DNA from: an uncultured Barnesiella sp.
Lineage (GTDB): Bacteria; Bacteroidota; Bacteroidia; Bacteroidales; Barnesiellaceae
Assembly: GCA_944320015.1 (NCBI GenBank)
Contig: CALUFO010000005.1
Span: 1 to 24,000 of the forward strand
Length of the DNA stretch: 24,000 nt
Direction: 5' to 3'
Part shown: in pieces, positions 1-24,000 of the stretch
Layout of the letters: every line of letters starts with the position of its first letter
Position numbering within the stretch: position 1 is the first letter of the stretch
The notes under the pieces: generated by a model
What the model was told of the DNA's origin: nothing
What the model saw: only the letters and a program-made list of their open reading frames with translations
Database searches by the model: none
Made by a program: the position numbers and the translations under genes

Positions 1-2
1 TG

Positions 3-76
3 CGGGGTGTAGCACAGTTGGTTAGCGCGCCACGTTCGGGACGTGGAGGTCGGACGTTCGAGTCGTCTCACCCCGA
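3..76 (+). tRNA. tRNA-Pro, anticodon CGG
   Basis: 74-nt cloverleaf read by eye. Acceptor CGGGGTG (3-9) pairs with CACCCCG (69-75); discriminator A76; no encoded CCA. Anticodon stem CCACG/CGTGG (30-34/42-46), loop TTCGGGA, anticodon CGG at 37-39. T arm GGACG-TTCGAGT-CGTCT. One A:C mismatch in the D stem. Confidence 0.9.
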
Positions 77-84
77 CTGTTTTT

Positions 85-126
85 AATCCAACTCACTATA
101 AATTAGTGGGTTGGATTCGATTTTTT
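85..126 (+). terminator. Putative intrinsic terminator after tRNA-Pro
   Basis: 8-bp stem AATCCAAC (85-92) / GTTGGATT (110-117), followed by CGA and a T run at 121-126. The 17-nt loop is rather long. Confidence 0.55.
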
Positions 127-153
127 AAAGCGGTCGGGAGAAATGCGGGAGAT

Positions 154-262
154 GCCGGGGTTGCGGGATACGCCGCGCTCCCATAGTTCTCGCCCCGGTT
201 CCTCGGCCGGTCGCGCTTCCCCGATTCGATAAAGCCGGTTTTCCCAGCCGGGCAAGCCTTTG
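154..262 (+). repeat. Diverged partial copy of the GC-rich ~208-bp element (family 2)
   Basis: By-eye alignment with 6883-6990 (GGGGTTGCGG, CTCGCCCnGGTTCCTCnGCCGG, CGATAAAGnCGGTTT, CCGG blocks), roughly 70 percent identity, same orientation as copy A. Confidence 0.5.
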
Positions 263-446
263 TTTTGCGGGGCTGGGCGGTTGGGGTTTGTGCGGCCGCG
301 ATAGGGCTGGCTTTCAATTCGCTATCGTTTCGGGTCGCTGCGGCACGGTGGCGGTTTTGTAGAAGATGAGGGTTAAATTGGGGTGTTGCGATTTTGATTT
401 ATAAGGGAAATTCGTATCTTTATACCCACATTAATCGATAAGTATC

Positions 447-1328
447 ATGAATAAACACATCATTACAGAGATTACGCCTTTGTCCGAGAAAGACTGTCTG
501 TTTATCGTCGAGCGATACAAGACAGAGTTTACTTATCCACTGCATAACCACAAAGAGTATGAATTGAATTTTGTGGAGAATGGAGCCGGAGTCCGTCGCA
601 TTGTGGGCGATTCGGTCGAAGAGATTGGCGACTACGATTTGGTGTTGCTTTGTGGCGATAATTTGGAGCATGTGTGGGAGCAGGGGAATTGCCGGTCAAA
701 GCAGATACGGGAGATAACGATACAGTTTTCGCCCGATTTGTTTTCCAACAATTTTATTGGCAAGAAGCAGTTTACCTCTATCCGCAAAATGCTCGATCGG
801 GCGCAAAAGGGACTTGCGTTCCCGTTGCATGCCGTGATGAAGGTCTATTCGAATATCGATTCCCTGTTGAAGGGAGAACCGGGATTTTATCAGTTTGTGA
901 AGTTCCTGACGATTCTCTATGAATTGTCGATTTGCGACGATGCGCGCACCTTGTCGAGCAGTTCGTTTGCTCGCTCGAAGATGACATCGGACAGCCGGCG
1001 GGTGCAGAAAGTCGAGGAGTATATCAACGAGCACTATACCGAGGAGATACGCTTGGCACAGTTGGCCGAGCTTACCGATATGACACCTGTCTCGTTCAGC
1101 CGGTTTTTCAAGTTGCGGACGGGGAAGAGCTTGTCGGACTATATCATCGATATACGATTGGGCAACGCTACACGGCAGTTGGTCGATTCGACCAAGACAG
1201 TCGCCGAGATATGCTATGAGTGCGGATTCAACAACCTGTCGAATTTCAACCGTATATTTAAAAAGAAAAAAGGCTGCTCGCCCAAAGAGTTCAGGGAGAT
1301 TTACTTTAAGAAGAAAATTTTTGTGTGA
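447..1328 (+). CDS. AraC/XylS-family transcriptional regulator (cupin-like N-domain plus double HTH C-domain)
   Basis: 293-aa ORF with ATG start. The C-terminal ~100 aa carry the AraC HTH signature (LAQLAELTDMTPVSFSRFFKLRTGKSLSDYIIDIRLGNA...ICYECGFNNLSNFNRIFKKKKGCSPKEFR). The N-terminal part has an HxH cupin-like ligand domain. Confidence 0.85.
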   Translation: MNKHIITEITPLSEKDCLFIVERYKTEFTYPLHNHKEYELNFVENGAGVRRIVGDSVEEIGDYDLVLLCGDNLEHVWEQGNCRSKQIREITIQFSPDLFSNNFIGKKQFTSIRKMLDRAQKGLAFPLHAVMKVYSNIDSLLKGEPGFYQFVKFLTILYELSICDDARTLSSSSFARSKMTSDSRRVQKVEEYINEHYTEEIRLAQLAELTDMTPVSFSRFFKLRTGKSLSDYIIDIRLGNATRQLVDSTKTVAEICYECGFNNLSNFNRIFKKKKGCSPKEFREIYFKKKIFV

Positions 1329-1506
1329 CGGCGTTGCCGGCATCTTTCATCGGCATCTTTCGATTCTTTTTGCAAGAAAATGGCGCGAATCCTTGTGCGG
1401 GACAAAATTTTATAGTACTTTTGTGGGCTGATTCTGATTTGGGCTCAAAAAGAGGCGCCTCGGTTGGCCCCGCCCGGCAGAGATAAACGTAAAAACAAAA
1501 AGTAAA

Positions 1507-1842
1507 ATGTACGTTATTGTTGAGATTCAAGGACAACAATTCAAAGTAGAAAACGGAAAGAAATTGTTTGTCCACTATTTGGGAGCAGAGCATGGCGCCG
1601 TTCTCGAATTTGACAAAGTGTTGCTCGTCGACAAAGACGGAGCGGTAACCGTAGGCACTCCCACCGTAGAAGGTGCGAAGGTCGTTTGTGAGGTCGTATC
1701 GAACGATGGTTACGGAAAGAAAGGCCTCGTAAAAGGTGAAAGAATTCTTGTTTTCAAGAAGAAAAGAAGAAAAGGTTATCGTCGTTTGAACGGTCACCGT
1801 CAATATTTCACCGAAGTGTTAGTTAAAGAAATTGTTGCTTAA
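1507..1842 (+). CDS. rplU: 50S ribosomal protein L21
   Basis: [22 protein letters not shown]... is the canonical L21 N-terminus. 111 aa, immediately upstream of L27 as in the conserved rplU-rpmA pair. Confidence 0.95.
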
Positions 1843-1863
1843 CCCTATTAAACTTCTAAGAAA

Positions 1864-2127
1864 ATGGCACATAAGAAAGGTGTTGGTAGTTCTAAGAACG
1901 GTCGTGAATCGGAAAGCAAACGATTGGGTATTAAAATTTTCGGTGGTCAATATGCCAAAGCCGGAAATATCTTGGTACGTCAGAGAGGTACTGTTCATCA
2001 CCCGGGTGAAAACGTGGGTATGGGCAAAGACCACACATTGTTTGCATTGGTAAACGGTACGGTTGTGTTCCGCAAACGCAAGGAAAACCGTTCGTATGTA
2101 TCGGTAGAACCGGCAGACAATAACTGA
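1864..2127 (+). CDS. rpmA: 50S ribosomal protein L27
   Basis: [29 protein letters not shown]...[10 protein letters not shown] is the canonical L27 sequence. 87 aa. Confidence 0.95.
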
Positions 2128-2153
2128 TAAAAGTTATAACCATTTATAGAAAG

Positions 2154-2190
2154 CGTGGCAGCTCGCAAGAGCGGTCACGTTTTTTATTTT
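2154..2190 (+). terminator. Intrinsic terminator of rplU-rpmA
   Basis: CGUGGCAGCUC-GCAA-GAGCGGUCACG forms a 10-bp stem with one A:G mismatch and a GNRA loop, followed by TTTTTTATTTT. It lies 27 nt after the rpmA stop. Confidence 0.8.
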
Positions 2191-2268
2191 CCGCCCCGCT
2201 CCCCTGCCACCCGGTGCCCCTTCGCCCGGTTTTCCCGGCATAGAGGAATACATTTGCAATCGGGGAAG

Positions 2269-2425
2269 GAGTTTAAATATATCTCCTGCCGATTACAGTA
2301 AGCACAGCGGGAGAGTTTAGACTATTCACACTTCTCCTCTGTGTGGCGAAGCCATATAGGGGAGAAACCGAGGGACGGTAGTCCCGAGGAGAGGGGTTGA
2401 AAAAATGACGGAGGGGGTTAAATAT
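2269..2425 (+). repeat. Stem-loop repeat tract (family 1): one complete forward unit plus fragments
   Basis: Hairpin core UUCUCCUCUGUGUGGC-GAA-GCCAUAUAGGGGAGAA at 2332-2366. Second stem-loop GGGAC-GGUA-GUCCC at 2372-2385. 3' modules GAGGAGAGGGGTTGAAAAA and GACGGAGGGGGTTAAAT. Upstream fragments GGAGTTTAAA and CACAGCGGGAGAGTTTAGAC, and the CCTGCCGATTACAGTAA module at 2285-2301. Confidence 0.8.
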
Positions 2426-2492
2426 TTTCATACACAGTATTTAATATTGTGGTAGAGTGGCGCTTCACCAGTGCCGGAAGAGTTGAAGGATA

Positions 2493-2533
2493 CAAAAAAG
2501 AGGCCTACCCAAAAATCGGGAAGGCCTCTTTTA
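2493..2533 (-). terminator. Intrinsic terminator downstream of the ferredoxin gene (structurally bidirectional)
   Basis: 8-bp stem AGAGGCCT (2499-2506) / AGGCCTCT (2522-2529), extended by inner CCC/GGG pairs. An A run on the plus strand at 2494-2498 gives a T run on the minus strand; a T-rich stretch also follows on the plus strand. Confidence 0.7.
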
Positions 2534-2555
2534 ATTTAATCGTTACTTGTATTAC

Positions 2556-2723
2556 TTATTCTTCGTGGATAGCGTCGTTAGGACAAACCTCGGCACAAGT
2601 ACCACAGCTCAAGCATTTGTCAGGGTCGATTTTGTAGATATCGCCTTCCGAGATAGCCTCTACCGGGCATTCGCTAATGCAAGAACCGCAAGCAACACAA
2701 TTGTCATTAATAACGTAAGCCAT
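2556..2723 (-). CDS. Small 2x[4Fe-4S] ferredoxin (55 aa)
   Basis: My own translation of the minus strand: MAYVINDNCVACGSCISECPVEAISEGDIYKIDPDKCLSCGTCAEVCPNDAIHEE*. It has two CxxCxxCxxxCP cluster motifs. Absent from the ORF track because it is shorter than 60 aa. ATG at 2723, TAA at 2556-2558. Confidence 0.9.
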   Translation of the reverse strand: MAYVINDNCVACGSCISECPVEAISEGDIYKIDPDKCLSCGTCAEVCPNDAIHEE

Positions 2724-2768
2724 TGTTTTTTAGTTTTTAGTTGTAAATAATTAGATCTAATTGCAGCA

Positions 2769-2798
2769 CAAATGTACGATTTTTATTGCTATCGCAAA
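2769..2798 (-). promoter_or_regulatory. Candidate Bacteroidetes-type promoter for the ferredoxin gene
   Basis: The minus strand reads TTTG-N18-TACATTTG, matching the TTTG (-33) / TAnnTTTG (-7) consensus. It lies about 45 nt upstream of the ATG. Confidence 0.45.
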
Positions 2799-2853
2799 AA
2801 AAATGAGGGGGAATTTGTGAACCGATTGTGCTTTTAAGTCACCTTCACGCTAA

Positions 2854-3052
2854 AAACTATCTACACTCCTCCTCTCTACCCGGTGCCAGTAGCATAGCGG
2901 AAAGGCGTTGAAGCACACAGATAAATGTGCATTTACTTGAAAATATAGAGGTGATTTTAAACTCCTCCTCTGTGTTTTGCGGAGCAAAATATAGGGGAGG
3001 TGGCACGCAGTGACGGAGGGGTTAGAGAAAAAATTGGAAAATAAAAAGGAAG
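2854..3052 (+). repeat. Solo copy (U0) of the X segment plus forward hairpin unit that is triplicated at 3553-4191
   Basis: Aligns with 3574-3772 with 4 substitutions that I counted (about 98 percent). Hairpin core CCUCCUCUGUGUUUUGC-GGA-GCAAAAUAUAGGGGAGG at 2964-3000. It ends ATTGGAAAATAAAAA, like the last tandem copy. Confidence 0.85.
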
Positions 3053-3080
3053 TCTTATCGATATTTCAATTTTAGCAAAT

Positions 3081-3088
3081 TATATTTG
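3081..3088 (+). promoter_or_regulatory. Candidate -7 box (TATATTTG) for the DUF559 gene
   Basis: Exact TAnnTTTG match 20 nt upstream of the GTG start at 3109. No clean TTTG -33 element. Confidence 0.4.
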
Positions 3089-3108
3089 TAATTCATTTAT
3101 AATGAGAT

Positions 3109-3507
3109 GTGAGCCGGAATTATAACAAAAAAGAAAAAGAGAAGCAACGAAAAGAACTTCGCTCCTATGGGACAAAATATGAAGCGACCATGTGGCTCCT
3201 TCTGAAAAATAGAAACATCGAAGGTGTAAGATTCCGCCGCCAATTTTCGGTGGGAGAATATATATTGGACTTTTACAGCCCCGAATTAAAATTGGCAATA
3301 GAATTGGACGGGAATGACCACTATTCCATTGAAGGCAGCTACAAAGACAGGGTTCGGGATAAGTGGCTTTCTACCCATGGTATAGAAGTATTGAGAATTG
3401 AAAACTGTGCGATTTTCGAAAACCAGCAAGCTGTAATAGAGCTGTTGAAAGAGACTGTTCAACGATTAAAATCTTCGGCTCAAAATTATAGAAAAGAAAT
3501 ATTATAA
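3109..3507 (+). CDS. DUF559 / Vsr-like (PD-(D/E)xK fold) endonuclease domain protein
   Basis: 132 aa. The pattern LRSYGTKYEATMWLLLKNR..FRRQFSVGEYILDFYSPELKLAIELDGNDHY...RDKWLSTHGIEVLRIEN matches the DUF559 family layout as I know it. GTG start; the only upstream ATGs are out of frame or hit a stop at once. Visibly AT-rich compared with neighbouring genes. Confidence 0.75.
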   Translation: MSRNYNKKEKEKQRKELRSYGTKYEATMWLLLKNRNIEGVRFRRQFSVGEYILDFYSPELKLAIELDGNDHYSIEGSYKDRVRDKWLSTHGIEVLRIENCAIFENQQAVIELLKETVQRLKSSAQNYRKEIL

Positions 3508-3510
3508 GGC

Positions 3511-3577
3511 TTTAACCCCCTCGCCTACGGCACTCCCCCTATATTCCCTTACGGGAACACAGAGGGAGAGTTTAAAC
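3511..3577 (-). repeat. Complete reverse-orientation hairpin unit (GUAA subtype) starting 3 nt after the DUF559 stop
   Basis: TTTAACCCCCTCGCCTACGGCACTCCCCCTATATTCCCTTACGGGAACACAGAGGGAGAGTTTAAAC. Core at 3533-3570. It is the reverse complement of the forward archetype seen at 7042-7112 and 19415-19478. Confidence 0.85.
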
Positions 3578-4191
3578 TATCTACACTCCTCCTCTCTACC
3601 CGATGCCAGTAGCATAGCGGAGAGGCGTTGAAGTACACAGATAAATGTGCATTTACTTGAAAATATAGAGGTGATTTTAAACTCCTCCTCTGTGTTTTGC
3701 GGAGCAAAATATAGGGGAGGTGGCACGCAGTGACGGAGGGGTTAGAGAAAAAATTGAAAAATAAAGGGAACACAGAGGGAGAGTTTAAACTATCTACACT
3801 CCTCCTCTCTACCCGATGCCAGTAGCATAGCGGAGAGGCGTTGAAGTACACAGATAAATGTGCATTTACTTGAAAATATAGAGGTGATTTTAAACTCCTC
3901 CTCTGTGTTTTGCGGAGCAAAATATAGGGGAGGTGGCACGCAGTGACGGAGGGGTTAGAGAAAAAATTGAAAAATAAAGGGAACACAGAGGGAGAGTTTA
4001 AACTATCTACACTCCTCCTCTCTACCCGATGCCAGTAGCATAGCGGAGAGGCGTTGAAGTACACAGATAAATGTGCATTTACTTGAAAATATAGAGGTGA
4101 TTTTAAACTCCTCCTCTGTGTTTTGCGGAGCAAAATATAGGGGAGGTGGCACGCAGTGACGGAGGGGTTAGAGAAAAAATTGGAAAATAAA
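3553..4191 (+). repeat. Perfect tandem triplication of a 213-bp mosaic unit
   Basis: Unit starts (GGGAACACAGAGGG) at 3553, 3766 and 3979. Copies 1 and 2 are identical where compared; copy 3 differs only near its end. Forward hairpin cores at 3684-3720, 3897-3933 and 4110-4146. Confidence 0.95.
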
Positions 4192-4195
4192 AAAG

Positions 4196-4335
4196 TTTAA
4201 AGCATCTACACTTCTCCTCTGTGTGGCGACAGCCATATAGGAGAGAAACAGAGGGAGAATTTAAATGTACCTCCTTGCCGGTTACAAATCGGAGAAGGTT
4301 GACCCATTTAAACTATCACACGCAGGGAGGGTATT
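4196..4335 (+). repeat. Stem-loop repeat tract (family 1)
   Basis: Core UUCUCCUCUGUGUGGC-GACA-GCCAUAUAGGAGAGAA at 4212-4247 with one mismatch. Followed by ACAGAGGGAGAATTTAAA, the CCTTGCCGGTTACAAAT module (4273-4289) and further degenerate fragments. Confidence 0.75.
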
Positions 4336-4336
4336 G

Positions 4337-4379
4337 AAAAAAAACAGAGGCCGCGCCCCAAAGGGGACACTGCCTCTGT
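4337..4379 (-). terminator. Intrinsic terminator of the 716-aa gene
   Basis: 8-bp stem ACAGAGGC (4344-4351) / GCCTCTGT (4372-4379). The minus strand then reads a run of 7-8 T (plus-strand A run 4337-4343). It lies 26 nt downstream of the stop at 4405. Confidence 0.75.
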
Positions 4380-4404
4380 ACTATGATAAAAGGTAGGAGG
4401 TTGC

Positions 4405-6555
4405 TTAGAATACAACTACTTTTTGGTTGCCGATGACGTAGATGCCGGCGGGCAGGGTTACGATGTTGGAACCCTCGGTGAGTTCGATTTGGCGAACTTG
4501 CGCACCGGTGAGGGCATATACGGCAACGGTAGCGGCTTCGGAGGCTTCGATTGTTACCTGTCCTTTACCGCCGATAATCTTCATACCGGCAACTTCTACG
4601 CTTGCTATACCCGTGGCGGAGCCTTCTTTGATCATAAGGTCGGTAATTTCCCAAGTAGACGCTCCGGCGGTGGTACTTGTATATTTGAAAGCAAAACGGA
4701 TAGGAGCGGTGAGATCTTTCAATTCGATGTCGCCCGATTCGGCCCATTCGAAATAACCCTCAGACCAAGCTGCACGATCGGTAATATTCACCCACTCGGC
4801 GTCGCCGGGTTGCATGGTATTGGGATCATAGTCGCTCGAATAAAGCAGTTCCAATGCATTCCCTTCATAGCTGTAAGCTGAACTGAAATTCAAGATGATG
4901 TTATTGGCGGTTACAGCCGGTGAGATGAGGTAGGCTTCACTGTCGGTATTTTTACCATTGATATACCCGCTTACTTTGGCGCCATATTGAGAATCGGACT
5001 CCCATTGAGCCTCTCCTACGGTGGTGATAGAGAGCCAATCGCCGAGTCCCGATTTGAAGTCGATCGAGTGGGGCAATGAGGCCGACAAAGCCCTTACTGT
5101 CAAGGTATATTGGGCAACGCCTTCGCGATAGGTGTCATCGGCTTCGGTCGTAGCTTTGATAATGGTGGTTCCTGGGCCTACTATGGTCACGAGGCCTTCG
5201 GCGCTAATCGTAGCCACTTCTTGGTCGCTGCTGCTATAAGTAATCGGTTTTTCGGGGGTAGCCGTGGCGGCGCTGTTGTAGGTGAGGCCTTCGGCAAAGA
5301 AGAGGTCTTTGTTGCCGCTCACTTCGTTGAATGTTACTTTTACGTCTTGTTTTCCGTCGTTTTCTTCCAATTTGTAGAGAGTGAGATCTTGTTGCTTGCT
5401 TGATGCCTTATAGCAAGCAAACCATTTAGAGCCGCTGTTGTATTGTAAGAAGCGGTCGGTATATTGTACATTCGTAGCTCGGAATTTATCGTTTTCTATT
5501 GAAAAATTCCATTCACATACTTTGTCTTCAAAATCAGAAAGAGAAGCATCATTACTATTTTCACCGGCAACATAAGTTCCATTATTACTAATGCTTACAC
5601 CGTTCGTTGTTGTAATAATATCCCAAACAATAGAGGCATCGGGGTTAAAAATCGCATCATCATCTGAAACATTGATTGTCGTGGCTGCAATTCTACTACC
5701 ATTGGCTTGGTTTACCATAGCCATGGTATTCTTGTAGGCGATTACATACTTACCATCGGTCAATTCGTCGATAGAAGAGATTTTTGTAAAGATTTTAGCT
5801 GTTGCCGGGTCAATCACGGTCAAGGTATATTCTACGGAAGCGGCATCAAAAGTCTCGGTCTCGGCTACTTCGGCTTTGATCACCGTCGTACCACCGGCAA
5901 CCAGTGTAACAAGCCCCTTTTGATTGATCGTAGCTACCTCGGTGTCGCTACTGCTGTATGTAATAGTGGCATCGGAGACCGTAGTGGCGGCGCTGCTGTA
6001 GCTGCCCTCGGTGAGTTGTTTGGTCACATCGCCCGTGATGTCGGTAAAGGCAAGCTCGGGATTTTGCAACGAGGAACTGGCAATGGGCTTGATATCGATT
6101 TGCGTGATATAGGTGGCTGCGCTACCTGCTTCGATAGTAATACTTGCACTTGGAGATGTTACCGAAAGAGTGAGCGGAGATGCTCCTTGCACCGTATTAT
6201 CGGTGCCGGTTTCTGTAATGGAAGCATCATTTTTAGTACAGTCAAAAGTAATCGTTACATCAAAGCCATTTGAGGTTTCAAAGGTCGGGGAGAGTAATAC
6301 TCCTTTATCACCTTTGAGCTGTATCCGGGCCTTAGTATTTTCGCGCATTACAGATTGAACGAAAGTCCAAGTATAATCTACACCATCGCTACCGACGAAT
6401 ATTTGCTCCCCTTTCGATGCGTCATAGCTGGAGCCTGTTACTTTTGACCAATCGTTAAATGTGACATCTTGTGTAAGAGAAACCGCCCAAGCGGAAGTTC
6501 CACAAAGCAAAGCCACCAATAGGATAGCTGTGCGTAAAAAGTAATTTTTCTTCAT
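4405..6555 (-). CDS. T9SS-secreted surface protein with two Ig-like (Big_2-type) repeats and a C-terminal T9SS sorting domain; function unknown
   Basis: 716 aa. Signal peptide MKKNYFLRTAILLVALLCGTSAWA. Two internal repeats: TYSSSD(T/Q)EVATI...GLVT(L/I)V..GTT(V/I)IKA...YTLTV. The C-terminal ~70 aa (GIASVEVAGMKIIGG...VYALTGAQV...LPAGIYVIGNQKVVVF) fit the T9SS CTD pattern. Confidence 0.8.
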   Translation of the reverse strand: MKKNYFLRTAILLVALLCGTSAWAVSLTQDVTFNDWSKVTGSSYDASKGEQIFVGSDGVDYTWTFVQSVMRENTKARIQLKGDKGVLLSPTFETSNGFDVTITFDCTKNDASITETGTDNTVQGASPLTLSVTSPSASITIEAGSAATYITQIDIKPIASSSLQNPELAFTDITGDVTKQLTEGSYSSAATTVSDATITYSSSDTEVATINQKGLVTLVAGGTTVIKAEVAETETFDAASVEYTLTVIDPATAKIFTKISSIDELTDGKYVIAYKNTMAMVNQANGSRIAATTINVSDDDAIFNPDASIVWDIITTTNGVSISNNGTYVAGENSNDASLSDFEDKVCEWNFSIENDKFRATNVQYTDRFLQYNSGSKWFACYKASSKQQDLTLYKLEENDGKQDVKVTFNEVSGNKDLFFAEGLTYNSAATATPEKPITYSSSDQEVATISAEGLVTIVGPGTTIIKATTEADDTYREGVAQYTLTVRALSASLPHSIDFKSGLGDWLSITTVGEAQWESDSQYGAKVSGYINGKNTDSEAYLISPAVTANNIILNFSSAYSYEGNALELLYSSDYDPNTMQPGDAEWVNITDRAAWSEGYFEWAESGDIELKDLTAPIRFAFKYTSTTAGASTWEITDLMIKEGSATGIASVEVAGMKIIGGKGQVTIEASEAATVAVYALTGAQVRQIELTEGSNIVTLPAGIYVIGNQKVVVF

Positions 6556-6721
6556 AGATATATTGTTTTAGAGTTTATAGTACCTGTTTTTGGTTTATTC
6601 AATCCCTTTCATATAGTCTAACAAAAATATAAAATAGGAATGGAAAGAAAAAGTTTTTTTGTGAGAAAGTTGCGATATTTCACAGAAATGTCATAAGGGT
6701 AGGTTCTTCCGGGGAATTTTC

Positions 6722-6788
6722 TTTACCCCCTCTCCTCGGGACTACCGTTCCTCGGTGTCTCCCCTATATCACTTCGTGACACAGAGGA
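6722..6788 (-). repeat. Reverse-orientation hairpin unit (CAC-GAA-GUG subtype), truncated at its outer end by the family-2 element
   Basis: CCCCCTCTCCTCGGGACTACCGTTCCTCGGTGTCTCCCCTATATCACTTCGTGACACAGAGGA. Core at 6758-6788. It is the reverse complement of the unit at 22021-22085. Confidence 0.8.
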
Positions 6789-6988
6789 TTTCTATTTGTT
6801 CATTCTTCTCAACAGCGAGAAGAACGAACCAAGAAGCGCCGCCGCTGTTATCGGGCTTATTCGCTCGGTCGCTGCTGCCTCCGTCGGGGGTTGCGGAACT
6901 CGCTTCGCTCAGACAGTCCTCGCCCGGGTTCCTCCGCCGGTAGGCGCCCTCCCGGCCCGATAAAGGCGGTTTCCCTACCGGACATGCT
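6780..6988 (+). repeat. GC-rich ~208-bp element, copy A (family 2)
   Basis: Aligns over its full length with the reverse complement of 19651-19857, with about 10 substitutions and one 1-nt indel. Contains the hairpin TTCTTCTC-AACAGC-GAGAAGAA and the core GGGGTTGCGGAACTCGCTTCGCTCAGACAGTCCTCGCCC. Confidence 0.9.
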
Positions 6989-7041
6989 TGCCATTATTTT
7001 TTACCTTTTTCTCTTTGATTTTAAGTGACAAAAGGGATACA

Positions 7042-7225
7042 TTTAAACTCCTCCTCTGTGTTCCCGTAAGGGAATATAGGGGAGGTGGCACGCAGTGACG
7101 GAGGGGTTTAAATGTTTTATGACGGAGGTGGTGCAGCCCTCGGGGGTTAAATCCCGTGAGGGGGTTGTAAATTCTATTTGAGCCTCGCAAGAGACGGAGG
7201 GGAAGTGCCCGTTAGGGGGCGAGAG
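7042..7225 (+). repeat. Archetypal forward hairpin unit (7042-7112) plus a string of 3' modules
   Basis: TTTAAACTCCTCCTCTGTGTTCCCGTAAGGGAATATAGGGGAGGTGGCACGCAGTGACGGAGGGGTTTAAA. Core at 7050-7085. Followed by GACGGAGGTGGTGCAGCCCTCGGGGGTTAAAT and GACGGAGGGGAAGTGCCCGTTAGGGGGCGAGAG, running up to the ispF stop. Confidence 0.85.
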
Positions 7226-7705
7226 TTACGGTTGCTCTATAAGAACCACGGCGTAGGCGGCCATGCCCTCTTCGCGGCCGGTGAACCCCAATTGCTCGGT
7301 GGTAGTGGCTTTGATAGATATGTCGTCGGGGTCGATGCCCATGCACTCGGCGAGGCAGTGTTGCATGGCAGGGATATGAGGATTGAGTTTAGGACGCTCG
7401 GCACATAGGGTAATGTCGGTGTTGCCTATCGCATAGCCTTTCTCTCTGATGAGTTCCACGGTTTTGCGCAGGAGTATTTTGCTGTCGATGCCTTTGTATT
7501 CGCCGTCCGTGTCGGGGAAGTGGAACCCGATGTCGCGCATATTGGCGGCTCCGAGCAGGGCGTCGCACAAGGCGTGGATAAGCACATCGGCGTCGGAGTG
7601 GCCCAGCAATCCCCGGGAGTGGTCGATGCGTATTCCTCCGAGCCACAGTTCCCGGCCTTCGACCAGCCGGTGAACGTCAAATCCAAATCCCACACGAGTT
7701 TTCAT
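7226..7705 (-). CDS. ispF: 2-C-methyl-D-erythritol 2,4-cyclodiphosphate synthase
   Basis: 159 aa. RVGFGFDVHRL...GHSDADVLIHALCDALLGA...DIGFHFPDTD is the IspF signature. The start ATG overlaps the porV stop (ATGA at 7702-7705). Confidence 0.93.
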   Translation of the reverse strand: MKTRVGFGFDVHRLVEGRELWLGGIRIDHSRGLLGHSDADVLIHALCDALLGAANMRDIGFHFPDTDGEYKGIDSKILLRKTVELIREKGYAIGNTDITLCAERPKLNPHIPAMQHCLAECMGIDPDDISIKATTTEQLGFTGREEGMAAYAVVLIEQP

Positions 7706-8901
7706 CGGCGGCCTACCAATTCTTTAAGTCCGTCCATATCGAACGAGAGGGTGAAACGGAGGGTTTGGTCGAGCGGGCTGGTTTGAGCCGTGGCTACCAT
7801 GTAGGCGGCGTCGATTTTCAGCACGTTGAGCGAGAAGCCGGCTCCGAAGGCAAAGTATTTGCGGTTACCCTTGTATTTGTCTTCGTGGAAGTATCCGGCG
7901 CGGAGGAAGAATTGTTGGTTGTAGGAGTATTCGGCTCCGATGGAGAAATTGATCTCGCGCAACTCTTCTTTGAATCCGCCGGGAGCGTCGCTGAACGATT
8001 GGAATATACCGGTGATGGGCGAGGTGTTTTGCCATTTTTCCTTGGCCTCTTCATACTCGGCGTCGGTCTCGTAGTTGGCGACTTGCGGAGTCGAGGGAAC
8101 CAGCAACTTGTTGAGGTCGAGGTTGAGCGCCAGCGTGTTGTAGTCGGCCAGCGGGAAGAGGAACGAGGTACCTATGCGCAGGTTGGTGGGGAGGAAGGCG
8201 CTTTCGTTGCCGCCGTCGTAGGACACTTTTGTACCGATGTTGGAGATGTTGAAACCCAGCGACCACTGGCATTCATTGCGTCCTATGATCGGATAGGTGG
8301 TGTAGTATCCCGAGATGTCGGCGGCGAAGGCCGAGGCTCCCGAGGCGTCGGATACGCTCGACTCGTCGTAGTGGAATCCCAAGTCGGAATAGATGTAGCG
8401 GAAGACGACACCCATCGAGAATTTATCGGAGAGTTTGCGGGAGTATCCTACGTCGAACGCCATTTCGTAGGGGGTGATGCTGTTTTGCGCGTTGCCTTGG
8501 TTGTCGGTGAGGACGATTTCGCCGAGCGAGAAGTATCGTAGCGAGGCGCTAAGGGCTTGCAAGTCGCTGCTGCCGATTTTCCAGTATCCGGCCAAATAGG
8601 CGAGGTAGATGTCGTTGACCAGTTTGCGCAGCCACGGGGTGTAGGATAGCGACACTCCTGCTTGGCTGTAAGCGAAGGCATATTTGGAGGGGTTCCAAAA
8701 CTGTGAGTTTACGTCGGGGTCGGTAGCCACGCCCAAGTCGCCCATCGAGGCGCCGCGGGAGTCGGGGGTGATGCCCAGCGAGGTGATACCCGTGTTGATG
8801 GGGTTAAATTCGTTCGCCGCGTTTCCGTCGGCGGCATATGTCCCGGCGGGCAAAAGCAGCGACACGAGCATGACGGGTATGATATAAAAAAGTCGTTTCA
8901 T
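7702..8901 (-). CDS. porV: T9SS outer-membrane beta-barrel protein PorV (LptO)
   Basis: 399 aa. Signal peptide, then the PorV-like N-terminal motif SRGASMGDLGVATDPDVNSQFWNPSKYAF, alternating beta-strand character and an aromatic-rich C-terminus. It lies immediately downstream of porU, as in described Bacteroidetes loci. Confidence 0.85.
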   Translation of the reverse strand: MKRLFYIIPVMLVSLLLPAGTYAADGNAANEFNPINTGITSLGITPDSRGASMGDLGVATDPDVNSQFWNPSKYAFAYSQAGVSLSYTPWLRKLVNDIYLAYLAGYWKIGSSDLQALSASLRYFSLGEIVLTDNQGNAQNSITPYEMAFDVGYSRKLSDKFSMGVVFRYIYSDLGFHYDESSVSDASGASAFAADISGYYTTYPIIGRNECQWSLGFNISNIGTKVSYDGGNESAFLPTNLRIGTSFLFPLADYNTLALNLDLNKLLVPSTPQVANYETDAEYEEAKEKWQNTSPITGIFQSFSDAPGGFKEELREINFSIGAEYSYNQQFFLRAGYFHEDKYKGNRKYFAFGAGFSLNVLKIDAAYMVATAQTSPLDQTLRFTLSFDMDGLKELVGRR

Positions 8902-8954
8902 CGTTTTGAGTCCTTACAAATTACATGTATATAATAAACAGAGATTGCCCCCGA

Positions 8955-11900
8955 TTATTGCGTGATGACGACTATTTTTTTTGTGGGGGTGGCTATTGTC
9001 CCGGTCGATGTCTCGAAGTATCCCCGGCAATAATATTGCCCGGCGGGCACCCGCTTGCCGCTGGTGTCGCGGAGGTGCCAGATGACGGGGAAGGGGTTGC
9101 TGCCTGACTCGTACGTCCATACTTCTTGTCCCAGATTGTCGGTAATGGAGACGAGCGCCCGTTTCAAGTCGGCGATTTCGTTTCCGTCTTGGTCTTGGCA
9201 CGAGAGCGTGGCTTTCTCGGTTATGGGATTCTCGGCCACCGATAGTGTATAGGTATCGTCACCGCCGTTTATTCTAAACGAGATCGAGGACTCTGATGAG
9301 TTCCCCAATGAGTCGAATACTTTGAAGGTGAGCGTGTGCGGCCCGTCGGATAAATGGGGCAGCGGGTATATAAACTCGCCCCCGGGAATATCGCTGTCGG
9401 TCATGGGCGAGTAGTAGTGCAGGGTGTTTTCTCCGATGCTTCCGCCGTCGAGCCACAGGGTCATTTGCCGTCCCAAGCCATTGCCTGTCCATATCCCGGA
9501 GGGATCGGAGAATCGGCAGATAAAGGTCGCGGGATTGTGGTACAACTCGCCCTCGGCAAACGATTCGTCGTTTAGCCCGATAAATTCGATTTGCGGGCCT
9601 TGTGTCTCTTTTGCCGTTGTTTCGCTGTCTGTGCCAATCAGCAGTTGTTCGGTATATCCGTTGGCTTCCCGGCCGGTTTCGTCGTAGGCGTACAGGTTGA
9701 GCAAACCCGATTTCCCCGAGCGGGAGTTTTCGGCCGGCAATATGATGGTCGTTTTGAATAGCCCGTTTCGCACTGTCCCTTTGCCTGTGGACAACAGGTC
9801 GGGGCGGTATTTATAGGTCCAAGTCTGGTCGTCTTGGTTGCCGAGCGTCGTGAATGTTTTCTCCTCGTCGTAGAGCGAGTAGAATATTTCACCGTTGAAA
9901 TCTGAGAGCAATTTGTTTTGGTAGGAGCGTATTTCGCCCTCGATCGTATAGCTTCCGCCGGGAATCAATTCTACCGGGTCGCCGCTGCTATTCCCGTTTA
10001 TTTGGGTGACTTGTATTGTGTGTTCGGGGTAGGTCAGTTTCAACGCCGGGTCGCCGATGAGAATATAGTTGAGCTTGTTTTTGTCGATTTCGTTGTTGAA
10101 GTCGCGCTTGGCTAATCGGAGTATGTCGCCGACTCGCACGGGTTTACCGTCGGAGTCCCGGTCGAGCAGGCGTTTCATCAGCCGGCGGTTGATTTTGTCG
10201 TTCCCGTCGGTATATACGACACGGGTGGTGGTGATCAGTCCTATGGCTCCACCGGTAGGATTGAGGAATACCGACTCGCCGGACGAAAACTCGTTCTCGT
10301 CGTCGAACTGGGTGTAGTTGCAAGTAACTGTGATAAAGAGCGGTAGCCGGCTGTTGTCGAGGTTGTCCATTTCGACCCGTGAGAGGAGCCCTTCACCGGT
10401 GAGTCCCACTTCGGGGTCGTTGTGCCCGATATAGTTGAAGACGAGCATTCCATCTTCAAATTGTTTCATCAGTTCCCGGTTGGCGTCGTGGTTCTTTTTG
10501 GAGACGGGGTCTAAGTGGTAGGAGTCGATGAAGATTTTGTTTACCCTGAATTGCAACCTTGGGTTTGCGGTGTTTTTAAGCAGCAGAGTGTCGCTCCCCA
10601 TATCGGCCTGCTCGGTGTGAATCGCTTCGTCGCCGTCGTCGGCAGCTACGCAAATGCTGTTTTTCCACGGAGAAAAGTCGGTGTTGCCTACATATCGATA
10701 CATTTTATCGACCACCAATTGCGCCTCTTTGACCGACGTTACGGGGAACCGCCCGATGCCCAGACACACTTTGTCGACTTTTATTTCGGTGCCCGTGTTG
10801 TCTTCCAAGAAGCCAAAATAATCTTCCAGCACAAAGGACTCCCGCTCGTCGATGCTGGTTTTGGATTGGTAGGTCAGCAGCATGTTGCACTCGGGGGTGT
10901 GCAGTGACGTCATGGCCTTGCGGTTATCGTAGGAGCCGTCGCCGAACAGGAGCAGGTAGCGAGGCTGTGGATTCGAGCCGTTGGCCCGGTCGTAGAACAT
11001 CTTCATGAGCCTCCGGTAGGCTGTCGCGTCGGGAGTTCCCGAGGAAAATTCGTTGAATATTTTTTCTTGTTCGACCACAACGGCCGTGAGGCCCTCGGCT
11101 CGATGCAACTGCGCCATTCGTTCGGCTTGGTCTTGGAACGCCGCCGGGGTGATGATGGTGAGGTCGGCGATGTCCAAGGCGTGTAAGTTCTGGTTCTCGA
11201 TTTTCCGCACGAAAACGGGCGAGGGGAAATCCCGTTGGGTATCGAAAGCGATAAATTCGCGCAGCTGAGTGTCTTCGGGCGCAAACGAGCAAACCCCGTT
11301 TTCAAAGGAGGTGAGTATGTTTTTGGGGGCGTGAGGGGTGGTGACGTCCCATACCCGTGTAGACTCGGTGCATTGCCCTATTTGGTAATAGTTGCCGCTG
11401 GAGCGGTCGATGAACCGGAATGACACCTGCCCGTCGTATAGTTGCAGCTTGCGTGTGTAGTTGAGCCTTATATAGTCGAGATGGGCGCAAGAGGTGACAC
11501 CGGTGCTGGAATAGCGCAGGCCTATGGTCGAGGTTTCCGAGGCTTCTTCGGCCGTTTTGATAGGAGAGATTTGCCGGAGGAACTCGTGTGTGTCGTAATA
11601 TTTTGTAATCCGGTTGGAGGTGTTGACCGGCAGGTCGACACCGTTGTAAGAGATGTATATATACCCCTCGGCGTCGCTAATCTTCGCACCGAACGATACC
11701 CTTATTTTTATGGACTTGGGCAGTGCGCCGGGCAAATGAAATGTAAACTCTTGGCTGGGATCCGACAAGAAATCTTCTCCAAAGAAATTTTGCCCGGTAC
11801 GACCCACCGAAATCAACTCTTTCTCGTGAATCGTATAGTCGTTGAACGAAGATACCGCGGTCGTATTCTCTCCTGTGGGGAGGGGTGTCGAAACAGTGGG

Positions 11901-12362
11901 AAACGGGGTTTCGGCAGTCTCCTTATCGGTCAGGAAGTAGTAGGCGTGGGTCGAGTAGGGGTGGAGCCGATGAATAAATTCTTGGTTGTAGGGGTCGAGC
12001 TCCCATAGGGTCGTTCCTGTCGAATAGAAGTAGAGTTTGCCGTCTTGTCGCCACAGCGGTATTTGGGGCAAATCGTCGATATAATCGTCGTCGTTTGAGA
12101 AGAGTTCGTCGATGACGAGCCCGCCGTACCCGAAGAGCTTTACTTTCGAGGGGTCGGAGAATCCCCACGCTTTCAAAGAGTCGTCGGATATTTGGTAAAT
12201 CCCGGCGTCGGTAGTCGATATTTTTACCCAATTGCCTTCGGCCAAAACCGAACTTGCCGCATAGTCGCTGCTACTTCGCCCGTGTGCGGGGAGAAGCGTG
12301 ACTATGGCGCATATTATCGTGAGCAATATGGGCGTTTTTCGTATGGTGCGAGTCATTGGCAT
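8955..12362 (-). CDS. porU: T9SS sortase PorU (peptidase C25 / gingipain family)
   Basis: About 1135 aa. Its size, its position upstream of porV, and the gingipain-like dyad context (YIGHN... and RLPLFITVTCNY) support PorU. It keeps its own C-terminal beta-rich domain. The track start at 12383 is a TTG that overlaps the upstream gene, so I prefer ATG 12362 (or 12356), which gives MPMTRTIRKTPILLTIICAIVTLLPAHG as the signal peptide. Confidence 0.85.
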   Translation of the reverse strand: MPMTRTIRKTPILLTIICAIVTLLPAHGRSSSDYAASSVLAEGNWVKISTTDAGIYQISDDSLKAWGFSDPSKVKLFGYGGLVIDELFSNDDDYIDDLPQIPLWRQDGKLYFYSTGTTLWELDPYNQEFIHRLHPYSTHAYYFLTDKETAETPFPTVSTPLPTGENTTAVSSFNDYTIHEKELISVGRTGQNFFGEDFLSDPSQEFTFHLPGALPKSIKIRVSFGAKISDAEGYIYISYNGVDLPVNTSNRITKYYDTHEFLRQISPIKTAEEASETSTIGLRYSSTGVTSCAHLDYIRLNYTRKLQLYDGQVSFRFIDRSSGNYYQIGQCTESTRVWDVTTPHAPKNILTSFENGVCSFAPEDTQLREFIAFDTQRDFPSPVFVRKIENQNLHALDIADLTIITPAAFQDQAERMAQLHRAEGLTAVVVEQEKIFNEFSSGTPDATAYRRLMKMFYDRANGSNPQPRYLLLFGDGSYDNRKAMTSLHTPECNMLLTYQSKTSIDERESFVLEDYFGFLEDNTGTEIKVDKVCLGIGRFPVTSVKEAQLVVDKMYRYVGNTDFSPWKNSICVAADDGDEAIHTEQADMGSDTLLLKNTANPRLQFRVNKIFIDSYHLDPVSKKNHDANRELMKQFEDGMLVFNYIGHNDPEVGLTGEGLLSRVEMDNLDNSRLPLFITVTCNYTQFDDENEFSSGESVFLNPTGGAIGLITTTRVVYTDGNDKINRRLMKRLLDRDSDGKPVRVGDILRLAKRDFNNEIDKNKLNYILIGDPALKLTYPEHTIQVTQINGNSSGDPVELIPGGSYTIEGEIRSYQNKLLSDFNGEIFYSLYDEEKTFTTLGNQDDQTWTYKYRPDLLSTGKGTVRNGLFKTTIILPAENSRSGKSGLLNLYAYDETGREANGYTEQLLIGTDSETTAKETQGPQIEFIGLNDESFAEGELYHNPATFICRFSDPSGIWTGNGLGRQMTLWLDGGSIGENTLHYYSPMTDSDIPGGEFIYPLPHLSDGPHTLTFKVFDSLGNSSESSISFRINGGDDTYTLSVAENPITEKATLSCQDQDGNEIADLKRALVSITDNLGQEVWTYESGSNPFPVIWHLRDTSGKRVPAGQYYCRGYFETSTGTIATPTKKIVVITQ

Positions 12363-12372
12363 GAATGGATTG

Positions 12373-12990
12373 CTATTTGACAAAGAAGTCGAGAACTTTG
12401 GTTTCCCCCAAATATCCCACGAGGTGGTCGCCTATTTTTACGGGGCCTACACCCGCCGGGGTTCCGGTGAAGATGATGTCTCCGATCTTCAAGGTATAGA
12501 ATTGGCTGACATAGGCGATAATCTCGTCGATGTGAAAAATCATGTCGTTGCTGTTCCCGCGCTGGACGGTGGTGCCGTTGATCGATAACGAGAAGTCTAA
12601 GTTGTCGGCTTTGCGGGGTTGATCGGGCAGCGGTAAGAACTGTCCGATAGGAGCCGAGTAGTCAAAACCCTTGGCGATGTCCCACGGGCTGCCCGAGGCG
12701 CGCGCCTCGGCCTGTTTGTCCCGGGCGGTGAAATCGATCCCTACGGTGACGGCGTCGTAGTAGCGGTGCGCAAATTTGGGGGCGATATTTTTCCCCAACC
12801 GCGAAATGTGAAATACCAGCTCGGTCTCGTATTCGATGCGGTCGGAGAACTGAGGCAGGAAGAACGGTTTCCCGTTTTTTAGCAGGGCAGTCTCGGGTTT
12901 CAGAAAGACAACCGGATAGGGCGGAATGTCTGTTCGATTCATTTCCGCGTTATGAGCATTGTAGTTCCAACCGACGGCGATTATTTTCAT
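12373..12990 (-). CDS. Fumarylacetoacetate hydrolase (FAH) family protein
   Basis: 205 aa. Motifs E(T)ELVFHI, GIDFTARDKQ...GSPWDIAKGFD and IIFTGTPAGVGPVKIGD are typical of the FAH / 2-keto-4-pentenoate hydratase fold. Confidence 0.85.
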   Translation of the reverse strand: MKIIAVGWNYNAHNAEMNRTDIPPYPVVFLKPETALLKNGKPFFLPQFSDRIEYETELVFHISRLGKNIAPKFAHRYYDAVTVGIDFTARDKQAEARASGSPWDIAKGFDYSAPIGQFLPLPDQPRKADNLDFSLSINGTTVQRGNSNDMIFHIDEIIAYVSQFYTLKIGDIIFTGTPAGVGPVKIGDHLVGYLGETKVLDFFVK

Positions 12991-12996
12991 GGCGTT

Positions 12997-13644
12997 TTAT
13001 TTGGCGTTGTTCAGCCGATTGAACATCACGGCCAGATGTGCGTAAATCGATGTGTTCTGTATGACGATGTGCTTGGGAACCCGAATACGATAGGGGGTGA
13101 AGTTCCATATCGCTTTGATTCCGCCGGCAATCATCTCTTCGGTGGCGCTTTGAGCCTTGTCGATGGGGACGGTGAGAATGCCTATCTGTACGCCCGACTC
13201 TTTTTGCTTTTGGGCAAATTGGGATAGGTGGTAGACCGGTATGTTGTTGACGAAAGTTCCCGCCAGCTCGGGTTTTATGTCGAATCCGGCGACGACTTCG
13301 AGACCATATTGCGACAGACCCGAGTCCTGCATAAGCGCGGCGCCCAAGTTGCCGACTCCGAAAATAAAGGCTTTGTGCATGGAGGTGAATCCGAGAAATT
13401 CTTCCAGCACGGCGATCAACGAGTCGATTTCGTAACCGACGCGTGTTTTCCCCGAGATATTGATAAACGAGAGGTCTTTGGCTATTTTCGACGAATCTAC
13501 GCCTATCTCTTTTGCTATCTGGGTGGAGGATACATATTCTTCGCCTTTTGTTTGTAGCAATTTGATATAAGCCAAATACCACGGTAGCCGGCGCAACGAC
13601 GGCTCTGGTAATTTTATTGTAGACTTCGAATCCGAACTAAACAT
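12997..13644 (-). CDS. rex: Redox-sensing transcriptional repressor Rex
   Basis: EPSLRRLPWYLAYIKLL...EYVSSTQIAKEIGVDSSKIAKDLS is a winged helix, followed by the Rossmann motif IFGVGNLGAALM. I prefer ATG 13644 (MFSSDSK...) over the track start 13698, because a TTTG-N20-TATCTTTG promoter lies inside the longer ORF. Confidence 0.88.
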   Translation of the reverse strand: MFSSDSKSTIKLPEPSLRRLPWYLAYIKLLQTKGEEYVSSTQIAKEIGVDSSKIAKDLSFINISGKTRVGYEIDSLIAVLEEFLGFTSMHKAFIFGVGNLGAALMQDSGLSQYGLEVVAGFDIKPELAGTFVNNIPVYHLSQFAQKQKESGVQIGILTVPIDKAQSATEEMIAGGIKAIWNFTPYRIRVPKHIVIQNTSIYAHLAVMFNRLNNAK

Positions 13645-13656
13645 TTTTTTTGACTG

Positions 13657-13818
13657 TTTTTCAACGACAAAGATAGTGAAAGGTAAGTGTAGAGACAAAC
13701 GGAAAATGAAGTTTTCACGTTTGTTTATGCCGAACCGCCTCTTATTTTCGTGAACAAAGGTAATGAAAGGAGGGCGTAGAGGCAGGTGGGGAACGAAGTT
13801 TTCACGTTTGTGGTAACC
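13657..13818 (-). repeat. Diverged tandem duplication (~87-bp period) of the rex upstream region
   Basis: 13657-13730 aligns with 13744-13818 at roughly 70 percent identity. Both copies share the exact 17-mer GAAGTTTTCACGTTTGT (13709-13725, 13795-13811) and a TAnnTTTG box on the minus strand (TATCTTTG, TACCTTTG). Confidence 0.7.
13668..13699 (-). promoter_or_regulatory. Candidate Bacteroidetes-type promoter for rex
   Basis: The minus strand reads TTTG (13699-13696), a 20-nt spacer, then TATCTTTG (13675-13668). It lies 24 nt upstream of ATG 13644. Confidence 0.5.
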
Positions 13819-14165
13819 TTTAAACTCTCCCTCTGTGGGTTACTAACGACAGGTGAAATATTTAAACTCCTCCTCTGTGTTTTGCGGAGCAAAATATAGG
13901 GGAGGTGGTGCAGCCGGAGGGGTTGAAACTCTGTGTTTACAGCAACTGGCAAGGGTATGCATTTAAACTCCTCCTCTGTGTTTTGCGAAGCAAAATATAG
14001 AGGAGGTGCCCGTTAGGGCGGAGGGGTTTAAAGTGCTTTATCACAGTTTTTTAGCCTCTTGGTTTTCAACCCCTCTCCTCGGGACGTGTGTCACCCTCGG
14101 TTTCTCCCCTATATGGTTGGCACCACACAGGGGAGAAGTGAAGATAGTTTAAACTCCTCCGCCCC
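13818..14165. repeat. Dense stem-loop repeat mosaic (family 1): two forward units, one reverse unit, fragments
   Basis: Cores at 13869-13905 (GGA loop), 13970-14006 (GAA loop, with a compensated U-A pair) and 14102-14137 (reverse, GGU-GCCA-ACC subtype). A 5' fragment at 13818-13850. The TTTACAGCAACTGGCAAGG module at 13936-13954. Confidence 0.85.
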
Positions 14166-14221
14166 ACTGATTTTCTACGGCCCAGAAATTTTTCTAAAAT
14201 AGAATGAAATAGACATAATTG

Positions 14222-14261
14222 TTTGCTAATTTGGAAACAAAGCAACTATTTTTGTAGTTGC
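14222..14261 (+). promoter_or_regulatory. Candidate promoter with overlapping palindromic operator for the XRE gene
   Basis: TTTG at 14222-14225 and TATTTTTG (TAnnTTTG) at 14247-14254. A perfect 7-bp inverted repeat GCAACTA-N6-TAGTTGC (14242-14261) straddles the -7 box, about 30 nt upstream of the ATG. This layout is typical of autoregulated HTH genes. Confidence 0.5.
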
Positions 14262-14288
14262 AACTTTTAAAAATAAAAAGTAGCAGAT

Positions 14289-14621
14289 ATGGCAAAGATG
14301 AATTTCACACCAGCAGACAAATTGATAGATGATGTATGGGGGAAGGTGGGCACTCCCGAAAGAGATGCTATGGAAGCTCAACTCAAAGAAGATATACAAG
14401 CCTACTTTGTCGGTGAGGCGATTAAAAAAGCGCGTCTTAAACAAAACCTCACACAGGAGGAATTAGGCAAAAAGATAGGCGTGAAACGTTCTCAAATTTG
14501 CAAGTTGGAGAGTGGTAAATGTTCTATAACTCTTTCCACGATGAGTAGGGTATTTCAGGCTTTGGGAATTGCAACGGCTACACTCGATTTAGGAATAGGT
14601 GGAAAGGTCGCTTTGTGGTAA
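14289..14621 (+). CDS. XRE-family HTH protein, HigA-like antitoxin type, with no adjacent toxin gene
   Basis: 110 aa. The C-terminal half LKQNLTQEELGKKIGVKRSQICKLESGKCSITLSTMSRVFQALG is a Cro/C1-type HTH. The N-terminal extension (FTPADKLIDDVWGKVGTPERD...) is as seen in antitoxin-type XRE proteins. Confidence 0.75.
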   Translation: MAKMNFTPADKLIDDVWGKVGTPERDAMEAQLKEDIQAYFVGEAIKKARLKQNLTQEELGKKIGVKRSQICKLESGKCSITLSTMSRVFQALGIATATLDLGIGGKVALW

Positions 14622-14642
14622 GCATATAATGTGGGAATTATT

Positions 14643-14677
14643 AAGGAGGAGGATACAAAACACCCTCCTCCTTTTTA
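14643..14677. terminator. Bidirectional intrinsic terminator between convergent genes
   Basis: 10-bp stem AAGGAGGAGG (14643-14652) / CCTCCTCCTT (14664-14673), followed by TTT. It is flanked by A/T on both sides and sits between the XRE stop (14621) and the lipoprotein stop (14698). Confidence 0.75.
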
Positions 14678-14697
14678 TCGCTTTTATAAACGCTATT

Positions 14698-15192
14698 CTA
14701 TTGCATAGGTTTTAAATAATCCAAAAATTTTATACTGTTATCATTTGCTTTGCTTATGGACGGATTCTTTGTGACCATTGTTTCTTCGTCCAGTATAATA
14801 TTTATATTGTCACCTTTTTTGATTACTCCTAATGACGCTATGTATAGTCTTGCATTTGAAGATAAATCATAAAACGGAGATTCTGGAGGAACCGCTTTAA
14901 ATGAAACTTGAACCTTAGAGCATGATTCTTGAACTTGTATAGCTTTTGATCTTCCGCCGCCATATGGTATATCATCTATGTTTATTTGCCCGATGTTGAT
15001 TCCATTTTCGTCTAATTCAAATGCGACAACTTCATACATTGTACCATTCAAGTATTCGTCTAAACTTGTTTCATATTTTTCTGAATTGTTGATAATGGTA
15101 AATGTTGAAATAGACGGCTCATCATCTTTTGAGCAGCCTGCAAACATAAATAAAACAGCCAACAAAGGCAGCATAAATGGTATTTTCTTCAT
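14698..15192 (-). CDS. Hypothetical small lipoprotein
   Basis: 164 aa. Signal peptide with lipobox MKKIPFMLPLLAVLFMFAGC. AT-rich. I recognise no family. Confidence 0.7.
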   Translation of the reverse strand: MKKIPFMLPLLAVLFMFAGCSKDDEPSISTFTIINNSEKYETSLDEYLNGTMYEVVAFELDENGINIGQINIDDIPYGGGRSKAIQVQESCSKVQVSFKAVPPESPFYDLSSNARLYIASLGVIKKGDNINIILDEETMVTKNPSISKANDNSIKFLDYLKPMQ

Positions 15193-15231
15193 TTTACATT
15201 GATTTTATCGATTAAACATTCGGATTCAACA

Positions 15232-15602
15232 TTATTTTCTTATATAGACAACGCTCTCTCCTCCCTGCGAAATATGTAACTTGTTATTCTGTATCACATA
15301 ATTGACTGTGCTGCTCGTTGAAGTTCCACCCTGCTTCATGAGTGCCGTAATGGTAGTCTCGGTTGCATTCCATGTAAATGATATTCTCGAACTCTCCTCT
15401 ACCTCACCATAAAACTCCATCCATTGATCTCCTGTTTTATCAGCTCGAAACTCTATATTATAGACTTCGTACTCCGATTTGGTATCCTCTACTCACAGAC
15501 CAACCAACTGCTGTTCATAGTCATTGACAGCATCGTCATCAGAGCAGGAAACAATAAAAAGCATGGGCAACATCGCGGCCAGCATAAAATGATTTTTCTC
15601 AT
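15232..15602 (-). pseudogene. Disrupted lipocalin-like lipoprotein gene (in-frame TGA plus probable 5' frameshift)
   Basis: My translation from ATG 15585: MLAAMLPMLFIVSCSDDDAVNDYEQQLVGL*VEDTKSEYEVYNIEFRADKTGDQWMEFYGE..., which continues in frame into the track ORF 15232..15420. The stop is TGA at 15493-15495, where the LxGxW context predicts TGG (Trp). The better signal-peptide start MRKII (ATG 15602) is in another frame. Confidence 0.65.
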
Positions 15603-15861
15603 AATTGCATTTTTAAATTGTGGTTATCTTTAATTACTTTAACTTAACGGCTGTAGAATCATAACAAATATAAAAAGTTCAATTCTGTTTGTCATAATTT
15701 TGTTTGAAATTTTAATATTATTTATGAAAGATATATCACTTTCCTTATTGTAAATCAAGGAATGGGAGTCCTGAGGATAGAACTGAAAGAGATGTAAAAC
15801 ACTGTATATGAGAGTGCTGTAAACTATTAGTCCGTGTGATGAGGAGGTTAAAAGCGACTTC

Positions 15862-18800
15862 TTACTGGCCGGTTACGCACAATTTCTTGGTGCGAGTGGT
15901 CTCGTGCTGGTTGTCGGTCGAGATAATGGCTTTGTACAGATAGATTCCGCCGGGGACCCTGCTGCCGCTGCTGTTTGTCAAATCCCATGTGACAGGATAG
16001 GACCGATACATGTCGGAGAGCCCTTTGCCGGTGTATCGCCATACTTCCACGCCCATGAGGTTGTAGACGCATATCGTTACATTTATCAACGCTTCGGGGC
16101 GATTGTGCCTCAAATAGAAGTTGGTCGATGTGCTGGCGGGGTTTTGGTCGGCATATAGGTCATAGATAACCGGTTTCAGCCCTTGTTCTACGGCGAAGGC
16201 GATTTCCACCTCCGACGAATTGTTCTCGGTATCCCATATTTTCAGGCGCAGGGTGTGCTCGCCGTCGCTTAATCCGTCCAGCGGGTAGGCGATAGAGCCT
16301 CGTCCAAACTCGCCTAACGCAGGCTCGAAGTAGGAGGCCACATCGGTATATACGGTCTGGTCGTCGAGTGTCACGGTCATCTGGTGGCCGATACCGGCGT
16401 CGGAGATATTCAATCCCGACTCGTCGAATACTTCGGCGATTAACAGCGGCGATTCATTGACTATGTCGCCGTTCTCGAAGTCCTCGGAATTGAGGTAGGC
16501 GTAGTATATTTCGGGCCCTTCGAAATCCTCGTTGGAGGAGTCGTTGAACCCGCCGACGATGAAATTCGATTCGTTTCCGCTTCCCTCTTGACCCTCGTCG
16601 TTGTAGCAATAGAGGTTTATGAGGCCTTTGTCATCGGCGAAGTTGATTTCCCGGGGAACTTTGAATGCGATTTCGAAAGTCCCGTTGACGATAGAGTCTT
16701 TGCCTACGAATAGCCGGTTGCTCCGTTGCTTGAACTCGATGGCTTCTCCCTGCTCGCCGTATCCATGGGTTACGGTGGTGATTTCCGAGTCGTAGACAGT
16801 GGGATAGATGACCCCGTTGTAGTCGGTCGCCTTTTCTCCCGAGGGGGTATATATCTCCCCTTTTATGGATACCGAGTCTCTCGCCTGTATGGTAGGGGTT
16901 GTTTGTGTGATGTCGAAACCGTTCACCTCGGTCACTTTTATTTGGTAATCGGGATATAATAGCCGCAAGGCCGGGTCGCCCAGCAGGGTGTAGTTCAGCT
17001 TGTTGCTGTCGGTCTGTTGGATATTGCATTTGGCTTCGCGCAGAATATCGCCGAGGCGGGGATATTCGAGGTTTTCGTCTTTTTTGAAGATTTCCCGGGC
17101 GATGCCGCTATTGATGTAGTGGTTGTCGCTGATGTAGACGACCCGGGTGGTGGTGATGAGCGCGATGCCGCCTCCGTCGGGGTTCAGGCACAGGATTTCG
17201 CCGGCCGAGGTGCTCTCGTGGTCATAGCGCCCGAAGTCGCAAGTGGCCGTGATGAACAGCGGTAGCCGTTTCAAGTACATCGATTGTATGTCGGTGATGT
17301 TCAGCAAATTCTCGTGAGTCCATGCGACCGTGCTGCCGTGCCCGATGTAGTCGATGACCAGCACCCCGTCGTCCAAGACTTGGAGCAATTTCTTTTTGGC
17401 GGCGGGATATGTGCGCCCTGTGGAGGCGATTTCGGCCGTATAGGCGTCGATGTAGATTTTGTTGATAAAGCAGTGTGCGTCGCTGTTTTCCAGTATGGAG
17501 CAAATGTCTTCGGCTTGTTTCATGTGCGCCGCGTAGTTTTCGTCGTCGGCGACGACGCAAACTTGGTTTTTCCACGTCCCTTTGTCGCTGTTGTGGACGT
17601 AGTTGTAGAGTTTGTTTACCACATTTTGGGCTTCTTGCTCGCTTTGCACGGGCAGCCGCCCTACGCTCACACGGAGTTTGTCGGCGGCGATGGTTTGCCC
17701 GGAGTTGTCGTCGAGAAACCCGAAGTAGTCGTCGGTCGTATAGGAGGCCCGTTCGTCGGTGCCGGTGCCGTGCTGGTAAGTCAGCAGAGTGGGATATTTC
17801 ACATATTTGCCGGTTTCGCCTATTTTGCGATTGTCATATAGTCCTTTCCCGAAAAGCAGCAGGTATAGCTGTTTGCCGTTGGTGCCGCCTTCGCGGTCGA
17901 AAAACATTTTCATCAGCCGGCGATAGGCTGTGGCGTCGGGCGTACCCGAAGAAAACTCGTTGAACACGGTCTCGTGGTCGATGACGGCGACTTCCATGCC
18001 GTCGACTTCTTGGTGCAACCGGGCAATCTCTTCGGCATAGGCGATGTATTCTTTGGGAGTGAGAATCACCATGTCGGGGGTAGCCATGCCGTGCAGGTCT
18101 TGGTTGGCCACGGTCTCGATAAACTCTACCGAAGCCACGGTGGCCTGCTCGTCAAAAGCGATGTATTCTTCGTTATCCTTGGTGGGAACAAAACGGGCGT
18201 TGCCGTTGTCGTTACGGGGGATAATGTTTACAGGCTGTTGGGGGTTTGAGATGTCCCAAATGTGGATTGCCGGGGTATAGCCTTGCAGGCTGTAACAGCC
18301 ATTCTCGGGGAGTTGGGCCAACCTGAATTGAAGGCTCCCGTTGTAGAGTTGCAGCTTGCGCTTGTAGTTGAACCGGAAGTAGTCGAGGCGGGCTAAGGTG
18401 AGGCTCCCCCTGTTTTGCCGGAACAGCAGGTTGAAGTCGAGTTCTTCGCTGTCGAGGTAGATCTCTTTGAGCGTGGAGGTCGTTTTCACAAAATCGTAGG
18501 AACTTTCCGACCCCGACGAGATATTGTCGGTGTTGCTCTCGGGCAGAGTTTCGCCGTTGTGGGTGAAGATGAGCTTGCTGTTCCCACCTACCACTTTCGC
18601 GCCGAATGCCGTGCGCAGCTTTACCGGCGCCGAATTGTCTACTCCCGGTAATTCGAACGTGAAGTCCTGTGAGGCGTTGTAGCGGAAGTCCTCGCCTAAG
18701 AATAGCCGACCGGTCGAGCCGGGAGAGTATAGGTCTTGTTCATAAACGGCATGCTCGTCAAACGAGGTAATGTCGGTCATGCCGTCTGTGGCGCCGCCGT

Positions 18801-19293
18801 CGCGCTCGGACAACGTGGCGGTCTTGCTTTTGCTATCGGTGAGGAAGTAGTATCCGGCGATAGAATAAGGATTCTGCTCGTGGGAGTACTCGCCCGATCG
18901 CGAGTCGTATTTCCACGAAATAGGCCCTTGTGCGTAGAAAAGTATTTTGCTGTCGGTGTAGACGACCGGTATTTGGGGCAGGTCGTCAATATCGTTTTCA
19001 GAGAAAGTCTCGGGCAAAATGGCACCGCCATATCCAAACACAGTTACGGCCGAAGGATCGGAGAATCCCCATTTGCTCAGTTCTTGGTAGGTGATTTGAT
19101 GAATCCCCGACTCGTAAACGGCCACTTTCACCCACAGGCCGTCGGCCAGTTGCGAGTGCGAGGCGTAATGGTCGGCATTCAGCGCATGCGCCGTCGCCGA
19201 GACAAGAAGCGTCACGCACAGGCATATACCTGTGCGCAAGCGTCGCAGCGGGTTTGTAGTGAGTATATTATAATGTTTTACAATCTCTTTCAT
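15862..19293 (-). CDS. Second PorU-like peptidase C25 paralogue (about 1143 aa)
   Basis: Same length and architecture as porU. Shared blocks EFSSGTPDATAYRRLMKMF, LLLFG.G.YDNRK, RLPLFIT.TC and KLNY.L.GDPAL.L.YP. Gingipain-like IDYIGHGSTVAW and LFITATCDF. I prefer ATG 19293 (MKEIVKHYN...RRLRTGICLCVTLLVSATAHA), because the 35-codon track extension runs into a repeat unit. Confidence 0.85.
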   Translation of the reverse strand: MKEIVKHYNILTTNPLRRLRTGICLCVTLLVSATAHALNADHYASHSQLADGLWVKVAVYESGIHQITYQELSKWGFSDPSAVTVFGYGGAILPETFSENDIDDLPQIPVVYTDSKILFYAQGPISWKYDSRSGEYSHEQNPYSIAGYYFLTDSKSKTATLSERDGGATDGMTDITSFDEHAVYEQDLYSPGSTGRLFLGEDFRYNASQDFTFELPGVDNSAPVKLRTAFGAKVVGGNSKLIFTHNGETLPESNTDNISSGSESSYDFVKTTSTLKEIYLDSEELDFNLLFRQNRGSLTLARLDYFRFNYKRKLQLYNGSLQFRLAQLPENGCYSLQGYTPAIHIWDISNPQQPVNIIPRNDNGNARFVPTKDNEEYIAFDEQATVASVEFIETVANQDLHGMATPDMVILTPKEYIAYAEEIARLHQEVDGMEVAVIDHETVFNEFSSGTPDATAYRRLMKMFFDREGGTNGKQLYLLLFGKGLYDNRKIGETGKYVKYPTLLTYQHGTGTDERASYTTDDYFGFLDDNSGQTIAADKLRVSVGRLPVQSEQEAQNVVNKLYNYVHNSDKGTWKNQVCVVADDENYAAHMKQAEDICSILENSDAHCFINKIYIDAYTAEIASTGRTYPAAKKKLLQVLDDGVLVIDYIGHGSTVAWTHENLLNITDIQSMYLKRLPLFITATCDFGRYDHESTSAGEILCLNPDGGGIALITTTRVVYISDNHYINSGIAREIFKKDENLEYPRLGDILREAKCNIQQTDSNKLNYTLLGDPALRLLYPDYQIKVTEVNGFDITQTTPTIQARDSVSIKGEIYTPSGEKATDYNGVIYPTVYDSEITTVTHGYGEQGEAIEFKQRSNRLFVGKDSIVNGTFEIAFKVPREINFADDKGLINLYCYNDEGQEGSGNESNFIVGGFNDSSNEDFEGPEIYYAYLNSEDFENGDIVNESPLLIAEVFDESGLNISDAGIGHQMTVTLDDQTVYTDVASYFEPALGEFGRGSIAYPLDGLSDGEHTLRLKIWDTENNSSEVEIAFAVEQGLKPVIYDLYADQNPASTSTNFYLRHNRPEALINVTICVYNLMGVEVWRYTGKGLSDMYRSYPVTWDLTNSSGSRVPGGIYLYKAIISTDNQHETTRTKKLCVTGQ

Positions 19294-19374
19294 GTATCCT
19301 ATATAACGCAAAACCTCCCGAATTATTGCCGCAGGTAAAAATATTCGTTTGTTCTTCTCAGCGGTAGGTAGCAA

Positions 19375-19650
19375 ACTCTCCCTCTGTGCCCCTTGCAATC
19401 GGTAAGTGGATACTTTTAAACTCCCCTCTATGTTCCCGTAAGGGAATATAGGGGAGTGCCGTAGCGAGGGGGTTGAATCTCCTCTGCGTTTACTATAATC
19501 GGCAAGGCGGTACTTTCATTTAAACTCCTCCCCTGTGTTTTGCGGAGCAAAATATAGGGGAGGTGTCACGCAGTGACGGAGGGGTTTAAATGTTTTTATA
19601 ACAGCCATATAGGGGAGACACCGAGGAGAGGGGTTGAAAAAATAGCAAAC
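19375..19650 (+). repeat. Stem-loop repeat mosaic (family 1): two complete forward units plus fragments
   Basis: Cores at 19421-19456 (GUAA subtype) and 19527-19563 (GGA subtype, with U->C making a C-G pair). The GUCAC-GCA-GUGAC second hairpin at 19565-19577. The TTTACTATAATCGGCAAGG module at 19489-19507. A 3' partial unit at 19591-19645. Confidence 0.85.
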
Positions 19651-19857
19651 ATGTCCGGCAGGGAAAACCGCCTTTATCGGGCCGGGAGGACGCCTGCCGG
19701 CGGAGGAAACAGGGCGAGGACTGTCTGAGCGAAGCGAGTTCCGCAGCCCCCGACGGCGGCAGCGGCGGCCGAGCGAATAAGCCCGATAACAGCGGCGGCG
19801 CTTCTTGGTTCCTTCTTCTCGCTGTTGAGAAGAATGAACAAATAGAAATCCTCTGTG
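19651..19857 (-). repeat. GC-rich ~208-bp element, copy B (family 2), inverted relative to copy A
   Basis: Its reverse complement aligns end to end with 6780-6988 at about 95 percent identity, block by block by eye. Confidence 0.9.
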
Positions 19858-19910
19858 TTTTGCGGAGCAAAATATAGGGGAGGTGTCACGCAGTTTACGG
19901 AGGGGCTTAA
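19849..19910 (+). repeat. Forward hairpin unit abutting family-2 copy B
   Basis: UCCUCUGUGUUUUGC-GGA-GCAAAAUAUAGGGGAGG at 19849-19883, followed by TGTCACGCAGTTTACGGAGGGGCTTAAAC. Confidence 0.8.
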
Positions 19911-20051
19911 ACGCTCATATACAGATTCCTAAGTTCTCGGAGGGGATTAAAGAAAAAAGGGATTGGACACAAAGGGAAAGCGGCGCACGGGGGGAGGAGA
20001 GGTTCCATTCTCCCCTGTGTCACGACAGTGATAAAAGGGAAACTCCGAGCC

Positions 20052-20753
20052 TCACAGCCGCCCCTCGTCGGCATAGCTGAAATAGCTGTCCTCTCCCACG
20101 ATAATATGGTCGAGAACCGCTATATCGAACAGAGCGGCGGCCGAACGTATCTTCTCGGTCACCTTGTCATCGGCGCCGCTGGGACGAAGGTTGTTCGACG
20201 GGTGGTTATGACACAGGACAATCGCCGAGGCCAGTTGTTGAAGCGCCGAGCGCATGACCAGTTTCACATCGACCACGGTCGCCGAAGTTCCACCTTGGCT
20301 CACCTTTATCGTATCGATTACCCTATTGGCCCTATTGAGCAACAACACCCAAAACTCCTCGTGCGGCAGGTCTATCATCTGCCCCCGCAACAGGTTATAG
20401 GCATCGGCGCTGCTGTTTATCGCCGGGCGTTTGGGCAACTCCTCGTCCCGGCGACGGCGGCCTATCTCGAGCGCGGCCATTATCGTAATGGCCTTGGCCT
20501 CGCCTATCCCTTTGAAAGGTTTCACAAAATCGTCGATGCCGTATTTCCCCAAGTTATTCAAGCTGTTCCCCGCCGCGTTGAGAATGCGCTGCGAAAGTTC
20601 CACCGCCGTCTCGTTGACATTCCCCGACCCGATGAGTATGGCAATCAGCTCGGCGTTGCTCAATGAGCGAATCCCATGCAGCATCATCTTTTCCCGGGGA
20701 CGGTCTTCAAGCGCCCATTCGGTAATCCTCAGTTTCTCCCGGCTGCTTCCCAT
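20052..20753 (-). CDS. radC: RadC-family JAB-domain protein (UPF0758)
   Basis: 233 aa. N-terminal EDRPREKMMLHGIRSLSNAELIAILIGSG, an HhH region GIGEAKAITIMAALEIGRR, and the JAMM-like motif LCHNHPSNNLRPSGADDKVT. Confidence 0.88.
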   Translation of the reverse strand: MGSSREKLRITEWALEDRPREKMMLHGIRSLSNAELIAILIGSGNVNETAVELSQRILNAAGNSLNNLGKYGIDDFVKPFKGIGEAKAITIMAALEIGRRRRDEELPKRPAINSSADAYNLLRGQMIDLPHEEFWVLLLNRANRVIDTIKVSQGGTSATVVDVKLVMRSALQQLASAIVLCHNHPSNNLRPSGADDKVTEKIRSAAALFDIAVLDHIIVGEDSYFSYADEGRL

Positions 20754-20755
20754 GA

Positions 20756-21751
20756 CTATCTCCCTTTTCGCAAACGTATTTCCTCGGCCTCGTCCCTGCC
20801 TCTGCCCAATACGACTTTTAAGAAAAAGGCCTTCAAGAATCCCAATCCATAGCCCCCCAATTGTATCACGCTGGCGACTACCGACAGCGCGGCGATTTTC
20901 AGCCTACGGTTCATGCACCACGAAACAACAAAGACCGCCAGCAGATAAACCGCCAACGGCAAAATGGCCGGCCACCAGAAAAACGAGCCGACAATCATAG
21001 CCAACGACCCTACGACAAAACAAGCCGGGAACCAATGCACCAGTTTCAGCGTATCGGGGTAAAGCAGGTAAAGCGATATGCGAGACATACCGAATATATA
21101 TATCTGACGGAAAAACAGCCGCATACTCATGCGGCGCTTGTGATAGACATAAGCGTCGCGGATAAGAGCGATGCCGAATCCTGCCTGCCGAATGCGGGTA
21201 CTCATATCGATGTCCTCGCTAAACATCTCCCTGAATCCGCCCACCCGTTCATAAACGGCGCGGGAGAAACCCATATTGAAGGTGCGGGGCGTAAATTTTT
21301 CGAGTTGCACCTTCCCCCCTCTGATGCCTCCGGTCGTAAGGAACGACGTCATAGAATAGTTTATCGCTTTCTGCACATCGGTAAACGAGTCGTGAGCCGC
21401 GTCGGGGCCGCCGAAACAATCGACATACCGCTCGCGCAAAGCTCCGCTCAATATCTCGAAATAGCGCTCGGGAATCACACAGTCCGAGTCGAAAAATATA
21501 AAATAGTCGCCTGTCGCCCGCTCCATACCATAATTGCGGGCGATACTCCGCCCCTCGTTCTCTTTATAATAATAATGTATATCTATCGAGCGGGCATATT
21601 GTTCCACGGCATCGGCGCATCGCACGGTAGAGCCGTCCTCGACCAAAACCACCTCAAAATCCTTACAGGTCTGTACCGACAGGCTTTTGAGCAAATCGCC
21701 CACCTCGTCGGGTCGGTTGTACACCGGAATTATAATCGAAAAATAGGGCAT
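20756..21751 (-). CDS. Family 2 glycosyltransferase with a C-terminal membrane domain
   Basis: MPYFSIIIPVYNRPDEVGDLLKSLSVQTCKDFEVVLVEDGS...FFDSDC is the GT2 (GT-A fold, DxD) signature. The C-terminal third is hydrophobic. I prefer ATG 21751, because a TATTTTTG -7 box sits inside the longer track ORF. The stop lies 2 nt before the radC ATG. Confidence 0.85.
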   Translation of the reverse strand: MPYFSIIIPVYNRPDEVGDLLKSLSVQTCKDFEVVLVEDGSTVRCADAVEQYARSIDIHYYYKENEGRSIARNYGMERATGDYFIFFDSDCVIPERYFEILSGALRERYVDCFGGPDAAHDSFTDVQKAINYSMTSFLTTGGIRGGKVQLEKFTPRTFNMGFSRAVYERVGGFREMFSEDIDMSTRIRQAGFGIALIRDAYVYHKRRMSMRLFFRQIYIFGMSRISLYLLYPDTLKLVHWFPACFVVGSLAMIVGSFFWWPAILPLAVYLLAVFVVSWCMNRRLKIAALSVVASVIQLGGYGLGFLKAFFLKVVLGRGRDEAEEIRLRKGR

Positions 21752-21774
21752 AACGACAAATATTCTGTTTTTTA

Positions 21775-21782
21775 CAAAAATA
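21775..21782 (-). promoter_or_regulatory. Candidate -7 box (TATTTTTG) for the GT2-radC pair
   Basis: Exact TAnnTTTG match on the minus strand, 24 nt upstream of ATG 21751. Confidence 0.4.
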
Positions 21783-21833
21783 CATTTTTTCATGAAATCC
21801 GGCACAAAATTCGGGAAAACTCTTTTGTTTTTA

Positions 21834-21901
21834 TCCTCCTCCCGGTGGAAGATTCCGGGCGAGGACTGTTTGAGCGCAGCGAGTTCCGCAGCCCCCGACG
21901 G
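21834..21901 (-). repeat. Partial copy of the family-2 core
   Basis: GGGCGAGGACTGTTTGAGCGCAGCGAGTTCCGCAGCCCCCGACGG, against GGGCGAGGACTGTCTGAGCGAAGCGAGTTCCGCAGCCCCCGACGG at 19712-19756. Two substitutions, same orientation as copy B. Confidence 0.75.
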
Positions 21902-21959
21902 TATCCAATTGCGGCTTTCGTTCGACGACCTGCTTTGATGGGGTCAGTAGAGAATCTGC

Positions 21960-22320
21960 ATGAGAGGGGTTGAAAGAATAATGAATTTAGCAAGCTGTAT
22001 ATAAGGGCATTTTAAACTTCTCCTCTGTGTCACGAAGTGATATAGGGGAGACACCGAGGAACAACAGTTCCGAGGAGAGGGGTTAAAATCCATAGAATCA
22101 AAGCTGTATGAAAGAGAGATTTAAACCCCTCCGTCACTGCGTGACACCTCCCCTATATTTTGCTCCACAAAACACAGGGGAGGAGTTTAGAACAACCCCC
22201 TCGGCACATTAAAGTGCCACTCCCCCTATATTTCCCTTACGGGAACACAGAGGGAGAGTTTAAAAGTCCCGTCTTGCCGTTTGCAGTAACCGCAGGAGAG
22301 GGAGTGTAATTACCCTTAAC
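21960..22320. repeat. Stem-loop repeat mosaic (family 1): one forward and two reverse units
   Basis: Cores at 22029-22061 (forward, CAC-GAA-GUG), 22157-22193 (reverse, GGA subtype) and 22230-22268 (reverse, GUAA subtype). The TCTTGCCGTTTGCAGTAA module at 22282-22299. Confidence 0.85.
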
Positions 22321-22385
22321 CGTCAATGCCGATAACGTTTCCCGCAGGTTTTATATCGGCTCCTTTAATGCGGCGCCACACGCAA

Positions 22386-23375
22386 TCACCACACTACTTT
22401 CCGCACGATGCGTCCGCCACGGTTGTCGGTGAGAGCCACGATATAGACACCCGGGACGAAGCCGGTCGTGGGAATGACCACCTCGCCCGGCATCCCGTCG
22501 AGATAGTCACACCATGCCACCCGGCCGGTCGTGTCGATCAGCTCGGCCATGCGGTAACCGTCGGGCAAAGTCACGATTAAGGCCTCGGTTGTGCGGGCAA
22601 CGCGCAGAGGCGCCGATTCGTTCCCGGCAATGCCGCTTATACACGGGTCGGGCGTAAAATCATGAAAGTCCAGCACCTCATAGGTGTATTCCCCATTTAC
22701 CCTTTGATACAACAAATAGAACGGAGGTCTCATGCAGGTGGTATAGTCCATATAGAATTGAGCCAACGGATATTCGCTGATTTCTCCCAAGCCTACCACC
22801 CATGTGTTGCCGTTGTTCCAGACAATGGCTTTCCGCTTCTGCCCGGCCACGGTAATCGAGTCTATACTCGACACTTCGAATCCCGAATAGGGGTCGAGTT
22901 CATCGCCCTCCTGATATATAGGGTCGCCACACCATTCCCGGCCCGGTATCGCGCCCCAATCATCGATGTCCTCGGGACGACGGAAATACGATCCTTCGTC
23001 CATGCGCAGGGTATCGCCCACCTCCAGCGTAAAGTCATACAGGAGCTTGTCGACATATTTCCCGTCGACGCTGTCGAGCACATAGACTTTTTGATCTTCC
23101 TCCCGCACCAATGCCAGCAGCCGGCGAGAGTCGGGGTTGTCGAAATCGCAACCCTCATAACTATACAGCCTATTATAGGCTTTATTGTTTACATATACTT
23201 GATCTTCATAGTTTCCCGCCAGATAATATCGGGGGAATTGTGTCCTCCCTTCGCCCGGCGACGCATCGTAATAGGTCCAATCGGCCTCTTTGACAAAAGG
23301 CACATACTCCTGCGCTTGCAAGGCCATGCCGCCGAATAGCAGCAAACCCCATCCTAATAATATCTTTCGTTTCAT
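22386..23375 (-). CDS. Hypothetical secreted protein with a T9SS C-terminal sorting domain
   Basis: 329 aa. Signal peptide MKRKILLGWGLLLFGGMALQA. The C-terminal ~75 aa (...LRVARTTEALIVTLPDGYRMAELIDTTGRVAW...GFVPGVYIVALTDNRGGRIVRKVVW) fit the T9SS CTD pattern. I do not recognise the N-terminal domain. Confidence 0.75.
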   Translation of the reverse strand: MKRKILLGWGLLLFGGMALQAQEYVPFVKEADWTYYDASPGEGRTQFPRYYLAGNYEDQVYVNNKAYNRLYSYEGCDFDNPDSRRLLALVREEDQKVYVLDSVDGKYVDKLLYDFTLEVGDTLRMDEGSYFRRPEDIDDWGAIPGREWCGDPIYQEGDELDPYSGFEVSSIDSITVAGQKRKAIVWNNGNTWVVGLGEISEYPLAQFYMDYTTCMRPPFYLLYQRVNGEYTYEVLDFHDFTPDPCISGIAGNESAPLRVARTTEALIVTLPDGYRMAELIDTTGRVAWCDYLDGMPGEVVIPTTGFVPGVYIVALTDNRGGRIVRKVVW

Positions 23376-23664
23376 ATACTGTTCCTCCTTGTGATTATAT
23401 GATTTCTACTTTCGACCCGGATCGTGCGTCGAAATTTCTCTGTAATTCCACTCTCCCCGAGGCATCGACCCGCAACGATCCGCCACTTTGCACGGTTCCA
23501 CCGATAAAAAACACATTGCCTTGGCTTTTGAAATGAATTATCAATTTTGTTTTTTATAGTAATAAATATAATTATTTATTGTAAGAAAGTAAGATAATAA
23601 AATGCAATTATTCTTAAAAGAGGATATTGTGCATTTAGAAGATGTGATTGTAGAGTTTATTCTT

Positions 23665-23725
23665 CTCCTGCGACACTCCCCCTATATTTCCCTTACGGGA
23701 ACACAGAGGGAGAGTTTAAAAGCTC
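23665..23725 (-). repeat. Reverse hairpin unit (GUAA subtype)
   Basis: Core at 23676-23714. The stretch 23674-23722 is identical over 49 bp to 22228-22276. Confidence 0.85.
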
Positions 23726-23770
23726 TTACGGTAAGACAATTTTCCATTGCCCTTTCCCCCGCCCGGAAAT

Positions 23771-23802
23771 AAAAAACGGAATCCGTTTACACAGACTCCG
23801 TT
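23771..23802 (-). terminator. Possible intrinsic terminator of efp
   Basis: The minus strand reads AACGGA...UCCGUU (plus-strand 23797-23802 / 23775-23780), or the tighter AAACGG-AUU-CCGUUU, followed by UUUAUUU. About 25 nt after the efp stop. The stem is weak. Confidence 0.4.
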
Positions 23803-23826
23803 TTTGCATATTGTTAATCTTGTTCT

Positions 23827-24000
23827 TTATTTGGCTCGTTCGATATAAGAACCGTCGCGGGTATCGACCACGATCTTCTCGCCCGTCTCGATAAAGAGAG
23901 GCACACGCACCGTAGCCCCGGTCTCGACCGTAGCGGGTTTCGTCGTGTTGGTGGCGGTATCGCCTTTCAACCCCGGCTCGGTATAGGTAACTTCCAACTG
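23827..24000 (-). CDS. efp: Elongation factor P, C-terminal 57 codons (gene continues beyond the window)
   Basis: My translation of the minus strand: [57 protein letters not shown]. It matches the conserved EF-P domain III sequence (EPG.KGDTA....KPA..ETGA.V.VP.F...GE.I.VDTR.G.Y..R). TAA at 23827-23829. Confidence 0.9.

Follow-up and report, generated by a model that had tools for sequence, protein, structure and literature searches.

Repeats of the BoxC/PIT/TM type have been known in Escherichia coli since the early 1990s and are present in hundreds of genomes. Another arrangement of short structured repeats is formed by REP/REPIN sequences and RAYTs, in which a low- or single-copy gene lies between inverted repeats; many solo copies and inverted doublets of the REP/REPIN sequences are found in intergenic regions, and strand-specific folding is implied. 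The RAYT protein is a Y1 HUH tyrosine transposase, and the REPs carry a GTAG/CGTC tag. Holder et al. (2015; PMC4666352) and earlier studies cited there describe BoxC/PIT/TM-TMECO repeats in E. coli, Enterobacter and cyanobacteria. The TMECO pattern is CCCTCNCCC-N3-6-GGGNGAGGG-N3-GGGNGAGGG, with a second loop of 3 nt, and the published search for triplex motifs allowed loops of 1–6 nt only (PMC4666352). Triplex formation in vitro (CD, NMR) was shown for TMECO only; TM loci display genomic instability, triplexes block polymerases in vitro, and purine-motif triplexes do not form in RNA (PMC4666352). The main study of the BoxC/PIT/TM repeats could tie them to no function, gene class, transposase or integrase (PMC4666352).

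The locus compared here lies in the window, by which the whole analysed stretch of 24,000 nt from an uncultured Barnesiella sp. is meant. Its features are listed in Table 1. The first-pass annotation had described a 132-aa DUF559 ORF with its own −7 box, flanked by hairpin units in inverted orientation with the termini TTTAAAC and GTTTAAAC, and this layout was borne out in every part. The gene had also been called AT-rich, and the GC content of the ORF region is indeed 36–41%, against 43–52% in the neighbouring genes. Segment X and unit A together form the left copy (2852–3052) of a direct repeat of about 200 bp that flanks the gene; the right-hand copy is the first X+A of the tandem array, in which each 213-bp unit consists of the right half of unit B followed by X and A. 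Exactly four substitutions separate the left copy from the tandem units, and the ending ..TTGGAAAATAAAAA is common to the left copy and the last tandem copy only, both as previously annotated. A spurious ORF of 194 aa (minus strand, 3549–4133) results from the array.

Table 1. Features of the DUF559 locus in the window (positions in nt; + forward strand, - reverse strand).
Feature	Position	Strand	Remarks
Segment X	2852–2955	+	Degenerate unit CTATCTACAC-TCCTCCTCTC..GGAAAGG plus extra small hairpin
Forward triplex-hairpin unit A	2956–3026	+	From fold, repeat copies and tail-mirror match
Unit A terminus			TTTAAAC
Unit A hairpin 1	2964–3000		17 bp; pyrimidine-rich 5' arm, purine-rich 3' arm, G:T wobbles
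Unit A hairpin 2 (small)	3002–3014		
Unit A G/T tail	3015–3026		Mirrors purine arm; directed towards gene
Upstream region of DUF559 gene	3038–3108	+	Bacteroidetes-type -7 box; conserved with homologue elsewhere
-7 box TATATTTG	3081–3088		Within 70-nt conserved upstream stretch
DUF559 (YcjD-like, Vsr-fold) nuclease gene	3109–3507	+	GTG start, 132 aa, intact
Reverse triplex-hairpin unit B	3511–3577	-	Begins 3 nt past DUF559 stop codon
Unit B C-rich mirror tail	about 3514–3522		Directed towards gene
Unit B hairpin 2	3523–3531		
Unit B hairpin 1	3532–3570		
Unit B terminus			GTTTAAAC
Tandem array	3553–4191	+	213-bp unit, three copies, 100% identity
Forward unit, type D	4194–4265	+	Ends repeat cluster ahead of convergent Big_2/T9SS gene

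Unit B is 91% complementary to a forward unit at 7042–7087. Its inner stem (TTCCC..GGGAA) is of a different subtype from that of unit A (TTTTGC..GCAAAA), so the two termini are imperfect inverted repeats. About 21 units were counted in seven intergenic clusters of the window, with one further unit inside a gene. Since units are present in seven of the nine intergenic gaps that measure 170 nt or more, a unit-flanked gene is to be expected within the window; the bracket is not beyond chance when the window is taken alone and is beyond chance across genomes.

DUF559 is a very large family. The window protein was matched to the Pfam model (PF04480) with 93.4 bits against a cut-off of 20.6 (E 9.8e-27, profile positions 3–107 of 109). 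With the NCBIfam equivalog model for YcjD (E 4e-17) it scored 62 bits, below the cut-off of 218, which makes it a relative of E. coli YcjD and not an equivalog. In an alignment of 33 sequences, 17 columns are invariant, and the protein retains every one of them (R18, E25, W29, F42, R44, Q45, Y51, I52, D54, F55, I64, E65, D67, G68, H71, D80 and R83); the conserved acidic/histidine core (D..E-x-D-G..H) and the N-terminal R/E/W helices are present, and the core residues align with those of the solved DUF559 protein 3hrl. The best Foldseek matches of the AF2 model (pLDDT 86, pTM 0.80) were 3hrl (E 9e-6) and 3r3p, the Vsr-like homing endonuclease I-Bth0305I (E 3e-4); Vsr itself (1vsr, 1cw0) was found at about E 2e-2 with a probability of at least 0.99. 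The protein is a DUF559 protein with the Vsr (restriction-endonuclease-like) fold and a predicted nuclease; the earlier call was right by Pfam profile, alignment, AF2 and Foldseek, and the putative catalytic residues, including D54, E65, D67 and H71, are in place. It belongs to the same superfamily as Vsr and as Caulobacter VsrA, which carries a DUF559 domain (PMC12907096). It differs from Vsr in giving no match to the Vsr family profile at E values up to 0.1; no cytosine-5 methyltransferase was detected among the 10 larger window ORFs scanned, and the conserved neighbours here are repeats, not a methylase. Truncated and frameshifted DUF559 copies are common, and some genomes hold several copies. 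Assignment to a defence system was rejected: PADLOC gave domain-level matches only, to nuclease domains of large proteins.

The units follow one plan: an all-pyrimidine arm pairs with an all-purine arm to form a hairpin, next comes either a linker of a few nucleotides or another small hairpin, and a G/T-rich tail mirroring the purine arm closes the unit. The tail of unit A matches as a mirror at 11 of 12 positions and as a direct repeat at 8 of 12, the mirror match of unit B (read by hand) is 12 of 12, and the window units as a whole give 11–12 of 12, against 7–9 for a direct copy. Arm and tail covary in the window (GGGGAGG with GGAGGGG, GGGGAGA with AGAGGGG), and a perfect mirror tail is present in 66% of 173 DUF559-adjacent units from other genomes, against 20% with a direct copy (p 1e-16). 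Judged by their sequence, the units have the published BoxC/PIT/TM intrastrand-triplex architecture, a point that went unremarked when the hairpins were correctly annotated at first pass. The hairpin can accommodate the tail as a third strand, in a predicted intrastrand purine-motif triplex; the mirror tail, together with the failure of such triplexes to form in RNA, argues for a DNA and not an RNA element.

The order of pyrimidine arm, loop, purine arm, linker and mirroring G/T-rich segment is shared with the BoxC/PIT/TM repeats, as are the intergenic, multi-copy occurrence on both strands, at times in inverted pairs, and local rearrangement with change of copy number. The window units differ in that hairpin 1 gains length from an inner stem that is A/T-rich and contains G:T wobbles, in that the second linker, 3 nt in TMECO, measures 7–26 nt and usually forms a small hairpin of its own, and in that the stem is CTCCTCT/AGGGGAG instead of CCCTCNCCC. 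On account of the longer linker and the other stem, they are regarded as a variant and not as TMECO itself. In other phyla, units with a short linker do occur beside DUF559 genes. The units studied here have a gene specifically associated with them, that of DUF559, and the published work reports none. Neither a search of the window against Rfam at the gathering threshold nor a permissive search of six loci with units assigned the units to a family; the only matches were chance ones to miRNAs and snoRNAs. The G:T wobbles were considered as Vsr substrates and discarded, as they are confined to the Barnesiella subtype and units in other phyla have perfect stems. An integron attC reading, prompted by directly oriented hairpin sites on either side of a cassette, was rejected on reading the sequence: the loci stand isolated among housekeeping genes, and the termini do not fit the attC core consensus.

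The association was surveyed at 80 DUF559 loci from many phyla. A perfect pyrimidine/purine hairpin was found in 65% of the 123 intergenic regions flanking DUF559 and in 8% of 195 other intergenic regions of the same loci (OR 22, p 4e-28), so that hairpin flanks, noted at first for a single copy, are a feature of other DUF559 copies across phyla. Hairpins lie on both sides of the gene at 41 loci, and at 22 of these they are the only ones within a span of up to 10 kb. Inverted repeats with a score of 40 or more flank 36% of the DUF559 loci (controls 1–2%), and direct repeats flank 58% (controls 4–9%); direct flanking repeats are thus at least as common as inverted ones, and the long direct repeats that flank most DUF559 genes contain units. 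Orientation is mixed, with 24 forward and 29 reverse units upstream and 33 forward and 41 reverse units downstream, which is unlike a simple terminal-inverted-repeat transposon. Even between very distant phyla, the sequence subtype of the units goes with the DUF559 locus. When the survey was turned round, 12% of 76 informative metagenome units lay within 300 nt of a DUF559 gene and 88% did not adjoin one, so most units are solo; 13 of 15 DUF559-adjacent metagenome units showed the arrangement of the window (forward upstream, reverse downstream). Among 117 unit-neighbouring ORFs, DUF559 was the only recurrent family and no transposase or integrase was recurrent (in both cases among the best 25 of 162 families listed). 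The association of gene and units is therefore specific, holds in both directions and is cross-phylum. A relative occurred in only 11 plasmid records, mostly megaplasmids or chromids, and these give no sign of plasmids as the vehicle.

The reading that we tentatively favour, at slightly less than an even chance, is that the DUF559 nuclease and the hairpin units constitute one selfish genetic system. A further proposal, that YcjD-type DUF559 proteins are dedicated partners of the BoxC/PIT/TM repeats, recognise the folded triplex-hairpin and propagate both themselves and the repeats via break-induced recombination, is possible and is held with less confidence. The suggestion at first pass that the protein is the partner of the repeat family agrees with the two-way association; from that association we infer that the protein binds to the units or cuts them and drives their spread by a recombinational mechanism. 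The compact core of the system would be a forward unit, a promoter with the DUF559 ORF, and a reverse unit, both tails pointing inward as in the window. The Vsr-fold nuclease would recognise the folded or duplex unit and nick or cut there, and as the break is repaired by recombination with other loci that bear units, the units and the gene beside them would be copied, duplicated or deleted. Such events would account for the many solo units, for inverted doublets that lack an ORF, for the long direct repeats at the flanks, for tandem arrays and for rearrangements of the neighbourhood. In Barnesiella the units would have proliferated into most of the larger intergenic spaces, and the window locus would be a resident intact gene copy evolving by unequal recombination between the X+A repeats of about 200 bp, which would give rise to one to three copies of the 213-bp unit and to gene-less alleles. 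We know of no strand-transfer activity of a lone PD-(D/E)xK nuclease, and so any mobilisation would, as we conjecture, have to act through host recombination.

Variation within the lineage of the window was examined in the same respect. The 213-bp unit is present in one to three copies among strains, and alleles devoid of DUF559 exist in sister strains (L023, L024). Comparison with orthologous loci lacking the gene had been proposed at first pass as a means of defining the insertion boundaries; the boundaries of gene gain and loss proved to be the direct X+A repeats of about 200 bp and not the inverted termini. Gene loss at this locus is, as far as these alleles tell, explained by ordinary recombination between direct repeats, and the L023 allele, with its single X+A copy, is compatible with insertion or deletion alike. 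The exact window protein occupies the same locus in 24 of 24 contigs of its species, hence there is no sign of recent movement. A homologue of 75% identity in a related species lies at a different locus (L011) and likewise stands between an upstream forward unit and a downstream reverse unit; window positions 3038–3484 align to 5931–6376 of that locus with 76% identity, and the homology stops at both ends of the block. Neighbourhood changes among the compared strains also fall at unit clusters.

Alternatively, the gene may use the units while the units are independent of it: a homing-type selfish DUF559 would exploit an older repeat family as landing sites or as homology, and the units would spread otherwise, e.g., by replication slippage or non-B DNA recombination. 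This is rather unlikely. The predominance of solo units fits it, direct flanking repeats containing units are what integration at a resident unit would be expected to leave, the pair of window alleles (filled against single X+A) suits integration or excision, and DUF559 is structurally akin to a homing endonuclease. It is opposed by the 22 loci at which the pair flanking the gene comprises the only units within up to 10 kb, by the tracking of unit subtype with the DUF559 locus across very distant phyla, and by two non-syntenic loci, L027 (ruvB context) and L118 (namZ context). The homology of these two extends only from CTATCTC.. to ..GAGATA, ends at the tips of a 65-nt inverted repeat and is flanked by unrelated sequence, and the only ORF inside is that of a Vsr-fold nuclease. 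Both inverted units thus move with the gene into unrelated sites, i.e., they are carried and not found at the target. No other such hairpin was present in the rest of the 10.4-kb L027 locus, and further non-syntenic DUF559 pairs also show bounded homology. The 5' end of segment X (CTATCTACACTCCTCC) resembles the terminal sequence of this element (CTATCTCTATTCCCCTCC). Delimitation by terminal inverted repeats recalls IS elements and MITEs; unlike these, the element has no evident target-site duplication at the L027/L118 junctions and no transposase of a known family, and the two arms in the window match imperfectly and differ in subtype. Metagenomes were scanned for the exact pattern of an empty site of the L027 element, and none turned up. 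The other option raised at first pass, captured cargo, may apply to the single window locus and is at odds with the recurrence of units at DUF559 flanks in many phyla, genomes that have no further unit within 10 kb among them, and with two non-syntenic copies whose homology ends exactly at the inverted termini.

The E. coli data bear on the same question. The DUF559 gene ycjD has sapF and fabI as its neighbours and is followed by three units downstream, and K-12 has one ycjD gene and 23 TMECO units. In keeping with the favoured reading, ycjD-positive genomes hold more units (median of 14 per genome against 3), a correlation confounded by phylogroup. Strains with the eef operon at that site are without both ycjD and its adjacent unit (PMC12817139). 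Forward/reverse unit doublets without an ORF, with the tails inward, also exist in E. coli, one of them with a spacer of 17 nt. Genomes rich in the hairpins and lacking DUF559 had been named at first pass as evidence against a partnership, and such genomes exist in part: some lineages retain about 12 units without ycjD. The units thus persist in the absence of the gene, as independent units would.

Improbable, in our estimation, is a host-beneficial role, in which the units stall replication and destabilise the genome, DUF559 is a structure-specific repair nuclease, and gene and units travel together either because a genome that acquires units depends on the nuclease or through regulation of the gene by the units in cis. 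That enzymes of the Vsr family are nucleases of repair counts in favour of such a role, as does the higher number of units in ycjD-positive E. coli. The instability of TM loci and the polymerase block by triplexes in vitro (PMC4666352) would be in keeping with it, and so would the action of Caulobacter VsrA, a DUF559 protein, in a DNA-damage context (PMC12907096). It leaves unexplained the cassettes bounded by inverted repeats at unrelated intergenic sites, the frequent pseudogenes, the multiple copies and the presence or absence within a species, and it gives no account of the physical position of the gene between units. Coincidence, i.e., a horizontally acquired small gene as passive cargo in a unit-saturated genome, with a bracket made by local duplications, is extremely improbable: the units in seven of nine large window gaps, the different subtypes of flanking units A and B and the direct-repeat instead of inverted-terminus boundaries of the sister-strain indel would suit it, and it is already contradicted by the cross-genome enrichment (OR 22, p 4e-28), the bounded element, the loci where only the DUF559 flanks carry units, DUF559 as the only recurrent unit neighbour (best 25 of 162 families listed) and the same pairing in E. 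coli.

A selfish system of nuclease and units, the favoured reading, can be set beside two known kinds of selfish gene. The RAYT/REP analogy drawn at first pass is apt in outline: genes in the window, at L027 and in metagenomes lie between inverted units, many units are solo, and the ORF-less doublets of E. coli have their parallel. It fails in that the protein has a PD-(D/E)xK/Vsr fold and is not an HUH tyrosine transposase, in that the units are triplex-hairpins without the GTAG/CGTC tag, and in that direct flanking repeats are common around DUF559. To our knowledge, no transposition chemistry has been described for the Vsr fold acting alone. With the EDxHD homing endonuclease I-Bth0305I (PMC3239194, PMC3384342), the window protein shares the fold (Foldseek E 3e-4 to 3r3p), the acidic/histidine pattern of the active site (E65, D67, H71) and the hallmarks of selfish genes, namely patchy presence, pseudogenes and several genomic contexts. 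The motif of the window protein is E65-L-D67-G-N-D-H71, i.e., E-x-D-x3-H and not EDxHD; the gene lies in no intron or intein, the protein has no long DNA-recognition domain, and structured repeats, not a split host gene, flank DUF559. Gene-less alleles do exist (L023, L024), and recombination between repeats explains them.

A literature search (gene family, repeats, motif sequences, triplex plus nuclease) returned no paper linking DUF559 to repeats and no reported activity or assigned role for the YcjD subfamily. The sole trace was a table entry that lists DUF559 proteins as enriched among the targets of predicted inversions (PMC9881135). The cross-phylum physical association gives a candidate explanation to both the BoxC/PIT/TM repeats and the YcjD subfamily, and makes the DUF559 family a testable candidate for the long-missing protein partner of the repeats. 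If the further proposal of dedicated partners is true, the system would represent a class of bacterial selfish element distinct from IS/MITE, REP/RAYT and intron/intein homing, and the reported instability at triplex-motif loci would be explained. Should the folded unit prove to be its substrate, the nuclease would rank as a naturally occurring reader of a DNA triplex and would provide a further transposase-free route for the spread of short repeats. In practical terms, the units break metagenome assemblies in gut Bacteroidales, and many metagenome contigs end at units.

The window is from a Barnesiella-like Bacteroidales genome, and its PorV protein belongs to a cluster labelled Barnesiella in the sources. 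The DUF559 gene of the window lies among ordinary housekeeping and type-IX-secretion genes, and its exact protein is on record in 51 metagenome contigs. The layout proposed in the first-pass annotation, namely a DUF559 ORF between a forward and a reverse hairpin unit, with one copy of the X + A segment (degenerate-unit segment X followed by forward unit A) to the left and three to the right, was borne out by the Pfam match and by the positions collated below. The left X + A copy likewise proved to carry four substitutions relative to the tandem copies and to have its ending in common with the last tandem copy only. The inverted termini were present as described but are imperfect, because the two units beside the gene are of different subtypes. 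The 213-bp tandem array gives rise to a spurious 194-aa minus-strand ORF with a repeating peptide (window 3549-4133), a shorter version of which, 171 aa long, is annotated as a gene in the compared locus L007.

Positions of the DUF559 gene and of the repeats around it in the window
Feature	Position	Strand	Remarks
X + A segment, left copy	2852-3052		about 200 bp
Forward hairpin unit (A)	2956-3026		upstream of the ORF
DUF559 ORF	3109-3507	+	132 aa; Pfam DUF559 match, E 9.8e-27
Reverse hairpin unit (B)	3511-3577		begins 3 nt past the DUF559 stop codon
X + A segment, three right copies	3553-4191		about 200 bp each; the position is that of the exact 213-bp tandem repeats containing them

The window protein is predicted to be an intact YcjD-type nuclease with the Vsr fold. 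When its catalytic residues were checked by alignment, all 17 columns invariant among 33 homologues were found to be kept, including D54, E65, D67, and H71, and the solved DUF559 protein 3hrl was aligned at E 7e-11. The AlphaFold model from the 33-homologue alignment was confident (pLDDT 86); its best structural matches were 3hrl and the catalytic domain of the Vsr-like homing endonuclease I-Bth0305I, together with RAP-domain proteins of apicomplexan mitoribosomes, AbaSI, PvuRts1I, and Vsr itself. The window protein is related to E. coli YcjD without being its equivalog, and PADLOC returned domain-level matches only, with no membership in a recognised defence system. Pseudogenisation seems to be frequent in this clade, because close relatives include products of 80-91 aa with N-termini lost or C-termini frameshifted (P0013, P0015, P0019, and P0157). 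Many DUF559 ORFs continue into the downstream unit (proteins P0067, P0076, P0093, P0118, and P0119; E. coli locus L241, 1800-1850), with C-terminal tails of the type ..PPHPNPLPRGERE or ..SPSPQPSP, which are repeat read-through outside the DUF559 domain.

Within the window genome alone, the bracketing of the gene by units is not meaningful: units are present in seven of the nine intergenic gaps of at least 170 nt, so that any gene in a large gap is here likely to be unit-flanked. Among sister strains, the gap between the DUF559 gene and the next gene measures 472, 683, or 898 bp, the 213-bp unit being present once, twice, or three times, respectively. Two sister-strain alleles are devoid of the gene: L023 has the order ferredoxin, single X + A, unit D (the forward type at 4194-4265 of the window), then Big_2, and in L024 X + A is followed directly by the tandem-unit junction. 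Both can be derived by recombination between X + A copies, and the single X + A of L023 is compatible with either order of events, insertion first or deletion first. Comparison of these gene-less orthologous loci, as proposed in the first-pass annotation, did define indel boundaries, but these are the direct X + A repeats and not the inverted termini. The neighbours of the ferredoxin-DUF559-Big_2 block also vary by strain (window 2128-2555 and 6556-7225 compared with L001-L010 and L017-L026). On the left lies rplU-rpmA in the window and L010, and a Cys/Met-metabolism gene in L002-L008; on the right, ispF-porV in the window, and an OmpA/TPR gene with queA in L001, L004, and L007. Both breakpoints fall within unit clusters, and many contigs terminate at units.

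The same pairing was met in other genomes. A 75%-identical homologue from a related species occupies a different locus, where it is flanked by genes for a pantothenate kinase and a SusC-type protein; a forward unit again precedes it and reverse units follow it. Its nucleotide homology to the window covers the promoter and ORF only. A 44%-identical homologue on Bacteroides-like contigs stands in a tight gene row after ruvB and is bracketed by a 65-nt inverted repeat with a CCTCCTCC..GGAGGAGG hairpin in each arm; no further hairpin of this type was found across 10.4 kb of the locus. Its close paralogue lies in an unrelated gene row after namZ, and homology between these two loci is confined to the span from CTATCTC.. 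to ..GAGATA, the two tips of the inverted repeat. Present in both contexts is a discrete element of about 0.5 kb with DUF559 as its sole ORF. Several other non-syntenic pairs have homology limited to the DUF559 gene and its flanking units. In Pedobacter alluvionis (L087, 4897-5020 and 5548-5672), the upstream unit, promoter, and first DUF559 codons recur about 180 nt past the gene, so that the whole element may have been partly copied in tandem. In a Nitrospirota MAG, the stretch L031 4482-5853 includes a 400-bp array of CCCCTCTCCCC/GGGGAGAGGG units, which is closed by a perfect 24-nt inverted repeat.

The association of YcjD-type DUF559 genes with triplex-hairpin units was shown in both directions and across many phyla. 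From gene to unit, 80 DUF559 loci were used from a scan at one genome per species (Bacteroidota, Cyanobacteria, Acidobacteriota, Desulfuromonadales, Planctomycetaceae, Omnitrophota, and others). Hairpins were defined by a perfect stem of at least 7 bp and an all-pyrimidine 5' arm, and controls were drawn from the same loci. Hairpin density amounted to 2.18 per kb within 300 nt of a DUF559 gene and 0.118 per kb elsewhere in the same loci, and at least one hairpin was present in 65% of 123 DUF559-flanking intergenic regions versus 8% of 195 controls (OR 22, p 4e-28). Flanking repeats with a score of at least 40 were inverted in 36% of DUF559 loci (controls 1-2%) and direct in 58% (controls 4-9%); the direct ones, often 100-240 nt long with units inside, have the layout of the X + A copies of the window. 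Hairpins stood on both sides in 41 DUF559 loci, 22 of which had none elsewhere in the locus.

In the reverse direction, metagenomes were scanned for units with a generic short-linker pattern, which gave 120 loci with 141 units. Where a unit had 700 nt or more of sequence on each side (76 units), a DUF559 gene stood no more than 300 nt away in nine cases (12%), and 13 of 15 DUF559-adjacent units follow the forward-upstream/reverse-downstream layout of the window. Among the best 25 of 162 families from 117 unit-neighbouring ORFs, DUF559 was the only one recurring beyond chance-level housekeeping, and no transposase or integrase family was recurrent. Most units are solo relative to DUF559 genes, as REPs are relative to RAYT genes, and DUF559 is the one specific neighbour among these 25 families.

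In E. coli, the DUF559 gene ycjD lies between sapF and fabI (formerly envM) and is followed by a pair of degenerate reverse units and a single canonical forward TMECO. The envM sequence paper is one of the two cited by Holder et al. for the first description of BoxC (PMC4666352). The ycjD-unit block is present in about 62% of 5,426 complete E. coli genomes; in the others, homology to K-12 restarts about 40 nt past the TMECO, so that gene and unit were gained or lost together. In phylogroups without ycjD, the site is taken up by the eefRABCD operon (PMC12817139). In 60 E. coli genomes spread across the ranking, further unit matches numbered 10-21 (median 14) with ycjD and 1-16 (median 3) without it (p 3e-8; confounded by phylogroup); O157:H7-type genomes have kept about 12 units without ycjD. 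The forward/reverse doublets of K-12, with tails inward and a 17-nt spacer, are the gene-less form of the forward-ORF-reverse layout. On the K-12 minus strand (L242, 2300-2460), the last ~45 nt of ycjD and its degenerate reverse unit occur a second time immediately downstream (GGAGACGGTGCTGGAGAATATTC...), which mirrors on a small scale the direct repeats around other DUF559 genes.

Across phyla, the units comprise a pyrimidine arm (e.g. CCCCTCCT), a loop, a purine arm (AGGAGGGG), a spacer of 2-3 nt or a small G+C hairpin, and a G/T-rich tail (GGGGTGGT). This tail reads as a mirror of the purine arm, often with T for A, and covaries with the stem: the mirror was perfect in 66% of 173 units, versus 20% for a direct copy (p 1e-16), and holds over 12 nt in the window units (11-12 of 12). 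Such a tail is what is required for an antiparallel purine-motif triplex, in which it folds back on the hairpin. This architecture has already been published, first as BoxC, later as PIT elements, and later as 'TM/TMECO' (PMC4666352). Holder et al. demonstrated triplex formation in vitro, counted 23 copies in E. coli K-12 as well as thousands throughout the proteobacteria, reported raised rearrangement at TM loci, and linked no gene class, transposase, or integrase to the repeats (PMC4666352). The window units are a variant with a longer hairpin 1 and a long second 'loop' that is itself structured, and would be missed by the published search because its loops were 1-6 nt (PMC4666352). No matching Rfam family was found for the window or in a permissive search of six unit-bearing loci. 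Hairpin 1 (window 2964-3000; all A/B/C/D-type units) keeps two G:T wobble pairs on the forward strand (GTGT opposite ATAT), and its apical stem covaries (TTTTGC/GCAAAA versus TTCCC/GGGAA). The wobble positions would be A:C mismatches on the other strand, so that folding is strand-specific; the wobble feature is confined to the Barnesiella subtype.

The DUF559 family and the BoxC-type repeat are both known kinds; the window contributes a triplex-repeat variant from Bacteroidales. Their link was not found in the literature searched, and the main repeat study found no mobility gene near the repeats (PMC4666352). In its compact form (forward unit, ORF, reverse unit), the cassette behaves like a discrete insertion. 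Gene and units are tentatively regarded as one selfish system, in which the nuclease would act on the units and host recombination would perform the copying of units and gene; we know of no strand-transfer chemistry for the Vsr-type fold. Together, these steps could yield direct repeats, tandem arrays, deletions, and rearrangements at unit loci; the solo state of most units and the keeping of units without the gene in some lineages speak against this reading. It is rather doubtful that a homing-type gene merely exploits older, independent units, and a host caretaker nuclease for triplex-induced damage appears unlikely. Pure coincidence of gene and units would suffice for the window by itself, is contradicted by the cross-genome data, and is hardly credible. 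The DUF559-repeat link, if functional, would give a testable answer to the nature of BoxC-type repeats and to the role of a large DUF559 subfamily, and is open to experiment in E. coli K-12.

Besides the hairpin units, the window has an unrelated, G+C-rich family of repeats, present as two inverted 197-nt copies (6779-6975 and 19662-19858; 95% complementary, 12.7 kb apart), with related pieces at 21838-21901 and about 43-317; similar sequence adjoins units at the locus of the 75%-identical homologue (L011). The pair brackets a segment with both Peptidase_C25 paralogues, so that inversion could be mediated. These two PorU-like genes of ~1,150 aa (8955-12383 and 15862-19398) lie on the same strand, 6,907 bp apart, and retain stretches at 70-74% nucleotide identity.

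Follow-up and report, generated by a model that had tools for sequence, protein, structure and literature searches.

The hairpin at positions 7042-7113 of the analyzed stretch of DNA (24,000 nucleotides from an uncultured Barnesiella sp., hereinafter the window) belongs to a family of non-coding palindromic repeats, each with two hairpins, that is dispersed in the genomes of Barnesiella-like gut Bacteroidales. The best reading of the repeat is that of a REP/REPIN-like or MITE-like element that fills intergenic DNA, where it occurs singly, as tail-to-tail dimers and in mosaic clusters. Base pairing itself is the conserved feature of this family, in which the stems are held paired by selection, and a gene encoding a DUF559 nuclease is found between inverted copies of the repeat in diverse genomic contexts. 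We consider it probable that the repeat acts as an intrastrand DNA hairpin, and the DUF559 protein is the candidate for its partner nuclease. The intergenic DNA of bacteria is shaped by small palindromes, among them REPs, REPINs and MITEs; to our knowledge, only the RAYT-linked families of such repeats have an identified partner enzyme, whereas CGTC-type REPs and many other REP-like families are without one. The family is newly described here, in abundant gut Bacteroidales, and the papers covered by a literature search contain no description of it.

A covariance model identifies 19 copies of the 60-80 nt element in the window, all intergenic, with scores of 32-92 bits (Table 1), and approximately 325 copies were detected across 105 loci from Barnesiella-like genomes and gut metagenomes. 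Each element consists, in this order, of hairpin 1, a TG linker, a small, variable hairpin 2 and the motif GGAGGGGTT; hairpin 1 combines a C-rich arm, a TGTGT/ATATA segment with G:T wobbles and a variable apex. The GGAGGGGTT motif is near-invariant in both alignments (A1 and A2; entropy of 0.17 bit per site) and bounds two indels between related sequences. The copies prefer the 3' sides of genes and are over-represented in convergent intergenic regions (38% vs 16% of gene pairs); divergent promoter regions carry copies as well.

Table 1. Copies of the two-hairpin repeat and associated features in the window
Feature	Position	Strand	Remarks
Copy of the long hairpin-2 subtype	2325..2403	+	Apex GGC-GAA-GCC; 57.5 bits
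Copy directly upstream of DUF559, on the strand of the gene; left inverted end of the cassette	2956..3028	+	90.5 bits
DUF559 gene (Vsr-like PD-(D/E)xK endonuclease, 132 aa)	3109..3507	+	Pfam PF04480; candidate partner
Inverted copy 2 nt past the DUF559 stop codon; right end of the cassette	3509..3576	-	66.3 bits
Three identical 213-nt tandem units (repeat family D1)	3553..4191	+	Copies at 3676-3748, 3889-3961 and 4102-4174
Copy with degenerate 3' part	4205..4267	+	Apex GGC-GACA-GCC; 32 bits
Copy	6720..6798	-	Apex CAC-GAA-GTG; 39.6 bits
Focal full two-hairpin copy	7042..7113	+	Covariance model R1, 86.1 bits; sequence TTTAAACTCCTCCTCTGTGTTCCCGTAAGGGAATATAGGGGAGGTGGCACGCAGTGACGGAGGGGTTTAAAT
Hairpin 1 of the focal copy	7050..7085	+	Lower stem CCTCCTCTGTGT/ATATAGGGGAGG, three G:T wobbles, apex TCCC-GTAA-GGGA; DNA fold -15.3 kcal/mol
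Hairpin 2 of the focal copy	7087..7099	+	GGCAC-GCA-GTGAC, one G:A mismatch
Conserved 3' motif GGAGGGGTT of the focal copy	7100..7108	+	Alignments A1 and A2
Run of partial 3'-half copies	7114..7225	+	GGAGGTGGTGCAGCC..GGGGGTTAAAT, GAGGGGGTTGTAAAT, GGAGGGGAAGTGCCCGTTAGGGGGCGAG
Copy in the Rex/HTH divergent intergenic region	13861..13929	+	79.2 bits
Tail-to-tail dimer	13962..14164	.	Copies 13962-14033(+) and 14063-14144(-)
Copy	19415..19479	+	Apex TCCC-GTAA-GGGA; 46.9 bits
Copy with T to C change (T:G wobble to C-G)	19519..19591	+	92.5 bits
Copy with the 5' flank replaced by a second repeat family	19839..19912	+	57.3 bits
Copy	22011..22089	+	Apex CAC-GAA-GTG; 58.8 bits
Two adjoining copies	22119..22264	-	22119-22191 and 22193-22264; 88.4 and 54.4 bits
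Copy with intact hairpin 1, 3' part lost	23658..23720	-	44.8 bits

The sequence-only reading that preceded this analysis had described a 16-bp stem for hairpin 1 of the focal copy, and this stem is borne out, with three wobbles (T:G, G:T and G:T) and a GTAA loop; the GNRA character of the loop holds for the focal copy, whereas 47 different loops occur in the family at large. The apical variants listed in that reading were all recovered no more than 1-2 nt from the expected positions (TTTTGC-GGA-GCAAAA, TCCC-GTAA-GGGA, GGC-GAA/GACA-GCC, CAC-GAA-GTG and GGT-GCCA-ACC), as were the proposed pairing-preserving changes in the lower stem (G to A at 13971-14005, T to C at 19528 and at 14104 on the reverse strand) and the covarying forms of hairpin 2, with double-sided change in three of the four pairs of this helix. 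Covariation is detectable among the window copies alone, with 89.7% of the cells paired, double-sided change in 11 of 22 pairs, and a covariation score of 0.336 against 0.170 for shuffled alignments (0/500 reach the observed value) and at most 0.123 for slid controls. The same check on a wider alignment, comprising 135 distinct copies collected from other genomes and from metagenomes, supports this result (94.7% of the cells paired; double-sided change in 13 of 22 pairs; score of 0.298 vs 0.117, again matched by 0/500 shuffles; slid controls at most 0.116). The 17 pairs of hairpin 1 are formed in 98% of the cells of the wider set and 93% of those of the window set. At least 25 different apical stems, mostly self-complementary, were recognized, with a mean length of 3.8 bp compared to 0.67 bp in shuffles.

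The distribution of differences among near-identical copies (250 pairs) points in the same direction. The hairpin-1 loop accounts for 5% of the columns and 46% of the differences, and the hairpin-1 stem for 57% of the columns and 14% of the differences; overall, per site, differences are enriched 8.7-fold in loops and reduced to 0.25-fold in stems, a loop-to-stem ratio of about 35. Such a pattern in hairpin 1 would not be tolerable for a half-site read by its sequence in the duplex, and hence the fold is important in the form of an intrastrand hairpin. Two unpaired parts, the TG linker and GGAGGGGTT, are conserved as strongly as the stems, leaving only the loops free, and the two-hairpin architecture is common to all lineages compared, across distant Bacteroidia. 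These features, together with the retention of two G:T wobbles that are not 'corrected' in 129-132 of the 135 copies, make it highly improbable that the complementarity arose with no selection on the fold, via quasi-palindrome template switching and gene conversion between copies, even though such a process would agree with the reassortment of hairpin-1 and hairpin-2 types among copies, the alternation of T:G with C-G at one position, and the takeover of an orthologous site by a different subfamily. The latter phenomenon was observed between sister strains whose ispF genes are 98-99.8% identical, in which the orthologous copy bears a different apex; the apical 'swaps' are differences between mutually replacing subfamilies rather than products of stepwise compensatory mutation at one site.

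The strand asymmetry of the wobble pairs, which had been taken to indicate a single-stranded fold, stands for the three inherited wobble positions (among the 135 copies, UG in 89 and CG in 44 at the first, and GU in 132 and 129 at the other two) but not beyond them: sporadic mismatches at the remaining pairs include G:T and A:C about equally often (18 vs 19), so that new mismatches appear without strand bias. In other Bacteroidia, the copies that flank DUF559 genes have perfect stems and lack the TGTGT/ATATA wobble segment. The predicted DNA fold of the forward strand (-12.2 to -15.3 kcal/mol; z from -3.3 to -4.3) is 3-6 kcal/mol better than that of the reverse strand (-7.5 to -11.8 kcal/mol; z from -1.7 to -2.3). 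A structured RNA selected on the forward strand, such as a 3'-UTR stabilizer, a terminator or a small RNA, would account for wobbles that pair on this strand only, for the strong covariation and for the enrichment of copies downstream of genes. We nevertheless regard an RNA as very unlikely. An orientation bias relative to neighboring genes, for which the sequence-only reading had suggested a test, is not seen, the orientation being random both on the 3' sides of genes (122 sense vs 140 antisense copies, p=0.29) and on the 5' sides (84 vs 94, p=0.50); a U-tract is absent, and the distance from stop codons is not fixed; copies also reside in divergent promoter regions, the sporadic mismatches show no strand bias, and cassette ends occur in both orientations around one gene. 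When the Rfam covariance models were compared with the window, tRNA-Pro was the sole match at E<=1, and the repeat matched no family. The random orientation and the lack of an Rfam match speak against a function as forward-strand RNA within mRNAs and make single-stranded or cruciform DNA a likelier form of this hairpin than RNA; of the earlier proposal of selection for a single-stranded fold, the conserved pairing in an intrastrand hairpin stands. With respect to replication, the forward strand of the repeat lies on the C-rich strand in 131 vs 58 cases in the raw count and in 53 vs 37 (p=0.11) once homologous loci are removed, with the opposite direction in the window.

Analysis of the genomic context revealed an association of the repeat with DUF559 genes. 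DUF559 is a very large domain that is usually annotated as 'very short patch repair endonuclease'; nucleases of the Vsr fold are known both in mobile DNA, where they mediate intron homing, and as enzymes that nick at T:G mismatches. In the window, the DUF559 gene is flanked by two inverted copies of the repeat, and the same arrangement is found in seven of the nine lineages examined, with 43-75% protein identity and differing genomic contexts. Inverted copies bracket DUF559 in L017/L058/L095 and L002; in P0138, P0137, P0195 and P0153, which encode homologs with 49-56% identity in unrelated contexts; and in P0189, where the covariance-model scores are weak, as they are in the most distant DUF559 lineages (14-26 bits). 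In two other lineages, the gene adjoins tail-to-tail dimers, and one has a related hairpin only; specifically, P0134 and P0144 show dimer-gene-dimer or gene-dimer orders instead of a simple pair of inverted copies around the gene, and the KSB1 homolog has a single related hairpin, downstream. In the P0138 and P0137 loci, the flanking pair, 32-70 nt from the gene ends, comprises the sole copies in 5.4 kb. The cassettes span 600-760 bp: in L200, inverted arms of 154 nt that are 93-97% complementary delimit a 762-bp unit, and in L205 the arms are 78 nt long at 90%. In the shared module, hairpin 1 is C-rich/G-rich and is followed by TG, by hairpin 2, which is variable, and by a 3' motif rich in G. 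That the repeat forms the inverted ends of the DUF559 cassette suggests a partnership of the REP/transposase kind with a different enzyme.

The DUF559 protein of the window matches Pfam PF04480 (E=9.8e-27), and the catalytic-type columns D54, E65, D67 and H71 are invariant among 11 homologs, as expected of a Vsr-like PD-(D/E)xK nuclease. The protein is predicted to adopt the Vsr/homing-endonuclease fold: the best PDB matches of the structure model (pLDDT 88) are the DUF559 protein NGO0050 of Neisseria gonorrhoeae (3HRL; probability 1.0, TM 0.90 normalized to the target), the homing endonuclease I-Bth0305I (3R3P) and E. coli Vsr (1CW0/1VSR), and in sequence, too, no solved structure is closer than 3HRL (E=6.6e-11). 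Unlike I-Bth0305I, which is intron-borne, the DUF559 gene is free-standing between hairpin repeats, and unlike Vsr, it has no methyltransferase partner. Recognition of T:G mismatches by the DUF559 protein is only a possibility because the wobbles are lineage-specific; the idea that the wobbles exist for a Vsr-like enzyme to recognize is weakened by the perfect stems at the cassette ends of other lineages.

Gene-less dimers are far more common than cassettes. The tail-to-tail dimers of L210 align end to end with the L200 unit from which the gene is deleted (score of 170 vs at most 36 for shuffled sequences), and each 213-nt tandem unit of the window, of which a further, 91% identical copy is located at 2833-3045, corresponds to the DUF559 cassette minus the gene, with AAAATAAA joined to GGGAACACAG at the junction. 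Judging from these alignments, the tail-to-tail dimers look like gene-deleted cassettes. The numerical excess of dimers could also be construed to mean that the DUF559 gene is a passenger, that is, a selfish gene of the homing-endonuclease type lodged in, or targeting, tail-to-tail dimers, with the repeats themselves spread by an unseen enzyme or by recombination; the closest characterized relative by fold is indeed an intron-borne homing endonuclease, and in the species of the window the gene is always found at a single locus (Fer4-DUF559-Big_2), where movement of the cassette is not seen. We consider a passenger role unlikely given that the association holds for homologs with 49-56% identity in unrelated contexts, with arms 90-97% alike, that in genomes with a low density of repeats the only copies present flank the DUF559 gene, that the dimers retain the inner flanks of the cassette as deletion derivatives should, and that no alternative enzyme was found in the repeat-bearing DNA searched.

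Among known systems, the closest parallels are the REP/RAYT systems (REPtrons) and REPINs of Proteobacteria (Nunvar 2010; Bertels & Rainey 2011; Ton-Hoang 2012; PMC3733652; PMC6006769). In both cases, short, extragenic, imperfect palindromes are present in tens to hundreds of copies, mostly on the 3' sides of genes, as singletons, inverted dimers and mosaic clusters; inverted dimers look like units in their own right; inverted copies of the repeat flank a nuclease gene that is usually present once; and the hairpin rather than the duplex is the conserved feature. At 31-36 nt, hairpin 1 falls within the 20-40 nt range of high-copy extragenic REP palindromes. The repeat differs from REPs and REPINs in that the flanked gene encodes a PD-(D/E)xK Vsr-like DUF559 protein instead of an HUH/Y1 transposase; the unit consists of two hairpins and a G-rich 3' motif; the hosts are Bacteroidales; and the dimers are tail-to-tail, with spacings that cluster at 18-32 nt and form a distinct class. 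Neither the GTAG nor the CGTC foot characteristic of REPs (PMC3733652) is present, CGTC occurring only within the reverse-strand hairpin-2 stem of some subtypes (GTGAC-GG), and the sizes typical of CGTC REP families, with 8-9 bp stems and 4-5 nt loops (PMC3733652), do not fit the repeat. Mobilization of the repeats as classical REPs, in the form of single-stranded hairpins, by a RAYT (HUH/Y1) protein encoded elsewhere in the genome would agree with the extragenic location, the imperfect stems, the dimers and clusters, and the preference for gene 3' sides, and RAYTs of subclass 2.6, which are specific to Bacteroidetes and have atypical REPs, are on record (PMC6006769). This explanation appears improbable, however, because the published REP sequences of subclass 2.6 are unrelated to the repeat, the GTAG foot is absent, the flanked position is held by a different nuclease, and 1.15 Mb of repeat-bearing DNA contained no HUH...Y ORF, no Y1/HUH gene flanked by repeats and no tblastn match to E. 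coli RayT. A database search seeded with E. coli RayT yielded Enterobacteriaceae only and never reached Bacteroidales.

Comparison of sister strains shows that the repeats turn over between strains of one species. The dimer block listed in Table 1 is present in the window and in four sister strains and precisely missing in strain L144, where the flanks are otherwise near-identical and the junction carries only a 2-nt TG repeat; this polymorphic tail-to-tail dimer measures 203-214 nt. Similarly, a single copy accounts for an indel of about 88 nt between L095 and L050, with 97-99% identical flanks, and approximately 100 nt of the run of partial copies that follows the focal element is missing in sister strains. 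The repeats that flank the two clean indels are 2 nt (TG) and 4 nt (ACAA) long, with no fixed target duplication, and these indels could equally be hairpin-stimulated deletions. An automated search for empty sites among the metagenome loci was mostly confounded by flanks that are themselves repeats. Clusters of the repeat coincide with synteny breaks; therefore, the repeat probably drives rearrangement.

With MITEs, the repeat shares this insertion/deletion polymorphism between strains and the coexistence of an autonomous-looking unit (inverted ends and one gene) with gene-less derivatives that keep the ends and inner flanks. It differs from them in that the encoded protein lies outside the known transposase families, the ends are structured modules of 80-150 nt instead of short terminal inverted repeats, and no constant target-site duplication is seen at the two clean indels. 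Under an ordinary MITE model, in which a DDE transposase reads terminal inverted repeats and moves the copies as duplex DNA, the hairpins would have no role of their own. The window copies start with TTTAAAC and finish with GTTTAAA, some variants consist of two inverted 5' ends, and both copies and dimers are present or absent depending on the strain, all of which could be accommodated in this manner. Family-wide, however, the outer closing stem TTTAAAC/GTTTAAA, although it forms in the window copies, is paired in 53% of the cells, the same as in shuffled alignments, and shows no covariation, and was accordingly rejected; the 5' flank of the copies varies between lineages; the indels carry flanking repeats of unequal length; and the DNA between distant element ends, searched for a parent insertion sequence, contained ordinary genes only, with no transposase gene bounded by element ends. 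Given that the covariation of the internal hairpins and the freedom of the loops would also be left unexplained, we give little credence to the MITE explanation.

Integron attC sites offer another parallel, being recombination-type sites read as single-stranded hairpins, whose outer boxes (AAC...GTT) are conserved, whose center is variable and self-complementary, and which show strand selectivity. In contrast to attC sites, the repeats do not form same-orientation arrays that separate cassettes, comprise two hairpins and have no integrase; the copies are in mixed orientations (140 + vs 137 -), housekeeping genes lie between them, and the outer pairing is unsupported.

Returning to the DUF559 partnership, we propose the following route by which copies may spread. 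The repeat would act as an intrastrand hairpin, on single-stranded DNA or in an extruded cruciform, recognized by a protein via the conserved base of the stem, the TG linker and GGAGGGGTT, whereas the apex and loops would need only to pair. The best candidate for the hairpin-reading protein is the DUF559 nuclease of the cassette, whose position between the repeats suggests that it acts on the hairpin, presumably by nicking or cutting there. Repair or copying of the break could then yield new copies, gene-less dimers and tandem arrays as well as same-site subfamily replacement and rearrangements. A more far-reaching, REPtron-like version, in which the Bacteroidia clade of DUF559 is the cognate nuclease of the two-hairpin repeat and drives its spread, its derivatives and its replacement in situ, is put forward tentatively, as plausible but somewhat doubtful. 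If it is correct, DUF559 gains a function, and the system would be the first hairpin-repeat/nuclease partnership that is not built on an HUH tyrosine transposase. The cassette would offer a first functional context for the DUF559 domain, and the bracketed gene is a concrete, testable candidate for the hairpin-reading enzyme.

Apart from the DUF559 gene, the ORF at 22386-23375, located between two identical copies, was considered as a transposase and rejected, as its product is secreted and has a T9SS sorting domain. A search of plasmids gave no match to the repeat, and among IMG/VR viral contigs the pattern matches were attributable to chance, with no true copies; seven unannotated faecal contigs deposited in GenBank as 'Bacteriophage sp.' carry copies of the repeat.

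A covariance model of the two-hairpin element, built from 58 copies, identifies 19 copies in the window (32-92 bits; 13 plus-strand and 6 minus-strand), all of them intergenic. Opposite-strand echoes score much less, for example 16 versus 86 bits at the focal copy, which lies antisense, downstream of ispF. The hairpin described in the sequence-only reading, with all of its listed variants, was found again at the same positions. The sole Rfam match in the window is a tRNA, with none to the element; the element is unmatched in plasmids, and in the literature searched its sequence is absent and repeats in Barnesiella are undescribed. A scan of 185,579 species-level genomes with a strict pattern detected the element in only 4, namely Barnesiella, Porphyromonadaceae or Bacteroidales MAGs; the matches listed for a looser pattern in metagenomes were mostly from human gut. 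The fetched genomic and metagenomic loci contain approximately 325 copies (covariance model and HMM), often densely clustered and in both orientations. The two-hairpin repeat is a new family of the REP/REPIN/MITE kind. Pattern matches among IMG/VR viral sequences were rejected as chance matches. Copies at 80-93% identity also occur in GenBank MT839328, MT835894, MT836672, MT837309, MT836850, MT839338 and MT836359, contigs of human faecal origin that are labelled "Bacteriophage sp.", have no annotation and are probably bacterial fragments.

The focal copy and the element arms around database homologues of the window DUF559 protein
Feature	Position or context	Strand	Identity to window protein	Description
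Focal copy	7042-7113	+		TTTAAAC-TCCTCCTCTGTGT-TCCC-GTAA-GGGA-ATATAGGGGAGG-TG-GCACGCAGTGAC-GGAGGGGTT-TAAAT
Hairpin 1 of focal copy	7050-7085			16-bp stem, three wobbles (T:G, G:T, G:T)
Hairpin 2 of focal copy	7087-7099			short stem, GCA loop
G-rich motif	directly after hairpin 2 of focal copy			GGAGGGGTT
P0138	beside rplU		54%	one copy on each side (70 nt upstream, 32 nt downstream), with no others in 5.4 kb
P0137	unrelated genes		56%	762-bp unit with 154-nt inverted arms (93-97% complementary)
P0195	Bacteroides helcogenes-type, between cobalamin genes		51%	78-nt arms, 90% complementary
P0153	Bacteroidia MAG		54%	arms with 27- and 14-nt segments of 100% complementarity
P0189	Bacteroidetes MAG		49%	weak model matches on both sides, plus CTCCTCC...GGAGGAG hairpins
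P0134	different context		55%	tail-to-tail dimer on each side of gene
P0144	contig begins 134 nt upstream of gene		53%	tail-to-tail dimer directly 3' of gene
P0229	candidate phylum KSB1		43%	one perfect ACCTCCCCC...GGGGGAGGT hairpin right after stop codon

Intrastrand pairing of the element is under constraint. Among 135 distinct copies, 94.7% of cells are paired on the forward strand, both sides have changed at 13 of the 22 pairs, and the covariation score is 0.298 compared to 0.117 in shuffled alignments (reached in 0 of 500 shuffles) and at most 0.116 in slid controls; for the window copies only, the score is 0.336 versus 0.170 (0/500). The hairpin-1 apex occurs in at least 25 stem versions, almost all self-complementary, with a mean apical stem of 3.8 bp against 0.67 bp in shuffles. 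A purely mutational origin of the element's complementarity is extremely improbable. In 250 pairs of near-identical copies differing at 1-3 core positions, the hairpin-1 loop accounts for 46% of the differences in 5% of the columns, inner hairpin 2 for 24%, and the 3' motif for just 4%; the hairpin-1 stem accounts for just 14% in 57% of the columns, and conservation of its lower part is partly a sampling effect because many metagenome copies were retrieved by an intact lower-stem pattern, a search that left the apex, hairpin 2 and the loops unconstrained. Together with the covariation, this distribution indicates that the stems, the TG linker and GGAGGGGTT are constrained and the loops are free. 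The proposed selection of the hairpin as a single-stranded fold is upheld, DNA being likelier than RNA.

The argument from strand-asymmetric wobbles is weaker than originally stated. Three inherited positions do favor the forward strand (UG in 89 and CG in 44 copies; GU in 132; GU in 129) and account for the drop to 82.5% paired cells on the reverse strand, and in DNA folding the forward strand is better by 3-6 kcal/mol; at the remaining pairs, forward-only and reverse-only wobbles are equally frequent (18 versus 19). Divergent subfamilies have Watson-Crick pairs in place of the wobble segment. Real as it is, the asymmetry belongs to the lineage consensus and does not reflect a strand-specific filter that still operates. 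An orientation bias relative to the nearest genes, raised in the same reading, did not materialize: on the downstream side of genes 122 copies are sense and 140 antisense (p=0.29), and the corresponding upstream counts are 84 and 94 (p=0.50). Convergent intergenic regions are favored (38% versus 16% of gene pairs), and no distance from stop codons is preferred. This pattern, unlike that of an mRNA element, makes a structured RNA very improbable and is consistent with selfish DNA that is tolerated and acts as a DNA hairpin.

Comparison of the window with contigs that encode identical proteins demonstrates that the element turns over at the strain level. A tail-to-tail dimer, that is, an inverted copy pair without a gene (13962-14164; 203-214 nt), is precisely missing in one strain with otherwise near-identical flanks, and two metagenome contigs differ solely by one copy of about 88 nt. 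Strains whose ispF is 98-99.8% identical have a member of a different subfamily (apex CTCGGC-AGTG-GCCGAG) as the orthologue of the focal copy, and about 100 nt of 3'-half fragments (window 7114-7225) are absent there. Indel junctions show 2- or 4-nt repeats or are located in the GGAGGGG motif; no target duplication of constant length emerged from those seen, and we consider a DDE-type MITE quite improbable. Synteny breakpoints coincide with repeat clusters (2250-7040 and 19400-20050): rpmA and ispF lie side by side in related contigs, with about 210 nt between them, but are separated by about 5 kb containing Fer4, DUF559, arrays and a Big_2 protein in the window, with GGATACATTT duplicated at both junctions, and the gene after RadC is a PorU paralogue in the window and a GDSL lipase in other strains. 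At approximately 19500-20500, the GC skew changes sign: values of about +0.1 to +0.2 give way to -0.06 to -0.16 although the genes stay on one strand, which is consistent with recent rearrangement at this cluster of repeats.

The search for a partner enzyme revealed no HUH/Y1 (RAYT or IS200) ORF in 1.15 Mb of repeat-bearing DNA and no transposase among genes bounded by distant element ends; mobilization by an unseen RAYT is improbable. The ORF at 22386-23375, between identical copies, was rejected as a candidate enzyme, being a T9SS-secreted protein. The repeat and a DUF559 nuclease gene (3109-3507 in the window) are consistently associated in position. Homologues of the window protein were detected by tblastn in 4 other repeat-fetched loci, each within a cluster, and in 5 of 5 loci, window included, a same-strand copy lies upstream of the gene and an inverted copy downstream. 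Further homologues, taken from the protein database and traced to their contigs, are listed in the table. Common to every DUF559 lineage is a module consisting of a C-rich/G-rich hairpin 1, TG or TA, a variable hairpin 2, often unlike between the left and right arms, and a G-rich motif. In silico, the tail-to-tail dimers of one fetched locus, L210, align end to end, inner flanks included, with the cassette of L200 (the P0137 locus) minus its gene (score 170 versus at most 36 shuffled), and the 213-nt tandem units in the window are its own cassette without the gene, which ties the dimers to the cassette. Every 213-nt unit includes a divergent form related to the element, ACACTCCTCCTCTCTACCCGATGCCAGTAGCATAGCGGAGAGG (2872-2905, 3589-3622, 3802-3835 and 4015-4048). 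The arrangement resembles a REPtron, or an insertion sequence with its MITEs, and the DUF559 gene always occupies one locus in the window's species, similar to the single-copy habit of RAYTs. The element comes with an unexpected, testable candidate partner enzyme, DUF559, which might recognize the hairpin and cut there, so that the repeat would spread via break repair or copying; that DUF559 is a mere passenger between the arms appears rather unlikely. Many close database homologues are truncated or on very short contigs (0.5-2.5 kb), as expected if assemblies break at flanking repeats.

The sequence TATATTTG (3081-3088), which precedes the DUF559 start codon by about 20 nt, fits the Bacteroidetes -7 promoter consensus, TAnnTTTG, and is conserved in another fetched locus, L058, with a 75%-identical homologue. 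The catalytic-type residues are invariant across 11 homologues, and the best structural matches to the predicted model (pLDDT 88) are 3HRL, I-Bth0305I and Vsr. DUF559 is a member of the PD-(D/E)xK group, as are Vsr and a homing endonuclease of an intron (PMC3424549); no report in the searched literature links it to repeats. A Vsr-like enzyme reading G:T mismatches is not supported, the stems being perfect in other lineages.

Another dispersed repeat, about 180-197 nt long, occurs in the window at 6779-6975 (-) and 19662-19858 (+), with a partial copy at 21838-21901. It is a long imperfect palindrome containing GGCGAGGACTGTCTGAGCGAAGCGAGTTCCGCAGCCCCCGACGG, unmatched in Rfam; two window copies are 95% alike, and 25 blastn matches in 19 fetched loci always adjoin two-hairpin elements. 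A 1234-nt low-GC insertion (14628-15861) separates an HTH gene from the PorU-paralogue gene convergent with it and has two small lipoprotein-like ORFs and, at its left end, a terminator-like hairpin, GGAGGAGG/CCTCCTCC; it is missing from five sister-strain contigs, where these genes are 5 nt apart. The two paralogous PorU-like C25 peptidase genes (8955-12383 and 15862-19398; 1142 and 1178 aa) share a strand and are 6.9 kb apart, next to PorV.

Follow-up and report, generated by a model that had tools for sequence, protein, structure and literature searches.

The window, a 24,000-nt stretch of DNA from an uncultured Barnesiella sp., carries in its intergenic gaps many copies of a structured unit about 75 nt long, made up of a closing stem, a hairpin of 15-17 bp, a second small hairpin and a conserved GAGGGGTT box. 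A gene of the DUF559 family is flanked upstream by a unit on the + strand, downstream by a unit on the - strand. Units, unit fragments and the gene are given below in window coordinates (R1 is a covariance model described further on).

2262..2320, - strand: unit fragments: 5' end (GGGGAAGGAGTTTAAAT), intervening linker module, truncated 5' half (CACAGCGGGAGAGTTTAGA)
2322..2404, + strand: type B unit with a CTTCTCC...GGAGAA hairpin, organized as ACCGAGG-stem-loop-CCGAGGAGAGGGGTTGAAAA (R1 36.4 bits, E 1e-8)
2953..3029, + strand: type A unit, upstream arm of DUF559 (R1 93.5 bits)
3109..3507, + strand: DUF559 gene, 132 aa, Vsr-like PD-(D/E)xK endonuclease, candidate cognate enzyme (Pfam PF04480, E 1e-26)
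3508..3579, - strand: type A' unit, downstream arm of DUF559, inverted relative to the upstream arm (R1 51.3 bits)
3553..4191, + strand: tandem array, 3.0 copies of a 213-bp block (TRF 99% matches, score 1271)
3673-3749, 3886-3962 and 4099-4175, + strand: type A units in the 213-bp array, one per block (R1 93.5 bits each)
4202..4267, + strand: type B unit, truncated 3' module (R1 22.2 bits, E 2e-4)
6717..6790, - strand: type B unit, 5'-truncated, fused to a GC-rich repeat of ~220 bp (R1 core 6760-6788)
7039..7114, + strand: type A unit with a GTAA-loop tip (R1 83.8 bits)
7193..7225, + strand: 3' part of a unit, second stem-loop and G box (from strain comparison)
13819..13838, + strand: 5' half of a unit, boundary of a strain-variable 2-kb segment (from motif match and strain comparison)
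13858..13930, + strand: type A unit (R1 77.6 bits)
13959..14034, + strand: type A unit (R1 80.9 bits)
14062..14147, - strand: type B unit, facing unit 13959-14034 across 27 bp (R1 36.2 bits)
14148..14160, + strand: 5' end fragment (TTTAAACTCCTCC)
19412..19480, + strand: A'-like unit (R1 32.5 bits)
19516..19592, + strand: type A unit, best match of the window (R1 101.1 bits, E 9e-28)
19600..19640, + strand: type B unit, 3' fragment
19839..19913, + strand: type A unit joined to the GC-rich repeat, its 5' truncation point matching that at 6790 (R1 43.5 bits)
22008..22090, + strand: type B unit (R1 42.5 bits)
22118..22194, - strand: type A unit (R1 97.5 bits)
22195..22264, - strand: type A' unit (R1 41 bits)
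23654..23723, - strand: type A' unit with a degenerate 3' box (R1 36.5 bits)

The upstream arm ends 80 bp ahead of the DUF559 start codon, a promoter-like TAnnTTTG motif lying between the two, and the downstream arm begins 1 bp past the stop codon. The 213-bp block is present also upstream of the gene (2854-3047). An open frame overlapping several units (3549-4133) was discarded as an artefact of the tandem array.

Units were monitored by motif searches and by R1, a covariance model of the whole unit (77 positions, 30 pairs) built only from Barnesiellaceae units. Allowing up to 3 mismatches, the 20-mer TTTAAACTCCTCCTCTGTGT occurs 18 times, where 100 shuffles predict 0; with up to 2 mismatches allowed, GGAGGGGTTTAAA occurs 27 times, where 1.0 is expected. 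Run unfiltered on the window, R1 detects 19 distinct copies, 13 on the + and 6 on the - strand, scores on the correct strand being 2-4 times those on the reverse strand. The 19 cores (13 forward, 6 reverse) of the first-pass annotation are thereby recovered as the same set at the same positions, all of them outside credible genes, as had been stated; the sole match within a gene is a weak one at 8646-8700 (E 0.27). The tract which that annotation had singled out (13818-14165) contains a 5' half, two forward units, one reverse unit and a 5' fragment, and its picture of a modular stem-loop family, present in both orientations and in BIME-like mosaics in most long intergenic gaps, is supported. 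R1 has 126 matches in 396 kb of related Barnesiellaceae genomes from about 10 species. Rfam models gave 0 matches at gathering score in the whole window and chance-level matches only in E-value mode in two repeat tracts, a result in line with the earlier remark that the unit was not recognized as a named RNA family. In a scan of viral contigs, the core was found in only 5 of them, which were uninformative.

Covariation was analyzed in 120 distinct copies from about 10 species. The three helices are kept, 91.8% of cells being paired, where shuffles give 78.3% and controls with slid 3' partners 46-64%; cells changed on both sides are 431, against 129 expected. Pairing is found in 97.9% of cells in the long hairpin, 93.7% in the second stem-loop and 76% in the closing stem. 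The tip of the long hairpin varies freely, with 45 sequence variants, nearly all still paired. The closing stem, TTTAAAC(T)...(G)GTTTAAA, corresponds to the outer ends annotated earlier as imperfect inverted repeats, which indeed pair, with both-side changes at all 8 pairs. This terminal repeat differs between subfamilies, the conserved parts being the internal hairpins and the GAGGGGTT box. Nearly all copies keep two G.T/G.U wobbles (111/120 and 102/120); since these are hardly ever swapped for Watson-Crick pairs, they point to sequence recognition, beyond pairing alone. That the wobbles are the target of a Vsr-like (T:G mismatch) nuclease was considered and rejected as a general rule, because they belong to a Barnesiellaceae-specific extension and most outgroup arms are perfectly paired CCCCTCC/GGAGGGG stems.

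The forward strand of the units outfolds the reverse strand both as DNA and as RNA, unit 19516..19592 reaching -23.2 kcal/mol (z -7.7) as DNA and -39.4 kcal/mol (z -7.1) as RNA. Units might be transcribed, and act at the RNA level as mRNA stabilizers, processing sites, terminators or small RNAs, the G.U wobbles reflecting RNA pairing. All 12 core pairs are RNA-compatible on the forward strand only, GNRA-type loops are common, and E. coli REPs, which stabilize mRNA, provide a precedent. Yet we regard this possibility as very improbable. Triloops of the cGNAg type are classic stable DNA mini-hairpins as well; the unit hairpins are not followed by a U run; units reside in divergent-promoter and convergent-terminator gaps alike, both orientations may occur inside one gap, and their inconsistent orientation relative to flanking genes disfavors a cis-regulatory RNA. 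The lack of Rfam matches in the window and the near absence of Watson-Crick replacements at the wobbles also argue against it, and an RNA function gives no reason for the bracketing of DUF559.

In a set formed by the window and 52 related loci, 11 of 100 cores fall in open frames of at least 150 codons, which cover 81% of bases (binomial P about 3e-52); the intergenic bias that the earlier annotation had put up for checking therefore holds. Unit orientation is mixed, relative both to genes and to other units. Neighboring units form 14 +-, 19 same-strand and 9 -+ pairs; they do not alternate regularly, show no preferred pairing, and no excess of facing (REPIN-like) doublets was found. Linker modules recur within the mosaics. 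Units are so dense in the window that other genes are bracketed as well, as the Big_2 gene at 4405-6555, and unit islands also carry fdx, Big_2 and HTH genes.

Strains differ at these sites. In orthologous units whose flanks are about 99% identical, modules have been swapped, the changes being clustered and compensatory: the ortholog of unit 22118..22194 in a 97%-identical strain has a different second stem-loop, and that of unit 23654..23723 in another strain a swapped, still paired, hairpin tip. Conspecific strains vary in hairpin modules, in array size (1-3 copies of the 213-bp block) and in kilobase segments bounded by units. Strain-specific segments of 4.9 kb and 2 kb are bounded in this way, the empty alleles featuring a single unit; at 7193..7225, strains lacking the 4.9-kb segment have an intact unit. 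The block 2475-6719, which includes DUF559, occupies another place on the chromosome of conspecific strains. Its right end is unit 6717..6790, and at the fragments 2262..2320 homology to empty-site strains stops at 2255. Units fragment metagenome assemblies, and mark hot spots of strain variation.

The first-pass annotation had left room for a MITE-like origin. According to this hypothesis, units would be non-autonomous and derive by deletion from a DDE-type insertion sequence residing at another place in the genome, its transposase moving them via the TTTAAAC...GTTTAAA terminal inverted repeats. The inverted ends exist and pair, unit size is typical of MITEs, truncated halves and nested insertions are found, and the GC-rich repeat is joined to units twice at the same point. 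The unit-DUF559-unit cassette shares the unit ends, but DUF559 is not a known transposase. No consistent target-site duplication emerged, however, from strain comparisons and cassette flanks (loci L119 and L121), one DUF559 cassette (L088) showing a possible AT-rich duplication of ~10 bp. Transposase genes were found neither in the window nor in any of the loci whose gene calls had Pfam annotation. Of the three helices, that formed by the terminal repeat is conserved least and varies between subfamilies, and the repeating entities are single units, not pairs of left and right ends. A classical MITE is not established by these data, and seems improbable.

The same annotation had noted that no transposase of any kind is present in the window, and in so doing missed a candidate enzyme, the DUF559 gene located between a + and a - unit. 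DUF559 is, to our knowledge, a large family without a known function, including ycjD of E. coli K-12. The 3109-3507 gene product matches PF04480 at 93.4 bits (cut-off 20.6), and 11 relatives examined all keep residues D54, E65, D67 and H71. A profile of the protein and its relatives matches PDB entry 3HRL at E 3e-25 and, within the same fold, the intron homing endonuclease I-Bth0305I (3R3P) at E 8e-4. Many DUF559 homologs are found on contigs shorter than 1 kb. Proteins annotated as 'DUF559 domain-containing protein' are 14-fold enriched among predicted programmed-inversion targets (PMC9881135), an independent hint at the role in unit dynamics proposed below. In the literature searched on DUF559, ycjD, Vsr-like proteins and REP/RAYT, no earlier description of an association between repeats and DUF559 was found.

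A unit-DUF559-unit layout is present at all 9 DUF559 loci inspected. It was found, as in the window, at a locus encoding a DUF559 protein 56% identical (L021), in four further homolog contexts, and in three outgroup Bacteroidota loci, one of which features arms of 78 nt, 90% complementary. In 53 of 68 metagenome DUF559 loci the flanks share a repeat scoring above the maximum of 86 shifted controls, which are mostly coding DNA. Searching 72 unrelated outgroup and metagenome loci, R1 gave 60 full-length matches, none inside DUF559 and 46 at no more than 200 bp from it. Most of these units face the gene, being 17 + and 6 - upstream, 5 + and 18 - downstream (Fisher P 9e-4). By Smith-Waterman alignment of DUF559 flanks, direct and inverted similarity are equal (median 37 vs. 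41.5); arms are largely palindromic, and that they face inwards is therefore a reading of the asymmetric covariance model only. The family is not confined to the genome of the window, its core architecture being present around DUF559 genes of metagenomes from soil, water and gut. The layout is kept at phyla-level distances, the sequence of the units changing by lineage.

DUF559 may also be a passenger, either a selfish homing-type gene with a preference for landing within units or between them, or an accessory gene prone to reside in repeat-rich islands, the units being an ordinary REP/BIME-like or palindromic family spread and rearranged by host recombination or by an enzyme encoded elsewhere, as a RAYT. 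The bracketing of genes other than DUF559, the mixed gene content of the islands, the lack of preferred pairing among neighboring units and the equal direct and inverted similarity of DUF559 flanks are all in line with this alternative, as is the occurrence in Bacteroidetes of RAYT subclass 2.6, associated with atypical REPs (PMC6006769). We hold it to be rather unlikely, because the layout outlasts phyla-level distances in spite of lineage-specific unit sequences, and units on outgroup contigs cluster right at DUF559, not in the other intergenic gaps of the same contigs. Moreover, no HUH/Y1_Tnp (RAYT) gene is found in the window or in loci whose gene calls carry Pfam hits, and the REPs published for subclass 2.6 differ from the unit in being simple 8-10 bp hairpins with a GCTAG foot.

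Judging from sequence comparisons, the units could well be DNA-level, REP/BIME-like two-hairpin elements of ~75 nt, amplified as non-coding partners of the DUF559 nuclease gene, a reading for which we see about as much chance of being right as wrong. The association with DUF559 is shown by these comparisons; the enzymology is inferred from it. The basic module would be a 'unit -> DUF559 <- unit' cassette of ~0.5 kb, residing in many bacteria. In the Barnesiellaceae lineage, the first hairpin would have been lengthened, and units multiplied to singlets, pairs and arrays in most long gaps. The Vsr-like PD-(D/E)xK nuclease might recognize the unit as duplex, extruded or single-stranded hairpin, and nick or cut at it; repair copying another unit would spread and homogenize modules, let arrays expand or contract, and occasionally capture or move flanking DNA. 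Nuclease-triggered copying would account for the swapped tips at orthologous sites, the variable number of 213-bp blocks and the unit-ended kilobase segments. Since a PD-(D/E)xK hydrolase alone is incapable of strand transfer, copy-out to new sites would need host functions.

More tentatively, and with somewhat less confidence, DUF559 and its flanking two-hairpin units may represent a widespread, previously unrecognized class of repeat plus enzyme, a PD-(D/E)xK counterpart of REP-RAYT distributed from Bacteroidota to Proteobacteria, perhaps including E. coli YcjD with Box C, which would reshape intergenic DNA through nuclease-triggered gene conversion, growth of arrays and capture of segments. 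We know of no established origin for many bacterial intergenic repeat families, Box C included. If the pairing of unit and gene is conserved, DUF559 acquires a testable function. If the proposal is true, it would represent a second, mechanistically different genome-resident nuclease maintaining its own population of non-coding repeats, and would account for rearrangements, tandem expansions and assembly breaks occurring precisely at units in these gut Bacteroidales strains.

The closest parallels are the REP, REPIN and BIME sequences which in Enterobacteria and Pseudomonas are associated with RAYT (TnpA-REP, 'REPtron'). Like these, units are short, structured, intergenic and present in high copy number (19 in 24 kb, 126 in 396 kb), forming mosaics in both orientations; in both systems inverted copies of the repeat lie on either side of the presumed enzyme gene, the layout being conserved and the repeat sequence lineage-specific. 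The REP-RAYT link was first drawn from association, the same type of evidence as here (PMC2817692, PMC3116915). In contrast to RAYT, an HUH Y1 transposase, DUF559 is a Vsr-like PD-(D/E)xK hydrolase of ~125 aa, and the chemistry of spread must consequently differ. REPs are hairpins of 20-40 nt whose foot is GT[AG]G or CGTC, whereas the ~75 nt of the unit comprise a closing stem, two hairpins and, on the 3' side, a G-rich box; GTAG/CGTC feet are absent from units, GTAG-like strings occurring in variable loops only. The mosaics are reminiscent of enterobacterial BIMEs in their recurring linker modules, but the orientation of units does not alternate regularly, and units bear no sequence relation to PU/REP. 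The atypical REPs of Bacteroidetes RAYT subclass 2.6 are found in the same phylum, lack a GTAG foot, flank the enzyme gene and recur at other genomic sites, as units do. They are single hairpins of 8-10 bp with GCTAG/GCTGG feet (Quentin et al. 2018, PMC6006769, Table S1), and an assignment of the unit to this group was rejected, sequence, architecture and enzyme family all being different.

In E. coli, the DUF559 gene ycjD is adjoined by a C-rich/G-rich hairpin that leads into a G-rich tail (CCCCTCTGGGGAGAGGGTTAGGGTGAGGGG). Repeats of the CCCCTCTGGGGAGAGGGTTAGGGTGAGGGG type are found in all 5426 genomes, with a median of 18 per genome (range 1-32), and the arms of a metagenome DUF559 locus (L139) are near-identical to the repeat beside ycjD. 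This is presumably Box C, first noted upstream of envM/fabI, for which we know of no function. The BoxC entry lists 32 copies of 56 bp (PMC2267715). The likeness is architectural only, R1 scoring a non-significant 6 bits (E about 4) on the copy beside ycjD, and a clear copy is found on one side only of the gene. Vsr-like EDxHD homing endonucleases, as I-Bth0305I, share with DUF559 the nuclease fold, and are likewise encoded by small selfish genes located at a specific sequence, with signatures of gene conversion around. Genes of the I-Bth0305I type, however, reside in group I introns or inteins and have one conserved target gene, whereas DUF559 genes are free-standing between dispersed structured repeats.

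R1, a covariance model of 77 positions and 30 base pairs derived from eight gap-free units, identifies without filters 19 distinct copies of the unit in the window and confirms the first-pass annotation: 13 copies are on the forward strand and 6 on the reverse, located where its 19 cores lie. Scores on the correct strand are 2-4 times those on the reverse strand, and one weak match only (E 0.27) falls within a gene, in keeping with the reported location of cores outside genes. The 5' box TTTAAACTCCTCCTCTGTGT occurs 18 times at ≤3 mismatches (0 expected), the 3' box GGAGGGGTTTAAA 27 times at ≤2 mismatches (1.0 expected). Units sit in the gaps separating the genes for tRNA-Pro, AraC, rplU and rpmA; ferredoxin, DUF559 and a Big_2 protein; ispF, PorV, PorU, FAA hydrolase and Rex; an HTH protein, a second PorU-like protein, RadC, a GT2 glycosyltransferase and efp. 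The two PorU-like C25 peptidase paralogues (type IX secretion system) are 3.5 kb apart, at 8955-12383, within a conserved PorU-PorV-ispF cluster, and at 15862-19398. The tract 13818-14165 is composed as first described, of a 5' half, two forward units, one reverse unit and a 5' fragment. The window also holds:

4270-4290, linker module
13930-13958, linker module
19485-19512, linker module
2283-2300, reverse strand, linker module
22270-22300, reverse strand, linker module
6779-7000, reverse strand, GC-rich repeat of ~220 bp, unrelated to the unit
19637-19858, forward strand, GC-rich repeat
21845-21905, partial GC-rich repeat
3553-4191, 213-bp tandem block, 3.0 copies, 99% identical

The linker module (GTTTAC..AA..GGCAAGG, complement CCTGCCG.TTAC) recurs between or beside units and resembles the linker motifs of enterobacterial BIMEs; the earlier description of the mosaics as BIME-like is apt. 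The two full copies of the GC-rich repeat, for which an Rfam search gave no match, are 93.7% identical, and both fuse at one same nucleotide, AAATAGAAAT/CCTCTGTGT, to a 5'-truncated unit.

The unit starts with the closing arm TTTAAAC, continues with a long hairpin (CCTCCTCTGTGT, a 3-6 bp stem with a GNA or GNRA loop, ATATAGGGGAGG), TG and a second small stem-loop, and ends with C-GGAGGGGTT-TAAA, which pairs back onto the 5' arm. Three subtypes are distinguished:

subtype A, GGTG...CGGAGGGGTTTAAA
subtype A', CTCTCCC...GGGGGAG...GAGGGGGTT
subtype B, CTTCTCC...GGAGAA plus ACCGAGG-stem-loop-CCGAGGAGAGGGGTTGAAAA

Pairing was analyzed in the 120 distinct sequences found among 126 R1 matches from the window and 52 related loci. 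Paired cells amount to 91.8%, vs. 78.3% in shuffles and 46-64% when 3' partners are slid, and changes on both sides of a pair involve 431 cells vs. 129 expected. Pairing is highest in the long hairpin (97.9%), followed by the second stem-loop (93.7%) and the closing stem (76%). The hairpin tip comes in 45 sequence variants, pairing being kept in nearly all, and the outermost pair of the long hairpin flips between C-G and G-C among subfamilies. Two G.T (G.U) wobbles are near-invariant (111/120 and 102/120), almost never replaced by Watson-Crick pairs, and give the unit its strand asymmetry. Folding energies favour the forward strand over the reverse: for DNA, -23.2 against -19.9 and -18.4 against -11.4 kcal/mol; for RNA, -39.4 against -31.1 and -38.6 against -24.1. 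The unit is a conserved, strand-asymmetric, three-helix element. A role as RNA would fit the wobble pattern, but fits neither the mixed orientations of the units nor their link to DUF559, and is very improbable.

One genome per species was scanned for the unit core, which turned up on 52 stretches of contig; every one belongs to a Barnesiella or Barnesiellaceae-type gut MAG, with about 10 species represented, and this also places the window in that lineage. Units avoid coding sequence, as only 11 of 100 cores lie within open frames, though frames cover 81% of the 396 kb (P about 3e-52), and are amplified in intergenic DNA. The strict core pattern was also found once each in 5 viral/prophage contigs of 2.9 million (IMG/VR, L185-L189).

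The key correction to the earlier reading is that the repeats are accompanied by a candidate enzyme. The statement that the window has no transposase of any kind overlooked DUF559, at 3109-3507 between inverted units. The protein (132 aa; PF04480, E 1e-26) is preceded by a forward unit ending 80 bp before the start codon, and followed by a reverse unit which begins 1 bp past the stop codon. Across 372 kb of species-representative loci there is one homologue only (L021, 56% identity), with units arranged in the same way. Four more homologues (54-76% identity), residing in four different gene neighbourhoods, are each preceded by a forward unit and directly followed by a reverse one. Close homologues (P0002, P0005-P0012 and others) are mostly on 0.5-1.2 kb contigs, and several are truncated (80-97 aa), which is consistent with assembly breaks at flanking repeats and decayed copies.

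The same arrangement is found in distant bacteria. In three outgroup loci (a B. helcogenes-type genome, a Bacteroidia MAG and 'Bacteroidetes GWF2_42_66') DUF559 lies between copies with the architecture of the Barnesiellaceae unit, a C-rich/G-rich hairpin, TG, a second stem-loop, then GGGGTGGTA; one of these cassettes, with 78-nt arms 90% complementary, occupies a gap within a cobalamin operon. Scanning metagenomes (gut, soil, freshwater and marine samples) with a DUF559 alignment gave 80 loci, whose arms share this architecture. Of the 68 loci with enough flank, 53 have a repeat common to both DUF559 flanks whose score exceeds the highest among 86 shifted controls (median score 44 vs. 20 in the controls). 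Where arms adjoin the gene on both sides, about 25-50 bp separate the end of the upstream arm from the start codon, and the downstream arm overlaps the stop codon or starts no more than about 10 bp from it; in other loci arms are 60-200 bp from DUF559. R1, built from Barnesiellaceae units only and hence an objective test on outgroup loci, gave 60 full-length matches in 72 outgroup and metagenome loci, 46 of them ≤200 bp from DUF559 and 0 inside it. Matches upstream of the gene are 17+/6-, those downstream 5+/18- (Fisher P 9e-4). Plain alignment of the flanks (median 41.5 inverted vs. 37 direct) cannot tell inverted from direct similarity, the arms being largely palindromic, and the inward-facing orientation is therefore drawn from the asymmetric model and a motif count. 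The unit-DUF559-unit cassette is conserved across distant bacteria. Three unrelated metagenome contigs with DUF559 (L114, 352-1738; L106; L143) carry 4-7 extra unit copies within 2-4 kb; amplification is thus not unique to Barnesiellaceae.

A profile of 11 DUF559 relatives matches PDB 3HRL, an 'endonuclease-like protein' (E 3e-25), and 3R3P, the Vsr-like intron homing endonuclease I-Bth0305I (E 8e-4). Residues D54, E65, D67 and H71 are invariant among the 11, and the nuclease is apparently intact. Vsr, DUF559 and DUF2726 are grouped together in PD-(D/E)xK surveys (PMC3424549; PMC1189080). The searched literature mentioning DUF559 yielded no description of flanking repeats; 'DUF559 domain-containing protein' is 14-fold enriched among predicted programmed-inversion targets (PMC9881135), which would be the outcome expected from flanking inverted repeats. 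As main rival to a functional pairing, DUF559 could be a passenger, or a homing-type gene landing among units spread by something else; we regard this as rather unlikely.

Units exchange modules and bound rearrangements, as seen in metagenome contigs of conspecific strains with genes 97-100% identical to the window. A 4.9-kb (2255-7193) and a 2-kb segment (13818-15841) are missing from some strains; segment edges fall within unit sequence, and a single unit resides at each empty allele. An HTH-XRE gene and a 164-aa ORF are encoded in the 2-kb segment, and strains without it have one palindromic unit there instead, TTTAACCTCCTCC...GGAGGAGGTTAAA; in a further strain (L005), 14627 is joined directly to 15862 by a clean deletion. 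A classical MITE is improbable: comparisons of strains and cassette flanks gave no consistent target duplication, and the window and the loci with Pfam-annotated gene calls contain no transposase gene. Block 2475-6719 (ferredoxin, DUF559, Big_2) appears to be a translocated 4.25-kb segment. In strains with an empty rpmA/ispF site, where the two genes are adjacent, it lies at a different chromosomal site, between DnaX-AsnC-Cys/Met PLP enzyme and TPR-OmpA; the empty site (L004) and the block elsewhere (L175) come from one sample. The 213-bp block, a further copy of which precedes DUF559 (2854-3047), varies from 1 to 2 or 3 copies across conspecific strains, and in a related species an array has 2 vs. 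4 units. The ORF 3549-4133 was rejected as a gene, being an artefact of the array. Gene order 3' of RadC is broken at the repeat tract 19400-20050; in several strains a GDSL lipase is found 11 bp after RadC, in place of the tract and the PorU-like gene. Orthologous units with flanks about 99% identical differ by clustered compensatory swaps, at the hairpin tip (TCCCGTAAGGGA to TTCCTGAAAGGA) or the second stem-loop (GTCACGCAGTGAC to GGCGTAGCC), the signature of gene conversion among family members.

We give about even chances to a mechanism in which DUF559 would recognise the unit and nick or cut there. Recombinational repair templated by other units would follow, spreading and homogenising modules, altering array size and occasionally moving adjacent DNA. 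The dispersed units would be the non-coding partners of the unit-DUF559-unit cassette.

The DUF559 gene of E. coli, ycjD, lies between sapF and fabI and is adjoined by the repeat CCCCTCTGGGGAGAGGGTTAGGGTGAGGGG, which we take probably to be Box C. Box C was first noted upstream of envM/fabI. The repeat was found in 5426/5426 E. coli genomes (median 18 per genome, range 1-32), and the arms of one metagenome DUF559 locus (L139) are near-identical to it. R1 gave no significant match on the copy beside ycjD, and the relation is for this reason a lead, not a result. BoxC is listed as a 56-bp element in 32 copies (PMC2267715). Other E. coli lineages have eefRABCD at the site held by ycjD (PMC12817139). 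In K-12 (L174, NC_000913.3 1351040-1351830) ycjD is followed by what seems to be a duplicate of part of its own 3' end, and by the above repeat, a G-rich hairpin.

The unit has no match in Rfam at gathering score, and chance-level matches only in E-value mode; its proposed novelty stands against Rfam and the literature searched. Classical REPs feature a GT[AG]G or CGTC foot (PMC3733652), and RAYT subclass 2.6 of Bacteroidetes is associated with 'atypical' REPs (PMC6006769), which, unlike the unit, are published as single 8-10 bp hairpins with GCTAG-type feet. The family fits best among repeats with a dedicated nuclease, as a variant of that kind, and not within REP/RAYT, BIMEs or classical MITEs. 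Under the proposed mechanism REP/RAYT would be an analogous pairing of repeat and enzyme, the enzyme paired to the unit being a hydrolytic nuclease of a different superfamily.
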